Source: Pseudomonadota bacterium
Lineage (GTDB): Bacteria; Pseudomonadota; Gammaproteobacteria; UBA12402
NCBI GenBank assembly: GCA_039190005.1
Contig: JBCCYM010000003.1
Span: 7,715 to 71,714, forward strand
Direction: 5' to 3'
Length of the DNA stretch: 64,000 nucleotides
In this document: positions 1 to 64,000 of the stretch, piece after piece
How positions within the stretch are numbered: the stretch's first letter is position 1
How the letters are laid out: every line of letters starts with the position of its first letter
The notes under the pieces: model-generated
Told to the model about the DNA's origin: nothing
The model's input: only the letters and a program-made list of their open reading frames with translations
The model's database searches: none
Position numbers and translations under genes: made by a program

Positions 1-33137: not shown

Positions 33138-34259
33138 ATGTCTACATTAGAATTAAAAAACCTTAGTAAAAAATATAAGGATACCACCATTATATCCGCG
33201 TTGGATGTATCGGTTAAAAGTGGCGAATTTGTTGTCATTGTCGGACCTTCCGGTTCCGGCAAATCAACCTTGCTGAGAATGGTTGCCGGCCTTGAAGACA
33301 TCAGCGGCGGCGATATTATTTTAAATGGACAACCCATTAGCAAGCTTGAACCCAAAGATAGAGATATCGCCATGATATTTCAAAACTATGCTTTATATCC
33401 GCATATGACTGTGTTTAACAATATGGCCTATGGTTTACGCATGCGTAAATTAGCAAAAACGGAGATCACAAAACGCATCAACCATATTGCCAATATTTTA
33501 GGTTTGGAAAAATTATTGCAACGACTTCCTAGAGATTTATCAGGCGGACAACGACAACGCGTGGCGATGGGGCGGGCACTGGTCAGAAAAGCACAATTAT
33601 TTTTGTTTGATGAACCCTTATCTAACCTTGACGCCAAACTGAGAGTCAAAACCCGTCTGGAAATTAAAAAACTACAAGATGACTTAAAAATAACCAGCTT
33701 GTATGTCACCCATGATCAAGTCGAAGCCATGACTTTGGCGGACCGTATTATCCTGTTGAATAGTGGAAAAATTGAGCAGATCGGCTCACCGCTTGAATTA
33801 TATCTCAACCCTGCCAGTCAGTTTGTAGCTGGATTTATTGGTTCACCAAGTATGAACTTTGTCGACGTCAATTTAGAAAAGCAACACTTGCTTTTGTCAA
33901 ATGGCTCAAAAATTCAGTTAGATTATTTACCTGATACCAATAATACCCAAGTGGTGATGGGTATTAGACCGGAGATGTTAAAAGTTGTCGACCAACAAGA
34001 AGAAAAAAATTTCCCTCATATTTGTTTTACCATTGAATGGGTAGAAGCACTGGGCACGGATAGTTACGCTTATGGTAAATTAAGCGACAGCAATACTTTA
34101 TTCACCGTTAGATTATCGGGCAAATACCGTATCCACCGAGGTGATGTGTTAGATTTATTCATTGATCCAAAGTTTATTTATCTATTTGATAAACAATCTG
34201 GATTGAGAATTTCGCCTGAACTACCGACAACCCTGGGCGTCGATGTGCAAATCGCGTAA
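33138..34259 (+). CDS. ugpC: sn-Glycerol-3-phosphate ABC transporter ATPase
   Basis: Walker A GPSGSGKST, LSGGQRQR, FLFDEPLSNLD; C-terminal TOBE/MalK-like regulatory domain. Confidence 0.85.
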   Translation: MSTLELKNLSKKYKDTTIISALDVSVKSGEFVVIVGPSGSGKSTLLRMVAGLEDISGGDIILNGQPISKLEPKDRDIAMIFQNYALYPHMTVFNNMAYGLRMRKLAKTEITKRINHIANILGLEKLLQRLPRDLSGGQRQRVAMGRALVRKAQLFLFDEPLSNLDAKLRVKTRLEIKKLQDDLKITSLYVTHDQVEAMTLADRIILLNSGKIEQIGSPLELYLNPASQFVAGFIGSPSMNFVDVNLEKQHLLLSNGSKIQLDYLPDTNNTQVVMGIRPEMLKVVDQQEEKNFPHICFTIEWVEALGTDSYAYGKLSDSNTLFTVRLSGKYRIHRGDVLDLFIDPKFIYLFDKQSGLRISPELPTTLGVDVQIA

Positions 34260-34275
34260 TATTATTTATAGCGAT

Positions 34276-34722
34276 TTAACGACCGCTTCCCATTTGTCGC
34301 ATCGGCATTTTATCAACGATCTTAAATACATTCTCAAGCATGGCATCGTCTTCTTTTTGTTGTGCGGGAAACGTGTATTTTAAATGACCATCTTTACCAA
34401 TAAGCGCGATTGAATTAGCAATTTTTTTAGTTAATTTCTGATCAACTGTCACCGTAACCGCCTGTTTGGTCTGAGGAAAAATCTGGTCATACGTGCTGGG
34501 CTTATTTTTATGCTGTCTGAAAACAAGCATCTCTCTATCATTTAACTGTGCCGCATAGTGATGCCAATCTATTGGTTTTTGCGTACTTTGAGACGCGGTT
34601 ACAGATGGTAATAACAAAATACGATGATGCCAGCGAAAGTCCGACAAGGATTTTGATTGCACACTGGCAAAAATAGATACGGGAATAAACACCCCTAACA
34701 AAATTTTGCTTAAAAACTTCAT
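34276..34722 (-). CDS. Periplasmic hypothetical protein (DUF4174-like)
   Basis: Signal peptide; 148 aa; family assignment from memory of RxLLLF-type motif (RILLLPSV), low certainty. Confidence 0.55.
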   Translation of the reverse strand: MKFLSKILLGVFIPVSIFASVQSKSLSDFRWHHRILLLPSVTASQSTQKPIDWHHYAAQLNDREMLVFRQHKNKPSTYDQIFPQTKQAVTVTVDQKLTKKIANSIALIGKDGHLKYTFPAQQKEDDAMLENVFKIVDKMPMRQMGSGR

Positions 34723-34786
34723 AGCTTACCTCATTTATAATTAGAACTATTTCACAAACTATAACACGGCAAACATATATTACAAA

Positions 34787-35779
34787 CTAATGCATTAGCT
34801 CAATTGCCGATAATAACACATCAATACCCGCATTTTTTTGATGGATATGTTCACTTAAATAACGACGCCATTGTTTTCCTTTAGGCACACCACGAAAAAA
34901 CCCCATCAGATGCCGTAGCAGCGACGCTAAAGGGACACCTCGATCAAGCTGGCGCTGAACATAATGACTGTATTGCTGTAATATCTCTACAGCAGTCACT
35001 TGCTTGGTCGAGCAAGCGTAAAAATGCTGATCAATTTCACTTAAAAAATACGGCGCCTGATAGGCTTTACGCCCAATCATCACGCCATCGACATTATGTA
35101 AATGCTGGTGAATGCTGTCATAATCACTAATGCCGCCATTGATAATGATTTCCAAATCCGGAAAATCACGTTTAAGCTGATAAACACGTTGATATTGCAA
35201 TGGTGGAATATCCCGATTTTGTTTCGGACTTAAACCTTGAAGCCAAGCTTTGCGCGCGTGAATAATAAATGTTTCGCAGCCCGTTCGCGCCACTGTCTCA
35301 ATAAATTGATGCAAGGCTTGGTAACTATCCTGATCATCAACGCCAATACGTGTTTTAACCGTCACCGGAATAGCAACCACCGCTCGCATGGCGGCAACAC
35401 AATCCGCCACCAATTGTGGTTCTTTCATCAGGCAAACACCAAAACGACCTGATTGCACACGATCGCTGGGACAACCAATATTCAAATTAATTTCATCATA
35501 ACCGTATTGCTCACCCAGTTTAGCGCAACGCGCTAATTCATCCGCAACACTACCGCCCAATTGTAAAGCGATGGGATGTTCTTCTTGATTAAATGATAAG
35601 AATCTTTCAGGACCAGCATGGCACACGGCTTTAGCAACCACCATCTCACTATAAAGCAACGCGTTCTTAGTCAGCAGACGAAAAAGATAACGGCAATGTT
35701 TATCGGTCCAATCCATCATTGGCGCGATAGAAATTCTACGGTTTATGATTCGTTCACGCTCGCCAGGATCAGACATCAT
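34787..35779 (-). CDS. dusA: tRNA-dihydrouridine(20/20a) synthase DusA
   Basis: Near-collinear with E. coli DusA (SIAPMMDWTDKHCRY, NLNIGCPSDRVQ, FIIHARKAWLQGLSPKQNRDIPPL). Confidence 0.9.
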   Translation of the reverse strand: MMSDPGERERIINRRISIAPMMDWTDKHCRYLFRLLTKNALLYSEMVVAKAVCHAGPERFLSFNQEEHPIALQLGGSVADELARCAKLGEQYGYDEINLNIGCPSDRVQSGRFGVCLMKEPQLVADCVAAMRAVVAIPVTVKTRIGVDDQDSYQALHQFIETVARTGCETFIIHARKAWLQGLSPKQNRDIPPLQYQRVYQLKRDFPDLEIIINGGISDYDSIHQHLHNVDGVMIGRKAYQAPYFLSEIDQHFYACSTKQVTAVEILQQYSHYVQRQLDRGVPLASLLRHLMGFFRGVPKGKQWRRYLSEHIHQKNAGIDVLLSAIELMH

Positions 35780-36942
35780 TTGTCTTCAGTCAGATAGGAA
35801 TAGCGAATTTCTCCCCAAGATTTACAGCTGGGACAGAGCCAATGCATGGTTTTACCGGAAAAACCACAGGCCTCACATTTATAACGTGGATGCTCGGATT
35901 GTAGCTTTTCAGTCACACCATGCAATAATCGCAGCACAGCTTGCTCCGCTGGATTTGCCTTTGTCATTTTTAAAGTAATCAAATAATGTAAACCCAGCAT
36001 TGATGGATGCTTATTGACATAATCCACCAAGGCGTTGACAATCACCTCATCCTGGCACCAATTATTAAATTGCTCGACAATAATCAAAATGATGGGACTC
36101 TGCGGATATTTACGCAAAATTTCATGGATATACTGCTCTAATACGTCTTCCTCACCCAGAGATTGATAGGCTTCGCTCAGTAAAGTAATCACTTCAGATA
36201 TAAAATTGGGATTTTTTTCACCAGCTTGGCGGTAAATACGAATGGCATGTTTATGTCTACCAGAGATATATTCCAACTCGCCAAGCAACAAACTGGCACG
36301 CACACAGTTTTTATCGACAGAAAGCGCTTGTTTTAAATAATTATAGGCGTTATCCGTACTGCCGCTTTCAATATCAATTTCAGCTAACTCGCAATAGTAA
36401 TGCGCGATTTGACGCTGCGTTGATTTGCCGGTTTCAAGCGCGATTTTTTGAGCGGTGTTTATCGCTTTTTCCCATGCTTTTTCTTGTTGATAGATATCCA
36501 ATAAAAAACCTAGACTTCTTGGCGTATAGGCTTTTAATTCAACCAGTTTACTGAATAGTTTTTCAGCGCGGTCAAAAACACCGGCACCAAGATAATCGGT
36601 AGCCAAAGCTAACATTGCCTCGTTACGATCTTCAGCGGTTAAACTCGGACGAGCGATTAAATTTTGATGAATACGGATAGCGCGGTTGACTTCACCTCGA
36701 CGACGGAACAAATTACCCAACGCCAAATGTGTTTCAACCGTATCACTATCAACTTCCAACATTTTTATAAAGTGATCAACGGCTTTATCCGGTTCTTCGT
36801 TTAATAAAAAATTTAAACCTTGCAAATAATCACGCGGCAAAGACTGACGTTGCGTCTTATCATCAGTACGCGAATACTGCAACAGGTATACCAGCAGTAC
36901 ACCAGCAAGTAATCCAACAAATAGCAATAACAACTGTGTCAT
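35776..36942 (-). CDS. lapB: Lipopolysaccharide assembly protein LapB (YciM)
   Basis: N-terminal TM, TPR repeats, C-terminal rubredoxin-like CEACGF...CPSCKSW metal-binding motif. Confidence 0.85.
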   Translation of the reverse strand: MTQLLLLFVGLLAGVLLVYLLQYSRTDDKTQRQSLPRDYLQGLNFLLNEEPDKAVDHFIKMLEVDSDTVETHLALGNLFRRRGEVNRAIRIHQNLIARPSLTAEDRNEAMLALATDYLGAGVFDRAEKLFSKLVELKAYTPRSLGFLLDIYQQEKAWEKAINTAQKIALETGKSTQRQIAHYYCELAEIDIESGSTDNAYNYLKQALSVDKNCVRASLLLGELEYISGRHKHAIRIYRQAGEKNPNFISEVITLLSEAYQSLGEEDVLEQYIHEILRKYPQSPIILIIVEQFNNWCQDEVIVNALVDYVNKHPSMLGLHYLITLKMTKANPAEQAVLRLLHGVTEKLQSEHPRYKCEACGFSGKTMHWLCPSCKSWGEIRYSYLTEDK

Positions 36943-36960
36943 ATGAAATTTTTATAGGGT

Positions 36961-37251
36961 TTAATTTTTATCTTTGATGGGAATGTCTCTTAAATTCTTG
37001 ACTTCCTGTTCAGCGTTTTTTAGCTTTCGTCGCAAACGTCGAATTTTTAAACGTAGTGTAATCACACGAATAAAACCAATACCACCGCCAAGTAATACAC
37101 CTAAAAACAAGCTGATTGCCAAAAGCAATGATAAAGCGACAGTAACATTGCCAAAATAATAATTAAAATCCACGGTTTTGGAATTCAACATGGCAAACAT
37201 CGTGCCGAATACCACAATAACCAAGATAATAATATAACTGATTAGTTTCAC
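36961..37251 (-). CDS. lapA: Lipopolysaccharide assembly protein LapA (YciS)
   Basis: 96 aa, two TM helices plus basic coiled C-terminus; immediately upstream of lapB. Confidence 0.7.
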   Translation of the reverse strand: MKLISYIIILVIVVFGTMFAMLNSKTVDFNYYFGNVTVALSLLLAISLFLGVLLGGGIGFIRVITLRLKIRRLRRKLKNAEQEVKNLRDIPIKDKN

Positions 37252-37393
37252 TTTTTTCTCCTGACTATACTTAATAATAGTTTCTTCGTCATGCCTGTCT
37301 ACACAGCAATGACTGATAAGATATTACCTGATATAAATCGGTGTAATGTAAACTAGTTTAGCATAACTGAATGTTAGCGAAAAGATGAGATAT

Positions 37394-37648
37394 GTGGATT
37401 CCCACACCTTGCCCGCCATTCCTGCACCCCTTCGACAAGCTCAGGGACCGCAGGCTCAGGAACCACGCTTCGTCATGCTCAGGATAAAATCCAGGAGAAA
37501 AATGTGTATGGGTGTGGTTTTAATGTAGCAAGACATATATACACAAACTACCATACTGCTCTCAACAATATCGAGCGTATTGTCGAAAGAAAAAATCTCT
37601 ATGCCTATAGTTTGTTCCCTGGATTCCCGCTTTCGCGGGAATGACGTA
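37394..37648. repeat. Composite roughly 255-bp element: degenerate family A left end, two family B units, internal sequence, family A right end
   Basis: GGATTCCCACAC...CCCCTTCGACAAGCTCAGGGACCGCAGGCTCAGGAACC ... AATCCAGGAGAAAAATGT ... TTCCCTGGATTCCCGCTTTCGCGGGAATGACG; fills the lapA-rpsA intergenic space. Confidence 0.55.
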
Positions 37649-37654
37649 GGGAGA

Positions 37655-39337
37655 TCAGTTCTGCTTTTCTTCTTCTTTAGCTTGTAACAGATCGCCAAGC
37701 GTTGCTTTACCAGCGGCACTCGCGTTTTTACTGATTTCTTTAAGGATTTTCGCGTCAGCCTGCTCAATCGCTTTAATTGAGAGCTGCACTTCTCGGTTAC
37801 GATAATCAAAACCAACAATCTTAGCTTCAATCTCATTACCCACAGCAAATTGCTTAGACAAATCACTTACTTTCTTAGATGATACATCTTCAGCACGCAT
37901 GGTCGCGTGAATATTATCCTCTAAATCGATTTTCAGCACTTTACTTTCAACCGCGGTAATCTTACCTTTGACCAAACTACCTTTATCATGCGCTTGCGTA
38001 TAATCGGTAAATGGGTCTTGATGCAACTGTTTAATACCCAAAGAAATGCGTTCTTGCTCCGCTTCTATCGCTAAAATGACAACCTCGATTTCTTCATTTT
38101 TCTTAAGCTGTCGCATTTTTTTATCCGCTTCAGCCAAATCCCAAGCGACATCAGAACGATGAATTAAACCATCAATACTGCCTTCCAAACCAATGAACAC
38201 ACCAAAATCAGTAATTGATTTGACCACACCATTAAGCTTCTCGCCTTTTTTATGACTGTCGGCAAATTGGGTCCACGGGTTCTCAGAACACTGTTTAATC
38301 CCCAGCGATATACGATGACGATCTTCATCAACTTCAAGCACCATGACTTCAAGTTCTTGATCCAATGACACCAGTTTACTCGGTTGGGCGTTTTTGTTCG
38401 ACCAATCCATTTCTGACATATGTACCAAACCTTCAATACCTTCTTTGAGCTCAATGAAACAACCATAGTCAGTCACATTGGTAACTCGCCCTTTGACGCG
38501 ACTACCTACCGGATAGCTCTCTTTCACACCTTTCCAAGGATCACCGGTAAGTTGTTTAATGCCAAGAGAAACACGATTTTTATCACGATCAATTTTTAAA
38601 ACGGATACTTTAATTTTTTGGTCTTTGTCAATGATATCACTAGGATGTTTAATTCGTCGCCAAGACATGTCCGTAATATGCAATAGACCATCAATACCGC
38701 CCAAATCAATGAAGGCGCCATAATCGGTAAGATTTTTGACAGTACCTTCAACTTCATCCCCTTCTTTGAGGTTTTCCAACAAGTTTGAACGCTCTTCAGA
38801 AATACTCGCTTCTAATACAGCGCGACGCGACAACACAATATTATTGCGTTTGCTATCCATTTTGATTATTTTTAATTCAAATTCTTTATGCTCAAATTCA
38901 CCGGGATCGCGTATTGGTCGCACATCCGCCAAAGAACCGGGTAGAAAACCTTTTAATCCCATGACTTCAACCATAAACCCACCTTTTACTCGAGTGGTGA
39001 CATAACCGTTCACATTGGTTTCAGTATCATAGAGCTCCTGTAGCTCACGCCACGATTCGGCGCGTTTGGCCTTATCACGCGATAAACGTGTTTCACCATA
39101 GCCATCTTCAATCATGTCTAAAGCGACATCAACCTCATCACCGACATTGACTTCTAATTCACCTTTAGCGTTCTCAAACTGTTCACGAGGAATAATACCC
39201 TCAGATTTTAAGCCGGCATTGACAATCACATAATCCTTATCAATTCGGATCACTGTCCCTCTTATAATTGTACCCGGTCTTAAGATTTCATTAGCAAAAC
39301 TTTGTTCTAAAAGTTCGGCAAAATTTTCATTCATCAT
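37655..39337 (-). CDS. rpsA: 30S ribosomal protein S1
   Basis: 560 aa; six S1 domains; N-terminus matches E. coli S1. Confidence 0.95.
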   Translation of the reverse strand: MMNENFAELLEQSFANEILRPGTIIRGTVIRIDKDYVIVNAGLKSEGIIPREQFENAKGELEVNVGDEVDVALDMIEDGYGETRLSRDKAKRAESWRELQELYDTETNVNGYVTTRVKGGFMVEVMGLKGFLPGSLADVRPIRDPGEFEHKEFELKIIKMDSKRNNIVLSRRAVLEASISEERSNLLENLKEGDEVEGTVKNLTDYGAFIDLGGIDGLLHITDMSWRRIKHPSDIIDKDQKIKVSVLKIDRDKNRVSLGIKQLTGDPWKGVKESYPVGSRVKGRVTNVTDYGCFIELKEGIEGLVHMSEMDWSNKNAQPSKLVSLDQELEVMVLEVDEDRHRISLGIKQCSENPWTQFADSHKKGEKLNGVVKSITDFGVFIGLEGSIDGLIHRSDVAWDLAEADKKMRQLKKNEEIEVVILAIEAEQERISLGIKQLHQDPFTDYTQAHDKGSLVKGKITAVESKVLKIDLEDNIHATMRAEDVSSKKVSDLSKQFAVGNEIEAKIVGFDYRNREVQLSIKAIEQADAKILKEISKNASAAGKATLGDLLQAKEEEKQN

Positions 39338-39475
39338 TATTAAAAGATTTCCACATTGTATTTACAGGATCGTAATAATCCCATCTATTCGAGTTTCGAC
39401 AAAAAAATACCTCGCCCGCCGCAAAGCGGAAGCAATAAATTTTTTGGCTAAGGTCTCGAAAATAAAAAAATAAAT

Positions 39476-40189
39476 TTAACCAAAAACAGCCTTTGAACCC
39501 AAGTCAAAACACTGTTTCACCTCTACCATGACAGCAGACAACACTTCATCAATAGAACGATGACTGCTATCAATTTGAACGGCATCTTCAGCCGCGACCA
39601 GTGGCGCGACTTCGCGTTGACAATCGCGCGCGTCACGTCGAGCCAGTTCCCGTTCAATGTCGGCGATTGTACCACCAAAGCCATTATTTTGCAACTGTTT
39701 AAATCGACGTCTTGCCCGTTCTTTACTGTCAGCATATAAAAAAATCTTAAGCTCAGCGTCAGGAAAAACAACCGTGCCCATATCACGCCCATCGGTCACT
39801 AATCCGGGGGCTTGGCGAAAAGCACGCTGCCGATCCAACAACGCCGTTCTTATTTCTTTTATTGCCGATAACTCGGAAGCCAAACCACCTATTGCTTCAC
39901 TGTATAATTTATCGGTAACACATTGATCTTCAAGATATATTGATACAAGACCATTTTCAGCGTCCGTCACAAATTTAAGCGGCAAATGATGCGCGAGCTG
40001 ACAGAGACTAGTAGTATCGCGACGGTCAATTTGATTTAGATTTAAGCGTGCCGCCAACGCCAAAGCGCGATAAATCGCGCCACTGTCGAGATAATGCCAT
40101 CGCAAGCATTTAACCAGTGCTTTAGCAATTGTGCCTTTACCCGACCCCGCTGGTCCATCAATTGTGATTACTGGGGCGCCTTGAATCAT
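39476..40189 (-). CDS. cmk: Cytidylate kinase
   Basis: P-loop [11 protein letters not shown]; conserved cmk-rpsA order. Confidence 0.9.
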
Positions 40190-42714
40190 TCAGCATTCTC
40201 AACATCGTAAATTGTTTCCATGCCTACCAGTTTTTCTGGTGCTTTCAGATTTATCAAGCGTACACCTTGAGCGTTGCGTCCAATGGTGGATACCTCATCG
40301 ACTCGAATTCTAACCAATGTCCCGCCATTAGAAATAAGCATCATCTCTTCTTCGCCATTGACCTGCTTAGCCGCTACCAATTTACCGTTACGGTCACTCA
40401 CTTGAATGGCAATTACACCTTGTCCACCACGATTAATGGCTCTAAATTCAGATACTTTGGTACGCTTACCATAGCCATTTTCGGTAGCAGTTAGAATGGC
40501 ATGATTTTCTTGATCTAATAAGACAATGAGAGCGACCACACGATGGGCGCCAGCAAGCTTAATACCTCTGACACCACGAGCGGTACGTCCAGTTGGTCGG
40601 ATGGCTGTTTCACTAAAACGTATCACTTTACCGGCTGTGCTAAATAACATCACATCCTGTTGACCATTGGTAATCTTCACACCCACCAATGTATCGCCTT
40701 CATCAAGATTTAAAGCGATAATACCACTACTTCGCGGACGCGAAAAATGTTCTAAAGCGACTTTCTTAACAACACCACCGGCTGTCGCCATAAACACGTA
40801 ATGATTCTTGTCAAACTCTTTTACCGGCAGAATCGCGTTAATACGTTCGTTTTCGGACAACGGCAATAAGTTAACAATGGGTCGCCCGCGCGACTGTCTT
40901 GAAGCCTGCGGAATTTGATAGGTTTTTAGCCAATAAAGTCGACCATGCGTAGAAAAACACAAAATAGTATCATGGGTATTGGCGACAATCAGTTTTTCAA
41001 CAAAATCTTCATCTTTCATGCTGGTCGCCGACTTCCCTTTACCACCGCGACGTTGTGCCTGATACGTATCCAAGGCCTGCGTTTTAATATAACCTTGATG
41101 TGACAAGGTCACTGCCACATCTTCCTGCGCGATCAGGTCTTCCATATTCAAAATTTCACCACCAGGAATAATCTCGGTGCGGCGTTCATCACCAAATTGC
41201 TGCTTAACTTCTTCTAATTCCTCGCGAATGACCCGCATTAATTTCACTTGGCTTGATAAGATTGCCATCAATTCGGCGATAGTATTCAAAATCGCCTTGT
41301 ATTCTTCAAAAATCTTATCCTGCTCCAAGCCGGTCAAACGGTGCAAACGCAAATCAAGAATCGCCTGTGCTTGTTTAGGTGATAAAAAATATTTATCTTG
41401 TTTTAGACCATAACTGTCATCAACATCTATCGGTCCGGTACGCTGAAGTAAATCTTTGACAATACCTACCGCCCATCCCTGCGCTAACAATTTTTCTTTA
41501 GCTTCAGCTGGATTTTTTGCCGCTTTGATTAGCGCGACAATCGGATCAATATTCACTAAAGCGATGCCTAAGCCTTCTAATAAATGCGCGCGTTGACGCG
41601 CTCGGCGTAATTCAAAATGCGTGCGTCGGGTCACGACTTCACGACGATGACGAATAAACGCTTGTAACATCTGCTTGAGATTAAGCAGCTGTGGTTGCCC
41701 GTCATGCAATGCCACCATGTTAATGCCAAACACTGTTTGCAATTGTGTATTGGTATATAACTGATTCAGCAATACTTCAGCGTTACAGCCTTTGCGCAAG
41801 GCGATCACCATGCGCATCCCGTCTTTATCCGATTCATCACGTAATTCAGAGATGCCATCAATTTTTTTCTCACGCACCAGGTCGGCAATTTTTTCCATCA
41901 ACCGTGCTTTATTGACCTGATAGGGTAGCTCCGTCACAATAATCGCGTCACGACCATTATCGGATGTTTCAATTGTGGTACGCGCGCGGACATAAATACG
42001 TCCACGTCCTGTCTGATAGGCTTGAATAATGCCGGCATTACCATTGATAATGGCGGCTGTGGGAAAATCAGGACCTTGAATGTGGGTCATTAAACCATGT
42101 AAATCCAACTCCGGATTATCAATTAAAGCCAAACAGGCATTGATGACTTCATTGATATTATGCGGCGGAATATTGGTGGCCATACCGACCGCAATACCGG
42201 AAGAACCATTGATAAGCAAATTAGGCACACGGGTCGGCAAGACATCCGGAATCAATTCACTTTCATCATAGTTGGGCGAGAAATCAACTGTTTCTTTTTC
42301 CAGATCAGCCATCAACGCGTGGGCTAATCGCGTCATCCGCACTTCGGTATAACGCATCGCTGCCGGCGAATCACCATCGACTGAACCAAAGTTACCCTGC
42401 CCGTCAACTAACAGATAGCGTAGCGAAAAAGGTTGCGCCATACGCACCAGCGTATCATAAGCAGCTGTATCACTGTGTGGGTGGTATTTACCGACGACAT
42501 CACCGACAATACGCGCTGATTTTTTGTAGGGTTTATTATAATCATTATTGAGCTCACGCATGGCATACAACACGCGACGATGCACAGGTTTTAAACCATC
42601 ACGCACATCCGGCAAAGCACGCCCCACAATTACGCTCATGGCGTAATCGAGATAGGACTGCTTCAGCTCATCTTCAATACTAACGTTAATAATTTCTTGG
42701 GCGATATCGGTCAT
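40186..42714 (-). CDS. gyrA: DNA gyrase subunit A
   Basis: 842 aa; QRDR and catalytic Tyr region (AAMRYTE) collinear with E. coli GyrA; lacks acidic C-terminal tail. Confidence 0.95.
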
Positions 42715-42917
42715 TTGTTAATGTAACTCATTTCTTAGCATAATAGCTGATTATGATACCATAATTCTTTTAACAACTCACCTTAAAATTTATTATTTTG
42801 CAATGAATTATCTGCATAAGTTTGCTGCGAAAAAAGTATCAAAATACATCTATACTATAAGTGAAATCCAATTTGATTTAAGCGCAGAGTATTTTTAGAT
42901 TTAGTGGGAGAATAAAA

Positions 42918-44588
42918 ATGAAATATCAATATTTTTTAGGCATTATTATGGCCACCCTAATTTTTCCACTTACGGTATACAGTACTGTAAATTCCCAATC
43001 AAGCCAAACGGTGATTCCTAGCCTGGATAAAACTATTATTGCTCCAGGTGGCACCACTACAATGACTTTCACAATCACAGGAAACAATAGTGGCGGCACT
43101 ATTAACATTTCAAGCGGCGTTAATTTTACACTGACTACTTCTACCACTAGCACTGTAAATGCAATACTCCAATCATCTGCTTGCACCACAGAAAACCATA
43201 CTGTGACTATACCAAGTGGTTTAGATAGTTGCGCTGTTGATGCGACAGTTTCTGATTCCACTTCCGATGGTACTTATAAATTTAGTTTTTCATCAAGTGA
43301 TTTTACCTTTCCATTAGTCGATAGTTTAACTTTTTCAGTAAGCGGATTGGGTTGGAAACAAATTGCGGTAGGCTATGATAGCACTTGTGGTATAGCAACA
43401 AACGGGAAAACCTATTGTTGGGGCAGTAATCTTCAGGGACAGTTAGGTATTAATAACAATGATAACACTTACCAAAGCACCATACCTGTTGCGGTGGATA
43501 CCGACGTTGAATTTGTACAAATTTCTTCCGGTTTTGGTATCAATTGCGGCGTGACCGCAGATTATGCCGCCTATTGTTGGGGAGCCAACAATTCTGGCGC
43601 GCTCGGAACAGGCAGCATAGGTGGCAATAGCGCTGTCCCCGCACAAGTAACCGGCGGACACAGCTTTAAGCAAATCTCTGTCGGTTATAAATCCACTTGT
43701 GCTGTAACAACGGATAACTATGCCTATTGTTGGGGCAGTAATCTTCAAGGACAGTTGGGTAATACGTCTTATGGTTCATCATCATTAGCAAGTACTGGCA
43801 CACCAGCACAAGTCCTTGATGAAGAAGGAAATCCAATCAGCCTTGCACAAATCTCTATGGGACAATTTTCTGCCTGTGGATTGAATGCTAGTGGTGAGGC
43901 ATATTGTTGGGGGGCTAATAACTTTGGTCAACTTGGTATTGGCAACATAAACGGTGATAGCAATGTAACCTGTACAGAAGAGAAGAATAATAATCAATCA
44001 GTAGAAGTAAGCTGTTTTCCCTATGCTAAGCCTGTTACTACCAATCAAGATGGTGTCGCACTCAACTTTAATAATATAAAAGTGGGGCATCAAACTGCCT
44101 GTGGTGTCGCAAAAACTGATGGTGAAACCTATTGCTGGGGTGATAATGAATATGGGCAACTAGGTAATGGAGAAAGCGGCGCAACTGCTTACAAAAAACA
44201 ACCAACTGCTGTTGAAGGCGGGCAAAAATTCTTAACTGTTTCTGCCGGACATTTAACAACTTGTGCAATTAATACGAATAAAAAAGCGTATTGTTGGGGT
44301 GCTAATGCTGCTGGACAGTTAGGCATTGACACTTACACTGATCCATCACAAGTTTCAACACCCACAGCGGTACAGCATGTTGAGTTATTTAATTCCATTT
44401 TTGAAGGCAGTTATTACACCACCTGTGGTGTTGCTAAAACAGGCCAAGGCTATTGTTGGGGCAGAAATAATGAAGGTCAATTAGGCATTGGTTCAAACGC
44501 CACCGGTGCAACCTGTATTATTGACACTCAGGGTACAACAGGCTTATGTGAAATGTTACCAACTTTAGTTGAAACACCAGCTTCTTAA
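42918..44588 (+). CDS. Secreted RCC1-repeat (beta-propeller) protein with Ser/Thr-rich N-terminal module
   Basis: Signal peptide; at least 7 repeats of the pattern YCWGxNxxGQLG; N-terminal module resembles those of the 1180-aa lipoprotein. Confidence 0.8.
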   Translation: MKYQYFLGIIMATLIFPLTVYSTVNSQSSQTVIPSLDKTIIAPGGTTTMTFTITGNNSGGTINISSGVNFTLTTSTTSTVNAILQSSACTTENHTVTIPSGLDSCAVDATVSDSTSDGTYKFSFSSSDFTFPLVDSLTFSVSGLGWKQIAVGYDSTCGIATNGKTYCWGSNLQGQLGINNNDNTYQSTIPVAVDTDVEFVQISSGFGINCGVTADYAAYCWGANNSGALGTGSIGGNSAVPAQVTGGHSFKQISVGYKSTCAVTTDNYAYCWGSNLQGQLGNTSYGSSSLASTGTPAQVLDEEGNPISLAQISMGQFSACGLNASGEAYCWGANNFGQLGIGNINGDSNVTCTEEKNNNQSVEVSCFPYAKPVTTNQDGVALNFNNIKVGHQTACGVAKTDGETYCWGDNEYGQLGNGESGATAYKKQPTAVEGGQKFLTVSAGHLTTCAINTNKKAYCWGANAAGQLGIDTYTDPSQVSTPTAVQHVELFNSIFEGSYYTTCGVAKTGQGYCWGRNNEGQLGIGSNATGATCIIDTQGTTGLCEMLPTLVETPAS

Positions 44589-44597
44589 TTCAATGGC

Positions 44598-45953
44598 CTA
44601 AGATTTAAACGGATTACCCCCGTGCTTAAATACTAAACGCACGGGGGTACCTACTAATTTAAGCTTCTCACGATAGACATTTTCCAAATAACGATGATAG
44701 CTCGCGGGCAATCGATCAACCTGATTGCCGTGAATAATAATTGTCGGCGGATTATGACCACCGGCATGGGCGTAACGCAATTTAACGCGCCGTCCTTTTA
44801 CTAAAGGCGGTTGATGTTGGCTTAACGCTCGCTCTAAAATAGCCGTTAATTTCGCTGTCTGTAATGGCTTTGTTGCTGAGGCATAGCAACGGTCAACCAA
44901 TTGCATCAATAAGCCCACACCCGTGCCATGCAATGCCGAGATAAACTTTGTTTGCGCGTAGGGAATAAATGTCAAACGGCGATCCAATTCTTGTTTGACT
45001 TGCTCACGCTGGTAAGTTGATAAACCGTCCCATTTATTCACCGTCACAATTAACGCCCGACCGGCTTTGAGTATTTGTCCCAATAATTTTAAATCCTGAT
45101 CGCTGATATTCATGCGCGCGTCTATCACTAAAATCACCACATGCGCCGCTTCAATGGCCTGTAGACTTTTAATGACCGAGAGCTGTTCAACCGACTGTTT
45201 GACTTTAGCACGGCGACGCACACCAGCGGTATCTATCAATGTGTAGGCTTTATCGCGATACGTAAACGGAATAAAAACACTGTCGCGTGTTGTGCCCGGC
45301 ATATCACAAACAACCACCCTCTCCTCGCCTAATAAACGATTGATTAATGTCGATTTACCCACATTAGGACGCCCTAGCACCGCCACACGGATTGCTTGTG
45401 ATTTACCACCATCTATTTCCGCTTGCTCAGCCTGTTGCGTTGTTTCCTGAGCATCCTTCATGAATGACGCCAAAGTCATGGATAAAAGTTGTTTCGTCCC
45501 GCGATGATGGGCTGCCGCGGTACTCAGCTGTTGAGCAAAACCAAGCGCGGAAAATTCACCGGCGACAAGATCAGGATTTAAACCGTCAATTTTATTAATC
45601 ACCAAAATAACCGGCTTATTGGTGCCGCGCAATTGTTCGGCAATGGTTTCATCATCAATCTGCAAACCTACTCTGGCGTCGACCACAAACAGTATTTTAT
45701 CCGCTTCTTCAATGGCACGATGTGATTGCGCTTCGGTTAAGTCCGCTATCTGTTCGTCATCACCATTTAGTCCACCGGTGTCAATGATAATAAAAGGCTG
45801 ACCACTTAATTCACCTCGCCCATAAATCCGATCCCGTGTCATGCCTGGCATATCGGCGACAAGCGCGTCACGACCTTGTGTTAAACAATTAAATAATGTT
45901 GATTTACCGACATTAGGACGGCCAACAATCGCGATAACCGGCAACATCACCAC
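44598..45953 (-). CDS. der: Ribosome-associated GTPase Der (EngA)
   Basis: Two tandem G domains (GRPNVGKST x2); KH-like C-terminus. Confidence 0.9.
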   Translation of the reverse strand: MVMLPVIAIVGRPNVGKSTLFNCLTQGRDALVADMPGMTRDRIYGRGELSGQPFIIIDTGGLNGDDEQIADLTEAQSHRAIEEADKILFVVDARVGLQIDDETIAEQLRGTNKPVILVINKIDGLNPDLVAGEFSALGFAQQLSTAAAHHRGTKQLLSMTLASFMKDAQETTQQAEQAEIDGGKSQAIRVAVLGRPNVGKSTLINRLLGEERVVVCDMPGTTRDSVFIPFTYRDKAYTLIDTAGVRRRAKVKQSVEQLSVIKSLQAIEAAHVVILVIDARMNISDQDLKLLGQILKAGRALIVTVNKWDGLSTYQREQVKQELDRRLTFIPYAQTKFISALHGTGVGLLMQLVDRCYASATKPLQTAKLTAILERALSQHQPPLVKGRRVKLRYAHAGGHNPPTIIIHGNQVDRLPASYHRYLENVYREKLKLVGTPVRLVFKHGGNPFKS

Positions 45954-45956
45954 ACG

Positions 45957-47126
45957 CTATCGTTTACTGACTCGATAAGCCGTTAGACGACCGCTCATTG
46001 TATAAGCATACAACATATCACCGGAAACAATCGGTGTCGTTATCACTGATGTTATATTAATGCGTTTTCGCGCGACAATATGACCATCACTCAAAGACAA
46101 GAAATGAATATAACCGGTATAATCACCAAACGCCAAGACGCCCAATGATTTGATAACGGCAACCCCGGAAAGCTGTCGCAACTTGAATTGTTGATTACGC
46201 CAAACCACCATACCGGTTTTTAGATCAAAGGCCCAAACGTCGCCATTGAGATCGGTGGCATAGAGATTAACACCATCCGTCGCGATTTTATTATAAGCCG
46301 ATAATTTCCGCTTCCAGCGTATCGCGCCGTCTTTTAAATTTACCGCCGCTAGATTGCCTTCGTAACTGACGACATAGGCGGTATTATCGACTATCAATGG
46401 CGCGGTACTGATATCAACCATACGCTCAATATCTGTCTGCCCCATAGGCTCGGCAATCTGTTTCAGCCAAAGTTGACGTCCCTGATCAAAATCCAGCGCC
46501 GCCAATTTGCCATCGGCAAAACCACAAATTACTTTTTTATCATACACTTGTGGTTGACTGCTAAGGTGTAACATCAGGCTTGGTGCTTGCTGACTAAACT
46601 GCCATAATTGCTTACCATCTGTTTGTGAATAGGCGGTCAAAGTCCCATCAATAGCATGAATTAGCAGCACACCATCAGTGGCTTTAGGCAACGCCAAAAC
46701 CTGATCCGTTGCGGTTATTGCCCAAACAACGTCACCATTGCTTTGCTGAATAGCTAAAACATGGCCATCGCGCGTGCCAATAAATAATAAACCATTATCC
46801 GCGGCAAGACCGGTAACAAAATCCCAGTGATAGTTCTTCTTCCATAATCGTTTGCCTTTTTGATTCACGGCAATAATTTCGCCATCATACGCCGGTATAA
46901 AAACGCTTTGCTTCACCACCACAGGTTCTAAACGCAGATAATAGCTTGACGTGCCTTTACTAATGGTGCGCGACCAAACATGCCGCACATTCAATTGTGG
47001 CGAAAATCCACTTAACGCCGCCGGCTGTAATGCTTTTTTACTGCTTGCCGTTGAACAGGCATTCAAACCCAAGAGCATCACTACTAGGCCAAAAGCGGCA
47101 ATGTATCCAGCTATTATTTTTTTCAT
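45957..47126 (-). CDS. bamB: Outer membrane protein assembly factor BamB
   Basis: Lipobox LNACS; PQQ-like beta-propeller repeats; likely start MKKII (ORF-track start is extended upstream). Confidence 0.85.
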   Translation of the reverse strand: MKKIIAGYIAAFGLVVMLLGLNACSTASSKKALQPAALSGFSPQLNVRHVWSRTISKGTSSYYLRLEPVVVKQSVFIPAYDGEIIAVNQKGKRLWKKNYHWDFVTGLAADNGLLFIGTRDGHVLAIQQSNGDVVWAITATDQVLALPKATDGVLLIHAIDGTLTAYSQTDGKQLWQFSQQAPSLMLHLSSQPQVYDKKVICGFADGKLAALDFDQGRQLWLKQIAEPMGQTDIERMVDISTAPLIVDNTAYVVSYEGNLAAVNLKDGAIRWKRKLSAYNKIATDGVNLYATDLNGDVWAFDLKTGMVVWRNQQFKLRQLSGVAVIKSLGVLAFGDYTGYIHFLSLSDGHIVARKRINITSVITTPIVSGDMLYAYTMSGRLTAYRVSKR

Positions 47127-47136
47127 GATTATCTCA

Positions 47137-47814
47137 CTAAGATTTGGATTGAACCGGTAAATTAGCCAGTTTTGTCTGAATGATCGCACGCTCAGGTGCC
47201 GCGTCAGGTAATTGGCTCAATGCTTTTTGATACGCCTGCGCCGCGGCTGTTTTTCTACCAAGCGCGTTATAAGCGTCACCTTGCGCCTGCGATATAAGCG
47301 CGGCATAAATACTCCGCTTAGGCAATTTAGTCAGTAAATTAAGCGCCCGGCGCGGTTGTTTTTGCGCGATATAAATCCGTGCCAATCGAACCGATGCCAA
47401 ATCATGCCACGCGCCCTTGTGCTGTTTGTTAATCACCCATTGTAAATGCTGACTTGCCGCTTTCAAATCATTCTGTTCAACCGATTGTTTAGCTAACCAC
47501 AATGAAGTCAACACGGCATAAGGGGTATTTTTATAGTCTTTGATTAACGCTTCGGCATCCTTGGTAGCTTTCTTCTTATCATGCCCAGCTGTTTGCAACA
47601 CAGTTTGATAGGCCGCGGCCGCGGCAATACTGTGATGAACTTGGTAATTTTTGTAGTAGCGCCAACCCACCACAATGGCGATGGCGATGATAATACCAAA
47701 AATTGTGGCAACGCCATACTTACGCCACCAGCTTTTGACCAGCTCGGCCTGTTCTAATTCATTATATTCAGTCAAAATAACACCTGCTTTTAAAATGTTA
47801 ATGTTTGCAACCAC
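47137..47814 (-). CDS. yfgM: YfgM-family ancillary SecYEG translocon subunit
   Basis: N-terminal single TM after ELEQAELVKSWW; TPR-like C-terminus; conserved position between hisS and bamB. Confidence 0.7.
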   Translation of the reverse strand: MVANINILKAGVILTEYNELEQAELVKSWWRKYGVATIFGIIIAIAIVVGWRYYKNYQVHHSIAAAAAYQTVLQTAGHDKKKATKDAEALIKDYKNTPYAVLTSLWLAKQSVEQNDLKAASQHLQWVINKQHKGAWHDLASVRLARIYIAQKQPRRALNLLTKLPKRSIYAALISQAQGDAYNALGRKTAAAQAYQKALSQLPDAAPERAIIQTKLANLPVQSKS

Positions 47815-49073
47815 GCGACGACTTCAGCTAAGGCTAATCGATGCTGTGGTTTATCTTCACGCATATATTTTACCGTAACTGCGTTACAGTTCAATTCTTC
47901 TGGCGCAAGAATTAGCACAATTTTTGCCCCACTTTTATCAGCACGTTTAAATTGTGACTTAAAACTGCCGTCACCACAGTGCATCCGTATACGCTGTTTT
48001 GGTATGGCATCGCGCCAACTGTCAATCTGTTTCATCGCTTCAAGTTGAGCGGCTTCACCCTCGATAAGCACATAAATATCGGCTTGCGCGACTGTCGAAG
48101 CCGATGGTAATTGTCCGACACTTTCCAGCAAGCTTATCAATCGTTCAATCCCCAGTGAAAAACCGATTGCCGGCGTTGGTTTGCCACCTAATTGCTCCAC
48201 CAGATTATCATAACGCCCACCCGCACAAACAGTCGCTTGCGCGCCTAATTTATCGGTAACCCACTCAAACACGGTATTGGTATAGTAATCCAAACCACGT
48301 ACCAGATTCGGATTAAGCTGATAAGCAATACCGAGTTGATCTAAAAACAAACATAATCGTTCAAAATGAGCGCTTGACGCTGATGACAGAAAATCCGGCA
48401 ATTTTGGCGCCTCTGTTAACAATGCCCGCACTTGTGGATTTTTACTGTCCAAAATTCGCAAGGGATTCTGTGTCAATCGCCGTTGACTGTCTTCATCAAG
48501 CTGGTCTTTCAAAGGCATTAAATAATCGAGCAAGGCTTGCCGATGCGCCTGACGCGCGGCACGATCGCCCAGCGAATTCAATTGCAAACAAACATGCTCA
48601 CGCAAACCCAGGTCTTGTAATAAACGCGCTGACATAGCAATTATTTCAGCGTCAATATCAGCGCTTTCAATACCAAACGCTTCCACACTAAACTGATGAA
48701 ACTGACGATAACGCCCTTTCTGAGGTCGTTCATGCCGAAACATGGGGCCCAAATACCATAACCGCGGCGTCTGACCATACAATAAACTATGTTGCAATAC
48801 TGCTCGCACACAAGACGCGGTACCTTCAGGTCGCAAACTGAGACTATCACCATTACGATCGGTAAAGCTATACATTTCCTTTTCGACGATATCAGTGATT
48901 TCACCGACACCGCGTTTAAATAGCTCTGTTTTCTCAACAATCGGAAAACGGATCTCCTGATAAGCGTAACGCTTGGCAACATCAATAAGTATCTGCTCAA
49001 CATATTGCCATACCGGTGTAGACGACGGCAATATATCATTCATCCCCCGTAATGCCTGAATGCCTTTAGTCAT
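47790..49073 (-). CDS. hisS: Histidine--tRNA ligase
   Basis: 427 aa; class II aaRS motifs; HisA/HisB-like peptide GLDYY. Confidence 0.95.
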   Translation of the reverse strand: MTKGIQALRGMNDILPSSTPVWQYVEQILIDVAKRYAYQEIRFPIVEKTELFKRGVGEITDIVEKEMYSFTDRNGDSLSLRPEGTASCVRAVLQHSLLYGQTPRLWYLGPMFRHERPQKGRYRQFHQFSVEAFGIESADIDAEIIAMSARLLQDLGLREHVCLQLNSLGDRAARQAHRQALLDYLMPLKDQLDEDSQRRLTQNPLRILDSKNPQVRALLTEAPKLPDFLSSASSAHFERLCLFLDQLGIAYQLNPNLVRGLDYYTNTVFEWVTDKLGAQATVCAGGRYDNLVEQLGGKPTPAIGFSLGIERLISLLESVGQLPSASTVAQADIYVLIEGEAAQLEAMKQIDSWRDAIPKQRIRMHCGDGSFKSQFKRADKSGAKIVLILAPEELNCNAVTVKYMREDKPQHRLALAEVVAWLQTLTF

Positions 49074-49085
49074 GTTTTCATCTCA

Positions 49086-50234
49086 CTATCTGCTCAGTTG
49101 AATTTTCTGTTCACGCAATTGCTGCTCAACTCTCAAGGGTATCAAGCGACGCGCTTTACGCTGTGTTCGATCCTGTACCTCACCCGCTAGCTGACCACAG
49201 GCCGCGGCAATATCATCACCGCGTGTTTTTCGTGTGGTGACAAGCATCCCCGCTTTTTTCAAAGACATTGCGAAAGCGGCAATAGTTTGCGCGTCAGAAC
49301 AACGATACAGTGTCTGCGGAAACGGATTGAAGGGGATAAGATTTATTTTACAGGGCAAATCCCCCAGCACCTTGATGAGCTGTTTAGCATGTAAAGGCGA
49401 ATCATTAATACCCGCCAGCATCACATATTCCACAGTGACTTTACGGCGTGGTTCATCACGAAAATAATGTTTACAAGCCGCGATAACCTCATCAAGCGGA
49501 TATTTTTTATTGATCGGCACTAACACATTTCTCAGCGCGTCATTTGGCGCGTGTAATGAAATCGCCAAGGCGATATTACTGACCTTTGCCCATTCATACA
49601 TCGCCGGCACGACACCGGAAGTGCTCAGAGTAATACGGTATTTTGATAATCCATAGGCGTAATCATTTTGCATGATATTAACCGCCGCCAACACAGCATC
49701 AAAATTAAGCAACGGCTCACCCATGCCCATCAGTACCACATTAGTAATCTGCCGATCATGCTTACCAGCACGTTTTGACAATGATCGCACTGCAATCCAT
49801 AATTGCGCGATAATCTCGGCAGTAGTGAGGTTACGATTAAACCCTTGATGACCTGTGGCGCAAAAGCTGCAATTCAGTGAACAGCCAACTTGTGAAGAAA
49901 CACATAAGGTATTGCGATCATCCTCGGGAATAAGCACAGTTTCAATACAGTTACCATCATGCAAACGCAATAACCACTTCTGACACCCATCCTGCGCATG
50001 TTGCTGTTTTACAACTTCTGGTAAAACGCATTCAGCCATAGATTGCAAACGTTGACGCAATGCCAAACTGAGATTGGTCATTGCCGAAAAATCAGTCACA
50101 CCGAATTGATGCAGCCACTGTATAATCTGCCGGCCACGATAGGAAGCTTCACCAATAGACGTTAAAAACGCGCTCAGTCTTTGCTCATCATAGTTAAATA
50201 AATTAACTTTTTTTAAGGCGTTGATCTCAGGCAC
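49086..50234 (-). CDS. rlmN: 23S rRNA m2A2503 / tRNA m2A37 methyltransferase RlmN
   Basis: Radical-SAM [11 protein letters not shown]; collinear with E. coli RlmN from about KKVNLF onward. No ATG near the homology start; probable GTG start overlapping the ndk stop. The 462-aa track ORF is over-extended. Confidence 0.85.
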
Positions 50235-50664
50235 ATTCGTCACGAGAATAAATGTCGTCTGGCGAGAAGAAAAAGCTAATTTCCTGTGCCGCTGTATCTG
50301 GTCCATCAGAACCATGTACCGCGTTCTCACAGATACTATCGGCAAAATCAGCGCGAATCGTACCGGCAGCGGCATCAGCGGGGTTGGTCGCGCCCATAAT
50401 TTCACGGTTCTTGCTAATAGCGTTTTCGCCTTCCAATACCTGCACAAGTACCGGCCCTGAACTGATAAAATCAACTAATTCCCCAAAAAATGGGCGTTCT
50501 TTATGTACGGCGTAAAATGATTCTGCCATCGTCTGATCCAATGTTAACATTTTCGCTGCGACGATGGATAAACCAGCGTGTTCAAAACGTTGATTAATCT
50601 CGCCAATGACATTCTTGGCGACAGCATCCGGCTTGATAATTGATAGTGTATGTTCTTTTGCCAT
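50227..50664 (-). CDS. ndk: Nucleoside diphosphate kinase
   Basis: 145 aa; active-site NAVHGSD motif. Confidence 0.9.
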
Positions 50665-50778
50665 AGTAATTCCCGTTTTTATTGAATTGACCGCGCATTG
50701 TAACTAAAAAATCACTATATTTCAAGCGCAGCCGCGCTAATCTTTGACTTATAACACCCAGTACATTATTATAAGCTG

Positions 50779-51270
50779 ATGAAAAAAATAGTATTTGTAT
50801 GCAGCGGCAACATCTGCCGCTCACCAGCTGCGGAAGCCATTATGGCGGATTTAATTAAAAAACAAGGACTTGATCACAAATACCAGCTGGATTCCTGTGG
50901 CACGCACGGCTTGCACAGCGGCGAAAAAGCGGATCCGCGAATGCGGCGCATTGCTGACAAACATGGCTACACACTCACCAGTATCGCACGCAAATTTGAG
51001 GTTCAACAAGACTTTGATACCGCCTCACATATTGTTGCCATGGATAATACCCATGTTGAACAATTGCGGCAATGGGCAAAAAATCAAACCCAATCAGAAA
51101 AAATCATTGCCATGGCGGATTACTGCACACAACATCAAGCCACCGACATTCCCGACCCTTATTATGGTGACGATAGCGATTTTGAACAGGTTATTAATTT
51201 GCTTGAAGACGCTTGCGCCGGTTTATTGAACGCGCTGGAAAACGCGCCGCAGAAAAATACTGAAAAATAG
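50779..51270 (+). CDS. Low-molecular-weight protein-tyrosine phosphatase
   Basis: P-loop CSGNICRSP at the N-terminus; DPYY motif. Confidence 0.85.
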   Translation: MKKIVFVCSGNICRSPAAEAIMADLIKKQGLDHKYQLDSCGTHGLHSGEKADPRMRRIADKHGYTLTSIARKFEVQQDFDTASHIVAMDNTHVEQLRQWAKNQTQSEKIIAMADYCTQHQATDIPDPYYGDDSDFEQVINLLEDACAGLLNALENAPQKNTEK

Positions 51271-51376
51271 TTAGCAAGCAATGTGGCATCACCATGCGTG
51301 CTACTGTGAACAGAATTATCACAACAAAAAATTGGCATTTTATCACCACCGTGTTATGATTGTACTTCGCAGCAAT

Positions 51377-51463
51377 GCCGGAGTGGCGGAATTGGTAGAC
51401 GCGCCGGATTCAAAATCCGGTGATGGCAACATCGTGTCGGTTCGAGTCCGACCTTCGGTACCA
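51377..51463 (+). tRNA. tRNA-Leu (CAA)
   Basis: 87 nt; anticodon stem-loop CCGGA-TTCAAAA-TCCGG; long variable arm; T-arm GTCGG/CCGAC; CCA end encoded. Confidence 0.9.
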
Positions 51464-51564
51464 TCAGGAGATGATCTTCAAAGCTTTGTGACAGCATTGG
51501 TTGATAGTATGAAGCCATTAATGGACAACAAACAATTATTGCATTACAAATTGCCAATCTTCAC

Positions 51565-51840
51565 ATGATGCAAATTCAATTAATTTCTGAATACGCATCT
51601 TCTACAGGATATCATCCTAAACCCAGTTCATTATCAGAAAAAATGAATAGTATTGCCAATTCAATTAGTAAGCTTGCAAATACAACTGCTAATTTAATGT
51701 CGCTCTACCACCGATTGCAATCAGACAGCACATTACCGACTGGCATTAACCATGTTAATGTTGCTTCAGGCGGTCAAGCGGTGGTGGGCAGTGTGATACA
51801 GACCGAAGTAAAAAATAAAAATAGCGGTAATACCCCATGA
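51565..51840 (+). CDS. Hypothetical protein (91 aa)
   Basis: ORF only; 4-nt overlap with the next ORF suggests a coupled pair. Confidence 0.3.
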   Translation: MMQIQLISEYASSTGYHPKPSSLSEKMNSIANSISKLANTTANLMSLYHRLQSDSTLPTGINHVNVASGGQAVVGSVIQTEVKNKNSGNTP

Positions 51841-52088
51841 AACGATGTAATGCTAAGACAAGAAAAGGTACACCTTGCCAACGCTATGCCCTTAAAAACG
51901 TCAAAAATGGACGTTGTCGGCTACATGGTATATCTACCGGAGCTAAAACAAAAGCCGGTAGAGAGCGTTTACGGGCTGCTCAGCTCAAACATGGGTATTA
52001 CAGCAAAGAATCTATATCACAGCGCAAAAAAATAAAAGAGATGCTTACTTTAGCAACAGAAACAATTCAAATGGCAGAGAATGCTTAA
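51837..52088 (+). CDS. Small basic Cys-containing protein (83 aa) with C-x8-C ... RCRLHG motif, zinc-ribbon-like
   Basis: MKRCNAKTRKGTPCQRYALKNVKNGRCRLHGISTGAKTKAGRERL; resembles a small-protein motif (RCRxHGGxSxG) I recall from other proteobacteria but cannot name. Confidence 0.4.
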   Translation: MKRCNAKTRKGTPCQRYALKNVKNGRCRLHGISTGAKTKAGRERLRAAQLKHGYYSKESISQRKKIKEMLTLATETIQMAENA

Positions 52089-52218
52089 TCACCCAGTTTC
52101 GATGCTGCAAATAACTAGCTATAAATTCTTGCAATTATTTTTTAATTGTTGATAATTGTATTGCTTTACGGACATTGGCATCATAATCAATATTATTCAA
52201 ATGATGGAGATATTAACA

Positions 52219-52758
52219 ATGGCAAAAACTGGTTATATAAAATATTTTATCAAATTCTTTTTTTATTTTTTAATATGTTTAGGATATTTTTTGAATTCAT
52301 TTATTTTTGCTCAGGCTCAAACTATACCAACGTTTGTTACTGGCAATAAATTTTTGGGCTGGTGTAGCGCTGTAAAAAAGATTGCTGATGGTTCAATATC
52401 TAACGCCAGCGTTTCTGATGATTATAATTCTTTTATTGCAGTTAGTTATGCTTTGGGCGTGCATGATGCATACATGGAAAATTTATCTTACTTAATGAAA
52501 AATAATTTCGCTGAATGTTATAACAAAAATTACTTAGGCTTTAAACCACAACAACTAGTATTATCAGTATGCAAATATTTAGACAATCATCCAGAAACTT
52601 TAAATTATAGTGCTGCATCTATTATTCAAGTTGTAATTACAAGTGAATATCCTATTCCTGAGCAGTGTTATAATAAGAAAGAAAAAATTGACTTATCAAA
52701 ATATAAAATAGATACAACTAATCAGAAAAATAAAACTTCAAACACTAACAAAAAATAG
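52219..52758 (+). CDS. Hypothetical secreted protein (about 180 aa, 4 Cys)
   Basis: Signal peptide MAKTGYIKYFIKFFFYFLICLGYFLNSFIFAQA|QT from an internal ATG; the ORF-track start at 52156 is probably too far upstream. Confidence 0.5.
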   Translation: MAKTGYIKYFIKFFFYFLICLGYFLNSFIFAQAQTIPTFVTGNKFLGWCSAVKKIADGSISNASVSDDYNSFIAVSYALGVHDAYMENLSYLMKNNFAECYNKNYLGFKPQQLVLSVCKYLDNHPETLNYSAASIIQVVITSEYPIPEQCYNKKEKIDLSKYKIDTTNQKNKTSNTNKK

Positions 52759-53458
52759 AGAGTATTTAATTTGAAAGATCTATTTTTAGGCATATTATAT
52801 TATTAATTTGTTTAGTAATTTTCTTATTGCACTCTTGTCATAACAATCCTGAGGATGCTCCTGAGTATAAACAAAATTACAGCACCGTGTACGATGATAG
52901 TGTAATTGATACATGTAATGTATGTAATAACAATGCGGTCTATGAAAGCCAAAAGGAACTGTGTCAGCAGATATGTCAGTAATTAAAAAACCTGGAATAA
53001 TTAATTGAAAAAATATTTGAGGTCAGAATAACGTGCCAACTGGATATTTCTTCATGAAATATCCAGTCACACGCCCTCATCCTCTCAGCCATTCATACTT
53101 GAAAACAGCCCTACCCATAAACCACTATTACTAGCAGCTTTGTTGCAACAAAATTGAGCCATCGATACTGACAGCTCGATTCCACACTCACACTATAATA
53201 TAGCGTGGCGATCCTCCATTTCCTCTTTGGTATAATCATAGTTTTTCTAATATGAATTATTGCTATTATTGTTTATTATTATTCACTAATGAGCTTGTAA
53301 TCTTAAATTGATTTTATAGTAATCATTATTTTCAAATAGTATTAGCGCAAAATTAACTTTAATCTTGGCATTATAAATTAGGACGTTGAAATCTATCTCA
53401 TATACTGCTACCTTGAACTTGCTAACAACATAGGATTTCATCATGGAAAATTATCGTC

Positions 53459-54715
53459 ATGTTAATTAAAACATTTACTTACTGCATTATTGGGACAGTA
53501 TTGGAATGGTACGACTTCGCGCTTTTTGGTGTCCTTGCACCTATCCTATCTACCATTTTTTTTCCGCATAAGGATAAAACAACCAGTTTACTAATAGCTT
53601 TTTCTATCTTTGCTACTGGATTTCTAACGCGACCACTTGGCAGCATTTTCTTTGGACATATTGGCGACCGCTATGGTCGAAAAAAAGCGATTATTCTATC
53701 AATGTTGCTAATGTGTTTTTCAACTGTTGGGATTGGATTATTACCCATTCATCACGTCAATACACATCTTATTGTGATGGTTCTGGTTATCTTAAGACTT
53801 TTCCAAGGCTTTTCAGTAGGTGGTGAGACAGGCGGCATTATTACCTTTGTCAGTGAATTATTTTCCAGGAAAGAAAAATTGTTTTTTTACCAAAGCTTTA
53901 TTTATGCTGGCATGAACGCTGGCATTTTATTGGGAACGGCTATTGGCAGTCTTACATTTTCTGTTTATCACCATAATATTCAAACCAATGTTTGGCGATT
54001 ACCTTTTCTTATCAGTTTATTATTAGGGATTGTTGGACTTTATTTACGTTTAAAAGCGATTGAGTCGCCGATATTTAGCAGCATCTTACAACAAAATAAA
54101 GTGGTAAAAATACCTTTTGTTTATATGTTGAGAAAATGTTATAGACAGGTAATTTTTTCATTATTACTGATGTTCTCTGGCGCAATTGTTTTCTACTATA
54201 CACTCTTCTATTACCCAGCATATATCAATCATTTCCTAAAATTTGGTCGATATTTGCATGTTGAGATTATAGGATTAGTCTGTTTACTTTTTCTTGCGCC
54301 ATTTTTTAGTTTCTTTTACACAAAAAACAATGTGAGAAAAATTACTATCGCAGGATTTCTGAGTTTTCTTATTTTCCCAATTCCAACTTTAATTTTGGTT
54401 GCATTATATCCACATCAACTCGCATTGGTAATACAGTTGTTCTATATTGTTTGCTATAGCACTTTTCAATCGCTTATTCCAACACTGCCATGCCTGTCTT
54501 TTCCCCATGAGGTCAGATACACTGGTCTATCATTTTGCTTTAATGTGGCAGTATTATTTGGCGGAACATTCCCAATGGCTGCTATCTTACTGACGAAAAT
54601 AACAGGTCTCTCTTTTGCCGGCGGCCTATATATGGCACTAGCAGCCTTGCCAGCAATTATTGCGCTGCTGTATCTCTGGAAAACAATGGCAATTACAGCA
54701 CGACCAAATCACTAG
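53459..54715 (+). CDS. MFS transporter, metabolite:H+ symporter (MHS, ProP/KgtP-like) family
   Basis: N-terminal LEWYDFALFG and GHIGDRYGRKK motifs typical of MHS; 12 TM. Confidence 0.8.
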   Translation: MLIKTFTYCIIGTVLEWYDFALFGVLAPILSTIFFPHKDKTTSLLIAFSIFATGFLTRPLGSIFFGHIGDRYGRKKAIILSMLLMCFSTVGIGLLPIHHVNTHLIVMVLVILRLFQGFSVGGETGGIITFVSELFSRKEKLFFYQSFIYAGMNAGILLGTAIGSLTFSVYHHNIQTNVWRLPFLISLLLGIVGLYLRLKAIESPIFSSILQQNKVVKIPFVYMLRKCYRQVIFSLLLMFSGAIVFYYTLFYYPAYINHFLKFGRYLHVEIIGLVCLLFLAPFFSFFYTKNNVRKITIAGFLSFLIFPIPTLILVALYPHQLALVIQLFYIVCYSTFQSLIPTLPCLSFPHEVRYTGLSFCFNVAVLFGGTFPMAAILLTKITGLSFAGGLYMALAALPAIIALLYLWKTMAITARPNH

Positions 54716-55511
54716 AAAGGTAAAAATCGACTAATTCTGAACGCGCACTCATACCAAGTCTTTCTTTCAGATTATTCTGATAGGTTTCAACGGCTCGATA
54801 GGAACCCAACCCAAGCAGAATAGCCGTTTCTTTATTACTCCTGCCTTGCGCTAAACATCTCAAGCATTCAAATTCTCTTGCTGTAATCCCGATACGCTTT
54901 CCCTTATACACCACATTGTAATGCTTAGGTTGCAGACTTTTTTCTAATTTTTCTGGATTAAATGGCATCTCGCACCTCTTAGTATTATTATCATTGTCTA
55001 CATTGTTACCAAGCATAATTTTACTATGAAGCGCATCAGCAACCAGTCGCTTACTTTTTCCTAAAAAGTCATATTTTACTAAGGTCAAAAATCGCCAATT
55101 CTTAAAATAAAAATCCATCAAATTGCTACCATCGGAAGCAAAACAAAAAAGTTCATAGTTTTCATCACTCTGATCGACTATCACCACTGGCGTACCTAAG
55201 CCATATTCTTTCGCAATTGGACAAATGTTTTTATTATCTTCTCTTGGAAAATAAAATATCTGATTATGAATGGTATGTGTTGATTTCTTCGCTTCAATAC
55301 TATCAATCTGCTTATAACAAATAGCTTTTTTCATATTAATGGACATACCCGTCCATTTAGCATCACTTGATAAGAAAATCGATGAACCATCTTTCCAATA
55401 CTTAGAATAACAAAAAAATCGAACATCCGTGTTTTCAAATAATGGTCGGCATATTTGCCGCACATCATCTTGATAGGTGAATAAGTGACTTTTAGATAAA
55501 TCTTGCCGCAT
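54693..55511 (-). CDS. LuxR-family transcriptional regulator with uncharacterised roughly 200-aa N-terminal domain
   Basis: C-terminal LuxR-type HTH (ITAREFECLRCLAQGRSNKETAILLGLGSYRAVETYQNNLKERLG); N-terminal domain not confidently an autoinducer-binding domain. Confidence 0.65.
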   Translation of the reverse strand: MRQDLSKSHLFTYQDDVRQICRPLFENTDVRFFCYSKYWKDGSSIFLSSDAKWTGMSINMKKAICYKQIDSIEAKKSTHTIHNQIFYFPREDNKNICPIAKEYGLGTPVVIVDQSDENYELFCFASDGSNLMDFYFKNWRFLTLVKYDFLGKSKRLVADALHSKIMLGNNVDNDNNTKRCEMPFNPEKLEKSLQPKHYNVVYKGKRIGITAREFECLRCLAQGRSNKETAILLGLGSYRAVETYQNNLKERLGMSARSELVDFYLSSDLVVL

Positions 55512-55740
55512 TTTCCTTGCTCCTTTTTCTTATTTTTCGCAATGCTATTAGTGTACTCTTATAAAAAAAATAAAGCAAATGGGCTAAACCTAACAAATTT
55601 TCTATGGGACACTCACGGGACACTTGCAGATAAAAAACAGCGATTATCTACAATTGGTGACCACAATGAAAATCATATAATATTATGATTTTATTACAAT
55701 TATTGATTGTCAATTATTGCCGCTATTAGTATAATTTCAG

Positions 55741-55796
55741 ATTCAAAATCCGGTGATGGCAACATCGTGTCGGTTCGAGTCCGACCTTCGGTACCA
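55741..55796 (+). repeat. Duplicate of the 3' 56 nt of tRNA-Leu (putative attR)
   Basis: Identical to 51408-51463. Confidence 0.8.
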
Positions 55797-55806
55797 AAAT
55801 TATAGA

Positions 55807-55903
55807 ATAATAATTAATCAACTTGAAAGCAGAACATGTATGTTGGTAGGCACGATTGGGATTGAACCAACGACCCCCACCATGTCAAGGTGATGCTCTA
55901 CCA
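55807..55903. repeat. 97-bp direct repeat copy 1, containing the 3' 60 nt of tRNA-Val on the minus strand plus 37 bp of flank
   Basis: 96/97 identity with 56591-56687; tRNA-Val fragment at 55844-55903. Confidence 0.8.
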
Positions 55904-55972
55904 TTTTTAATCACACTTAAGCAATAATTAAAAATTGACTCAAAATGTGTATTGTGTGTATAATTTATTGTC

Positions 55973-56161
55973 ATGAAAAGTACGGAAATTATTAAAATCC
56001 TTAGAATGGATGGTTGGACAGAATGTCACAAAAAGGGGAGTCATTGTCAATTTAAACACCCGACAAAATCGGGCAAAGTGACTGTGCCTCACCCCAAAAA
56101 GGATTTACCTATAAAAACCGTTAATAGCATATTTAAACAGGCAAATATTAGCCGGAGGTAA
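55973..56161 (+). CDS. hicA: Type II toxin HicA (YcfA-like mRNA interferase)
   Basis: 62 aa; GWxxxxxKGSHxxFKHP...GKVTVPHP pattern typical of HicA. Confidence 0.85.
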   Translation: MKSTEIIKILRMDGWTECHKKGSHCQFKHPTKSGKVTVPHPKKDLPIKTVNSIFKQANISRR

Positions 56162-56165
56162 GATC

Positions 56166-56594
56166 ATGCACTACCCAGTTGTGATTCATAAAGATAAAGA
56201 AAGTGATTTTGGCGTCATCGTTCCAGATCTTGCGGGCTGTTTTTCTGCTGGTGACACCTATGAAGAAGCGCTTACCAACGCGGTAGAGGCAATTGAGTGC
56301 CACCTGGAAGGTTTATTGCGCGATAATCAAACCATCCCTGTCGCCAAAGAAATTGATAACTACATTCATAAACGTGAATACGCAGGAGGTATATGGGCTT
56401 TAGTTGAAATCAACATTAGCCAATTATCCGGTAAAGCTAAGCGAATTAATATTACTTTACCCGAACGACTATTGCGCCTGATTGATCTTCATGCAAAAAA
56501 TCTTGCTCATAAGAACCGGTCCGCATTTATTGCTGATGCGACATTAGCTTATATGTCTCAAGATAACTACCAACACAACACCAGAGAGAGATAA
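56166..56594 (+). CDS. hicB: Type II antitoxin HicB with C-terminal RHH DNA-binding domain
   Basis: 142 aa; N-terminal HicB fold motif (HYPVVIHKDKESDFGVIVPDLAGCFSAGDTYEEAL); C-terminal RINITLPERLLRLID ribbon-helix-helix. Confidence 0.85.
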   Translation: MHYPVVIHKDKESDFGVIVPDLAGCFSAGDTYEEALTNAVEAIECHLEGLLRDNQTIPVAKEIDNYIHKREYAGGIWALVEINISQLSGKAKRINITLPERLLRLIDLHAKNLAHKNRSAFIADATLAYMSQDNYQHNTRER

Positions 56595-56687
56595 TAATTA
56601 GTCAACTTGAAAGCAGAACATGTATGTTGGTAGGCACGATTGGGATTGAACCAACGACCCCCACCATGTCAAGGTGATGCTCTACCA
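56591..56687. repeat. 97-bp direct repeat copy 2, overlapping the 3' 60 nt of the intact tRNA-Val
   Basis: See copy 1. Confidence 0.8.
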
Positions 56688-56702
56688 CTGAGCTACGTGC
56701 CT
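56628..56702 (-). tRNA. tRNA-Val (GAC)
   Basis: Minus-strand cloverleaf: acceptor AGGCACG/CGTGCCT, D-arm GCTC/GAGC, anticodon loop TTGACAT, T-arm GTTGG/CCAAT, CCA encoded. Confidence 0.85.
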
Positions 56703-56812
56703 ATTTTAAATATCGGCCTTGCATTCGAACAATGCTGTGTTTATCTATCGAAAGACTTCCCTAAGACCGATGTTTATCATGACATGAGTCCGTTTTTAAT
56801 GCAAGCGCTTTA

Positions 56813-58813
56813 TCAAGAATGTTTGATAAATTCTTGTTTAAGGTAATGTATTTTATCGCGCAGTTTAGCGGCTTGTTCAAATTCAAGATCGTTAGCGTGT
56901 TGATACATCTGCTGTTCTAGCTGATTGATTTCATGTTCAATATCCGCGGCCGTCATCACTAAATATTTTTTATCTTCTTCCGCGACCAGATGTATTTTTT
57001 GCTGATCTTGTTCATAAGACGCTTCCATAATATCCGTCACCGCTTTTTTAATGCCTTTAGGCGTAATACCATGTTGTTCATTATACTGCTGCTGTTTTTC
57101 CCGACGACGTTCTGTTTCATCTATGGCGCGCCGCATTGAGCCAGTCACCTTATCGGCATACATCATCACCGTGCCATTGATATTACGCGCGGCGCGTCCA
57201 ATGGTTTGAATCAACGAACGATCGGAACGTAAAAACCCTTCTTTATCGGCATCTAAAATTGCCACCAATGAGACTTCCGGAATGTCCAAGCCTTCACGCA
57301 ATAAATTAATACCAACCAAGACATCAAAAGTCCCTAAGCGCAAGTTGCGAATAATTTCCATGCGTTCTACTGTATCAATATCAGAATGCAGATAACGCAC
57401 TTTAATGCCATGATCCGCCAGATATTCGGTTAAATCTTCGGCCATGCGTTTAGTCAGCGTTGTGACTAACACACGCTCACCTACCGCGATACGTTTATTT
57501 GCTTCTGATAACAAATCATCGACCTGTGAGGCTACCGGTCGCACTTCAATCTGTGGATCTAGCAATCCAGTGGGACGCACAATCTGTTCAACAACATTAT
57601 CTGTCTGTTCCTGCTCATAGTTGCCCGGTGTCGCCGAGACATAAACTGTCTGTGGCGAGAGTTTTTTAAATTCATCAAATTTTAATGGTCGATTATCCAA
57701 TGCCGATGGCAAACGAAAACCATAGGTGACTAAATTTTCTTTACGGGCACGATCACCGCGATACATGCCATTAAGCTGTGGCACAGTCACATGAGATTCG
57801 TCAATAAAAAGCAGCGCGTCACCGGGCAAATATTCAAATAAGGTCGGCGGCGGTTCGCCGGTGTTACGACCGGATAAATAACGCGAATAATTTTCAATGC
57901 CAGAGCAATAACCAAGCTCTTGCATCATTTCAATATCGAAGTTTACCCGCTGCTCTAAACGTTGTTCTTCGACTAATTTATTCTGTTGGTGCAACGCGAC
58001 TAAGCGTTGATGCAATTCTGATTTAATCGATTCCACGACATTTAAAATAGTTTCTTTCGGTGTAACATAATGTGTTTTCGGATAAATGGTTACCCGCGGC
58101 ACTTTTTTTAATACCTCACCGGTTAGCGGATCAAAATAAGCAATACTCTCAACTTCATCATCAAATAACTGCACCCGCACGGCATCGCGTTCGGATTCTG
58201 CCGGAAAAATATCAATGACATCACCACGAACCCGAAAACTTGCCCGCTGAAAATCGGTATCGTTACGACGATACTGCAATTCAGCCAGATGCCGCAAAAT
58301 TTTGCGTTGATCAATAATATCCCCTCGTTGCAAATGCAATACCATTTTTAAGTAAAGATTAGGATCACCAAGACCATAAATTGCCGAAACAGTGGCGACA
58401 ATGACGGTATCGCGCCGCTCCATCAATGCCTTGGTTGCCGATAAGCGCATTTGCTCAATATGGGCATTGATCGACGCGTCTTTTTCGATATAGGTATCGG
58501 TGGTTGGCACATAGGCTTCCGGTTGATAATAGTCGTAATACGAGACAAAATATTCAACGGCGTTATGAGGAAACAACACTTTCATCTCACCATAAAGCTG
58601 AGCCGCGAGCGTTTTATTGGGCGCGAGAATCAAACTGGGACGCTGGCAGGCGGCTATCACATGGGCCATAGTAAATGTCTTACCGGAACCGGTGACACCA
58701 AGCAAAATTTGTCCGGCTAAGCCATCGTTAATGCCTTGCACTAGTTGGTCTATCGCTTGCGGCTGATCACCGGCCGCTTGGTAATCACTGCTTAAATCAA
58801 ATGCTCTTTTCAT
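56813..58813 (-). CDS. uvrB: Excinuclease ABC subunit B
   Basis: 666 aa; helicase motifs GVTGSGKT and DESH; C-terminal UvrC-binding coiled coil. Confidence 0.95.
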
Positions 58814-58903
58814 GATAGTTTATAGTCATAGTTTTATCTTGATTGTTAATTATAAACTGTTATGATAAGGATATAAACATGTATTTAAGCTGTCATTCCA
58901 GCT

Positions 58904-59040
58904 TCTCCTCCGTCATTCCCGCGCAGGCGGGAATCCAGGAGAAAAATGTTTATGCCTGTGGTTTGTTCGCTGGATTCCCGCCTGCGCGGGAATGACGAGG
59001 AAAAGATGCGGGAATGACGGGGAAGAGATGCGGGAATGAC
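58904..59040. repeat. Family A full 85-bp element followed by three tandem roughly 22-bp partial copies of its end (GATGCGGGAATGACGRGGWA)
   Basis: Seen directly; lies in the divergent uvrB/aminotransferase promoter region, ending 33 bp before the aminotransferase ATG. Confidence 0.65.
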
Positions 59041-59072
59041 GAGGTAATATCAAATTATTAAGGTTACACACC

Positions 59073-60254
59073 ATGCAAGAATTTCTTTCCCAACGCATTC
59101 AAAAAATACAACCATCAATCACCCTGGGCTTAAACGCGAAAGCAAAAGAATTACGCGCTGCCGGTCAGGATGTGATCAGTCTAGCCAGTGGCGAACCAGA
59201 CTTCGCGACACCGGCAAACATTCAGGAAGCTGCTATTAAAGCCATCCGCGACGGCGAGCATAAATATACCGCGGTTGAAGGTTCACCGGCACTTAGACAA
59301 GCTATTGTTGCTAAATTAAAACGCGATAACAACCTTGACTACACGATCAATCAGGTTGAAGCCAGCCCTGGGGCAAAACAAGCAATCTACAACTTGCTGG
59401 TAACACTGCTTAATGATGGCGATGAGGTCATTATTCCCGCGCCCTACTGGGTTTCTTACTTAGATATGGTCCTGGTGACCGGTGGAAAACCCGTTATTGT
59501 CTCCAGTGATATTAACCAACATTACAAAATTACTGCCGCGCAATTAGAACAAGCCATTACGCCAAAAACAAAATTATTGATGCTCAATAGTCCCAGCAAC
59601 CCTTCGGGCATGGTTTATAGTCATGAGGAACTAAAACAACTGGCTGATGTGTTGACGCGTCATCCACATGTACTGATTATGTCTGATGACATCTATGAAC
59701 ATATTTTATGGTCAGCGCAGGCATTTAAAAATATTGTCAATGTGTGTTCAGAACTTTATGATCGCACCATTATCATTAATGGTGTGTCAAAATCTTATGC
59801 CATGACCGGTTGGCGTCTAGGTTTTGCCGCCGGTCCGGAAAAAATTATTGCCGCGATGAAAAAAATACAAGGTCAAAGCACTTCTTGTCCATGCAGTATT
59901 ACTCAAGCTGCCGCTGTCGAAGCTTGGAATGGCGATCAAAGCTGTTTGCAGTCCTTCCGCGCCGCGTATAAGCAACGTCATGATTTGGCGTATGAACGCT
60001 TTAAAAAAATGCCAGGGGTAAAAATTGCGCCGGCAGAAGGCGCGTTTTATTTATTCCCCGATGTGAGTGAAGCTTACCAGGCTTTAGGCATGGCAAACGA
60101 TGCCGAGTTTGCTGAATATTTACTAGAGCAAGCAAAAATTGCTTTAGTGCCTGGCACCGCTTTTGGCGCCCCAGGTTCGATACGGATGTCCTGCGCTTTA
60201 GATCAAGCGAGTTTAGAAAAAGCGTTAGATCGTTTTGAAAGCGCGTTGAAATAG
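59073..60254 (+). CDS. PLP-dependent aspartate/aromatic aminotransferase (class I, subgroup Ib-like)
   Basis: 393 aa; PLP-Lys motif SKSYAMTGWRLG; N-terminal fold-type I pattern. Confidence 0.85.
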   Translation: MQEFLSQRIQKIQPSITLGLNAKAKELRAAGQDVISLASGEPDFATPANIQEAAIKAIRDGEHKYTAVEGSPALRQAIVAKLKRDNNLDYTINQVEASPGAKQAIYNLLVTLLNDGDEVIIPAPYWVSYLDMVLVTGGKPVIVSSDINQHYKITAAQLEQAITPKTKLLMLNSPSNPSGMVYSHEELKQLADVLTRHPHVLIMSDDIYEHILWSAQAFKNIVNVCSELYDRTIIINGVSKSYAMTGWRLGFAAGPEKIIAAMKKIQGQSTSCPCSITQAAAVEAWNGDQSCLQSFRAAYKQRHDLAYERFKKMPGVKIAPAEGAFYLFPDVSEAYQALGMANDAEFAEYLLEQAKIALVPGTAFGAPGSIRMSCALDQASLEKALDRFESALK

Positions 60255-60295
60255 CATCAGTTTATTTGATGCTATTATTATAAAAGGAGGCCACC

Positions 60296-61474
60296 ATGAA
60301 AATAACCCAAGCTGAAATCTTTGATATTCATTCCCCTAAAACTACCGTATTGAATCCTGTTTTTGTGCGATTACATACCGATGAAGGCATTACCGGTGTC
60401 GGTGAAGCTGGTCTGGCTTACGATTTAGGTCACAGCGCCGCGGCAGCGATGATTAAAGAATTTGCCGAAGCGATACTACCAAACGCCGATCCATTTCAAA
60501 CTGAACAAATCTGGTCACGCATGTTTCGTGAGAGCTTTTGGGCGCTTGGTGGTGGTCCAGTGGTCTACGCAGCAATGAGCGCCATTGATACCGCGTTATG
60601 GGATATCAAAGGTAAAGCGCTAGGTTTACCCGTTTATCAATTACTCGGCGGCAAATGTCATGACAAACTGAGAACATACGCCAGCCAGCTTCAATTTGGC
60701 TGGGATAAAGCATTCAAGGAACTCAATAATCCAGCGGATTACGCTAAAGCGGCCGAAAAAGCGATGGCGGAAGGTTATGATTGTGTCAAAGTTGATCCGA
60801 TAATGTATGACGCACAAGGCAACACCCTGTTTGACTGCACCAAATTATTCACTACCCCGGAAATACGTTTAATTCGTCAACGGATGCGGGCCATTCGTGA
60901 TACCATCGGCGATGACAACGATATTATTCTTGAATGCCATAGTTTATTAGGCGTGACTTCAGCGATACAATTGGGTGAAGTTGCTGAAGAATTTCGCTGT
61001 ATGTATTATGAAGAACCGGTGAATTACTTAAATTCAGCGCTGCATAAAAAAGTAGCGGATAAAGTCAATGTACCCATCGCCGCCGGAGAACGATTATACT
61101 TGCGACATGGCATTCGCCAATATCTGGAAGATCAAAGTGTCGATATTTTGCAGCCGGATATCGGCTTATGCGGCGGTTTCACCGAAGCCAAAAAAGTCTG
61201 TGACTATGCCGATATGTATGATGTCAGCGTTCAAGCGCATGTCTGTGGTGGACCAGTAGCTACAGCAGCCGCCTTACATCTTGAAAGCGCTATCCCCAAT
61301 TTTATCATTCATGAACACCATACTTACGCGATTAAAGATTGGAACAGAGAATTGTGCCAACAAGATCTACAACCCGTTAATGGCTATTTCCAGGCACCCG
61401 ATCGTCCTGGCTTAGGTATTGAACTCAATGATGCCATCGTTAAACAATCACCGATGGTGAGTATTAAATTGTAA
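60296..61474 (+). CDS. Enolase-superfamily enzyme, mandelate racemase/muconate-lactonizing family (D-galactonate or mannonate dehydratase-like)
   Basis: 392 aa; N-terminal capping domain and barrel with metal ligands (D...E...D pattern: KVDP, ECHS, EEP). Confidence 0.8.
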   Translation: MKITQAEIFDIHSPKTTVLNPVFVRLHTDEGITGVGEAGLAYDLGHSAAAAMIKEFAEAILPNADPFQTEQIWSRMFRESFWALGGGPVVYAAMSAIDTALWDIKGKALGLPVYQLLGGKCHDKLRTYASQLQFGWDKAFKELNNPADYAKAAEKAMAEGYDCVKVDPIMYDAQGNTLFDCTKLFTTPEIRLIRQRMRAIRDTIGDDNDIILECHSLLGVTSAIQLGEVAEEFRCMYYEEPVNYLNSALHKKVADKVNVPIAAGERLYLRHGIRQYLEDQSVDILQPDIGLCGGFTEAKKVCDYADMYDVSVQAHVCGGPVATAAALHLESAIPNFIIHEHHTYAIKDWNRELCQQDLQPVNGYFQAPDRPGLGIELNDAIVKQSPMVSIKL

Positions 61475-61502
61475 TAATGTGACTATTGGAATCTAACAAA
61501 TC

Positions 61503-61560
61503 CGTCATTCCCGCGAAGGTGGTCCCTGAGCTTGTCGAAGGGTCGAAGGGCGGGAATCCA
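61503..61560. repeat. Family A palindrome with family B unit inserted precisely in its 8-bp spacer
   Basis: GTCATTCCCGCGAAGG | TGGTCCCTGAGCTTGTCGAAGGGTCGAAGG | GCGGGAATCCAG. Confidence 0.6.
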
Positions 61561-61705
61561 GTTAGTTCAAGCCCAATTATTTTAAATAATGGACACTGCT
61601 TGAAATAGTAAAATAATTCAGATTGCAACAGTCTCTGAATGGAAAGATCATCTACGTTTCGCGATGACAAAAGAAGATTATGATTCGTTTACTTCATGAG
61701 GAAAA

Positions 61706-62032
61706 CTAATAAATATGTACTGCCAGCCACACACATGGTTCATTATGGCTTGTATACTTAACTCTGTGTTTTCTATGGCTTTCAATAAAAATGTAGTCCC
61801 CTGGCTGTAAATGAGCTTCAGTGTTATCTTCAAACTGTAATATCGCTTGTCCTTTTAACAATAAAACCCATTCATCTTGCATTTGATCATACCACTTGCC
61901 TTTGGGTGTTGTGTGTCCTGTGGAAATAATACGTTCCAATTTAACATTGTCATGTTCAATTAAGGTTTGAAAAAGCTCTTCAGGGATGTTGTTATTAGGT
62001 AAACCATCAAAGATATTATTAAGTTTGCGCAT
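61706..62032 (-). CDS. Cupin-domain protein
   Basis: 108 aa; two-motif cupin pattern (GxxxxxH...Wxxxxxg and PxGxxHxxxN-like). Confidence 0.55.
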   Translation of the reverse strand: MRKLNNIFDGLPNNNIPEELFQTLIEHDNVKLERIISTGHTTPKGKWYDQMQDEWVLLLKGQAILQFEDNTEAHLQPGDYIFIESHRKHRVKYTSHNEPCVWLAVHIY

Positions 62033-62067
62033 ATTTATTTACTAATAATCCAGCTAATTTTTTGCAA

Positions 62068-62505
62068 TCAACTAAAAAACCGTTTACAAAACGTTAAGTA
62101 GCGATTGAGTAGAAAATTCCAGACAAAAACAATCAAAGTGGTTAATACCCGACTGATAAATAATTTAAAATGGAAAAACTCTACCATAATAGCCATGAGC
62201 AGAAGGCTTAGTAGGAAAGCACTGATTACCACAACTATTGAAATCAGGAACTGCGTTTTTACCCGCTTGGAATGACAACGAAAAGCAAAAAGCTTATTAC
62301 AGCTAAAACTTACAATACTGCCCACTCCCATCGATATCAATAATGCCCACGGATAAGAAAAATCAAGGTAATCGGTAAAAAAATGAAACACACCCCAATC
62401 AACAAGCGTGGCAACAATACTGCCTAACAAATAACGGGAAACAATGGTGTCGTAAACGCGGCGATTTAAAAATATCAATTTCATCCGCCTAAGTCCGTCA
62501 ATCAC
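62068..62505 (-). CDS. GtrA-family membrane protein
   Basis: 145 aa, 4 TM; RYLLGSIVATLVDWGVFHF typical GtrA N-terminus. Confidence 0.6.
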   Translation of the reverse strand: MIDGLRRMKLIFLNRRVYDTIVSRYLLGSIVATLVDWGVFHFFTDYLDFSYPWALLISMGVGSIVSFSCNKLFAFRCHSKRVKTQFLISIVVVISAFLLSLLLMAIMVEFFHFKLFISRVLTTLIVFVWNFLLNRYLTFCKRFFS

Positions 62506-63121
62506 TCGATTGATCAGCGGACGCGAGACGCATTGCCAGTATAAAGCTCTGTAAAATATTTATACCAGACAGCACTACCAGTATGATTAATAACCACCCA
62601 GCTAAAACAGAACTCCAATGCGCTGACACAATAATCAGCAAAATTAAAAAATATATTTCGCCGCGATTAAGAATACGCCAAATTTTCTTTTCTTCAGGAT
62701 CAATCACTGCTTGGCGATGATTGGCGTAAGCGACAATAAACGAGGGCATCATGACACCAAAACCAGCCATATATATCCATAAATTAATCGACAGTACAGG
62801 AAATTGCATGGGCAACCAGAAAAAACTGCCCACATAAATAAAGTCAACAAAACGATCTAAGATACCATCAAGAAAAGCACCTCTGTGGGTCATCTTACCA
62901 CGAACACGCGCGCAACTACCATCAATAATATCCAACACACCTGAGAGGAAGAAGAAAAAGCAACCCCATAATAATTTTCCATTGGCAATGAATATAAAAC
63001 CAATCACGGCAACTGGAATCGTCATCCAAGAATAAAAATCAGGGGAAAAAGGCAGTTTGGCAAAAATTTTACCGACAAATAATGAAAAATTCCGCCATGT
63101 TTTAGATTTTTCTTTGATCAT
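62498..63121 (-). CDS. CDP-alcohol phosphatidyltransferase
   Basis: DGxxARxxxxxxxxGxxxDxxxD motif (DIIDGSCARVRGKMTHRGAFLDGILDRFVD); overlaps the GtrA gene start. Confidence 0.75.
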   Translation of the reverse strand: MIKEKSKTWRNFSLFVGKIFAKLPFSPDFYSWMTIPVAVIGFIFIANGKLLWGCFFFFLSGVLDIIDGSCARVRGKMTHRGAFLDGILDRFVDFIYVGSFFWLPMQFPVLSINLWIYMAGFGVMMPSFIVAYANHRQAVIDPEEKKIWRILNRGEIYFLILLIIVSAHWSSVLAGWLLIILVVLSGINILQSFILAMRLASADQSSD

Positions 63122-63308
63122 TTACGCTTAAGTTTTAATATACTGTAATTGGCGCCTATCATTACATGATTGCTTATTGTTGTCAATGAAACTGAAAATC
63201 TGGAGACGCGTGCCTGTGGCATGTATAGCAGCAACTTGAAATTTGTAATTATCCTTTATATGATCATAATTAATTATGCTTGTGAGCAATTAAACAAAGG
63301 GGAAACGC

Positions 63309-64000
63309 GTGTTGAAAAAAAGTGCAGCTTATTTAGCTTCAATATTCATAACAATATACCTAATTCTAGGATTAACAGCCTGTTCAGGAAATAGTAGTGA
63401 TACAAATACAATTAGCAATCAAGTCACTGGTTTTAGTTTAGATACAAATGATACCAGTTGGTTAAGTAATAATATCTATGCCCAAACCTCCAGTGGCACA
63501 ACAACTGTAACAGTTGATTTTACCAAAACTAACAACAGCACACAATTAGGTGCAAGTGCCATAGATGGTGGAAATATCACTGTTTCAATTACCGGTGTCA
63601 ATACCTGTTTAAATGATCCAAATACAACCCCATCAACAACAGTGAGTTCTTCAGCAAACAGTGCCACCGTCAATTTGAACTGGGCTGATCCTATTCCTGA
63701 AAACTGTAGTAGCGCAACCATCAATGTGTCTCAGCATGGCGTTGCGATTGGCAGTCGACTCATTCGTTTTTCCCGTACTGATTATACCGCTGAATTACTG
63801 AATACCCAACCTTATCCCGATGCTTCTGGCATTAAGTTAACCAATGGCTCTGGTGTTATTGTTGATAACCCCATCACAGTAACATTACCAGCTTATTTAA
63901 CTGTCGTTTCAAATGCCTCAACCCAACCCGATTACATTCAGAATTTATATCATTACATTCATAACAATGATACGAATGGGACAATATGCGCGGTCACCAC
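63309..64000 (+). CDS. Ser/Thr-rich lipoprotein, partial (runs off the window end)
   Basis: GTG start after AAGGGGA RBS; lipobox LTACSG; composition resembles the 1180-aa lipoprotein; absent from the ORF track because no stop occurs in the window. Confidence 0.5.
   Translation, partial: MLKKSAAYLASIFITIYLILGLTACSGNSSDTNTISNQVTGFSLDTNDTSWLSNNIYAQTSSGTTTVTVDFTKTNNSTQLGASAIDGGNITVSITGVNTCLNDPNTTPSTTVSSSANSATVNLNWADPIPENCSSATINVSQHGVAIGSRLIRFSRTDYTAELLNTQPYPDASGIKLTNGSGVIVDNPITVTLPAYLTVVSNASTQPDYIQNLYHYIHNNDTNGTICAVT

Follow-up and report, generated by a model that had tools for sequence, protein, structure and literature searches.

Phage P4 integrates at a tRNA-Leu gene (leuX), and P4-type or phage-satellite-like islands typically combine int, alpA, primase and cargo genes. 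Cis-mobilizable elements (CIMEs) are decayed ICEs, IMEs or prophages that have retained attL and attR (PMC5704250). The window, the 64-kb stretch of DNA analysed here, contains an islet at tRNA-Leu(CAA), designated islet 1, that is of this known kind, a cis-mobilizable element or island remnant. Like the CIMEs, it is flanked by direct repeats containing the target gene's 3' end, carries no integrase, excisionase or transfer genes, stems from a larger element, as indicated by a truncated and frameshifted module gene, and lies in a hotspot beside another decayed element. The described CIMEs mostly belong to ICE families of Firmicutes, whereas the host here is a Legionellales-like gammaproteobacterium, and the parent of islet 1 appears to have been phage-, satellite- or island-type. 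Islet 1 resembles P4-type islands in its tRNA-Leu target, in surviving genes oriented as the tRNA, and in a gene pair, X-HGGxSTG, whose relatives come after AlpA- or primase-like genes in L084 and L083 and before a small terminase in L085. Unlike those islands, it lacks int, alpA and primase, and its 57-nt repeat extends from anticodon loop to CCA, where they have a short 3'-terminal core. We consider it probable (about 70 %) that islet 1 is what remains, stranded, of a phage-like integrating element that lost its integrase end by deletion, and that islet 2, at tRNA-Val, is a second remnant. The features of islet 1 are as follows.

51377-51463, + strand: intact tRNA-Leu(CAA), target of islet 1 (ARAGORN; Rfam tRNA, 57.4 bits)
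51407-51463, + strand: left repeat copy, attL-type core, 57 nt, tRNA positions 31-87 (repeat search)
51464-51840, + strand: pseudogene X', 5'-truncated at the attL junction (tblastn, frameshift-corrected alignments)
51837-52088, + strand: HGGxSTG-domain (CCCH zinc-ribbon) protein, 83 aa (NF041373, 47.3 bits, cut-off 29)
52156-52758, + strand: Rap1a-like secreted 4-Cys protein (PF18602, 39.8 bits, cut-off 27.7)
52759-53458, no strand: AT-rich stretch of 700 nt (ORF and six-frame scans)
53459-54715, + strand: MFS transporter resembling metabolite:H+ symporters (MHS/ProP-like; PF07690, 92 bits; PF00083, 75 bits)
54693-55511, - strand: LuxR-family regulator, C-terminal GerE HTH at aa 210-263 (PF00196, 37 bits)
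55696-55735, + strand: right-end control region (repeat and promoter scan)
55740-55796, + strand: right repeat copy, attR-type core, a displaced tRNA-Leu 3' fragment with the presumed native flank behind it

The direct repeat is exact over 57 of 57 nt; a sequence-only reading of the locus had recognised this perfect duplication of the tRNA 3' end but gave it 56 bp, missing the first position of each copy (51407 and 55740). It opens 2 nt before the end of the 5' anticodon-stem arm and continues through the anticodon loop and the remainder of the tRNA to CCA, and comparison of the copies places the end of identity exactly at CCA. Chance recurrence of an exact 57-mer within 64 kb is negligible, and the span from anticodon loop to CCA bears out the attL/attR-type geometry of tRNA integration first proposed. 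Williams (2002) is reported to have described such identity as the usual pattern for integrases whose crossover takes place in the anticodon loop. A sigma70-like promoter (51332-51360) lies ahead of the tRNA, and an independent Logan contig (L229) has the same repeat-to-islet junction at the left end. The 4,276 bp interior (51464-55739) had likewise been correctly read as AT-rich and compositionally foreign: its GC content is 33.8 % vs a core-gene mean of 42.8 % (sd 2.5 %), with all five interior ORFs below the core, by 1.1 to 6.4 sd in GC and 2.0 to 5.1 sd in GC3. The GC content of the cargo (33 %) is unlike that of the X'-HGGxSTG relic (38.6 %), so islet 1 may be a mosaic assembled in two or more events.

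At its left end the interior holds what is left of a gene that, in related elements, stands ahead of HGGxSTG genes. X' carries in-frame stops at 51502-51507 and a frameshift at 51518-51519, leaving a residual 91-aa ORF (51565-51840). It is homologous to aa 62-164 of a 173-aa protein of L084 (tblastn, E=7e-16) and to the corresponding genes of L083 and L085; upstream of the shift, homology runs on in another frame up to the tRNA end. Frameshift correction carried the alignments across the shift and raised their scores for all three homologues (63.9 to 73.2, 42.7 to 49.3 and 25.8 to 37.4 bits), and the X' sequence is identical in the Logan assembly. The HGGxSTG gene overlaps X' by ATGA, indicative of translational coupling. 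Its product weakly matches PHROG 9231, a small terminase, and the domain is present on 57 IMG/VR viral contigs. In the alignment, the window's copy is missing the near-invariant second Gly of the motif, which is consistent with relaxed constraint. What had been regarded as an unusual coupled pair of small ORFs with a zinc-ribbon-like protein is indeed coupled, but consists of a member of a known family (NF041373) and a pseudogene. Gene order in the relatives places the pair among mobile-element functions: AlpA, a 602-aa protein, X and HGGxSTG in L084; the C-terminus of a DUF3631 primase, X and HGGxSTG, then secreted and ankyrin cargo, in L083; and a DUF5906 primase, followed further on by X, HGGxSTG and Terminase_2, in L085. 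In L086-L089, HTH/excisionase-like genes are followed further on by a 216-aa protein, HGGxSTG and, where the element ends, a tyrosine integrase of 490 aa; with the integrase downstream of HGGxSTG in these, the parental layout of islet 1 is not certain.

Searches with Pfam, NCBIfam and PHROGs detected no integrase or excisionase domain in the ORFs enclosed by the repeats, and no recombinase was seen in a six-frame scan of the 700-nt gap or among ORFs of at least 200 aa across the whole window. The description of the islet as an integrase-less mobile unit was accordingly right about the missing integrase; this absence is best explained by deletion rather than by design, because the neighbour of attL is a 5'-truncated, frameshifted relic of an integrase/AlpA/primase-associated gene. 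An element with a tyrosine integrase would have entered tRNA-Leu(CAA) by recombination at or close to the anticodon loop, supplying a new tRNA 3' part, and judging from the geometry the old 3' fragment would now form the right repeat. A later deletion would have taken the tRNA-proximal recombination/replication module, that is the integrase, probably together with AlpA- and primase-like genes, and would have reached the gene upstream of the HGGxSTG gene. X' now begins mid-sequence right behind the tRNA, in frameshifted form. Speaking against this account, the deletion would have ended within ~20 nt of the repeat, a close coincidence if its endpoint was random.

The cargo was more recognisable than the sequence-only reading suggested. 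Its secreted 4-Cys protein is both of these things, yet is identifiable as Rap1a-like rather than unusual; the likely start is M22 at 52219, with a signal-peptide-like N-terminus next, the gene has the lowest GC content of the genes (27 %) and the Logan gene call also has PF18602. The adjoining AT-rich stretch is devoid of long ORFs or recognisable gene remnants. The MFS transporter scored 265 bits against TIGR00883, under the cut-off of 443, and its gene is convergent with the LuxR gene, overlapping it by 23 nt. Homologues of the regulator (40 % identity) and the transporter (47 %) are likewise convergent and overlapping in L170, a conserved two-gene pair that upholds the proposed transporter plus regulator module. 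The N-terminal ~200 aa of the regulator define a family of 174 representatives with no Pfam domain, and none of 40 members had a sequence-level match to the autoinducer-binding Pfam domain. The domain had been called unrecognised, which holds for Pfam but not for structure: the AF2 model (pLDDT 90.1) is predicted to have the fold of an autoinducer-receptor ligand-binding domain, with Foldseek matches to the quorum-sensing receptors RhlR, QscR, SdiA, LasR and TraR (probability 1.0; TM 0.53-0.57 on isolated LBDs). The regulator thus shares with LuxR solos and AHL receptors this predicted fold and a two-domain architecture with a C-terminal GerE HTH, and differs from them in being only ~10-16 % identical and in its conserved pairing with an MFS transporter.

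A second repeat, unmentioned in the earlier reading, lies immediately beyond islet 1 and frames islet 2.

55807-55903, - strand: distal 97-nt repeat copy, with flank at 55807-55843 and tRNA-Val positions 16-75 at 55844-55903
55935-56594, + strand: hicAB operon (PF07927, 74 bits; PF15919, 156 bits)
56591-56702, - strand: proximal 97-nt repeat copy (56591-56687) overlapping intact tRNA-Val(GAC) (56628-56702; ARAGORN, Rfam)

The copies match at 96 of 97 nt. Each contains 60 nt from the 3' end of tRNA-Val(GAC) together with the adjoining 37 nt of downstream flank, and hicA and hicB are the only genes between them. A sub-threshold partial tRNA match (Rfam) was seen at 55853-55915. The operon comprises a promoter (TTGACT-18-TATAAT, 55935-55964), hicA (55973-56161) and hicB (56166-56594), whose stop codon falls within the repeat. 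It shows 68 % amino acid and ~70 % nucleotide identity to hicAB of Legionella conjugative plasmids (e.g. pLPL of L. pneumophila Lens), with which it shares both Pfam domains, gene order and possession of its own promoter; in contrast to these, the islet 2 copy is chromosomal, stands alone and is framed exactly by the tRNA-Val duplication. The tRNA-Val(GAC) gene is just downstream of uvrB, an adjacency kept in many gammaproteobacterial loci. The empty site proposed earlier, in which ptp-tRNA-Leu abuts tRNA-Val-uvrB, overlooks islet 2 in between. Neither an empty-site allele nor an intact parent element at this tRNA-Leu was found in the searched collections, because the organism has no close relative there; the best RlmN relative was 76 % identical with different synteny, and the best metagenome ptp match was 38 %.

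Both repeat pairs are still intact or nearly so, and loss of mobility is therefore not proven. Islet 1, and perhaps the hicAB islet, might be cis- or trans-mobilizable by an integrase supplied from another part of the genome or by a related element entering the cell; this integrase would recognise the 57-nt cores and excise or integrate the unit. We hold this to be unlikely, albeit compatible with an origin by decay. In its favour, accretion with an incoming ICE can mobilise CIMEs, which are a documented class, and the right-end control region lies immediately inside the right repeat. Here a tandem wCAATTATTGm pair (55696-55705 and 55711-55720) overlaps a strong outward-facing sigma70-like promoter (TTGTCA-17-TATAAT, 55707-55735; 11 of 12 consensus matches) that ends 4 nt before the repeat and, once the unit had circularised, would direct transcription over the joined core into the left end. 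A parallel is the Pcirc promoter of ICEclc, which likewise reads across the joined core after circularisation. On the other hand, no integrase was found among the ORFs of at least 200 aa in the 64-kb window, the left-end sequence for arm sites and the int gene would have been deleted up to ~20 nt from the core, and neither a circular junction nor an empty site was recovered as sequence, the Logan contigs showing only breaks at or close to the repeat. The 9-mer CAATTATTG, reported from both islet ends, is present there, with right copies at 55697 and 55711, but its left copy is at 51533 rather than ~51521, and a further copy is at 54654. Its interpretation as an arm-type recombinase site was not sustained: the left copy falls within the pseudogene coding sequence, a place that in the intact element would be kilobases from att, and the statistics are weak. 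Four copies occur in the window vs 2.15 expected (at least four in 15 of 100 shuffles), the expectation of 0.19 within the islet alone applies to a pattern chosen post hoc, and 55 % of shuffled arm pairs have some 9-mer in common.

That tRNA 3' halves were duplicated locally, or underwent unequal recombination or gene conversion, to give the repeats, with the enclosed DNA native or acquired otherwise, for example by homologous recombination after transformation, seems very improbable. The tRNA-Val repeat lends itself to such an origin, as it starts in the D-loop and includes 37 nt of non-tRNA flank, neither of which a minimal att core needs, and the hicAB operon fits exactly between the copies. 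Phage HP1 nevertheless provides a precedent for extended att identity including flank, while the tRNA-Leu identity begins at the anticodon loop and stops precisely at CCA, and the interior of islet 1 is compositionally foreign and holds mobile-element genes whose relatives adjoin integrase, primase and terminase genes. Least probable of all is an assembly artefact, whereby the chromosome has an empty site and the 4.3-kb unit, from a separate circle or another strain, was threaded in via the 57-nt repeat. The window is part of a 74,139-nt MAG contig, and the k=31 Logan assembly of SRR22824305, which cannot separate an integrated from an empty-plus-circle configuration, has contig ends at or close to the repeat (L081 stops at 51405; L229 begins with the last 30 nt of the repeat). 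However, a 57-nt repeat is shorter than an ordinary read and is normally resolved, the contig runs consistently through four repeat copies, the single mismatch in the 97-nt pair is what two real copies would show, and the 4.3-kb unit has no replication gene with which to exist as a replicon.

In sum, decay of integrated elements is our preferred account, in which the ptp-uvrB interval would hold two back-to-back remnants of tRNA-targeting integrative elements, separating a convergent tRNA-Leu/tRNA-Val pair that may once have been only 47 nt apart. Islet 2 (55904-56590) would have arisen at tRNA-Val(GAC) along similar lines and shrunk until only a hicAB addiction module of plasmid type was left, one that could plausibly withstand loss. 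The reach of its repeat into the D-loop and flank, and the exact filling of the space by hicAB, are tidier than random decay would predict. Islet 1 would survive as the X'-HGGxSTG relic plus low-GC cargo, namely a Rap1a-like periplasmic protein and an MFS (MHS-like)/LuxR-solo-type putative ligand-sensing module, and would now be stranded unless a matching integrase acts from elsewhere. Read in this way, the remnants at two tRNA genes represent an ordinary kind of genomic decay.

Two repeat-framed units lie between ptp and uvrB, in the order ptp, tRNA-Leu, islet 1, Leu', 10 nt, 37 nt plus Val', hicAB, 37 nt plus tRNA-Val and uvrB, where Leu' and Val' denote the displaced 3' fragments of the two tRNA genes. 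The features on which the analysis rests are as follows.

51377-51463, + strand: tRNA-Leu(CAA), predicted by ARAGORN
51464-55739: islet 1, between two tRNA-Leu repeats
51464-51840, + strand: X', relic of a gene (X) that precedes HGGxSTG genes in related elements
55696-55720: right tandem pair of 9-mers of the CAATTATTG type, overlapping the outward promoter
55707-55735, + strand: sigma70-like promoter TTGTCA-17-TATAAT (11 of 12 consensus positions), ending 4 nt short of the right repeat
55740-55796: Leu', the right-hand tRNA-Leu fragment
55807-55903 and 56591-56687: 97-nt repeat with one mismatch, from the repeat finder
55904-56590: islet 2 (hicAB)
56628-56702, - strand: tRNA-Val(GAC), predicted by ARAGORN

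A repeat finder identified an exact direct repeat of 57 nt (51407-51463 and 55740-55796) corresponding to positions 31-87 of tRNA-Leu, which starts two bases ahead of the seven-base anticodon loop and ends exactly at CCA. Past CCA the copies diverge immediately (TCAGGAG... after the left copy, AAATTATAG... after the right one). The 4,276 bp interior displayed a GC content of 33.8 % versus 41.1 % for the window and a core-gene mean of 42.8 % (sd 2.5 %), and both GC and GC3 fell below the core in all five interior ORFs. Searches of Pfam, NCBIfam and PHROGs found no recombinase domain in the interior ORFs, nor was one detected in the six-frame translation of the 700-nt gap or in window ORFs of at least 200 aa across the 64 kb. 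The same databases applied to all ORFs, together with the six-frame scan of the gap, likewise recovered no gene for integration, excision or transfer within islet 1, and an integrase relic in the gap (52759-53458) was rejected, nothing having been found there. The repeat, the low GC content and the absence of recombinase genes thus confirm what the sequence-only reading had observed, namely an AT-rich islet lacking an integrase between exact duplicates of the tRNA-Leu 3' end, with the repeat length corrected from 56 to 57 nt. By standard tRNA numbering, our reading of tRNA-Leu(CAA) (51377-51463) places G-U pairs at 1-72 and 5-68 of its acceptor stem; these two pairs are not attributable to an element-supplied 3' half because both 3' copies are identical.

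The origin of islet 1 is indicated by its left end. An 83-aa basic protein, previously regarded as unusual cargo, turned out to be a recognisable member of the HGGxSTG family (NF041373, 47.3 bits against a curated cut-off of 29), with a weak match to a PHROG of small terminase subunits. C4, C14, C27 and H30 were invariant in the family alignment (A3), and in the window protein the HGG motif is missing its second Gly, a near-invariant residue in the family. The domain was also present on 57 IMG/VR viral contigs. Contigs carrying the closest relatives of the window protein (56-69 % identity) were inspected for gene context, with the following gene orders.

L084: AlpA, 602-aa protein, 173-aa protein, HGGxSTG
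L083: DUF3631 primase C-terminus, 110-aa protein, HGGxSTG, secreted protein, ankyrin protein
L085: DUF5906 primase ... 215-aa protein, HGGxSTG, Terminase_2
L086-L089: HTH/excisionase-like genes ... 216-aa protein, HGGxSTG, 490-aa tyrosine integrase, then host genes

Gene X was homologous among L083, L084, L085 and a 91-aa ORF of the window (E=7e-16; alignment A1). The reading frame of X' is closed by stops at 51502-51507, and its homology runs on upstream in another frame until it reaches the end of tRNA-Leu. Correcting the frameshift by joining 51464-51517 (frame 2) to 51520-51837 (frame 1) extended all three alignments across the junction, raising the scores from 63.9 to 73.2, 42.7 to 49.3 and 25.8 to 37.4 bits. 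Even so corrected, X' begins at residue 62 of 173, 23 of 110 and 105 of 215 in its homologues, with both the N-terminus and the start codon missing; its sequence was identical in a contig (L229) of an independent Logan assembly. On the simplest reading, a deletion would have taken out all DNA from tRNA-Leu to the middle of X, and by analogy with L084 and L083 the deleted region would have comprised an integrase, AlpA and a primase module. The parental layout is not certain, because the integrase in L086-L089 lies on the opposite side of HGGxSTG. In L083 (1100-3902), a secreted 236-aa protein and then a 639-aa ankyrin-repeat protein lie downstream of HGGxSTG, a gene order which suggests that the element family related to islet 1 ferries eukaryote-like effector cargo.

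Flanked by direct repeats that hold the 3' part of the target tRNA, and without genes for integration, excision or transfer, islet 1 resembles a cis-mobilizable element (CIME). The decay from an autonomous integrative element that defines such island remnants is evident in the truncated, frameshifted X' taken with the AlpA, primase, terminase and integrase neighbours of its relatives. Unlike P4 and phage-satellite islands, islet 1 and the window as a whole are without a tRNA-adjacent tyrosine integrase, an AlpA-type regulator and a primase/helicase. Only neighbours of the P4-like gene set remain in islet 1, and as it stands it does not belong to the P4/satellite class because the defining genes are absent.

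The 9-mer CAATTATTG occurs in four copies, all within islet 1, and had been put forward as marking arm-type recombinase sites at both ends. We rejected this proposal: the left copy (51533) is unlikely to be an arm site because it lies in X' coding sequence, which would be far from att in an intact element, and the statistics are weak, the pattern having been picked post hoc and 55 % of shuffled arm pairs having some common 9-mer. The promoter overlapped by the right tandem pair points out of islet 1 toward the displaced tRNA-Leu 3' fragment, and transcripts from it, as predicted from its position, would cross Leu', the spacer and the antisense of Val' toward hicAB. In a circularised islet 1, we speculate, it would read through the joined core into the left end. 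The outward promoter Pcirc of ICEclc drives integrase expression only in the excised form, and the predicted promoter at 55707-55735 may, again speculatively, be analogous to excised-form integrase promoters such as this one.

The remaining cargo of islet 1 was assigned as follows. A secreted 4-Cys protein, also listed earlier as unusual, belongs to the Rap1a immunity-protein family (PF18602, 39.8 bits against a gathering score of 27.7, aa 62-166); no partner, whether a cognate amidase effector or secretion-system genes, was recognised adjacent to it or among the scanned window ORFs. The transporter matched the general MFS_1 and Sugar_tr families and was closest to metabolite:H+ symporters, and its earlier assignment to the MHS family holds only as nearest subfamily, since its TIGR00883 score of 265 bits falls under the curated cut-off of 443. 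A word-indexed search with the LuxR-type regulator retrieved only the protein itself, and its relatives came from a full HMMER scan with the N-terminal 205 residues, which yielded 174 representatives of the same length class (~260-290 aa). The regulator has a C-terminal GerE HTH (37 bits), to which its PDB sequence-profile matches were confined, and no Pfam N-terminal domain, including the autoinducer-binding PF03472, was detected in it or in 39 relatives, none of these 40 aligned members having any Pfam domain besides the C-terminal HTH. An AlphaFold (AF2) model built on the family alignment (pLDDT 90.1, pTM 0.86) was matched by Foldseek over its full length to RhlR, QscR, SdiA, LasR and TraR (E ~3e-7), and to the isolated ligand-binding domains of LasR and YenR with TM 0.53-0.57. 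The model and these matches therefore identify the N-terminal part as a predicted divergent receptor-type ligand-binding domain; it had been called unrecognised, which is accurate for Pfam but not for its fold. The protein thus shares with AHL-type receptors a predicted ligand-binding fold and a GerE HTH, but differs from them in that PF03472 is not recognisable by sequence. The near-invariant positions of the family (P23, F33, L47, F124, F145 and F149) show no obvious correspondence to the canonical AHL-contacting set. In L170, a database contig, a LuxR homologue (40 % identical) converges on and overlaps an MFS gene (47 % identical) as in the window, and this shared arrangement marks the LuxR and MFS genes as a conserved module. 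A family of ~270-aa LuxR proteins with a divergent receptor-type domain, kept beside an MFS transporter, could be a sensing/uptake module.

Immediately downstream, window 55807-56702 forms a second integrase-less mini-islet that the sequence-only reading had missed. Its 97-nt repeat begins in the D-loop and combines tRNA-Val positions 16-75, the 3'-terminal 60 nt, with the adjoining 37 nt downstream, and the hicAB operon alone lies between the copies, with the hicB stop codon inside the repeat. Domain matches (HicA_toxin PF07927, 74.2 bits; HicB_lk_antitox PF15919, 155.8 bits) and a 4-nt hicA-hicB gap describe a HicAB type II toxin-antitoxin system, with adjacent toxin and antitoxin domains in one operon behind a near-consensus upstream promoter. 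It is 68 % identical in protein and ~70 % in DNA to hicAB of conjugative plasmids in Legionella pneumophila and L. anisa. Were both islets taken out, two convergent tRNA genes 47 nt apart would remain, and uvrB-tRNA-Val(GAC) adjacency was widespread in gammaproteobacteria among the matches listed. Rfam HPnc0260 matches at 55731-55882 and 56492-56666 (+) scored 52 and 43 bits, below the gathering score of 59, and were rejected; their positions are those of the tRNA-Val copies read in antisense, and similarity to the tRNA complement is most likely all that they reflect.

We consider islet 2 most likely to be an integration scar pared down to its toxin-antitoxin module, with the mechanism the least secure part of this interpretation. 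When islands erode, addiction modules are plausibly the last genes to survive, and phage HP1 provides a precedent for extended att identity that includes flanking sequence. At one end the repeat runs into the flank beyond the tRNA, at the other it reaches the D-loop, and the operon occupies precisely the space between the copies, a more regular arrangement than expected from random decay. A different account would make both units living integrase-less att cassettes, one of 784 bp (hicAB, its own promoter and one 97-nt repeat) and one of 4.3 kb carrying LuxR/MFS, excised and reintegrated either through homologous recombination between the long repeats or by a recombinase whose gene lies elsewhere, with the promoter at 55707-55735 active across the joined core only in the circle. 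We regard this account as improbable; if true, convergent tRNA pairs would be a docking platform for minimal hitch-hiking cassettes in Legionellales-like bacteria.

Comparisons with the searched collections turned up no close relative of the organism. The window lies within a 74,139-nt contig of an NCBI metagenome-assembled genome labelled Pseudomonadota bacterium. Among the matches listed in a UvrB scan of genome contigs, saturated by matches to very conserved peptides, relatives were at most 73 % identical and none had tRNA-Leu beside tRNA-Val. An RlmN search returned the same organism (Logan contig L081, 100 %) and otherwise relatives of at most 76 % identity, with Legionella at ~63 %; synteny differed in these relatives, the one inspected (L082) having a polysaccharide-synthesis gene beside ptp, not tRNA-Leu. 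No exact ptp sequence was on record, and the best identity in a metagenome scan with ptp was 38 %. Islet 1 DNA had no match among plasmids, the whole-locus DNA matched phages only in tRNA-like sequence and hicA, and a 54-nt tRNA-Leu segment had no match among viral contigs. In the Logan assembly of SRR22824305, L081 and L229 were 100 % identical to window 42767-51405 and 51434-52832, respectively. The first bases of L229 are the final 30 nt of the 57-nt repeat, in line with k=31. The end of L081 (51405) lies in the tRNA 5' half, 2 nt short of the repeat instead of 30 nt inside it, and was for this reason rejected as evidence of a variant junction; a further tRNA-Leu-like sequence present in that sample may account for this end.

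Elsewhere in the window, a gene at 42918-44588 (+) encodes a eukaryote-like 556-aa RCC1-repeat protein (PF25390, 261 bits; GC3 low at 0.30), whose internal 78-nt DNA repeats mirror the protein repeats. A 1,180-aa ORF at 17331-20873 (-) has no Pfam domain and the lowest GC3 among large ORFs (0.26), and could be effector-like or have been gained by horizontal transfer. The region 61500-63400 is low in GC (33-38 %) and contains genes for a cupin protein, a small membrane protein and a CDP-alcohol phosphatidyltransferase, with no flanking tRNA or repeat noticed. Palindromic elements of ~98 nt (CGTCATTCCCGCGCAGGCGGGAATCCAGG ... CCTGGATTCCCGCCTGCGCGGGAATGACG) resembling MITE or REP elements occur at 9702-9799 and 58911-59008 (92 % alike), with a weaker copy at 37560-37657, and account for the artefactual 'PAQAGIQ' ORFs around 58843-59098. 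Repeats of the CTTCGACAGGCTCAGGAACC type with a 23-nt period constitute another family of short interspersed repeats, which are intergenic, on both strands and both dispersed and tandem (593-645, 7055-7214, 12488-12584, 21200-21298, 21849-21886, 23297-23334, 37428-37497 and 61518-61551). The RCC1 repeats, the ankyrin cargo in relatives of the element and the Legionella-plasmid-like hicAB suggest that the host may be a Legionellales-like bacterium.

The locus leaves the current understanding of mobile elements unchanged. It offers a small, clean case of the decay of a tRNA-integrated element in a poorly sampled Legionellales-like lineage, in which the recombination module is gone, whilst att scars, an addiction module and sensor/transporter cargo are retained. 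It also indicates that integrative and phage-like elements share the X-HGGxSTG gene pair as a conserved module, and that each member of a convergent tRNA pair can bear its own scar.

What the first reader, a model, noticed from the sequence alone, without database searches (positions are those of the whole stretch)
55807..56702. hicAB toxin-antitoxin cassette bracketed by 97-bp direct repeats that contain the 3' end of tRNA-Val
Copy 1 (55807-55903) and copy 2 (56591-56687) are 96/97 identical. Each comprises the 3' 60 nt of tRNA-Val(GAC) plus 37 bp of downstream flank. Exactly one HicA/HicB pair (687 bp) lies between them. Homologous recombination between the repeats would excise the toxin-antitoxin cleanly and restore a single tRNA-Val, so this looks like a minimal tRNA-targeted mobile toxin-antitoxin cassette or the stump of a decayed larger element. 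It lies 45 bp from the tRNA-Leu attR, so two independent insertions are stacked at one tRNA-Leu/tRNA-Val hotspot.
Basis: partly seen in the sequence, partly recalled or inferred. Interest (0 to 1): 0.65.

Follow-up and report, generated by a model that had tools for sequence, protein, structure and literature searches.

The report
Bare hicAB cassette beside tRNA-Val
A complete two-gene toxin-antitoxin unit (hicA-hicB), with no mobility gene of its own, sits just behind a valine tRNA gene between two 97-base copies of the insertion site, which gives a clean sequence example of how such "addiction" cassettes may enter chromosomes.

Summary
Window 55807-55903 and 56591-56687 are 96/97 identical. 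Each copy holds nt 16-75 of tRNA-Val(GAC) plus 37 nt of its 3' flank. The 687 bp between them hold only a sigma-70-like promoter, hicA (62 aa) and hicB (142 aa), both intact. The tRNA next to copy 2 is whole; copy 1 is a dead fragment.

No integrase or remnant was found in the insert or among the window ORFs tested. None of 160 related hicAB loci carries this repeat. No close relative exists in the collections, so no empty site could be found.

The repeat runs from the D-loop to 37 nt past the tRNA. The neighbouring tRNA-Leu island has a canonical 57-nt repeat instead.

About 10% of related hicAB pairs are bracketed by direct repeats, against 1.2% of neighbouring genes. In several, the repeat is the duplicated 3' end of a flanking gene.

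[quoted passage not shown] A decayed integrase-borne element (CIME-like) remains a serious rival.

Verdict: a real feature, a modest new variant of a known kind, moderate interest.

The parts
55807..55903 (.). Direct repeat copy 1 (97 nt). It is the copy distal to the intact tRNA and lies 10 nt from the tRNA-Leu 3' fragment.
55844..55903 (-). Truncated tRNA-Val(GAC) fragment, nt 16-75. It lacks the 5' 15 nt and is not detected as a tRNA.
55904..55972 (+). 69-nt leader of the insert. It holds a sigma-70-like promoter, TTGACT-18-TATAAT, at 55935-55964 (11 of 12 matches), and GTGTAT repeats that are also seen upstream of hicA in L103 and L142.
55973..56161 (+). hicA toxin gene, 62 aa. Gly22-Ser23-His24 are present.
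56166..56594 (+). hicB antitoxin gene, 142 aa. Its stop codon lies inside repeat copy 2.
56591..56687 (.). Direct repeat copy 2 (97 nt), continuous with the 5' 15 nt of the tRNA.
56628..56702 (-). Intact tRNA-Val(GAC).
   Evidence: (66.7 bits)
55740..55796 (+). Context: tRNA-Leu(CAA) 3' 57-nt fragment. It is the right-hand repeat of the neighbouring 4.3-kb island, which has no integrase.
51377..51463 (+). Context: intact tRNA-Leu(CAA). Its last 57 nt form the left-hand repeat of the island at 51464-55739.

Best explanation
An intact hicA-hicB type II toxin-antitoxin operon with its own promoter entered the chromosome as a bare 687-bp cassette immediately 3' of tRNA-Val(GAC). The event duplicated 97 bp of the target: the last 60 nt of the tRNA plus 37 nt of flank. 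One complete tRNA survives next to hicB, and a dead tRNA fragment sits upstream of hicA.

The cassette encodes no recombinase. Its structure best fits 'insertion with long target duplication'. That mode was described for restriction-modification addiction units: only the selfish genes are inside, there is no mobility gene, and the repeat is longer than 30 bp and overlaps the 3' end of a neighbouring gene.

**How the duplication arose (inferred, not shown).** The likeliest route is recombination without a cassette-encoded enzyme. Examples are one-ended homologous plus illegitimate joining of incoming DNA that already carried hicAB beside the same flank, or single-crossover integration of a circularised fragment.

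**What it does now (inferred from family knowledge).** HicA is a ribosome-independent RNase. HicB neutralises it and represses the operon through its C-terminal ribbon-helix-helix domain. The 97-bp repeats allow precise loss by homologous recombination. Cells that lose the cassette would be arrested by the remaining HicA, so the unit holds itself in place.
For: **Anatomy.**

**The insert holds nothing but the operon.**
- Homology to other hicAB operons spans window 55946-56555.
- That leaves about 42 nt on the left and about 35 nt on the right. The right-hand stretch is still hicB coding sequence.
- There are no terminal inverted repeats.

**No integrase was found.**
- Pfam scans of 28 window ORFs found none.
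- tblastn with two tyrosine recombinases gave no hit in the window.

**The repeat limits are atypical for a tRNA integrase.**
- The repeat runs from the D-loop to 37 nt beyond the CCA end.
- The adjacent tRNA-Leu island has the canonical block, from the anticodon arm to the CCA end (57 nt).
- Phage PotUPM1 carries a 51-nt tRNA-Val(GAC) block beside a lambda-type integrase.

**The geometry recurs elsewhere.**
- 15 of 144 related hicAB pairs have direct repeats (score 18 or more) within 300 nt on both sides, against 6 of 517 other genes in the same loci (odds ratio 9.9, p 1e-6). After collapsing redundant loci the count is 9 of 134 (p 8e-4).
- In 6 of 9 two-copy cases, one repeat copy lies on or next to the 3' end of a flanking ORF. 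Examples are L142 (51 nt, the last ~15 codons of a 190-aa gene), L103 (the end of a 674-aa gene) and L038 (the end of an ornithine-carbamoyltransferase-like (argF-like) gene).

**Literature.** The class is defined in Furuta et al. 2010 (PMC2853133).

**The proteins look functional.**
- HicA matches the solved Burkholderia-type HicA (4c26, E 1e-15) and HicB matches 6g1n/6g26 (E 2.5e-27).
- His24 is present where the 4c26 chain has Ala.
Against: - No empty site is available, so 'target duplication' is inferred from the flanks alone. The nearest UvrB is only 79% identical and its locus lacks the tRNA. Exact DNA searches found nothing.
- The repeat does contain the 3' part of a tRNA, the classic integrase target. 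The neighbouring tRNA-Leu island shows that integrase-less, att-flanked DNA exists in this genome.
- Part of the repeat enrichment at other hicAB loci comes from integron-like arrays (L168) or tandem units (L152), not from target duplication.
- The published rationale for long target duplication, DNA breakage by the restriction enzyme, does not apply to an RNase toxin.
- The mechanism of the duplication is unknown.
- The sequence comes from a single metagenome-assembled contig.
Confidence: 0.45

Rival explanations
1. **Remnant or satellite of a tRNA-Val-targeting integrative element (CIME-like).** A tyrosine integrase carried out site-specific integration into the 3' end of tRNA-Val. The 97-nt copies are attL and attR. 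The integrase and other genes were later deleted, or the cassette was always mobilised by an integrase acting in trans. The toxin-antitoxin pair survived because losing it is lethal.
For: - The position at a tRNA 3' end, with a repeat that restores the tRNA.
- tRNA-Val(GAC) 3' blocks are used next to integrases, as in phage PotUPM1.
- The adjacent tRNA-Leu carries an island with no integrase and a perfect canonical 57-nt repeat.
- CIMEs are defined as elements that kept attL and attR but lost their integration and transfer genes (PMC5704250).
- Some Legionella plasmids and contigs have a tyrosine recombinase just upstream of a related hicAB.
Against: - No integrase remnant was found.
- Only about 42 nt and about 35 nt of non-conserved DNA remain inside the repeats, so two deletions would have had to end almost exactly at the att borders. 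There is no room for arm-type sites.
- The identity block starts in the D-loop and extends 37 nt past the tRNA at 36/37 identity, unlike canonical blocks.
- The plasmid recombinase-hicAB regions show no flanking repeats or tRNA fragments.
- None of 160 hicAB loci shows a tRNA-Val(GAC) fragment.
Confidence: 0.3
2. **Chance insertion between pre-existing repeats.** The ancestor had two tandem tRNA-Val(GAC) genes with similar 3' flanks. hicAB landed between them by illegitimate recombination and deleted the 5' 15 nt of one copy along with the spacer.
For: - Furuta et al. list 'chance insertions between repeated sequences' as one of three classes of repeat-flanked selfish units.
- Most related hicAB loci (about 90%) have no flanking repeats, so the cassette often inserts without making any.
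- Tandem tRNA-Val genes are common in bacteria (general knowledge).
Against: - It needs two events.
- It needs a recent tandem duplication that included at least 37 nt of flank at 36/37 identity.
- There is no other tRNA-Val copy or fragment in the window.
- It does not explain the recurrence of duplicated gene 3' ends at other hicAB loci.
Confidence: 0.1
3. **Assembly artefact.** The metagenome assembler threaded a loop once through a 97-bp repeat node. In reality the chromosome has an empty site, and hicAB is on a separate 784-bp circle or in another strain.
For: - The source is a MAG contig of 74,139 bp.
- The single mismatch lies 86 nt from the far junction, so k-mers shorter than that cannot link it to either topology (reasoning from the sequence).
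- Logan contigs from sample SRR22824305 break exactly at the repeat borders.
Against: - The two copies differ at one base, and each junction is a unique sequence.
- Ordinary 150-nt reads would span the 97-bp repeat.
- A non-replicating 784-bp circle would not be maintained at assembly-level coverage.
Confidence: 0.05

Closest known systems
Insertion with long target duplication of restriction-modification units (Nobusato et al. 2000; Furuta, Abe & Kobayashi 2010, PMC2853133)
   Same: - A small selfish 'addiction' gene unit sits alone between direct repeats longer than 30 bp, with no mobility gene.
- The repeat overlaps the 3' end of the neighbouring gene, which stays intact.
- Flanking repeats are enriched relative to average genes. 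That paper reports this for restriction-modification units; searches show it here for hicAB.
   Different: - The cargo is a type II toxin-antitoxin pair whose toxin cuts RNA, not DNA. The suggested role of DNA breakage by the cargo therefore cannot apply.
- The duplicated target is part of a tRNA.
- No empty-site genome is available to prove the duplication.
- In the searchable library, the papers I opened that hold both 'long target duplication' and 'toxin-antitoxin' only cite the term for restriction-modification units.
CIME (cis-mobilizable element): a decayed ICE or IME that keeps attL and attR (PMC5704250)
   Same: - It lies at a tRNA 3' end between direct repeats.
- It lacks integration and transfer genes.
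- It sits next to a second insertion of the same kind at tRNA-Leu.
   Different: - Only 687 bp with a single operon, and no remnants of element genes.
- No related element with an integrase is known.
- The repeat limits are atypical for an att identity block.
tRNA-targeting temperate phages and islands, for example Pseudomonas phage PotUPM1 (lambda-type integrase plus a 51-nt tRNA-Val(GAC) 3' block)
   Same: The same tRNA species and the same 3' portion of it are duplicated.
   Different: - PotUPM1's block stops at the anticodon arm and at the tRNA 3' end, and it lies about 100 nt from an integrase gene.
- The window repeat is 46 nt longer and has no integrase.
Toxin-antitoxin gene cassettes in chromosomal integrons
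   Same: The geometry is the same: repeat, about 70-100 nt, hicA-hicB, 0-50 nt, repeat. The spacing is about 785 bp (L168).
   Different: Integron arrays have many copies of an attC-type repeat at cassette spacing. The window has two copies of a tRNA-derived sequence, with no attC features and no array.
HicAB of Burkholderia pseudomallei (PDB 4c26, 6g1n, 6g26) and HicB3 of Yersinia pestis (4p78)
   Same: - hicA-then-hicB gene order.
- HicA fold family with the His24 position conserved.
- HicB with an N-terminal HicB-like domain and a C-terminal DNA-binding tail.
   Different: - Sequence divergence is high: these are phmmer matches at E 1e-15 to 2.5e-27.
- The closest relatives are Legionella chromosomal and plasmid HicB at 65-76% identity.

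Membership tests
HicAB type II toxin-antitoxin system | HicA toxin domain (PF07927) | tested here: met
   74.2 bits against a cut-off of 27, E 9e-21, residues 5-59.
HicAB type II toxin-antitoxin system | HicB antitoxin domain with a C-terminal DNA-binding (ribbon-helix-helix) region | tested here: met
   PF15919 scores 155.8 bits, E 7e-46. The RHH_1 hit at residues 93-122 is weak (E 0.009) and below its cut-off. The protein aligns over 138 residues to the solved HicB 6g1n.
HicAB type II toxin-antitoxin system | Toxin gene upstream of the antitoxin gene in one compact operon | tested here: met
   hicA at 55973-56161 and hicB at 56166-56594, with a 4-nt gap and one promoter-like site upstream.
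HicAB type II toxin-antitoxin system | Catalytic histidine of HicA | tested here: met
   Gly22-Ser23-His24 aligns with 'GSA' of chain 4c26. That 4c26 is the H24A variant is from memory.
HicAB type II toxin-antitoxin system | HicA toxicity and its neutralisation by HicB | not testable with these tools
   Needs expression experiments.
Insertion with long target duplication (Furuta et al. 2010 criteria) | The insert contains only the selfish gene unit and no mobility gene | tested here: met
   The 687-bp insert is promoter plus hicA plus hicB. No integrase or transposase was found.
Insertion with long target duplication (Furuta et al. 2010 criteria) | Insert shorter than 20 kb with a flanking direct repeat longer than 30 bp | tested here: met
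   687-bp insert; 97-bp repeat at 96/97 identity.
Insertion with long target duplication (Furuta et al. 2010 criteria) | A related genome has an empty site with one copy of the repeat | tested here: inconclusive
   No close relative is in the collections. Nearest UvrB is 79% identical and its locus has no tRNA-Val. Exact searches found nothing. The flanks themselves are consistent with a single ancestral copy.
Insertion with long target duplication (Furuta et al. 2010 criteria) | The cargo is a restriction-modification system | tested here: not met
   The cargo is a toxin-antitoxin pair, so this would extend the class rather than add a member as originally defined.
tRNA-integrated genomic island or integrative element | Lies at the 3' end of a tRNA gene, flanked by a repeat of the tRNA 3' part | tested here: met
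tRNA-integrated genomic island or integrative element | Encodes an integrase (tyrosine or serine recombinase) | tested here: not met
   None in the insert. None among 28 window ORFs scanned. No tblastn hit in the window to two tyrosine recombinases.
tRNA-integrated genomic island or integrative element | Identity block of canonical extent (anticodon or T loop to the tRNA 3' end) | tested here: not met
   The block runs from the D-loop (nt 16) to 37 nt beyond CCA. The neighbouring tRNA-Leu repeat and the PotUPM1 block are canonical.
tRNA-integrated genomic island or integrative element | Base composition differs from the host | tested here: inconclusive
   hicAB has GC 0.40-0.43 and the flanking core 0.42-0.47. 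The tRNA-Leu island, at 0.27-0.37, is clearly different.
CIME (cis-mobilizable element) | Retains functional attL and attR of a known ICE or IME family | tested here: inconclusive
   Repeats are present, but no cognate element or integrase was found in the viral, metagenome or genome loci.
CIME (cis-mobilizable element) | Lacks integration and transfer genes | tested here: met
Integron gene cassette | attC recombination site, several cassettes in an array, and an intI gene nearby | tested here: not met
   There are only two copies of a tRNA-derived repeat. No array and no integrase were found. Contrast L168, which has 5 repeats at cassette spacing.
Transposon, IS or MITE | Terminal inverted repeats and a short target duplication | tested here: not met
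   No inverted repeat brackets the insert. The duplication is 97 bp.

The most novel reading that the evidence does not exclude
Bare type II toxin-antitoxin operons (hicAB here, and possibly the GNAT/TacA-like pair seen in L116) are themselves a class of mobile unit. They would enter chromosomes at the 3' ends of genes with long, variable target duplications (about 20-220 bp), as proposed for restriction-modification units. They could then loop out, amplify or re-enter through those repeats without any dedicated recombinase. The window would be the cleanest and most recent example (97 bp, one mismatch). That would give a general, testable route for the long-noted horizontal mobility of solitary toxin-antitoxin loci.
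Probability: 0.15. Interest if true: 0.75.

Novelty: new variant of a known kind. Interest (0 to 1): 0.4.

Why it matters
Solitary toxin-antitoxin operons are famously mobile, yet how a two-gene unit with no recombinase gets into a chromosome is rarely visible in sequence.

This locus preserves both junctions almost unchanged. They show a 97-bp duplication of the target that keeps an essential-type gene (a tRNA) intact.

Two other results add to it. Flanking repeats are enriched around related hicAB pairs. In several other genomes the repeat is the duplicated 3' end of a neighbouring gene.

Together these suggest that the 'long target duplication' route, described for restriction-modification units, also serves toxin-antitoxin cassettes. 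If that is right, it gives a concrete, testable model: recombination-driven entry, followed by self-stabilisation through addiction against repeat-mediated loss.

If it is wrong, the locus is just a very small decayed tRNA island, which is ordinary.

Tried and rejected
1. **Exact-protein look-ups.** HicA, HicB and UvrB from the window are not on record. Ndk and the aminotransferase are found only in Logan sample SRR22824305, on contigs that break at repeats. That says nothing about presence or absence of the cassette.
2. **Synteny in the nearest relatives.** I looked at three of the closest UvrB homologues, including the nearest at 79% identity. None has tRNA-Val downstream of uvrB, so no empty site is available.
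3. **Exact DNA searches for the flank/tRNA junction.** Zero matches in viral contigs and in metagenome contigs.
4. **The same unit elsewhere.** 160 hicAB loci from genomes and metagenomes carry no 97-nt repeat and no tRNA-Val(GAC).
5. **Integron cassette reading.** Rejected for the window: two copies only and no attC features. It does explain some repeat-flanked hicAB loci elsewhere (L168).
6. **Transposon or MITE reading.** Rejected: no terminal inverted repeats.
7. **HPnc0260 antisense RNA hits on both repeat copies.** They score below the gathering threshold and reflect the antisense tRNA sequence.
8. **HicB C-terminal extension (142 aa against 134 aa) as a sign of truncation.** Rejected: tails of 134-148 aa vary freely among homologues.
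9. **Plasmid 'integrase-orf-hicAB' module as the ancestor.** No flanking repeats or tRNA fragments were found there, and the recombinase has no trace in the window.
10. **Empty site for the analogous Legionella-like locus L103.** All contigs shown that carry the identical flanking protein also carry the cassette (hicB called on all three, hicA on one), and the next homologue is only 47% identical.
11. **Literature searches for repeat-flanked hicAB at tRNA genes.** Nothing specific was found.
Full report
**1. Observation**

- The window holds a 97-nt direct repeat at 55807-55903 and 56591-56687, 96/97 identical.
- The only mismatch is A at 55817 against G at 56601.
- A 32-nt core of the repeat occurs exactly twice in the window and never in shuffles.
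- ARAGORN calls one intact tRNA-Val(GAC) on the minus strand at 56628-56702. Rfam's tRNA model scores 66.7 bits.
- Copy 2 is therefore tRNA nt 16-75 plus 37 nt of 3' flank.
- Copy 1 carries the same 60 nt (55844-55903) without the 5' 15 nt. Neither tool calls it a tRNA.
- The 687 bp between the copies (55904-56590) hold hicA (55973-56161, 62 aa, PF07927, E 9e-21) and hicB (56166-56594, 142 aa, PF15919, E 7e-46). Both are uninterrupted.
- The hicB stop codon lies 1-4 nt inside copy 2.
- A near-consensus promoter, TTGACT-18-TATAAT, lies at 55935-55964, inside the insert.
One detail differs: the repeat begins 10 nt after the tRNA-Leu fragment, and the tRNA-Val fragment begins 47 nt after it.

**2. 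Surroundings**

- The gene order is ndk, a low-molecular-weight phosphatase, tRNA-Leu(CAA) at 51377-51463, a 4.3-kb island, the tRNA-Leu 3' fragment, the hicAB unit, tRNA-Val, uvrB, then an aminotransferase.
- The island at 51464-55739 has GC 0.27-0.37, against 0.42-0.47 in the core.
- It encodes a Rap1a-like protein, an MFS transporter and a LuxR-type regulator.
- It is bracketed by a perfect 57-nt repeat, 51407-51463 and 55740-55796. That repeat runs from the anticodon arm exactly to the CCA end, which is the canonical identity block of tRNA-targeting integrases.
- Removing both inserts in thought gives convergent tRNA-Leu and tRNA-Val genes 47 nt apart.
- No integrase was found in either insert or among 28 window ORFs scanned with Pfam.
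- tblastn with a plasmid-type and a lambda-type tyrosine recombinase finds nothing in the window.

**3. Source and relatives**

- HicB and UvrB are 100% identical to proteins of one NCBI MAG labelled 'Pseudomonadota bacterium', on a contig of 74,139 bp.
- The next-best UvrB is 79% identical, on a 3.7-kb contig with no tRNA-Val downstream. The others are about 75% or less, and the named ones include Legionellaceae.
- There is therefore no strain-level or species-level relative with which to look for an empty site.
- Exact searches for the flank/tRNA junction found nothing in viral or metagenome contigs.
- Logan contigs of one sample (SRR22824305) carry identical Ndk and aminotransferase, but they stop at repeats. 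One ends precisely at the first base of the 57-nt tRNA-Leu repeat. They do not inform on hicAB.

**4. The cassette**

- The closest HicB relatives are 65-76% identical. They are abundant in Legionella chromosomes and conjugative plasmids.
- Nucleotide homology to these operons covers window 55946-56555. That span runs from the -10 region to HicB residue ~130.
- Only about 42 nt on the left of the insert and about 35 nt on the right are not shared. The right-hand stretch is still hicB coding sequence.
- The HicB tail varies from 134 to 148 aa among homologues, so the 142-aa length is not evidence of damage.
- HicA aligns to the solved HicA 4c26/6g26 (E 1e-15) with Gly22-Ser23-His24 in place. 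HicB aligns to 6g1n (E 2.5e-27).
- GTGTAT-type repeats around the -10 box recur upstream of hicA in L103 and L142. The promoter/operator therefore travels with the genes.
- The unit looks functional. Toxicity itself is untested.

**5. How did it get there?**

Three published classes of repeat-flanked selfish units frame the question (Furuta, Abe & Kobayashi 2010, PMC2853133):
- site-specific recombination, with tRNA 3' repeats of 45-49 bp and an integrase inside;
- insertion with long target duplication, with only the selfish genes inside, repeats longer than 30 bp, and repeats often overlapping the 3' end of a gene;
- chance insertion between existing repeats.

The window unit has the tRNA flavour of the first class. 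It meets the operational criteria of the second: nothing but hicAB inside, no integrase, and a 97-bp repeat.

Two further points argue against a classical att site:
- The repeat begins in the D-loop and runs 37 nt past the tRNA at 36/37 identity. The neighbouring tRNA-Leu repeat and the 51-nt tRNA-Val(GAC) block next to the integrase of phage PotUPM1 both stop at the canonical limits.
- There is no room inside the insert for arm sites or for gene remnants.

**6. Comparative test**

- I collected 160 related hicAB loci. None has the 97-nt sequence or a tRNA-Val(GAC).
- Direct repeats flanking the compact pair are nevertheless common.
  - 15 of 144 testable loci have them, against 6 of 517 other genes in the same loci. 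The odds ratio is 9.9 and p is 1e-6.
  - After collapsing redundant loci the count is 9 of 134 (p 8e-4).
  - After also removing array-type cases it is 7 of 132 (p 0.007).
- Some of these are integron-like arrays. L168 has five 93-nt repeats at 432-786-bp spacing. Others are tandem units (L152).
- In 6 of 9 two-copy cases, one repeat copy lies on or next to the 3' end of a flanking ORF.
  - In L142, a 51-nt repeat equals the last ~15 codons of the convergent downstream gene, with a remnant copy upstream of hicA.
  - In the Legionella-like L103, the repeat covers the last codons and 3' flank of a 674-aa gene.
  - In a conserved verrucomicrobial locus, a 39-58-nt repeat includes the last 15 nt of an ornithine-carbamoyltransferase-like (argF-like) gene. 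It sits 14 nt upstream of tRNA-Val(TAC).
- The geometry matches the window: repeat, 60-200 nt, hicA-hicB, 0-60 nt, repeat. The window values are 69 nt and -4 nt, with a spacing of 784 bp.
- This recurrence at different, non-tRNA targets is hard to explain by repeated decay of integrase-borne islands down to exactly the same two genes. It fits a target-duplicating insertion.

**7. Mechanism, with status of each step**

*Shown:*
- an intact operon with its own promoter;
- a 97-bp duplication that leaves one whole tRNA;
- no recombinase found in the cassette or among the window ORFs scanned;
- enrichment of similar structures at related loci.

*Inferred:*
- The duplication arose at insertion by recombination that needs no cassette-encoded enzyme. 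Candidates are one-ended homologous plus illegitimate joining of transforming DNA, single-crossover integration of a circularised fragment that carried the target segment, or repair of a staggered break.
- The one mismatch would then reflect donor/recipient polymorphism or later mutation.

*Inferred from family knowledge:*
- HicA degrades RNA independently of the ribosome.
- HicB binds HicA and represses the promoter.
- RecA-dependent or slippage-type recombination between 97-bp repeats 784 bp apart would delete the cassette precisely. Cells that lose it would suffer from residual HicA, so the cassette is self-stabilising.

**8. Rivals**

- **CIME-like remnant or trans-mobilised mini-element of a tRNA-Val integrase (0.30).** Favoured by the tRNA location, the neighbouring integrase-less tRNA-Leu island, and the CIME concept (PMC5704250). 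Disfavoured by the atypical block limits, the absence of remnants, and the absence of any cognate element.
- **Insertion between pre-existing tandem tRNA-Val copies (0.10).**
- **Assembly loop artefact (0.05).** This cannot be excluded without reads, because the mismatch lies 86 nt from the far junction.

**9. Novelty and verdict**

- HicAB and tRNA-linked islets are well known.
- Long target duplication is known for restriction-modification units. In the searchable library, 7 papers hold both 'long target duplication' and 'toxin-antitoxin'. The two I opened for this only cite the term.
- The locus is therefore a new variant of a known kind.
- It is a real, clean feature of moderate interest (0.4).
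- Its main value is as a lead towards how bare toxin-antitoxin cassettes enter chromosomes.
- The main weakness is that everything rests on one MAG contig with no empty site.

Noticed in passing
window 51464-55739 (repeats at 51407-51463 and 55740-55796): A 4.3-kb low-GC island (GC 0.27-0.37) with no integrase, in tRNA-Leu(CAA). It has a perfect, canonical 57-nt repeat running from the anticodon arm to CCA. It encodes a Rap1a-like immunity-type protein, an MFS transporter, a LuxR-type regulator and two small ORFs without Pfam hits.
   Followed up: partly
window 58904-59026; also 9706-9784, 21769-21792 and 37619-37642: A dispersed palindromic element, core ATTCCCGCGCAGGCGGGAATCCAG. Between uvrB and the aminotransferase it forms a perfect 28-nt hairpin with a 31-nt loop. 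There are 6 matches in the window, with 0 expected. A Logan contig of the same organism starts inside it.
   Followed up: partly
L031, L038, L041, L044, L115, L116, L119, L120 (for example L038 1837-2756): A conserved verrucomicrobial locus. The order is an ornithine-carbamoyltransferase-like (argF-like) gene, a 39-58-nt repeat that includes its last 15 nt, hicA-hicB, the repeat again, 14 nt, then tRNA-Val(TAC). This is a second hicAB next to a valine tRNA, but on its 5' side and with a different anticodon. It is probably coincidence.
   Followed up: partly
L116 3145-4599 (also L031, L119, L120); absent in L044 at 1875-1888: A second toxin-antitoxin pair in that locus (TacA-like antitoxin plus GNAT toxin) is bracketed by ~220-nt direct repeats at 85-92% identity. 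L044 lacks it and keeps only the last ~53 nt of the repeat region once. So this is an insertion/deletion polymorphism, but not a simple repeat-by-repeat deletion.
   Followed up: partly
L001 12002-13238 (Legionella shakespearei): A solitary D12-class adenine methyltransferase gene (12166-12978, minus strand) is flanked by 114-nt direct repeats. This is another small selfish-type gene with long flanking repeats.
   Followed up: no
L168 661-3258 (also L164, L166): hicAB sits as one unit in an integron-like array. There are five copies of a 93-nt repeat at 432-786-bp spacing.
   Followed up: partly
window 55959-55975; L103 4779-4809; L142 2398-2430: The -10 box of the hicA promoter ends only 8 nt before the ATG, so the transcript would be almost leaderless. 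GTGTAT-type repeats around the -10 box are conserved in distant hicAB loci and may be the HicB operator.
   Followed up: no
window 55707-55735: A strong promoter-like site (TTGTCA-17-TATAAT, 11 of 12 matches) lies at the right end of the tRNA-Leu island. It points into the tRNA-Leu fragment, the antisense of the tRNA-Val fragment, and hicA.
   Followed up: no
L171 2488-4625 (L. pneumophila plasmid NZ_CP015957); L010 152-1856; L090; L009: On some Legionella plasmids and contigs, a related hicAB (about 71% nt identity) lies a few hundred nt downstream of a 339-aa tyrosine recombinase. No flanking repeats or tRNA fragments were found there.
   Followed up: partly
L081 1-29 (Logan SRR22824305): A public-run contig carrying an Ndk identical to the window's ends exactly at the first base of the 57-nt tRNA-Leu repeat. 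This is consistent with the same repeat structure in that sample.
   Followed up: partly

Follow-up and report, generated by a model that had tools for sequence, protein, structure and literature searches.

A family B repeat in the loop of an NTS-type hairpin: a putative hybrid of two related repeat systems in a gammaproteobacterial genome

Background

How does one short repeat come to lie in the loop of another? The question is raised by a locus near position 61503 of the 64,000-nucleotide stretch of gammaproteobacterial DNA that was analysed here (hereafter uniformly referred to as the window), in which two halves of a palindromic repeat, family A, enclose a unit of a second repeat, family B. 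A preliminary description, made from the letters of the sequence, had reported the same arrangement at three loci and had explained it by repeated insertion into a hairpin-forming target, by a mechanism reminiscent of the IS200/IS605 or REP-associated (RAYT) transposases. The identity of the two repeats, the exact position of the insert, the recurrence of the arrangement in other genomes and the genes that accompany the repeats are examined below.

The 28-nt NTS (Neisseria Transformation Sequence, dRS3-containing) is a hairpin bound by the GIY-YIG single-stranded DNA (ssDNA) nuclease SsnA, according to the available text of PMC11893778, from which the rest of this paragraph is also drawn. SsnA binds NTS as ssDNA, cutting just upstream of the motif, and it also cuts NTS in which the loop has been removed, extended or turned into an extra stem; RNA is not bound. 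The ssnA gene has a repeat-nuclease-repeat architecture. The Ssn nucleases, a family defined by CDD cd10448, entered the literature only in 2025; they were presented as the first ssDNA endonucleases with site specificity, and a single motif class (NTS/SRM) was given for them (PMC11893778).

Methods

The definitions of the NTS consensus and of the SRM pattern were taken from the available text of PMC11893778. The copies of element E (see below) were delimited by alignment and flank comparison, and the density of B cores near GIY-YIG genes was counted within 150 nt. A strict GIY-YIG regular expression gave 0 matches in the first 120 loci and was too strict, since tblastn with a GIY-YIG consensus found the genes in loci where the expression had found none.

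Results and discussion

Family A and the NTS/dRS3 motif

Judged by its sequence, family A is the NTS/dRS3 motif and is not private to this genome. Six copies in the window fit the 28-nt consensus CGTCATTCCCGCGMAVGCGGGAATCYRG with at most one mismatch, five of them perfectly, and the same six fit the published SRM pattern, to which shuffled sequences give 0.21 matches on average. Perfect palindromes of the form ATTCCC-N8-GGGAAT number 7, against 0.16 expected. Several of the copies belong to a larger unit, element F. At 9702-9788 this unit consists of two perfect NTS copies in inverted orientation, separated by 31 nt, and folds as one long hairpin (-46.7 kcal/mol, z = -15). A second element F occupies 58892-59051, with its NTS pair at 58911-58938 and 58970-58997 and with NTS left-half units recurring at a 22-nt period (repeat family D10), while an intact NTS at 37619-37646 (reverse strand) is the right end of a disrupted element F. 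A symmetrical dRS3-type palindrome without the NTS 3' flank, GTCATTCCCGCGTAGGCGGGAATGAC, is present at 3741-3766.

The composite hairpin at 61503-61561

The composite at 61503-61561 (forward strand) is an NTS hairpin carrying a 31-nt family B insert in its loop. The string of A-half, B and A-half that had been placed at 61503-61560 is indeed present, displaced by one base (61504-61561). In the cut originally proposed, A-left is CGTCATTCCCGCGAAGG (61503-61519), the insert is TGGTCCCTGAGCTTGTCGAAGGGTCGAAGG (61520-61549) and A-right is GCGGGAATCCAG (61550-61561); halves rejoined in this manner yield ATTCCC-N9-GGGAAT and not the ATTCCC-N8-GGGAAT that had been claimed for them. By comparison with an empty paralogue at 21769-21796, the insert measures 31 nt within 61504-61561, and removal of 31 nt restores a perfect 28-nt NTS. 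As CGAAGG stands both ahead of the insert and at its end, the position of the junction is ambiguous by 6 nt. The insert contains the B core TGAGCTTGTCGAA at 61527-61539 and, in addition, an 8-nt duplication, TCGAAGGG. The 8-bp A stem is kept in the minimum-energy ssDNA fold of the composite (61498-61565), and the description of the insert as a family B unit inside the loop of a hairpin-forming A palindrome stands; the composite as a whole folds no better than shuffled sequences with standard DNA parameters (z = -1.14).

Filled and empty copies of a larger element

A second composite, on the reverse strand at 23286-23336, consists of CTGGATTCCCGC, a 23-nt B insert with its core at 23300-23312 and a decayed far half, CCTTCATGGGGATGACG. 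The length of this insert, measured against the empty copy, equals one period of the tandem B arrays, and its arrangement and orientation match those at 61503-61561. GAAGG/CGAAGG direct repeats bound the inserts at both loci. Of the claim that there are two clean loci, the A/B/A arrangement is upheld here and the cleanness is not: the far A half reads ATCCCCAT against ATTCCCGC, with 3 mismatches, and the A stem is absent from the ssDNA fold of 23278-23345. The decay of this copy argues against a present-day function there.

The empty paralogue at 21769-21796 (reverse strand) is an intact NTS, CGTCATTCCCGCGAAAGCGGGAATCCAG, which folds at -9 kcal/mol with z = -4.75 (21765-21800). Together with the two filled loci, it represents a single MITE-like element of about 150 nt, element E, with copies at 61470-61650 (filled, reverse strand, with the NTS in its centre), 23235-23385 (filled, forward strand) and 21725-21840 (empty, forward strand). 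The copy at 61470-61650 has imperfect terminal inverted repeats of the GACTGTTGCAATCTG / CAGATTGCAACAGTC type and includes a hairpin TTTCAAGC..GCTTGAA, and the loop of its first hairpin holds an extra near-palindromic insert. The flanks of the three copies are about 76-87% identical throughout, and no two copies stand out as a pair; a grouping of the two filled copies as sisters relative to the empty one was dropped, the divergences being about equal. Since the filled loci are paralogous copies of one larger element, the window alone supports only about one event.

The third claimed locus, 37394-37480, lies in a mosaic on the reverse strand (37394-37500), where nested B halves are found together with a single B unit (core 37431-37443), one half resembling A and a degenerate NTS. 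The A-like half, GTGGGAATCC (37396-37405), sits about 23 nt from the B unit, and the degenerate NTS is part of the neighbouring inverted-NTS element. The order A-left, B, A-right is therefore not found here, as there is a single A-like half, with nested B halves and a foreign degenerate NTS. With the third locus lacking the arrangement and the other two being copies of one MITE-like element, the repeated insertion proposed for the window falls away.

Family B and its arrays

The conserved part of family B is an apical segment of 13 nt, TGAGCYTGTCGAA, and the short helix that closes it is variable. At least three complementary closing pairs, of varying sequence, are present in 92% of 202 B cores, against 49% when the flanks are re-paired randomly. 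An exact B 18-mer occurs in at least 119 contigs, from species of many phyla, and the window has 11 B matches against 0 expected. The B stem is only 4 bp within this window, whose B arrays fold no better than shuffles with standard DNA parameters (z = 0.14), nearest-neighbour folding being uninformative for the B hairpin because the proposed tandem G.A pairs are not modelled. The B variants do not match the published SRM pattern on either strand, and B would be a motif class distinct from SRM. One B-bearing form of the sequence is CCGTTCGTCCTGAGCTTGTCGAAGGACGAACGG. The B core also accounts for very common spurious ORFs in metagenome-assembled genomes (MAGs), with peptides such as PELVEG, LSLSKG and PFDKLR. 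A search of the literature for the B core as a DNA string gave chance matches only.

Tandem B units have a period of 23 nt, with two units at 7058-7102 (forward strand), two at 591-635 (reverse strand) and four at 21198-21298 (reverse strand). The window's own free B units typically have a GGTC prefix, which is also carried by the insert, and CGAAGG precedes both the B tandem arrays and the NTS insert. Units of B are also nested within B: a palindromic pair of such units (CCTGAGC-TTGCTTG-CCCTGAGCTTGTCGAAGGG-TCGAAGG and an inverted copy) at 12476-12607 folds at -50.8 kcal/mol (z = -9.6), and a further nested unit (repeat family D8) is found at 21849-21890 (reverse strand). These nests share the junction GAGCYTG/C.../TCGAA with those of four metagenome loci from several phyla (L038, L044, L074 and L105). 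Inverted B pairs flanking a cargo gene were considered at L106, L071 and L007 and rejected, since the genes enclosed by such pairs are all housekeeping genes and the small ORFs that overlap B are spurious.

A GIY-YIG nuclease clade linked to family B

In all 12 of the loci examined, from many bacteria, B flanks a single-domain, UPF0213-like GIY-YIG gene on both sides. In loci chosen by a B-containing DNA pattern, 5 of 5 GIY-YIG genes have B cores at most 100 nt away on both sides, and in one of them (L214) the gene-flanking cores are 2 of only 3 in 7.7 kb. The loci fetched by protein homology have flanking B cores as well (7 of 7), and the 4.2 kb surrounding the genes contain 18 cores, whereas the other 53.9 kb contain 10, an enrichment of about 23-fold; in five of these seven, the upstream core lies 29-37 nt ahead of the start codon. 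The B-linked proteins are 92-95 amino acids long and match the Pfam GIY-YIG domain (PF01541) with E-values of 1e-13 to 1e-20, their closest solved structures being the UPF0213 proteins 1zg2 and 1ywl. They are 36% identical (E 1e-15) to a protein of the NTS-flanked clade, which served as a control and in which the NTS motif precedes the ATG by 10 nt and follows the stop codon by 7 nt, with no B cores nearby. Since B flanks the sister GIY-YIG clade in 12 of 12 loci, it is probably the cognate repeat that a second Ssn-like nuclease recognises. The literature consulted contained no report of enzyme activity on B, and the search for Ssn follow-ups or GIY-YIG-linked repeats gave nothing beyond the available text of PMC11893778. 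Within the 64-kb window, a GIY-YIG gene was detected neither by the motif regular expression, nor by tblastn with the NTS-flanked-type consensus, nor by an HMM of the B-linked clade.

Composites in metagenomes

The B core lies between the A stem halves ATTCCCGC and GCGGGAAT in at least 83 cases among the 123 metagenome matches listed, a sample selected by a pattern that already required B adjoining GCGGGAAT. The listed cases represent at least 24 architectures, as judged by their spacings, in both orientations, and at least 8 architectures have two or more members; each architecture has its own G+C range among the matches listed, and the SsnA-critical flanks (CGTC...CCAG or GTC...CCA) are kept in the listed composites. 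Composites with nesting, TGAGCCTGCGCCGTCCTGAGCYTGTCGAAGGGTCGAA among them, are preserved across phyla as intact units. In an unselected sample of B, 0 of 141 copies lie between A halves, so that the chimera is rare among B copies overall. One of the composite families, Family III, with the form GTC-ATTCCCGC-GMACCTGTC-B-AA-GCGGGAAT-CCA, is found on contigs of 41-52% G+C in a window-like orientation. A left spacing of 11 nt and a right spacing of 0 or 8 nt, as in the window, together with the sequence GAAGG-W-GGTCC-B, are found in none of the at least 83 listed composites. Loop inserts are also seen in other settings: a Coxiellaceae MAG (L083) has two cases of B within a GTCATCCTGAGC..CGAAGGATC hairpin, and near an ssnA-like gene (L256) two NTS copies carry a loop insert other than B, 21 nt in length.

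When about 10 B loci are placed randomly in the 12.2 kb of the window outside long ORFs, the probability that at least one falls in an A spacer is 0.057 and that at least two do so is 0.0015. The occurrence of B within A beyond chance, as the preliminary description had proposed, is borne out by the at least 83 nested metagenome cases, with their discrete architectures and both orientations.

Proposed origin of the hybrid hairpin

What this study observes directly is which motif family A represents, which gene clade accompanies B, where the insert lies, how long it is and how it is joined, and how widely B recurs between NTS halves; the evidence points to small GIY-YIG nucleases and not to a hairpin transposase. 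The reading preferred here, with a confidence somewhat better than even, is that the locus is a hybrid ssDNA hairpin built from two related repeat systems, which originated by template switching or recombination and was retained because variation in the NTS loop is tolerated. The chimera may have arisen at short homologies, such as the CGAAGG present in NTS copies with a GAAG loop and at the 3' arm of every B unit, or the CCGC/GCGG common to NTS stems and long B stems. One 23-nt B period would have been copied in, with 8 nt duplicated later at 61503. The loop would be the place where such events survive, since SsnA recognises the stem and the 5' flank and ignores the loop. The chimera would then have multiplied as part of the MITE-like element E, and the genome would be expected to encode both nucleases outside the window. 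Against such an origin, a duplicated target site or a favoured site of insertion would account for the direct repeat of 5-6 nt equally well; moreover, the junctions of other architectures are without CGAAGG, so that one microhomology cannot explain all of them. The absence of a GIY-YIG gene of either clade from the 64 kb, the folding of the B arrays and of the 61503 composite no better than shuffles, the decay of the 23286 copy and the rarity of the chimera in the unselected B sample also speak against the preferred reading. Loop tolerance, junction microhomology and an insert of one B period explain the loop position more simply than targeting does.

Targeted transposition is the strongest of the alternatives and may be regarded as possible, although doubtful. 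B would then be a 23-nt non-autonomous element moved in trans by an ssDNA enzyme, whether a Y1 HUH transposase (IS200/IS605, RAYT) or the GIY-YIG nuclease itself, either into hairpin loops or to the 3' side of CGAAGG. The loop position of B across the spacings and orientations of the listed metagenome cases would be accounted for, as would its presence in other hairpin loops (the B-in-B nests and the Coxiellaceae hairpin), the unit length of the insert and the placement of both the arrays and the NTS insert after CGAAGG. The precise position of the cyanobacterial SDR5 inside the short palindrome HIP1 provides a precedent for such insertion (available text of PMC4390886). The gene that travels with B, however, encodes a GIY-YIG nuclease and not a Y1 enzyme, the window holds evidence for only about one event, and the conservation of nested composites as whole units across phyla fits the spread of units better than repeated insertion. 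IS200/IS605 elements leave their target unduplicated, require a left end and a right end that differ, and integrate beside hairpins, not within the loops. The Pfam scan of 30 window ORFs revealed no Y1 or other transposase, integrase or GIY-YIG gene, nor did the HMM of the B-linked nuclease find such a gene, in agreement with the earlier statement that the window has no candidate transposase. The analogy with IS200/IS605 or RAYT enzymes is not supported, as A is an SsnA-bound motif and B flanks a GIY-YIG clade in every locus examined.

A more speculative proposal, to which a slightly lower probability is assigned, is that two paralogous GIY-YIG nucleases have B and NTS as their respective recognition hairpins and that the 23-nt B is a minimal mobile element: the nuclease would nick ssDNA at or near hairpins, and repair would copy B into the exposed loops, generating the arrays, the B-in-B nests and the NTS::B hybrids, the last perhaps read by both enzymes. 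If this were true, B would be among the smallest mobile DNA units known and the first to be moved by a GIY-YIG enzyme outside intron and intein homing.

It is unlikely, and a little more so than the preceding proposal, that there was no local event and that an old, horizontally spreading NTS::B composite entered the genome ready-made, the two loci being two copies of it. Composites are common in metagenomes and form discrete families, Family III has the orientation of the window copies, and both of these copies lie within one MITE-like element, all of which would be expected on such a history. The spacing and sequence of the window copies, however, are those of none of the listed composites, the insert has the GGTC prefix and the 23-nt period that mark the free B units of this genome, and at 21769 the same element is present without an insert.

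There is very little probability that the composites are transcribed as a structured RNA, be it a small RNA, a ribozyme or a terminator, that is closed by the NTS stem and has B for a functional apical domain. Such a role would suit the conservation of the B apical segment above a covarying closing helix, and also the third helix of one composite family, in which pairing is kept at 99% and 5 of 6 pairs show compensatory changes; covariation is, however, expected equally for an ssDNA hairpin, and the loops of that helix are mostly G-N-A trinucleotides, which we take to be a DNA mini-hairpin motif. Both A and B occur in either orientation relative to the neighbouring genes. The composites on five loci gave no Rfam match when searched at E-values up to 1, and Rfam at the gathering threshold identified only three tRNAs over the window. 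SsnA, moreover, does not bind RNA, according to the available text of PMC11893778. A reading of CUGAGC...CGAAG as a hammerhead or other ribozyme was rejected, the hammerhead core being absent by inspection and Rfam giving no match. The one Twister-sister match, with an E-value of 0.37 and a score under the gathering level, is at another place in L164.

Least probable of all is that the arrangement reflects the chance neighbourhood and decay of two repeats that are abundant between genes. In its favour, the random-placement probability is about 0.06 when the window loci are counted as one event, one of the copies has decayed, and the third of the claimed loci is a mosaic without order; it is opposed by the at least 83 listed nested cases in discrete architectures with SsnA-critical flanks retained and by an insert of exact unit length in the same orientation at the same point.

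The hybrid hairpin of two nuclease-linked repeats, as preferred here, has wider implications. If B is the site of the second clade, the Ssn family would comprise at least two widespread cognate pairs with different recognition logic, the stem and the 5' flank being conserved in NTS, and the apical segment, above a variable stem, in B. A second enzyme and substrate pair would bear on the aim of collecting orthogonal ssDNA cutters, as expressed in the available text of PMC11893778. Natural hybrid hairpins show the NTS loop serving as a cargo position in vivo, and they offer a route to understanding how tiny repeats multiply, a problem that is unsolved for NTS, REP and SDR repeats alike.

Comparison with known systems

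The system closest to the present one is that of NTS and SsnA (Nat Commun 2025, PMC11893778, available text), with which it shares a hairpin-forming, intergenic and clustered family A; the repeat-nuclease-repeat layout of ssnA is likewise seen in the NTS-flanked clade, and B replaces NTS around the sister clade. The host differs: it is not a Neisseria but an uncultured gammaproteobacterium with a G+C content of about 41%, related most closely to the Legionellaceae (62-65% amino-acid identity). B also differs in lying outside the SRM pattern and in having a partner protein that is 36% identical and closest to UPF0213 structures. In the available text of PMC11893778, no natural NTS copy with a second repeat in its loop was found described, the loop extensions mentioned there being artificial.

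The REP/BIME repeats and their RAYT enzymes resemble the present repeats in being short intergenic hairpins in mosaic clusters, with a cognate gene flanked by its own repeats and an enzyme acting on ssDNA hairpins, and differ in the enzyme class, which is GIY-YIG here and not HUH/Y1. We know of no report of REPs inside each other's loops. The cyanobacterial SDR1-8 units, reported by Elhai et al. in Genome Research in 2008, are said to be very short (21-27 nt), SDR1 and SDR4 reportedly nest within themselves, and the SDRs are said to be limited to one cyanobacterial subgroup, with movement through RNA reportedly proposed for them. The likeness to family B lies in the very short units and in the precise placement of one repeat inside another palindrome, whereas the sequences are unrelated and B is found in many phyla and is tied to a DNA nuclease gene. 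In NIMEs, dRS3-type palindromes bound other short repeats in mosaic arrays, dRS3 flanking units of 50-150 bp. Elements E and F are similar to NIMEs and to Correia-type MITEs as small composite units built around NTS copies; unlike in NIMEs, the second repeat here is not flanked by dRS3 copies but lies inside the palindrome's own loop.

Identity of the two repeat families

Perfect ATTCCC-N8-GGGAAT palindromes of family A number seven in the window against 0.16 expected, and the 22-nt unit of family B, a second hairpin repeat, is matched 11 times there and never in shuffles; both families occur far above chance frequency within the window. The palindrome could be traced in the literature to the Neisseria Transformation Sequence (NTS), CGTCATTCCCGCGMAVGCGGGAATCYRG, in which dRS3 is contained (PMC11893778). 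Six window copies differ from the 28-mer NTS at no more than one position, and all six also match the pattern of the Ssn-related motif (SRM), for which shuffles give 0.21. Judged by sequence and fold, family A is a member of the NTS/SRM group.

The Ssn nucleases were described in 2025; according to that report, SsnA, a GIY-YIG enzyme of 94 aa with a single domain, binds NTS only as single-stranded DNA and cleaves upstream of it, and SRM and ssnA homologues co-occur in many phyla, frequently as repeat-gene-repeat (PMC11893778). Arrays of NTS left halves (GTCATTCCCGC plus ~11 nt) with a 22-nt period lie beside intact NTS at 58986-59051, 3720-3751 and 58892-58922, on the reported SsnA-cut side.

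The window DNA is not from a Neisseria; its G+C content is ~41%, and its nearest relatives beyond the source MAG show 62-65% amino-acid identity, with one named match, Legionellaceae, at 62%. Repeats D1 and D4, seen in the DNA, stem from the six RCC1 repeats of a 556-aa protein encoded at 42918-44588; proteins with such repeats are characteristic of bacteria that associate with eukaryotes, for example Legionellales.

Composite loci and element E

The preliminary description of B units nested in family A palindromes was confirmed in part. Its A/B/A string exists, with the coordinates shifted one base rightward, at 61503-61561 (+), which comprises A-left CGTCATTCCCGCGAAGG (61503-61519), the insert with B as cut in that description, TGGTCCCTGAGCTTGTCGAAGGGTCGAAGG (61520-61549), and A-right GCGGGAATCCAG (61550-61561); without the 31-nt insert described below, the locus is a perfect NTS. 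The second locus, 23286-23336 (-), has the order and orientation of the first, but its far A half, ATCCCCAT, has decayed to three mismatches, and the single-strand DNA fold has lost the A stem. The third, 37394-37480, claimed as another A/B/A, is arranged differently: a single A-like half lies ~23 nt from a B unit, B halves are nested at the locus, and the NTS found there is degenerate and belongs to the adjacent inverted-NTS element. Element F (9702-9799, 58911-59008, 37477-37657) consists of two inverted NTS separated by a conserved 31-nt spacer, and its fold is a single long hairpin (-46.7 kcal/mol); in the third copy, ~90 nt of unrelated sequence (~37521-37605) interrupt the element, and CGTCATGCTCAGGATAAAATCCAGG, which includes a B left half, stands in place of the left NTS.

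When 21725-21840 and 23235-23385 are aligned with 61470-61650 in reverse complement, the three stretches prove to be copies of one ~150-nt MITE-like element (element E), with imperfect terminal inverted repeats, a first hairpin TTTCAAGC..GCTTGAA and a central NTS. This NTS is empty at 21769-21796 (-), while the other two copies are longer by 23 and 31 nt, inserted at the identical loop point and in the identical orientation. At 23 nt, the shorter insert is exactly as long as one period of the B tandem arrays in the window, the insert carries the GGTC prefix as do local B units, and the 31-nt insert (61503) contains an extra 8-nt duplication, TCGAAGGG. Since GAAGG (23286) or CGAAGG (61503) occurs both directly before the insert and at its own end, the junction is uncertain to 5-6 nt. 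Flank identities among the three copies are ~76-87% and single out no clear sister pair, and the window therefore supports about one event (chance probability for one event ~0.06). Of the interpretation offered with the preliminary description, the general idea of a non-random, structure-related position was upheld; repeated insertion within the window and the involvement of Y1 transposases were not supported. The element E copy at 61470-61650 alone carries a 20-nt near-palindromic insert, CCAATTATTTTAAATAATGG (61574-61593), in the loop of the first hairpin (TTCAAGC..GCTTGAA), again a hairpin within a hairpin loop.

Two further repeats in the window involve tRNA genes. An exact copy of the final 57 nt of tRNA-Leu(CAA) occurs 4.3 kb further downstream (51377-51463, 55740-55796); the intervening stretch is low in G+C (0.33 for 52-56 kb), has genes for a Rap1a-like immunity protein, an MFS transporter and a regulator of the LuxR type, and looks like a tRNA-integrated island, for which no integrase was found. 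A 97-nt direct repeat, 99% identical (55807-55903, 56591-56687) and including the 3' portion of the minus-strand tRNA-Val(GAC), encloses a HicB-like antitoxin gene (56166-56591) with a small ORF upstream; this region looks like a second small tRNA-associated insertion.

Distribution of family B and recurrence of nesting

An exact scan for CCTGAGCYTGTCGAAGGG in one genome per species detected it in at least 119 contigs, hosts among the listed matches being Chloroflexota, Cyanobacteria, Actinomycetota, Bacteroidota, CPR groups, Acidobacteriota, sphingomonads, a Coxiellaceae MAG and others. In 92% of 202 cores, three or more complementary pairs close the 13-nt B core, TGAGCYTGTCGAA, against 49% when the flanks are re-paired at random, and the closing pairs vary in sequence (CCC/GGG, GGC/GCC, TGG/CCA and others). 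Because these pairs are frequent yet sequence-variable, B is a hairpin in which the apex is conserved and the stem covaries. The peptides PELVEG, LSLSKG, PFDKLR, PSTSSG and LRQAQG recur in translations across B (L106, L007, L062, L083 and other loci from elsewhere), and called genes running over B therefore have spurious ends, e.g. the C-termini of GIY-YIG ORFs in L214 and L118.

In a metagenome scan for B cores with GCGGGAAT no more than 12 nt after them, a pattern which itself includes half of the answer, at least 120 contigs matched. In 83 of the 123 listed matches ATTCCCGC (at most one mismatch) lies no more than 70 nt upstream, so that B stands between both NTS stem halves; the other 40 are mostly B with its own stem ending in GAGCGG, followed by GAAT. 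The 83 listed composites fall into 24 spacing-and-orientation classes, eight with at least two members and each of these with its own G+C range. The class CTGG-ATTCCCGC-TC-B-GC-GCGGGAAT-GAC (23 listed copies, contigs of 60-71% G+C) has B antisense to the NTS sense strand, and GTC-ATTCCCGC-GMACCTGTC-B-AA-GCGGGAAT-CCA (12 listed copies, 41-52% G+C) has B sense, as in the window. In a third class (17 listed copies), A-left and B are separated by a further hairpin of 6 bp; in alignment A2 of this class (L129, L135, L143, L161, L164, L175, L187, L189, L192, L198, L209, L219, L223, L230, L237 and L238) this helix shows compensatory changes in 5 of 6 pairs and 99% pairing, unlike the almost invariant NTS stem and B core. 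The third helix mostly has G-N-A triloops, and the unit resembles a conserved three-way junction.

None of the 83 listed composites shares the window spacing, which argues that the window chimera arose in its own lineage. Since none of 141 listed B copies in an unselected sample lies between A halves, the chimera is a minority form where both families coexist.

Other nests were also observed. B inside B, with a shared junction in the loop, is seen in several phyla and occurs in the window at 12476-12607 and 21849-21890. The Coxiellaceae MAG locus L083 (1320-1365, 7058-7103) has the B core inside another hairpin, GTCATCCTGAGC|CCTGAGCTTGTCGAAGGG|CGAAGGATC; the host hairpin, of the GTCATYCTGAGCG.AGCGAAGRATC type, is a widespread motif with a CTGAG...CGAAG skeleton like that of B. 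An ssnA-like gene in the Melioribacteraceae locus L256 has NTS copies next to it (2742-2787, 3330-3375) whose loops contain another insert, the 21-nt GTGTCATTCCCGTGTAAATCTACCTGTCGGCAGACAAGCGGGAATCCAG; NTS loop cargo is thus not restricted to B.

Nuclease genes associated with the repeats

A tblastn search with a GIY-YIG consensus on loci chosen by a B-containing pattern detected five small GIY-YIG genes, each of which has B cores no more than 100 nt away on either side. The flanking cores are two of only three in 7.7 kb of L214, both of those in L178 and all four in L096. As a control for this bias, seven loci were chosen by protein identity among homologues of one B-flanked protein (964 matches); B cores are bilateral or overlap annotated gene ends in all seven, with 18 cores in 4.2 kb near the genes versus 10 in the remaining 53.9 kb, and the upstream core lies 29-37 nt from the start codon in five. 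The B-flanked proteins (92-95 aa) match Pfam GIY-YIG at E values of 1e-13 to 1e-20 and no NCBIfam model; their closest solved structures are the UPF0213 proteins 1zg2 and 1ywl.

As a control, the other common small GIY-YIG type was queried with its consensus, YYVYILAS..NGTLYIGVTNDL.. (at least 8000 matches). In two members, one in a Rhodocyclales MAG and the other in a Melioribacteraceae genome, NTS/SRM copies flank the gene and no B cores were found in either locus. The two clades share 36% identity. Flanking in the B-selected, protein-selected and control loci thus indicates two paralogous nuclease clades, each between its own hairpin repeat. The window has both repeat kinds, and GIY-YIG genes of neither clade were found in it.

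Upstream of the B-linked GIY-YIG gene of a Nitrospirae MAG (L252, 3860-3975) lie about eight tandem 15-nt units, GAAGCTTGTCGAAGG, which are B right halves only. In L251 the B-flanked GIY-YIG gene (3956-4324) has a Y-family polymerase-like gene (PF00817) on one side and a polymerase gene of the dnaE2 type on the other; with a lexA-like gene further upstream, it thus lies within an SOS mutagenesis cassette.

Probable origin of the composites

Repeat identities, gene links, insert geometry and recurrence were observed; the chimera would most likely have arisen by template switching or recombination between hairpin families at short common sequences. CGAAGG would be the common sequence in the window case, and in other classes CCGC/GCGG, common to NTS stems and long B stems (CCGCTCAYCC..GGRTGAGCGG). 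The loop position would then reflect where homology lies and where the product survives, and the chimera would later multiply within a larger element. NTS loop nucleotide identity is dispensable for SsnA cleavage, the changes described as tolerated being removal, non-complementary tails and a complementary stem-lengthening extension (PMC11893778); B in the loop should therefore leave NTS functional, while a B unit in the stem or 5' flank would abolish its function.

Real loop-targeted insertion by an ssDNA enzyme is rather doubtful, and for it a GIY-YIG nuclease would be a better candidate than the Y1 transposases initially suggested: the window was correctly described as having no candidate transposase, with no Y1 or other transposase among the 30 ORFs scanned, and none was seen adjoining B in the loci examined. 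An RNA function of the composites is unlikely, as no Rfam match was obtained, the repeats lie in both orientations and SsnA is reported not to bind RNA (PMC11893778).

Comparison with known systems

Family B is like SRM in being a widespread hairpin arranged as repeat-nuclease-repeat; unlike SRM, it does not match the published SRM pattern and its partner nuclease belongs to a different clade. B is filed as a variant set apart from SRM rather than as a member. The closest parallel to the nesting of B in NTS is found in cyanobacteria, in which SDR5 is described as inserted precisely in HIP1 (PMC4390886).
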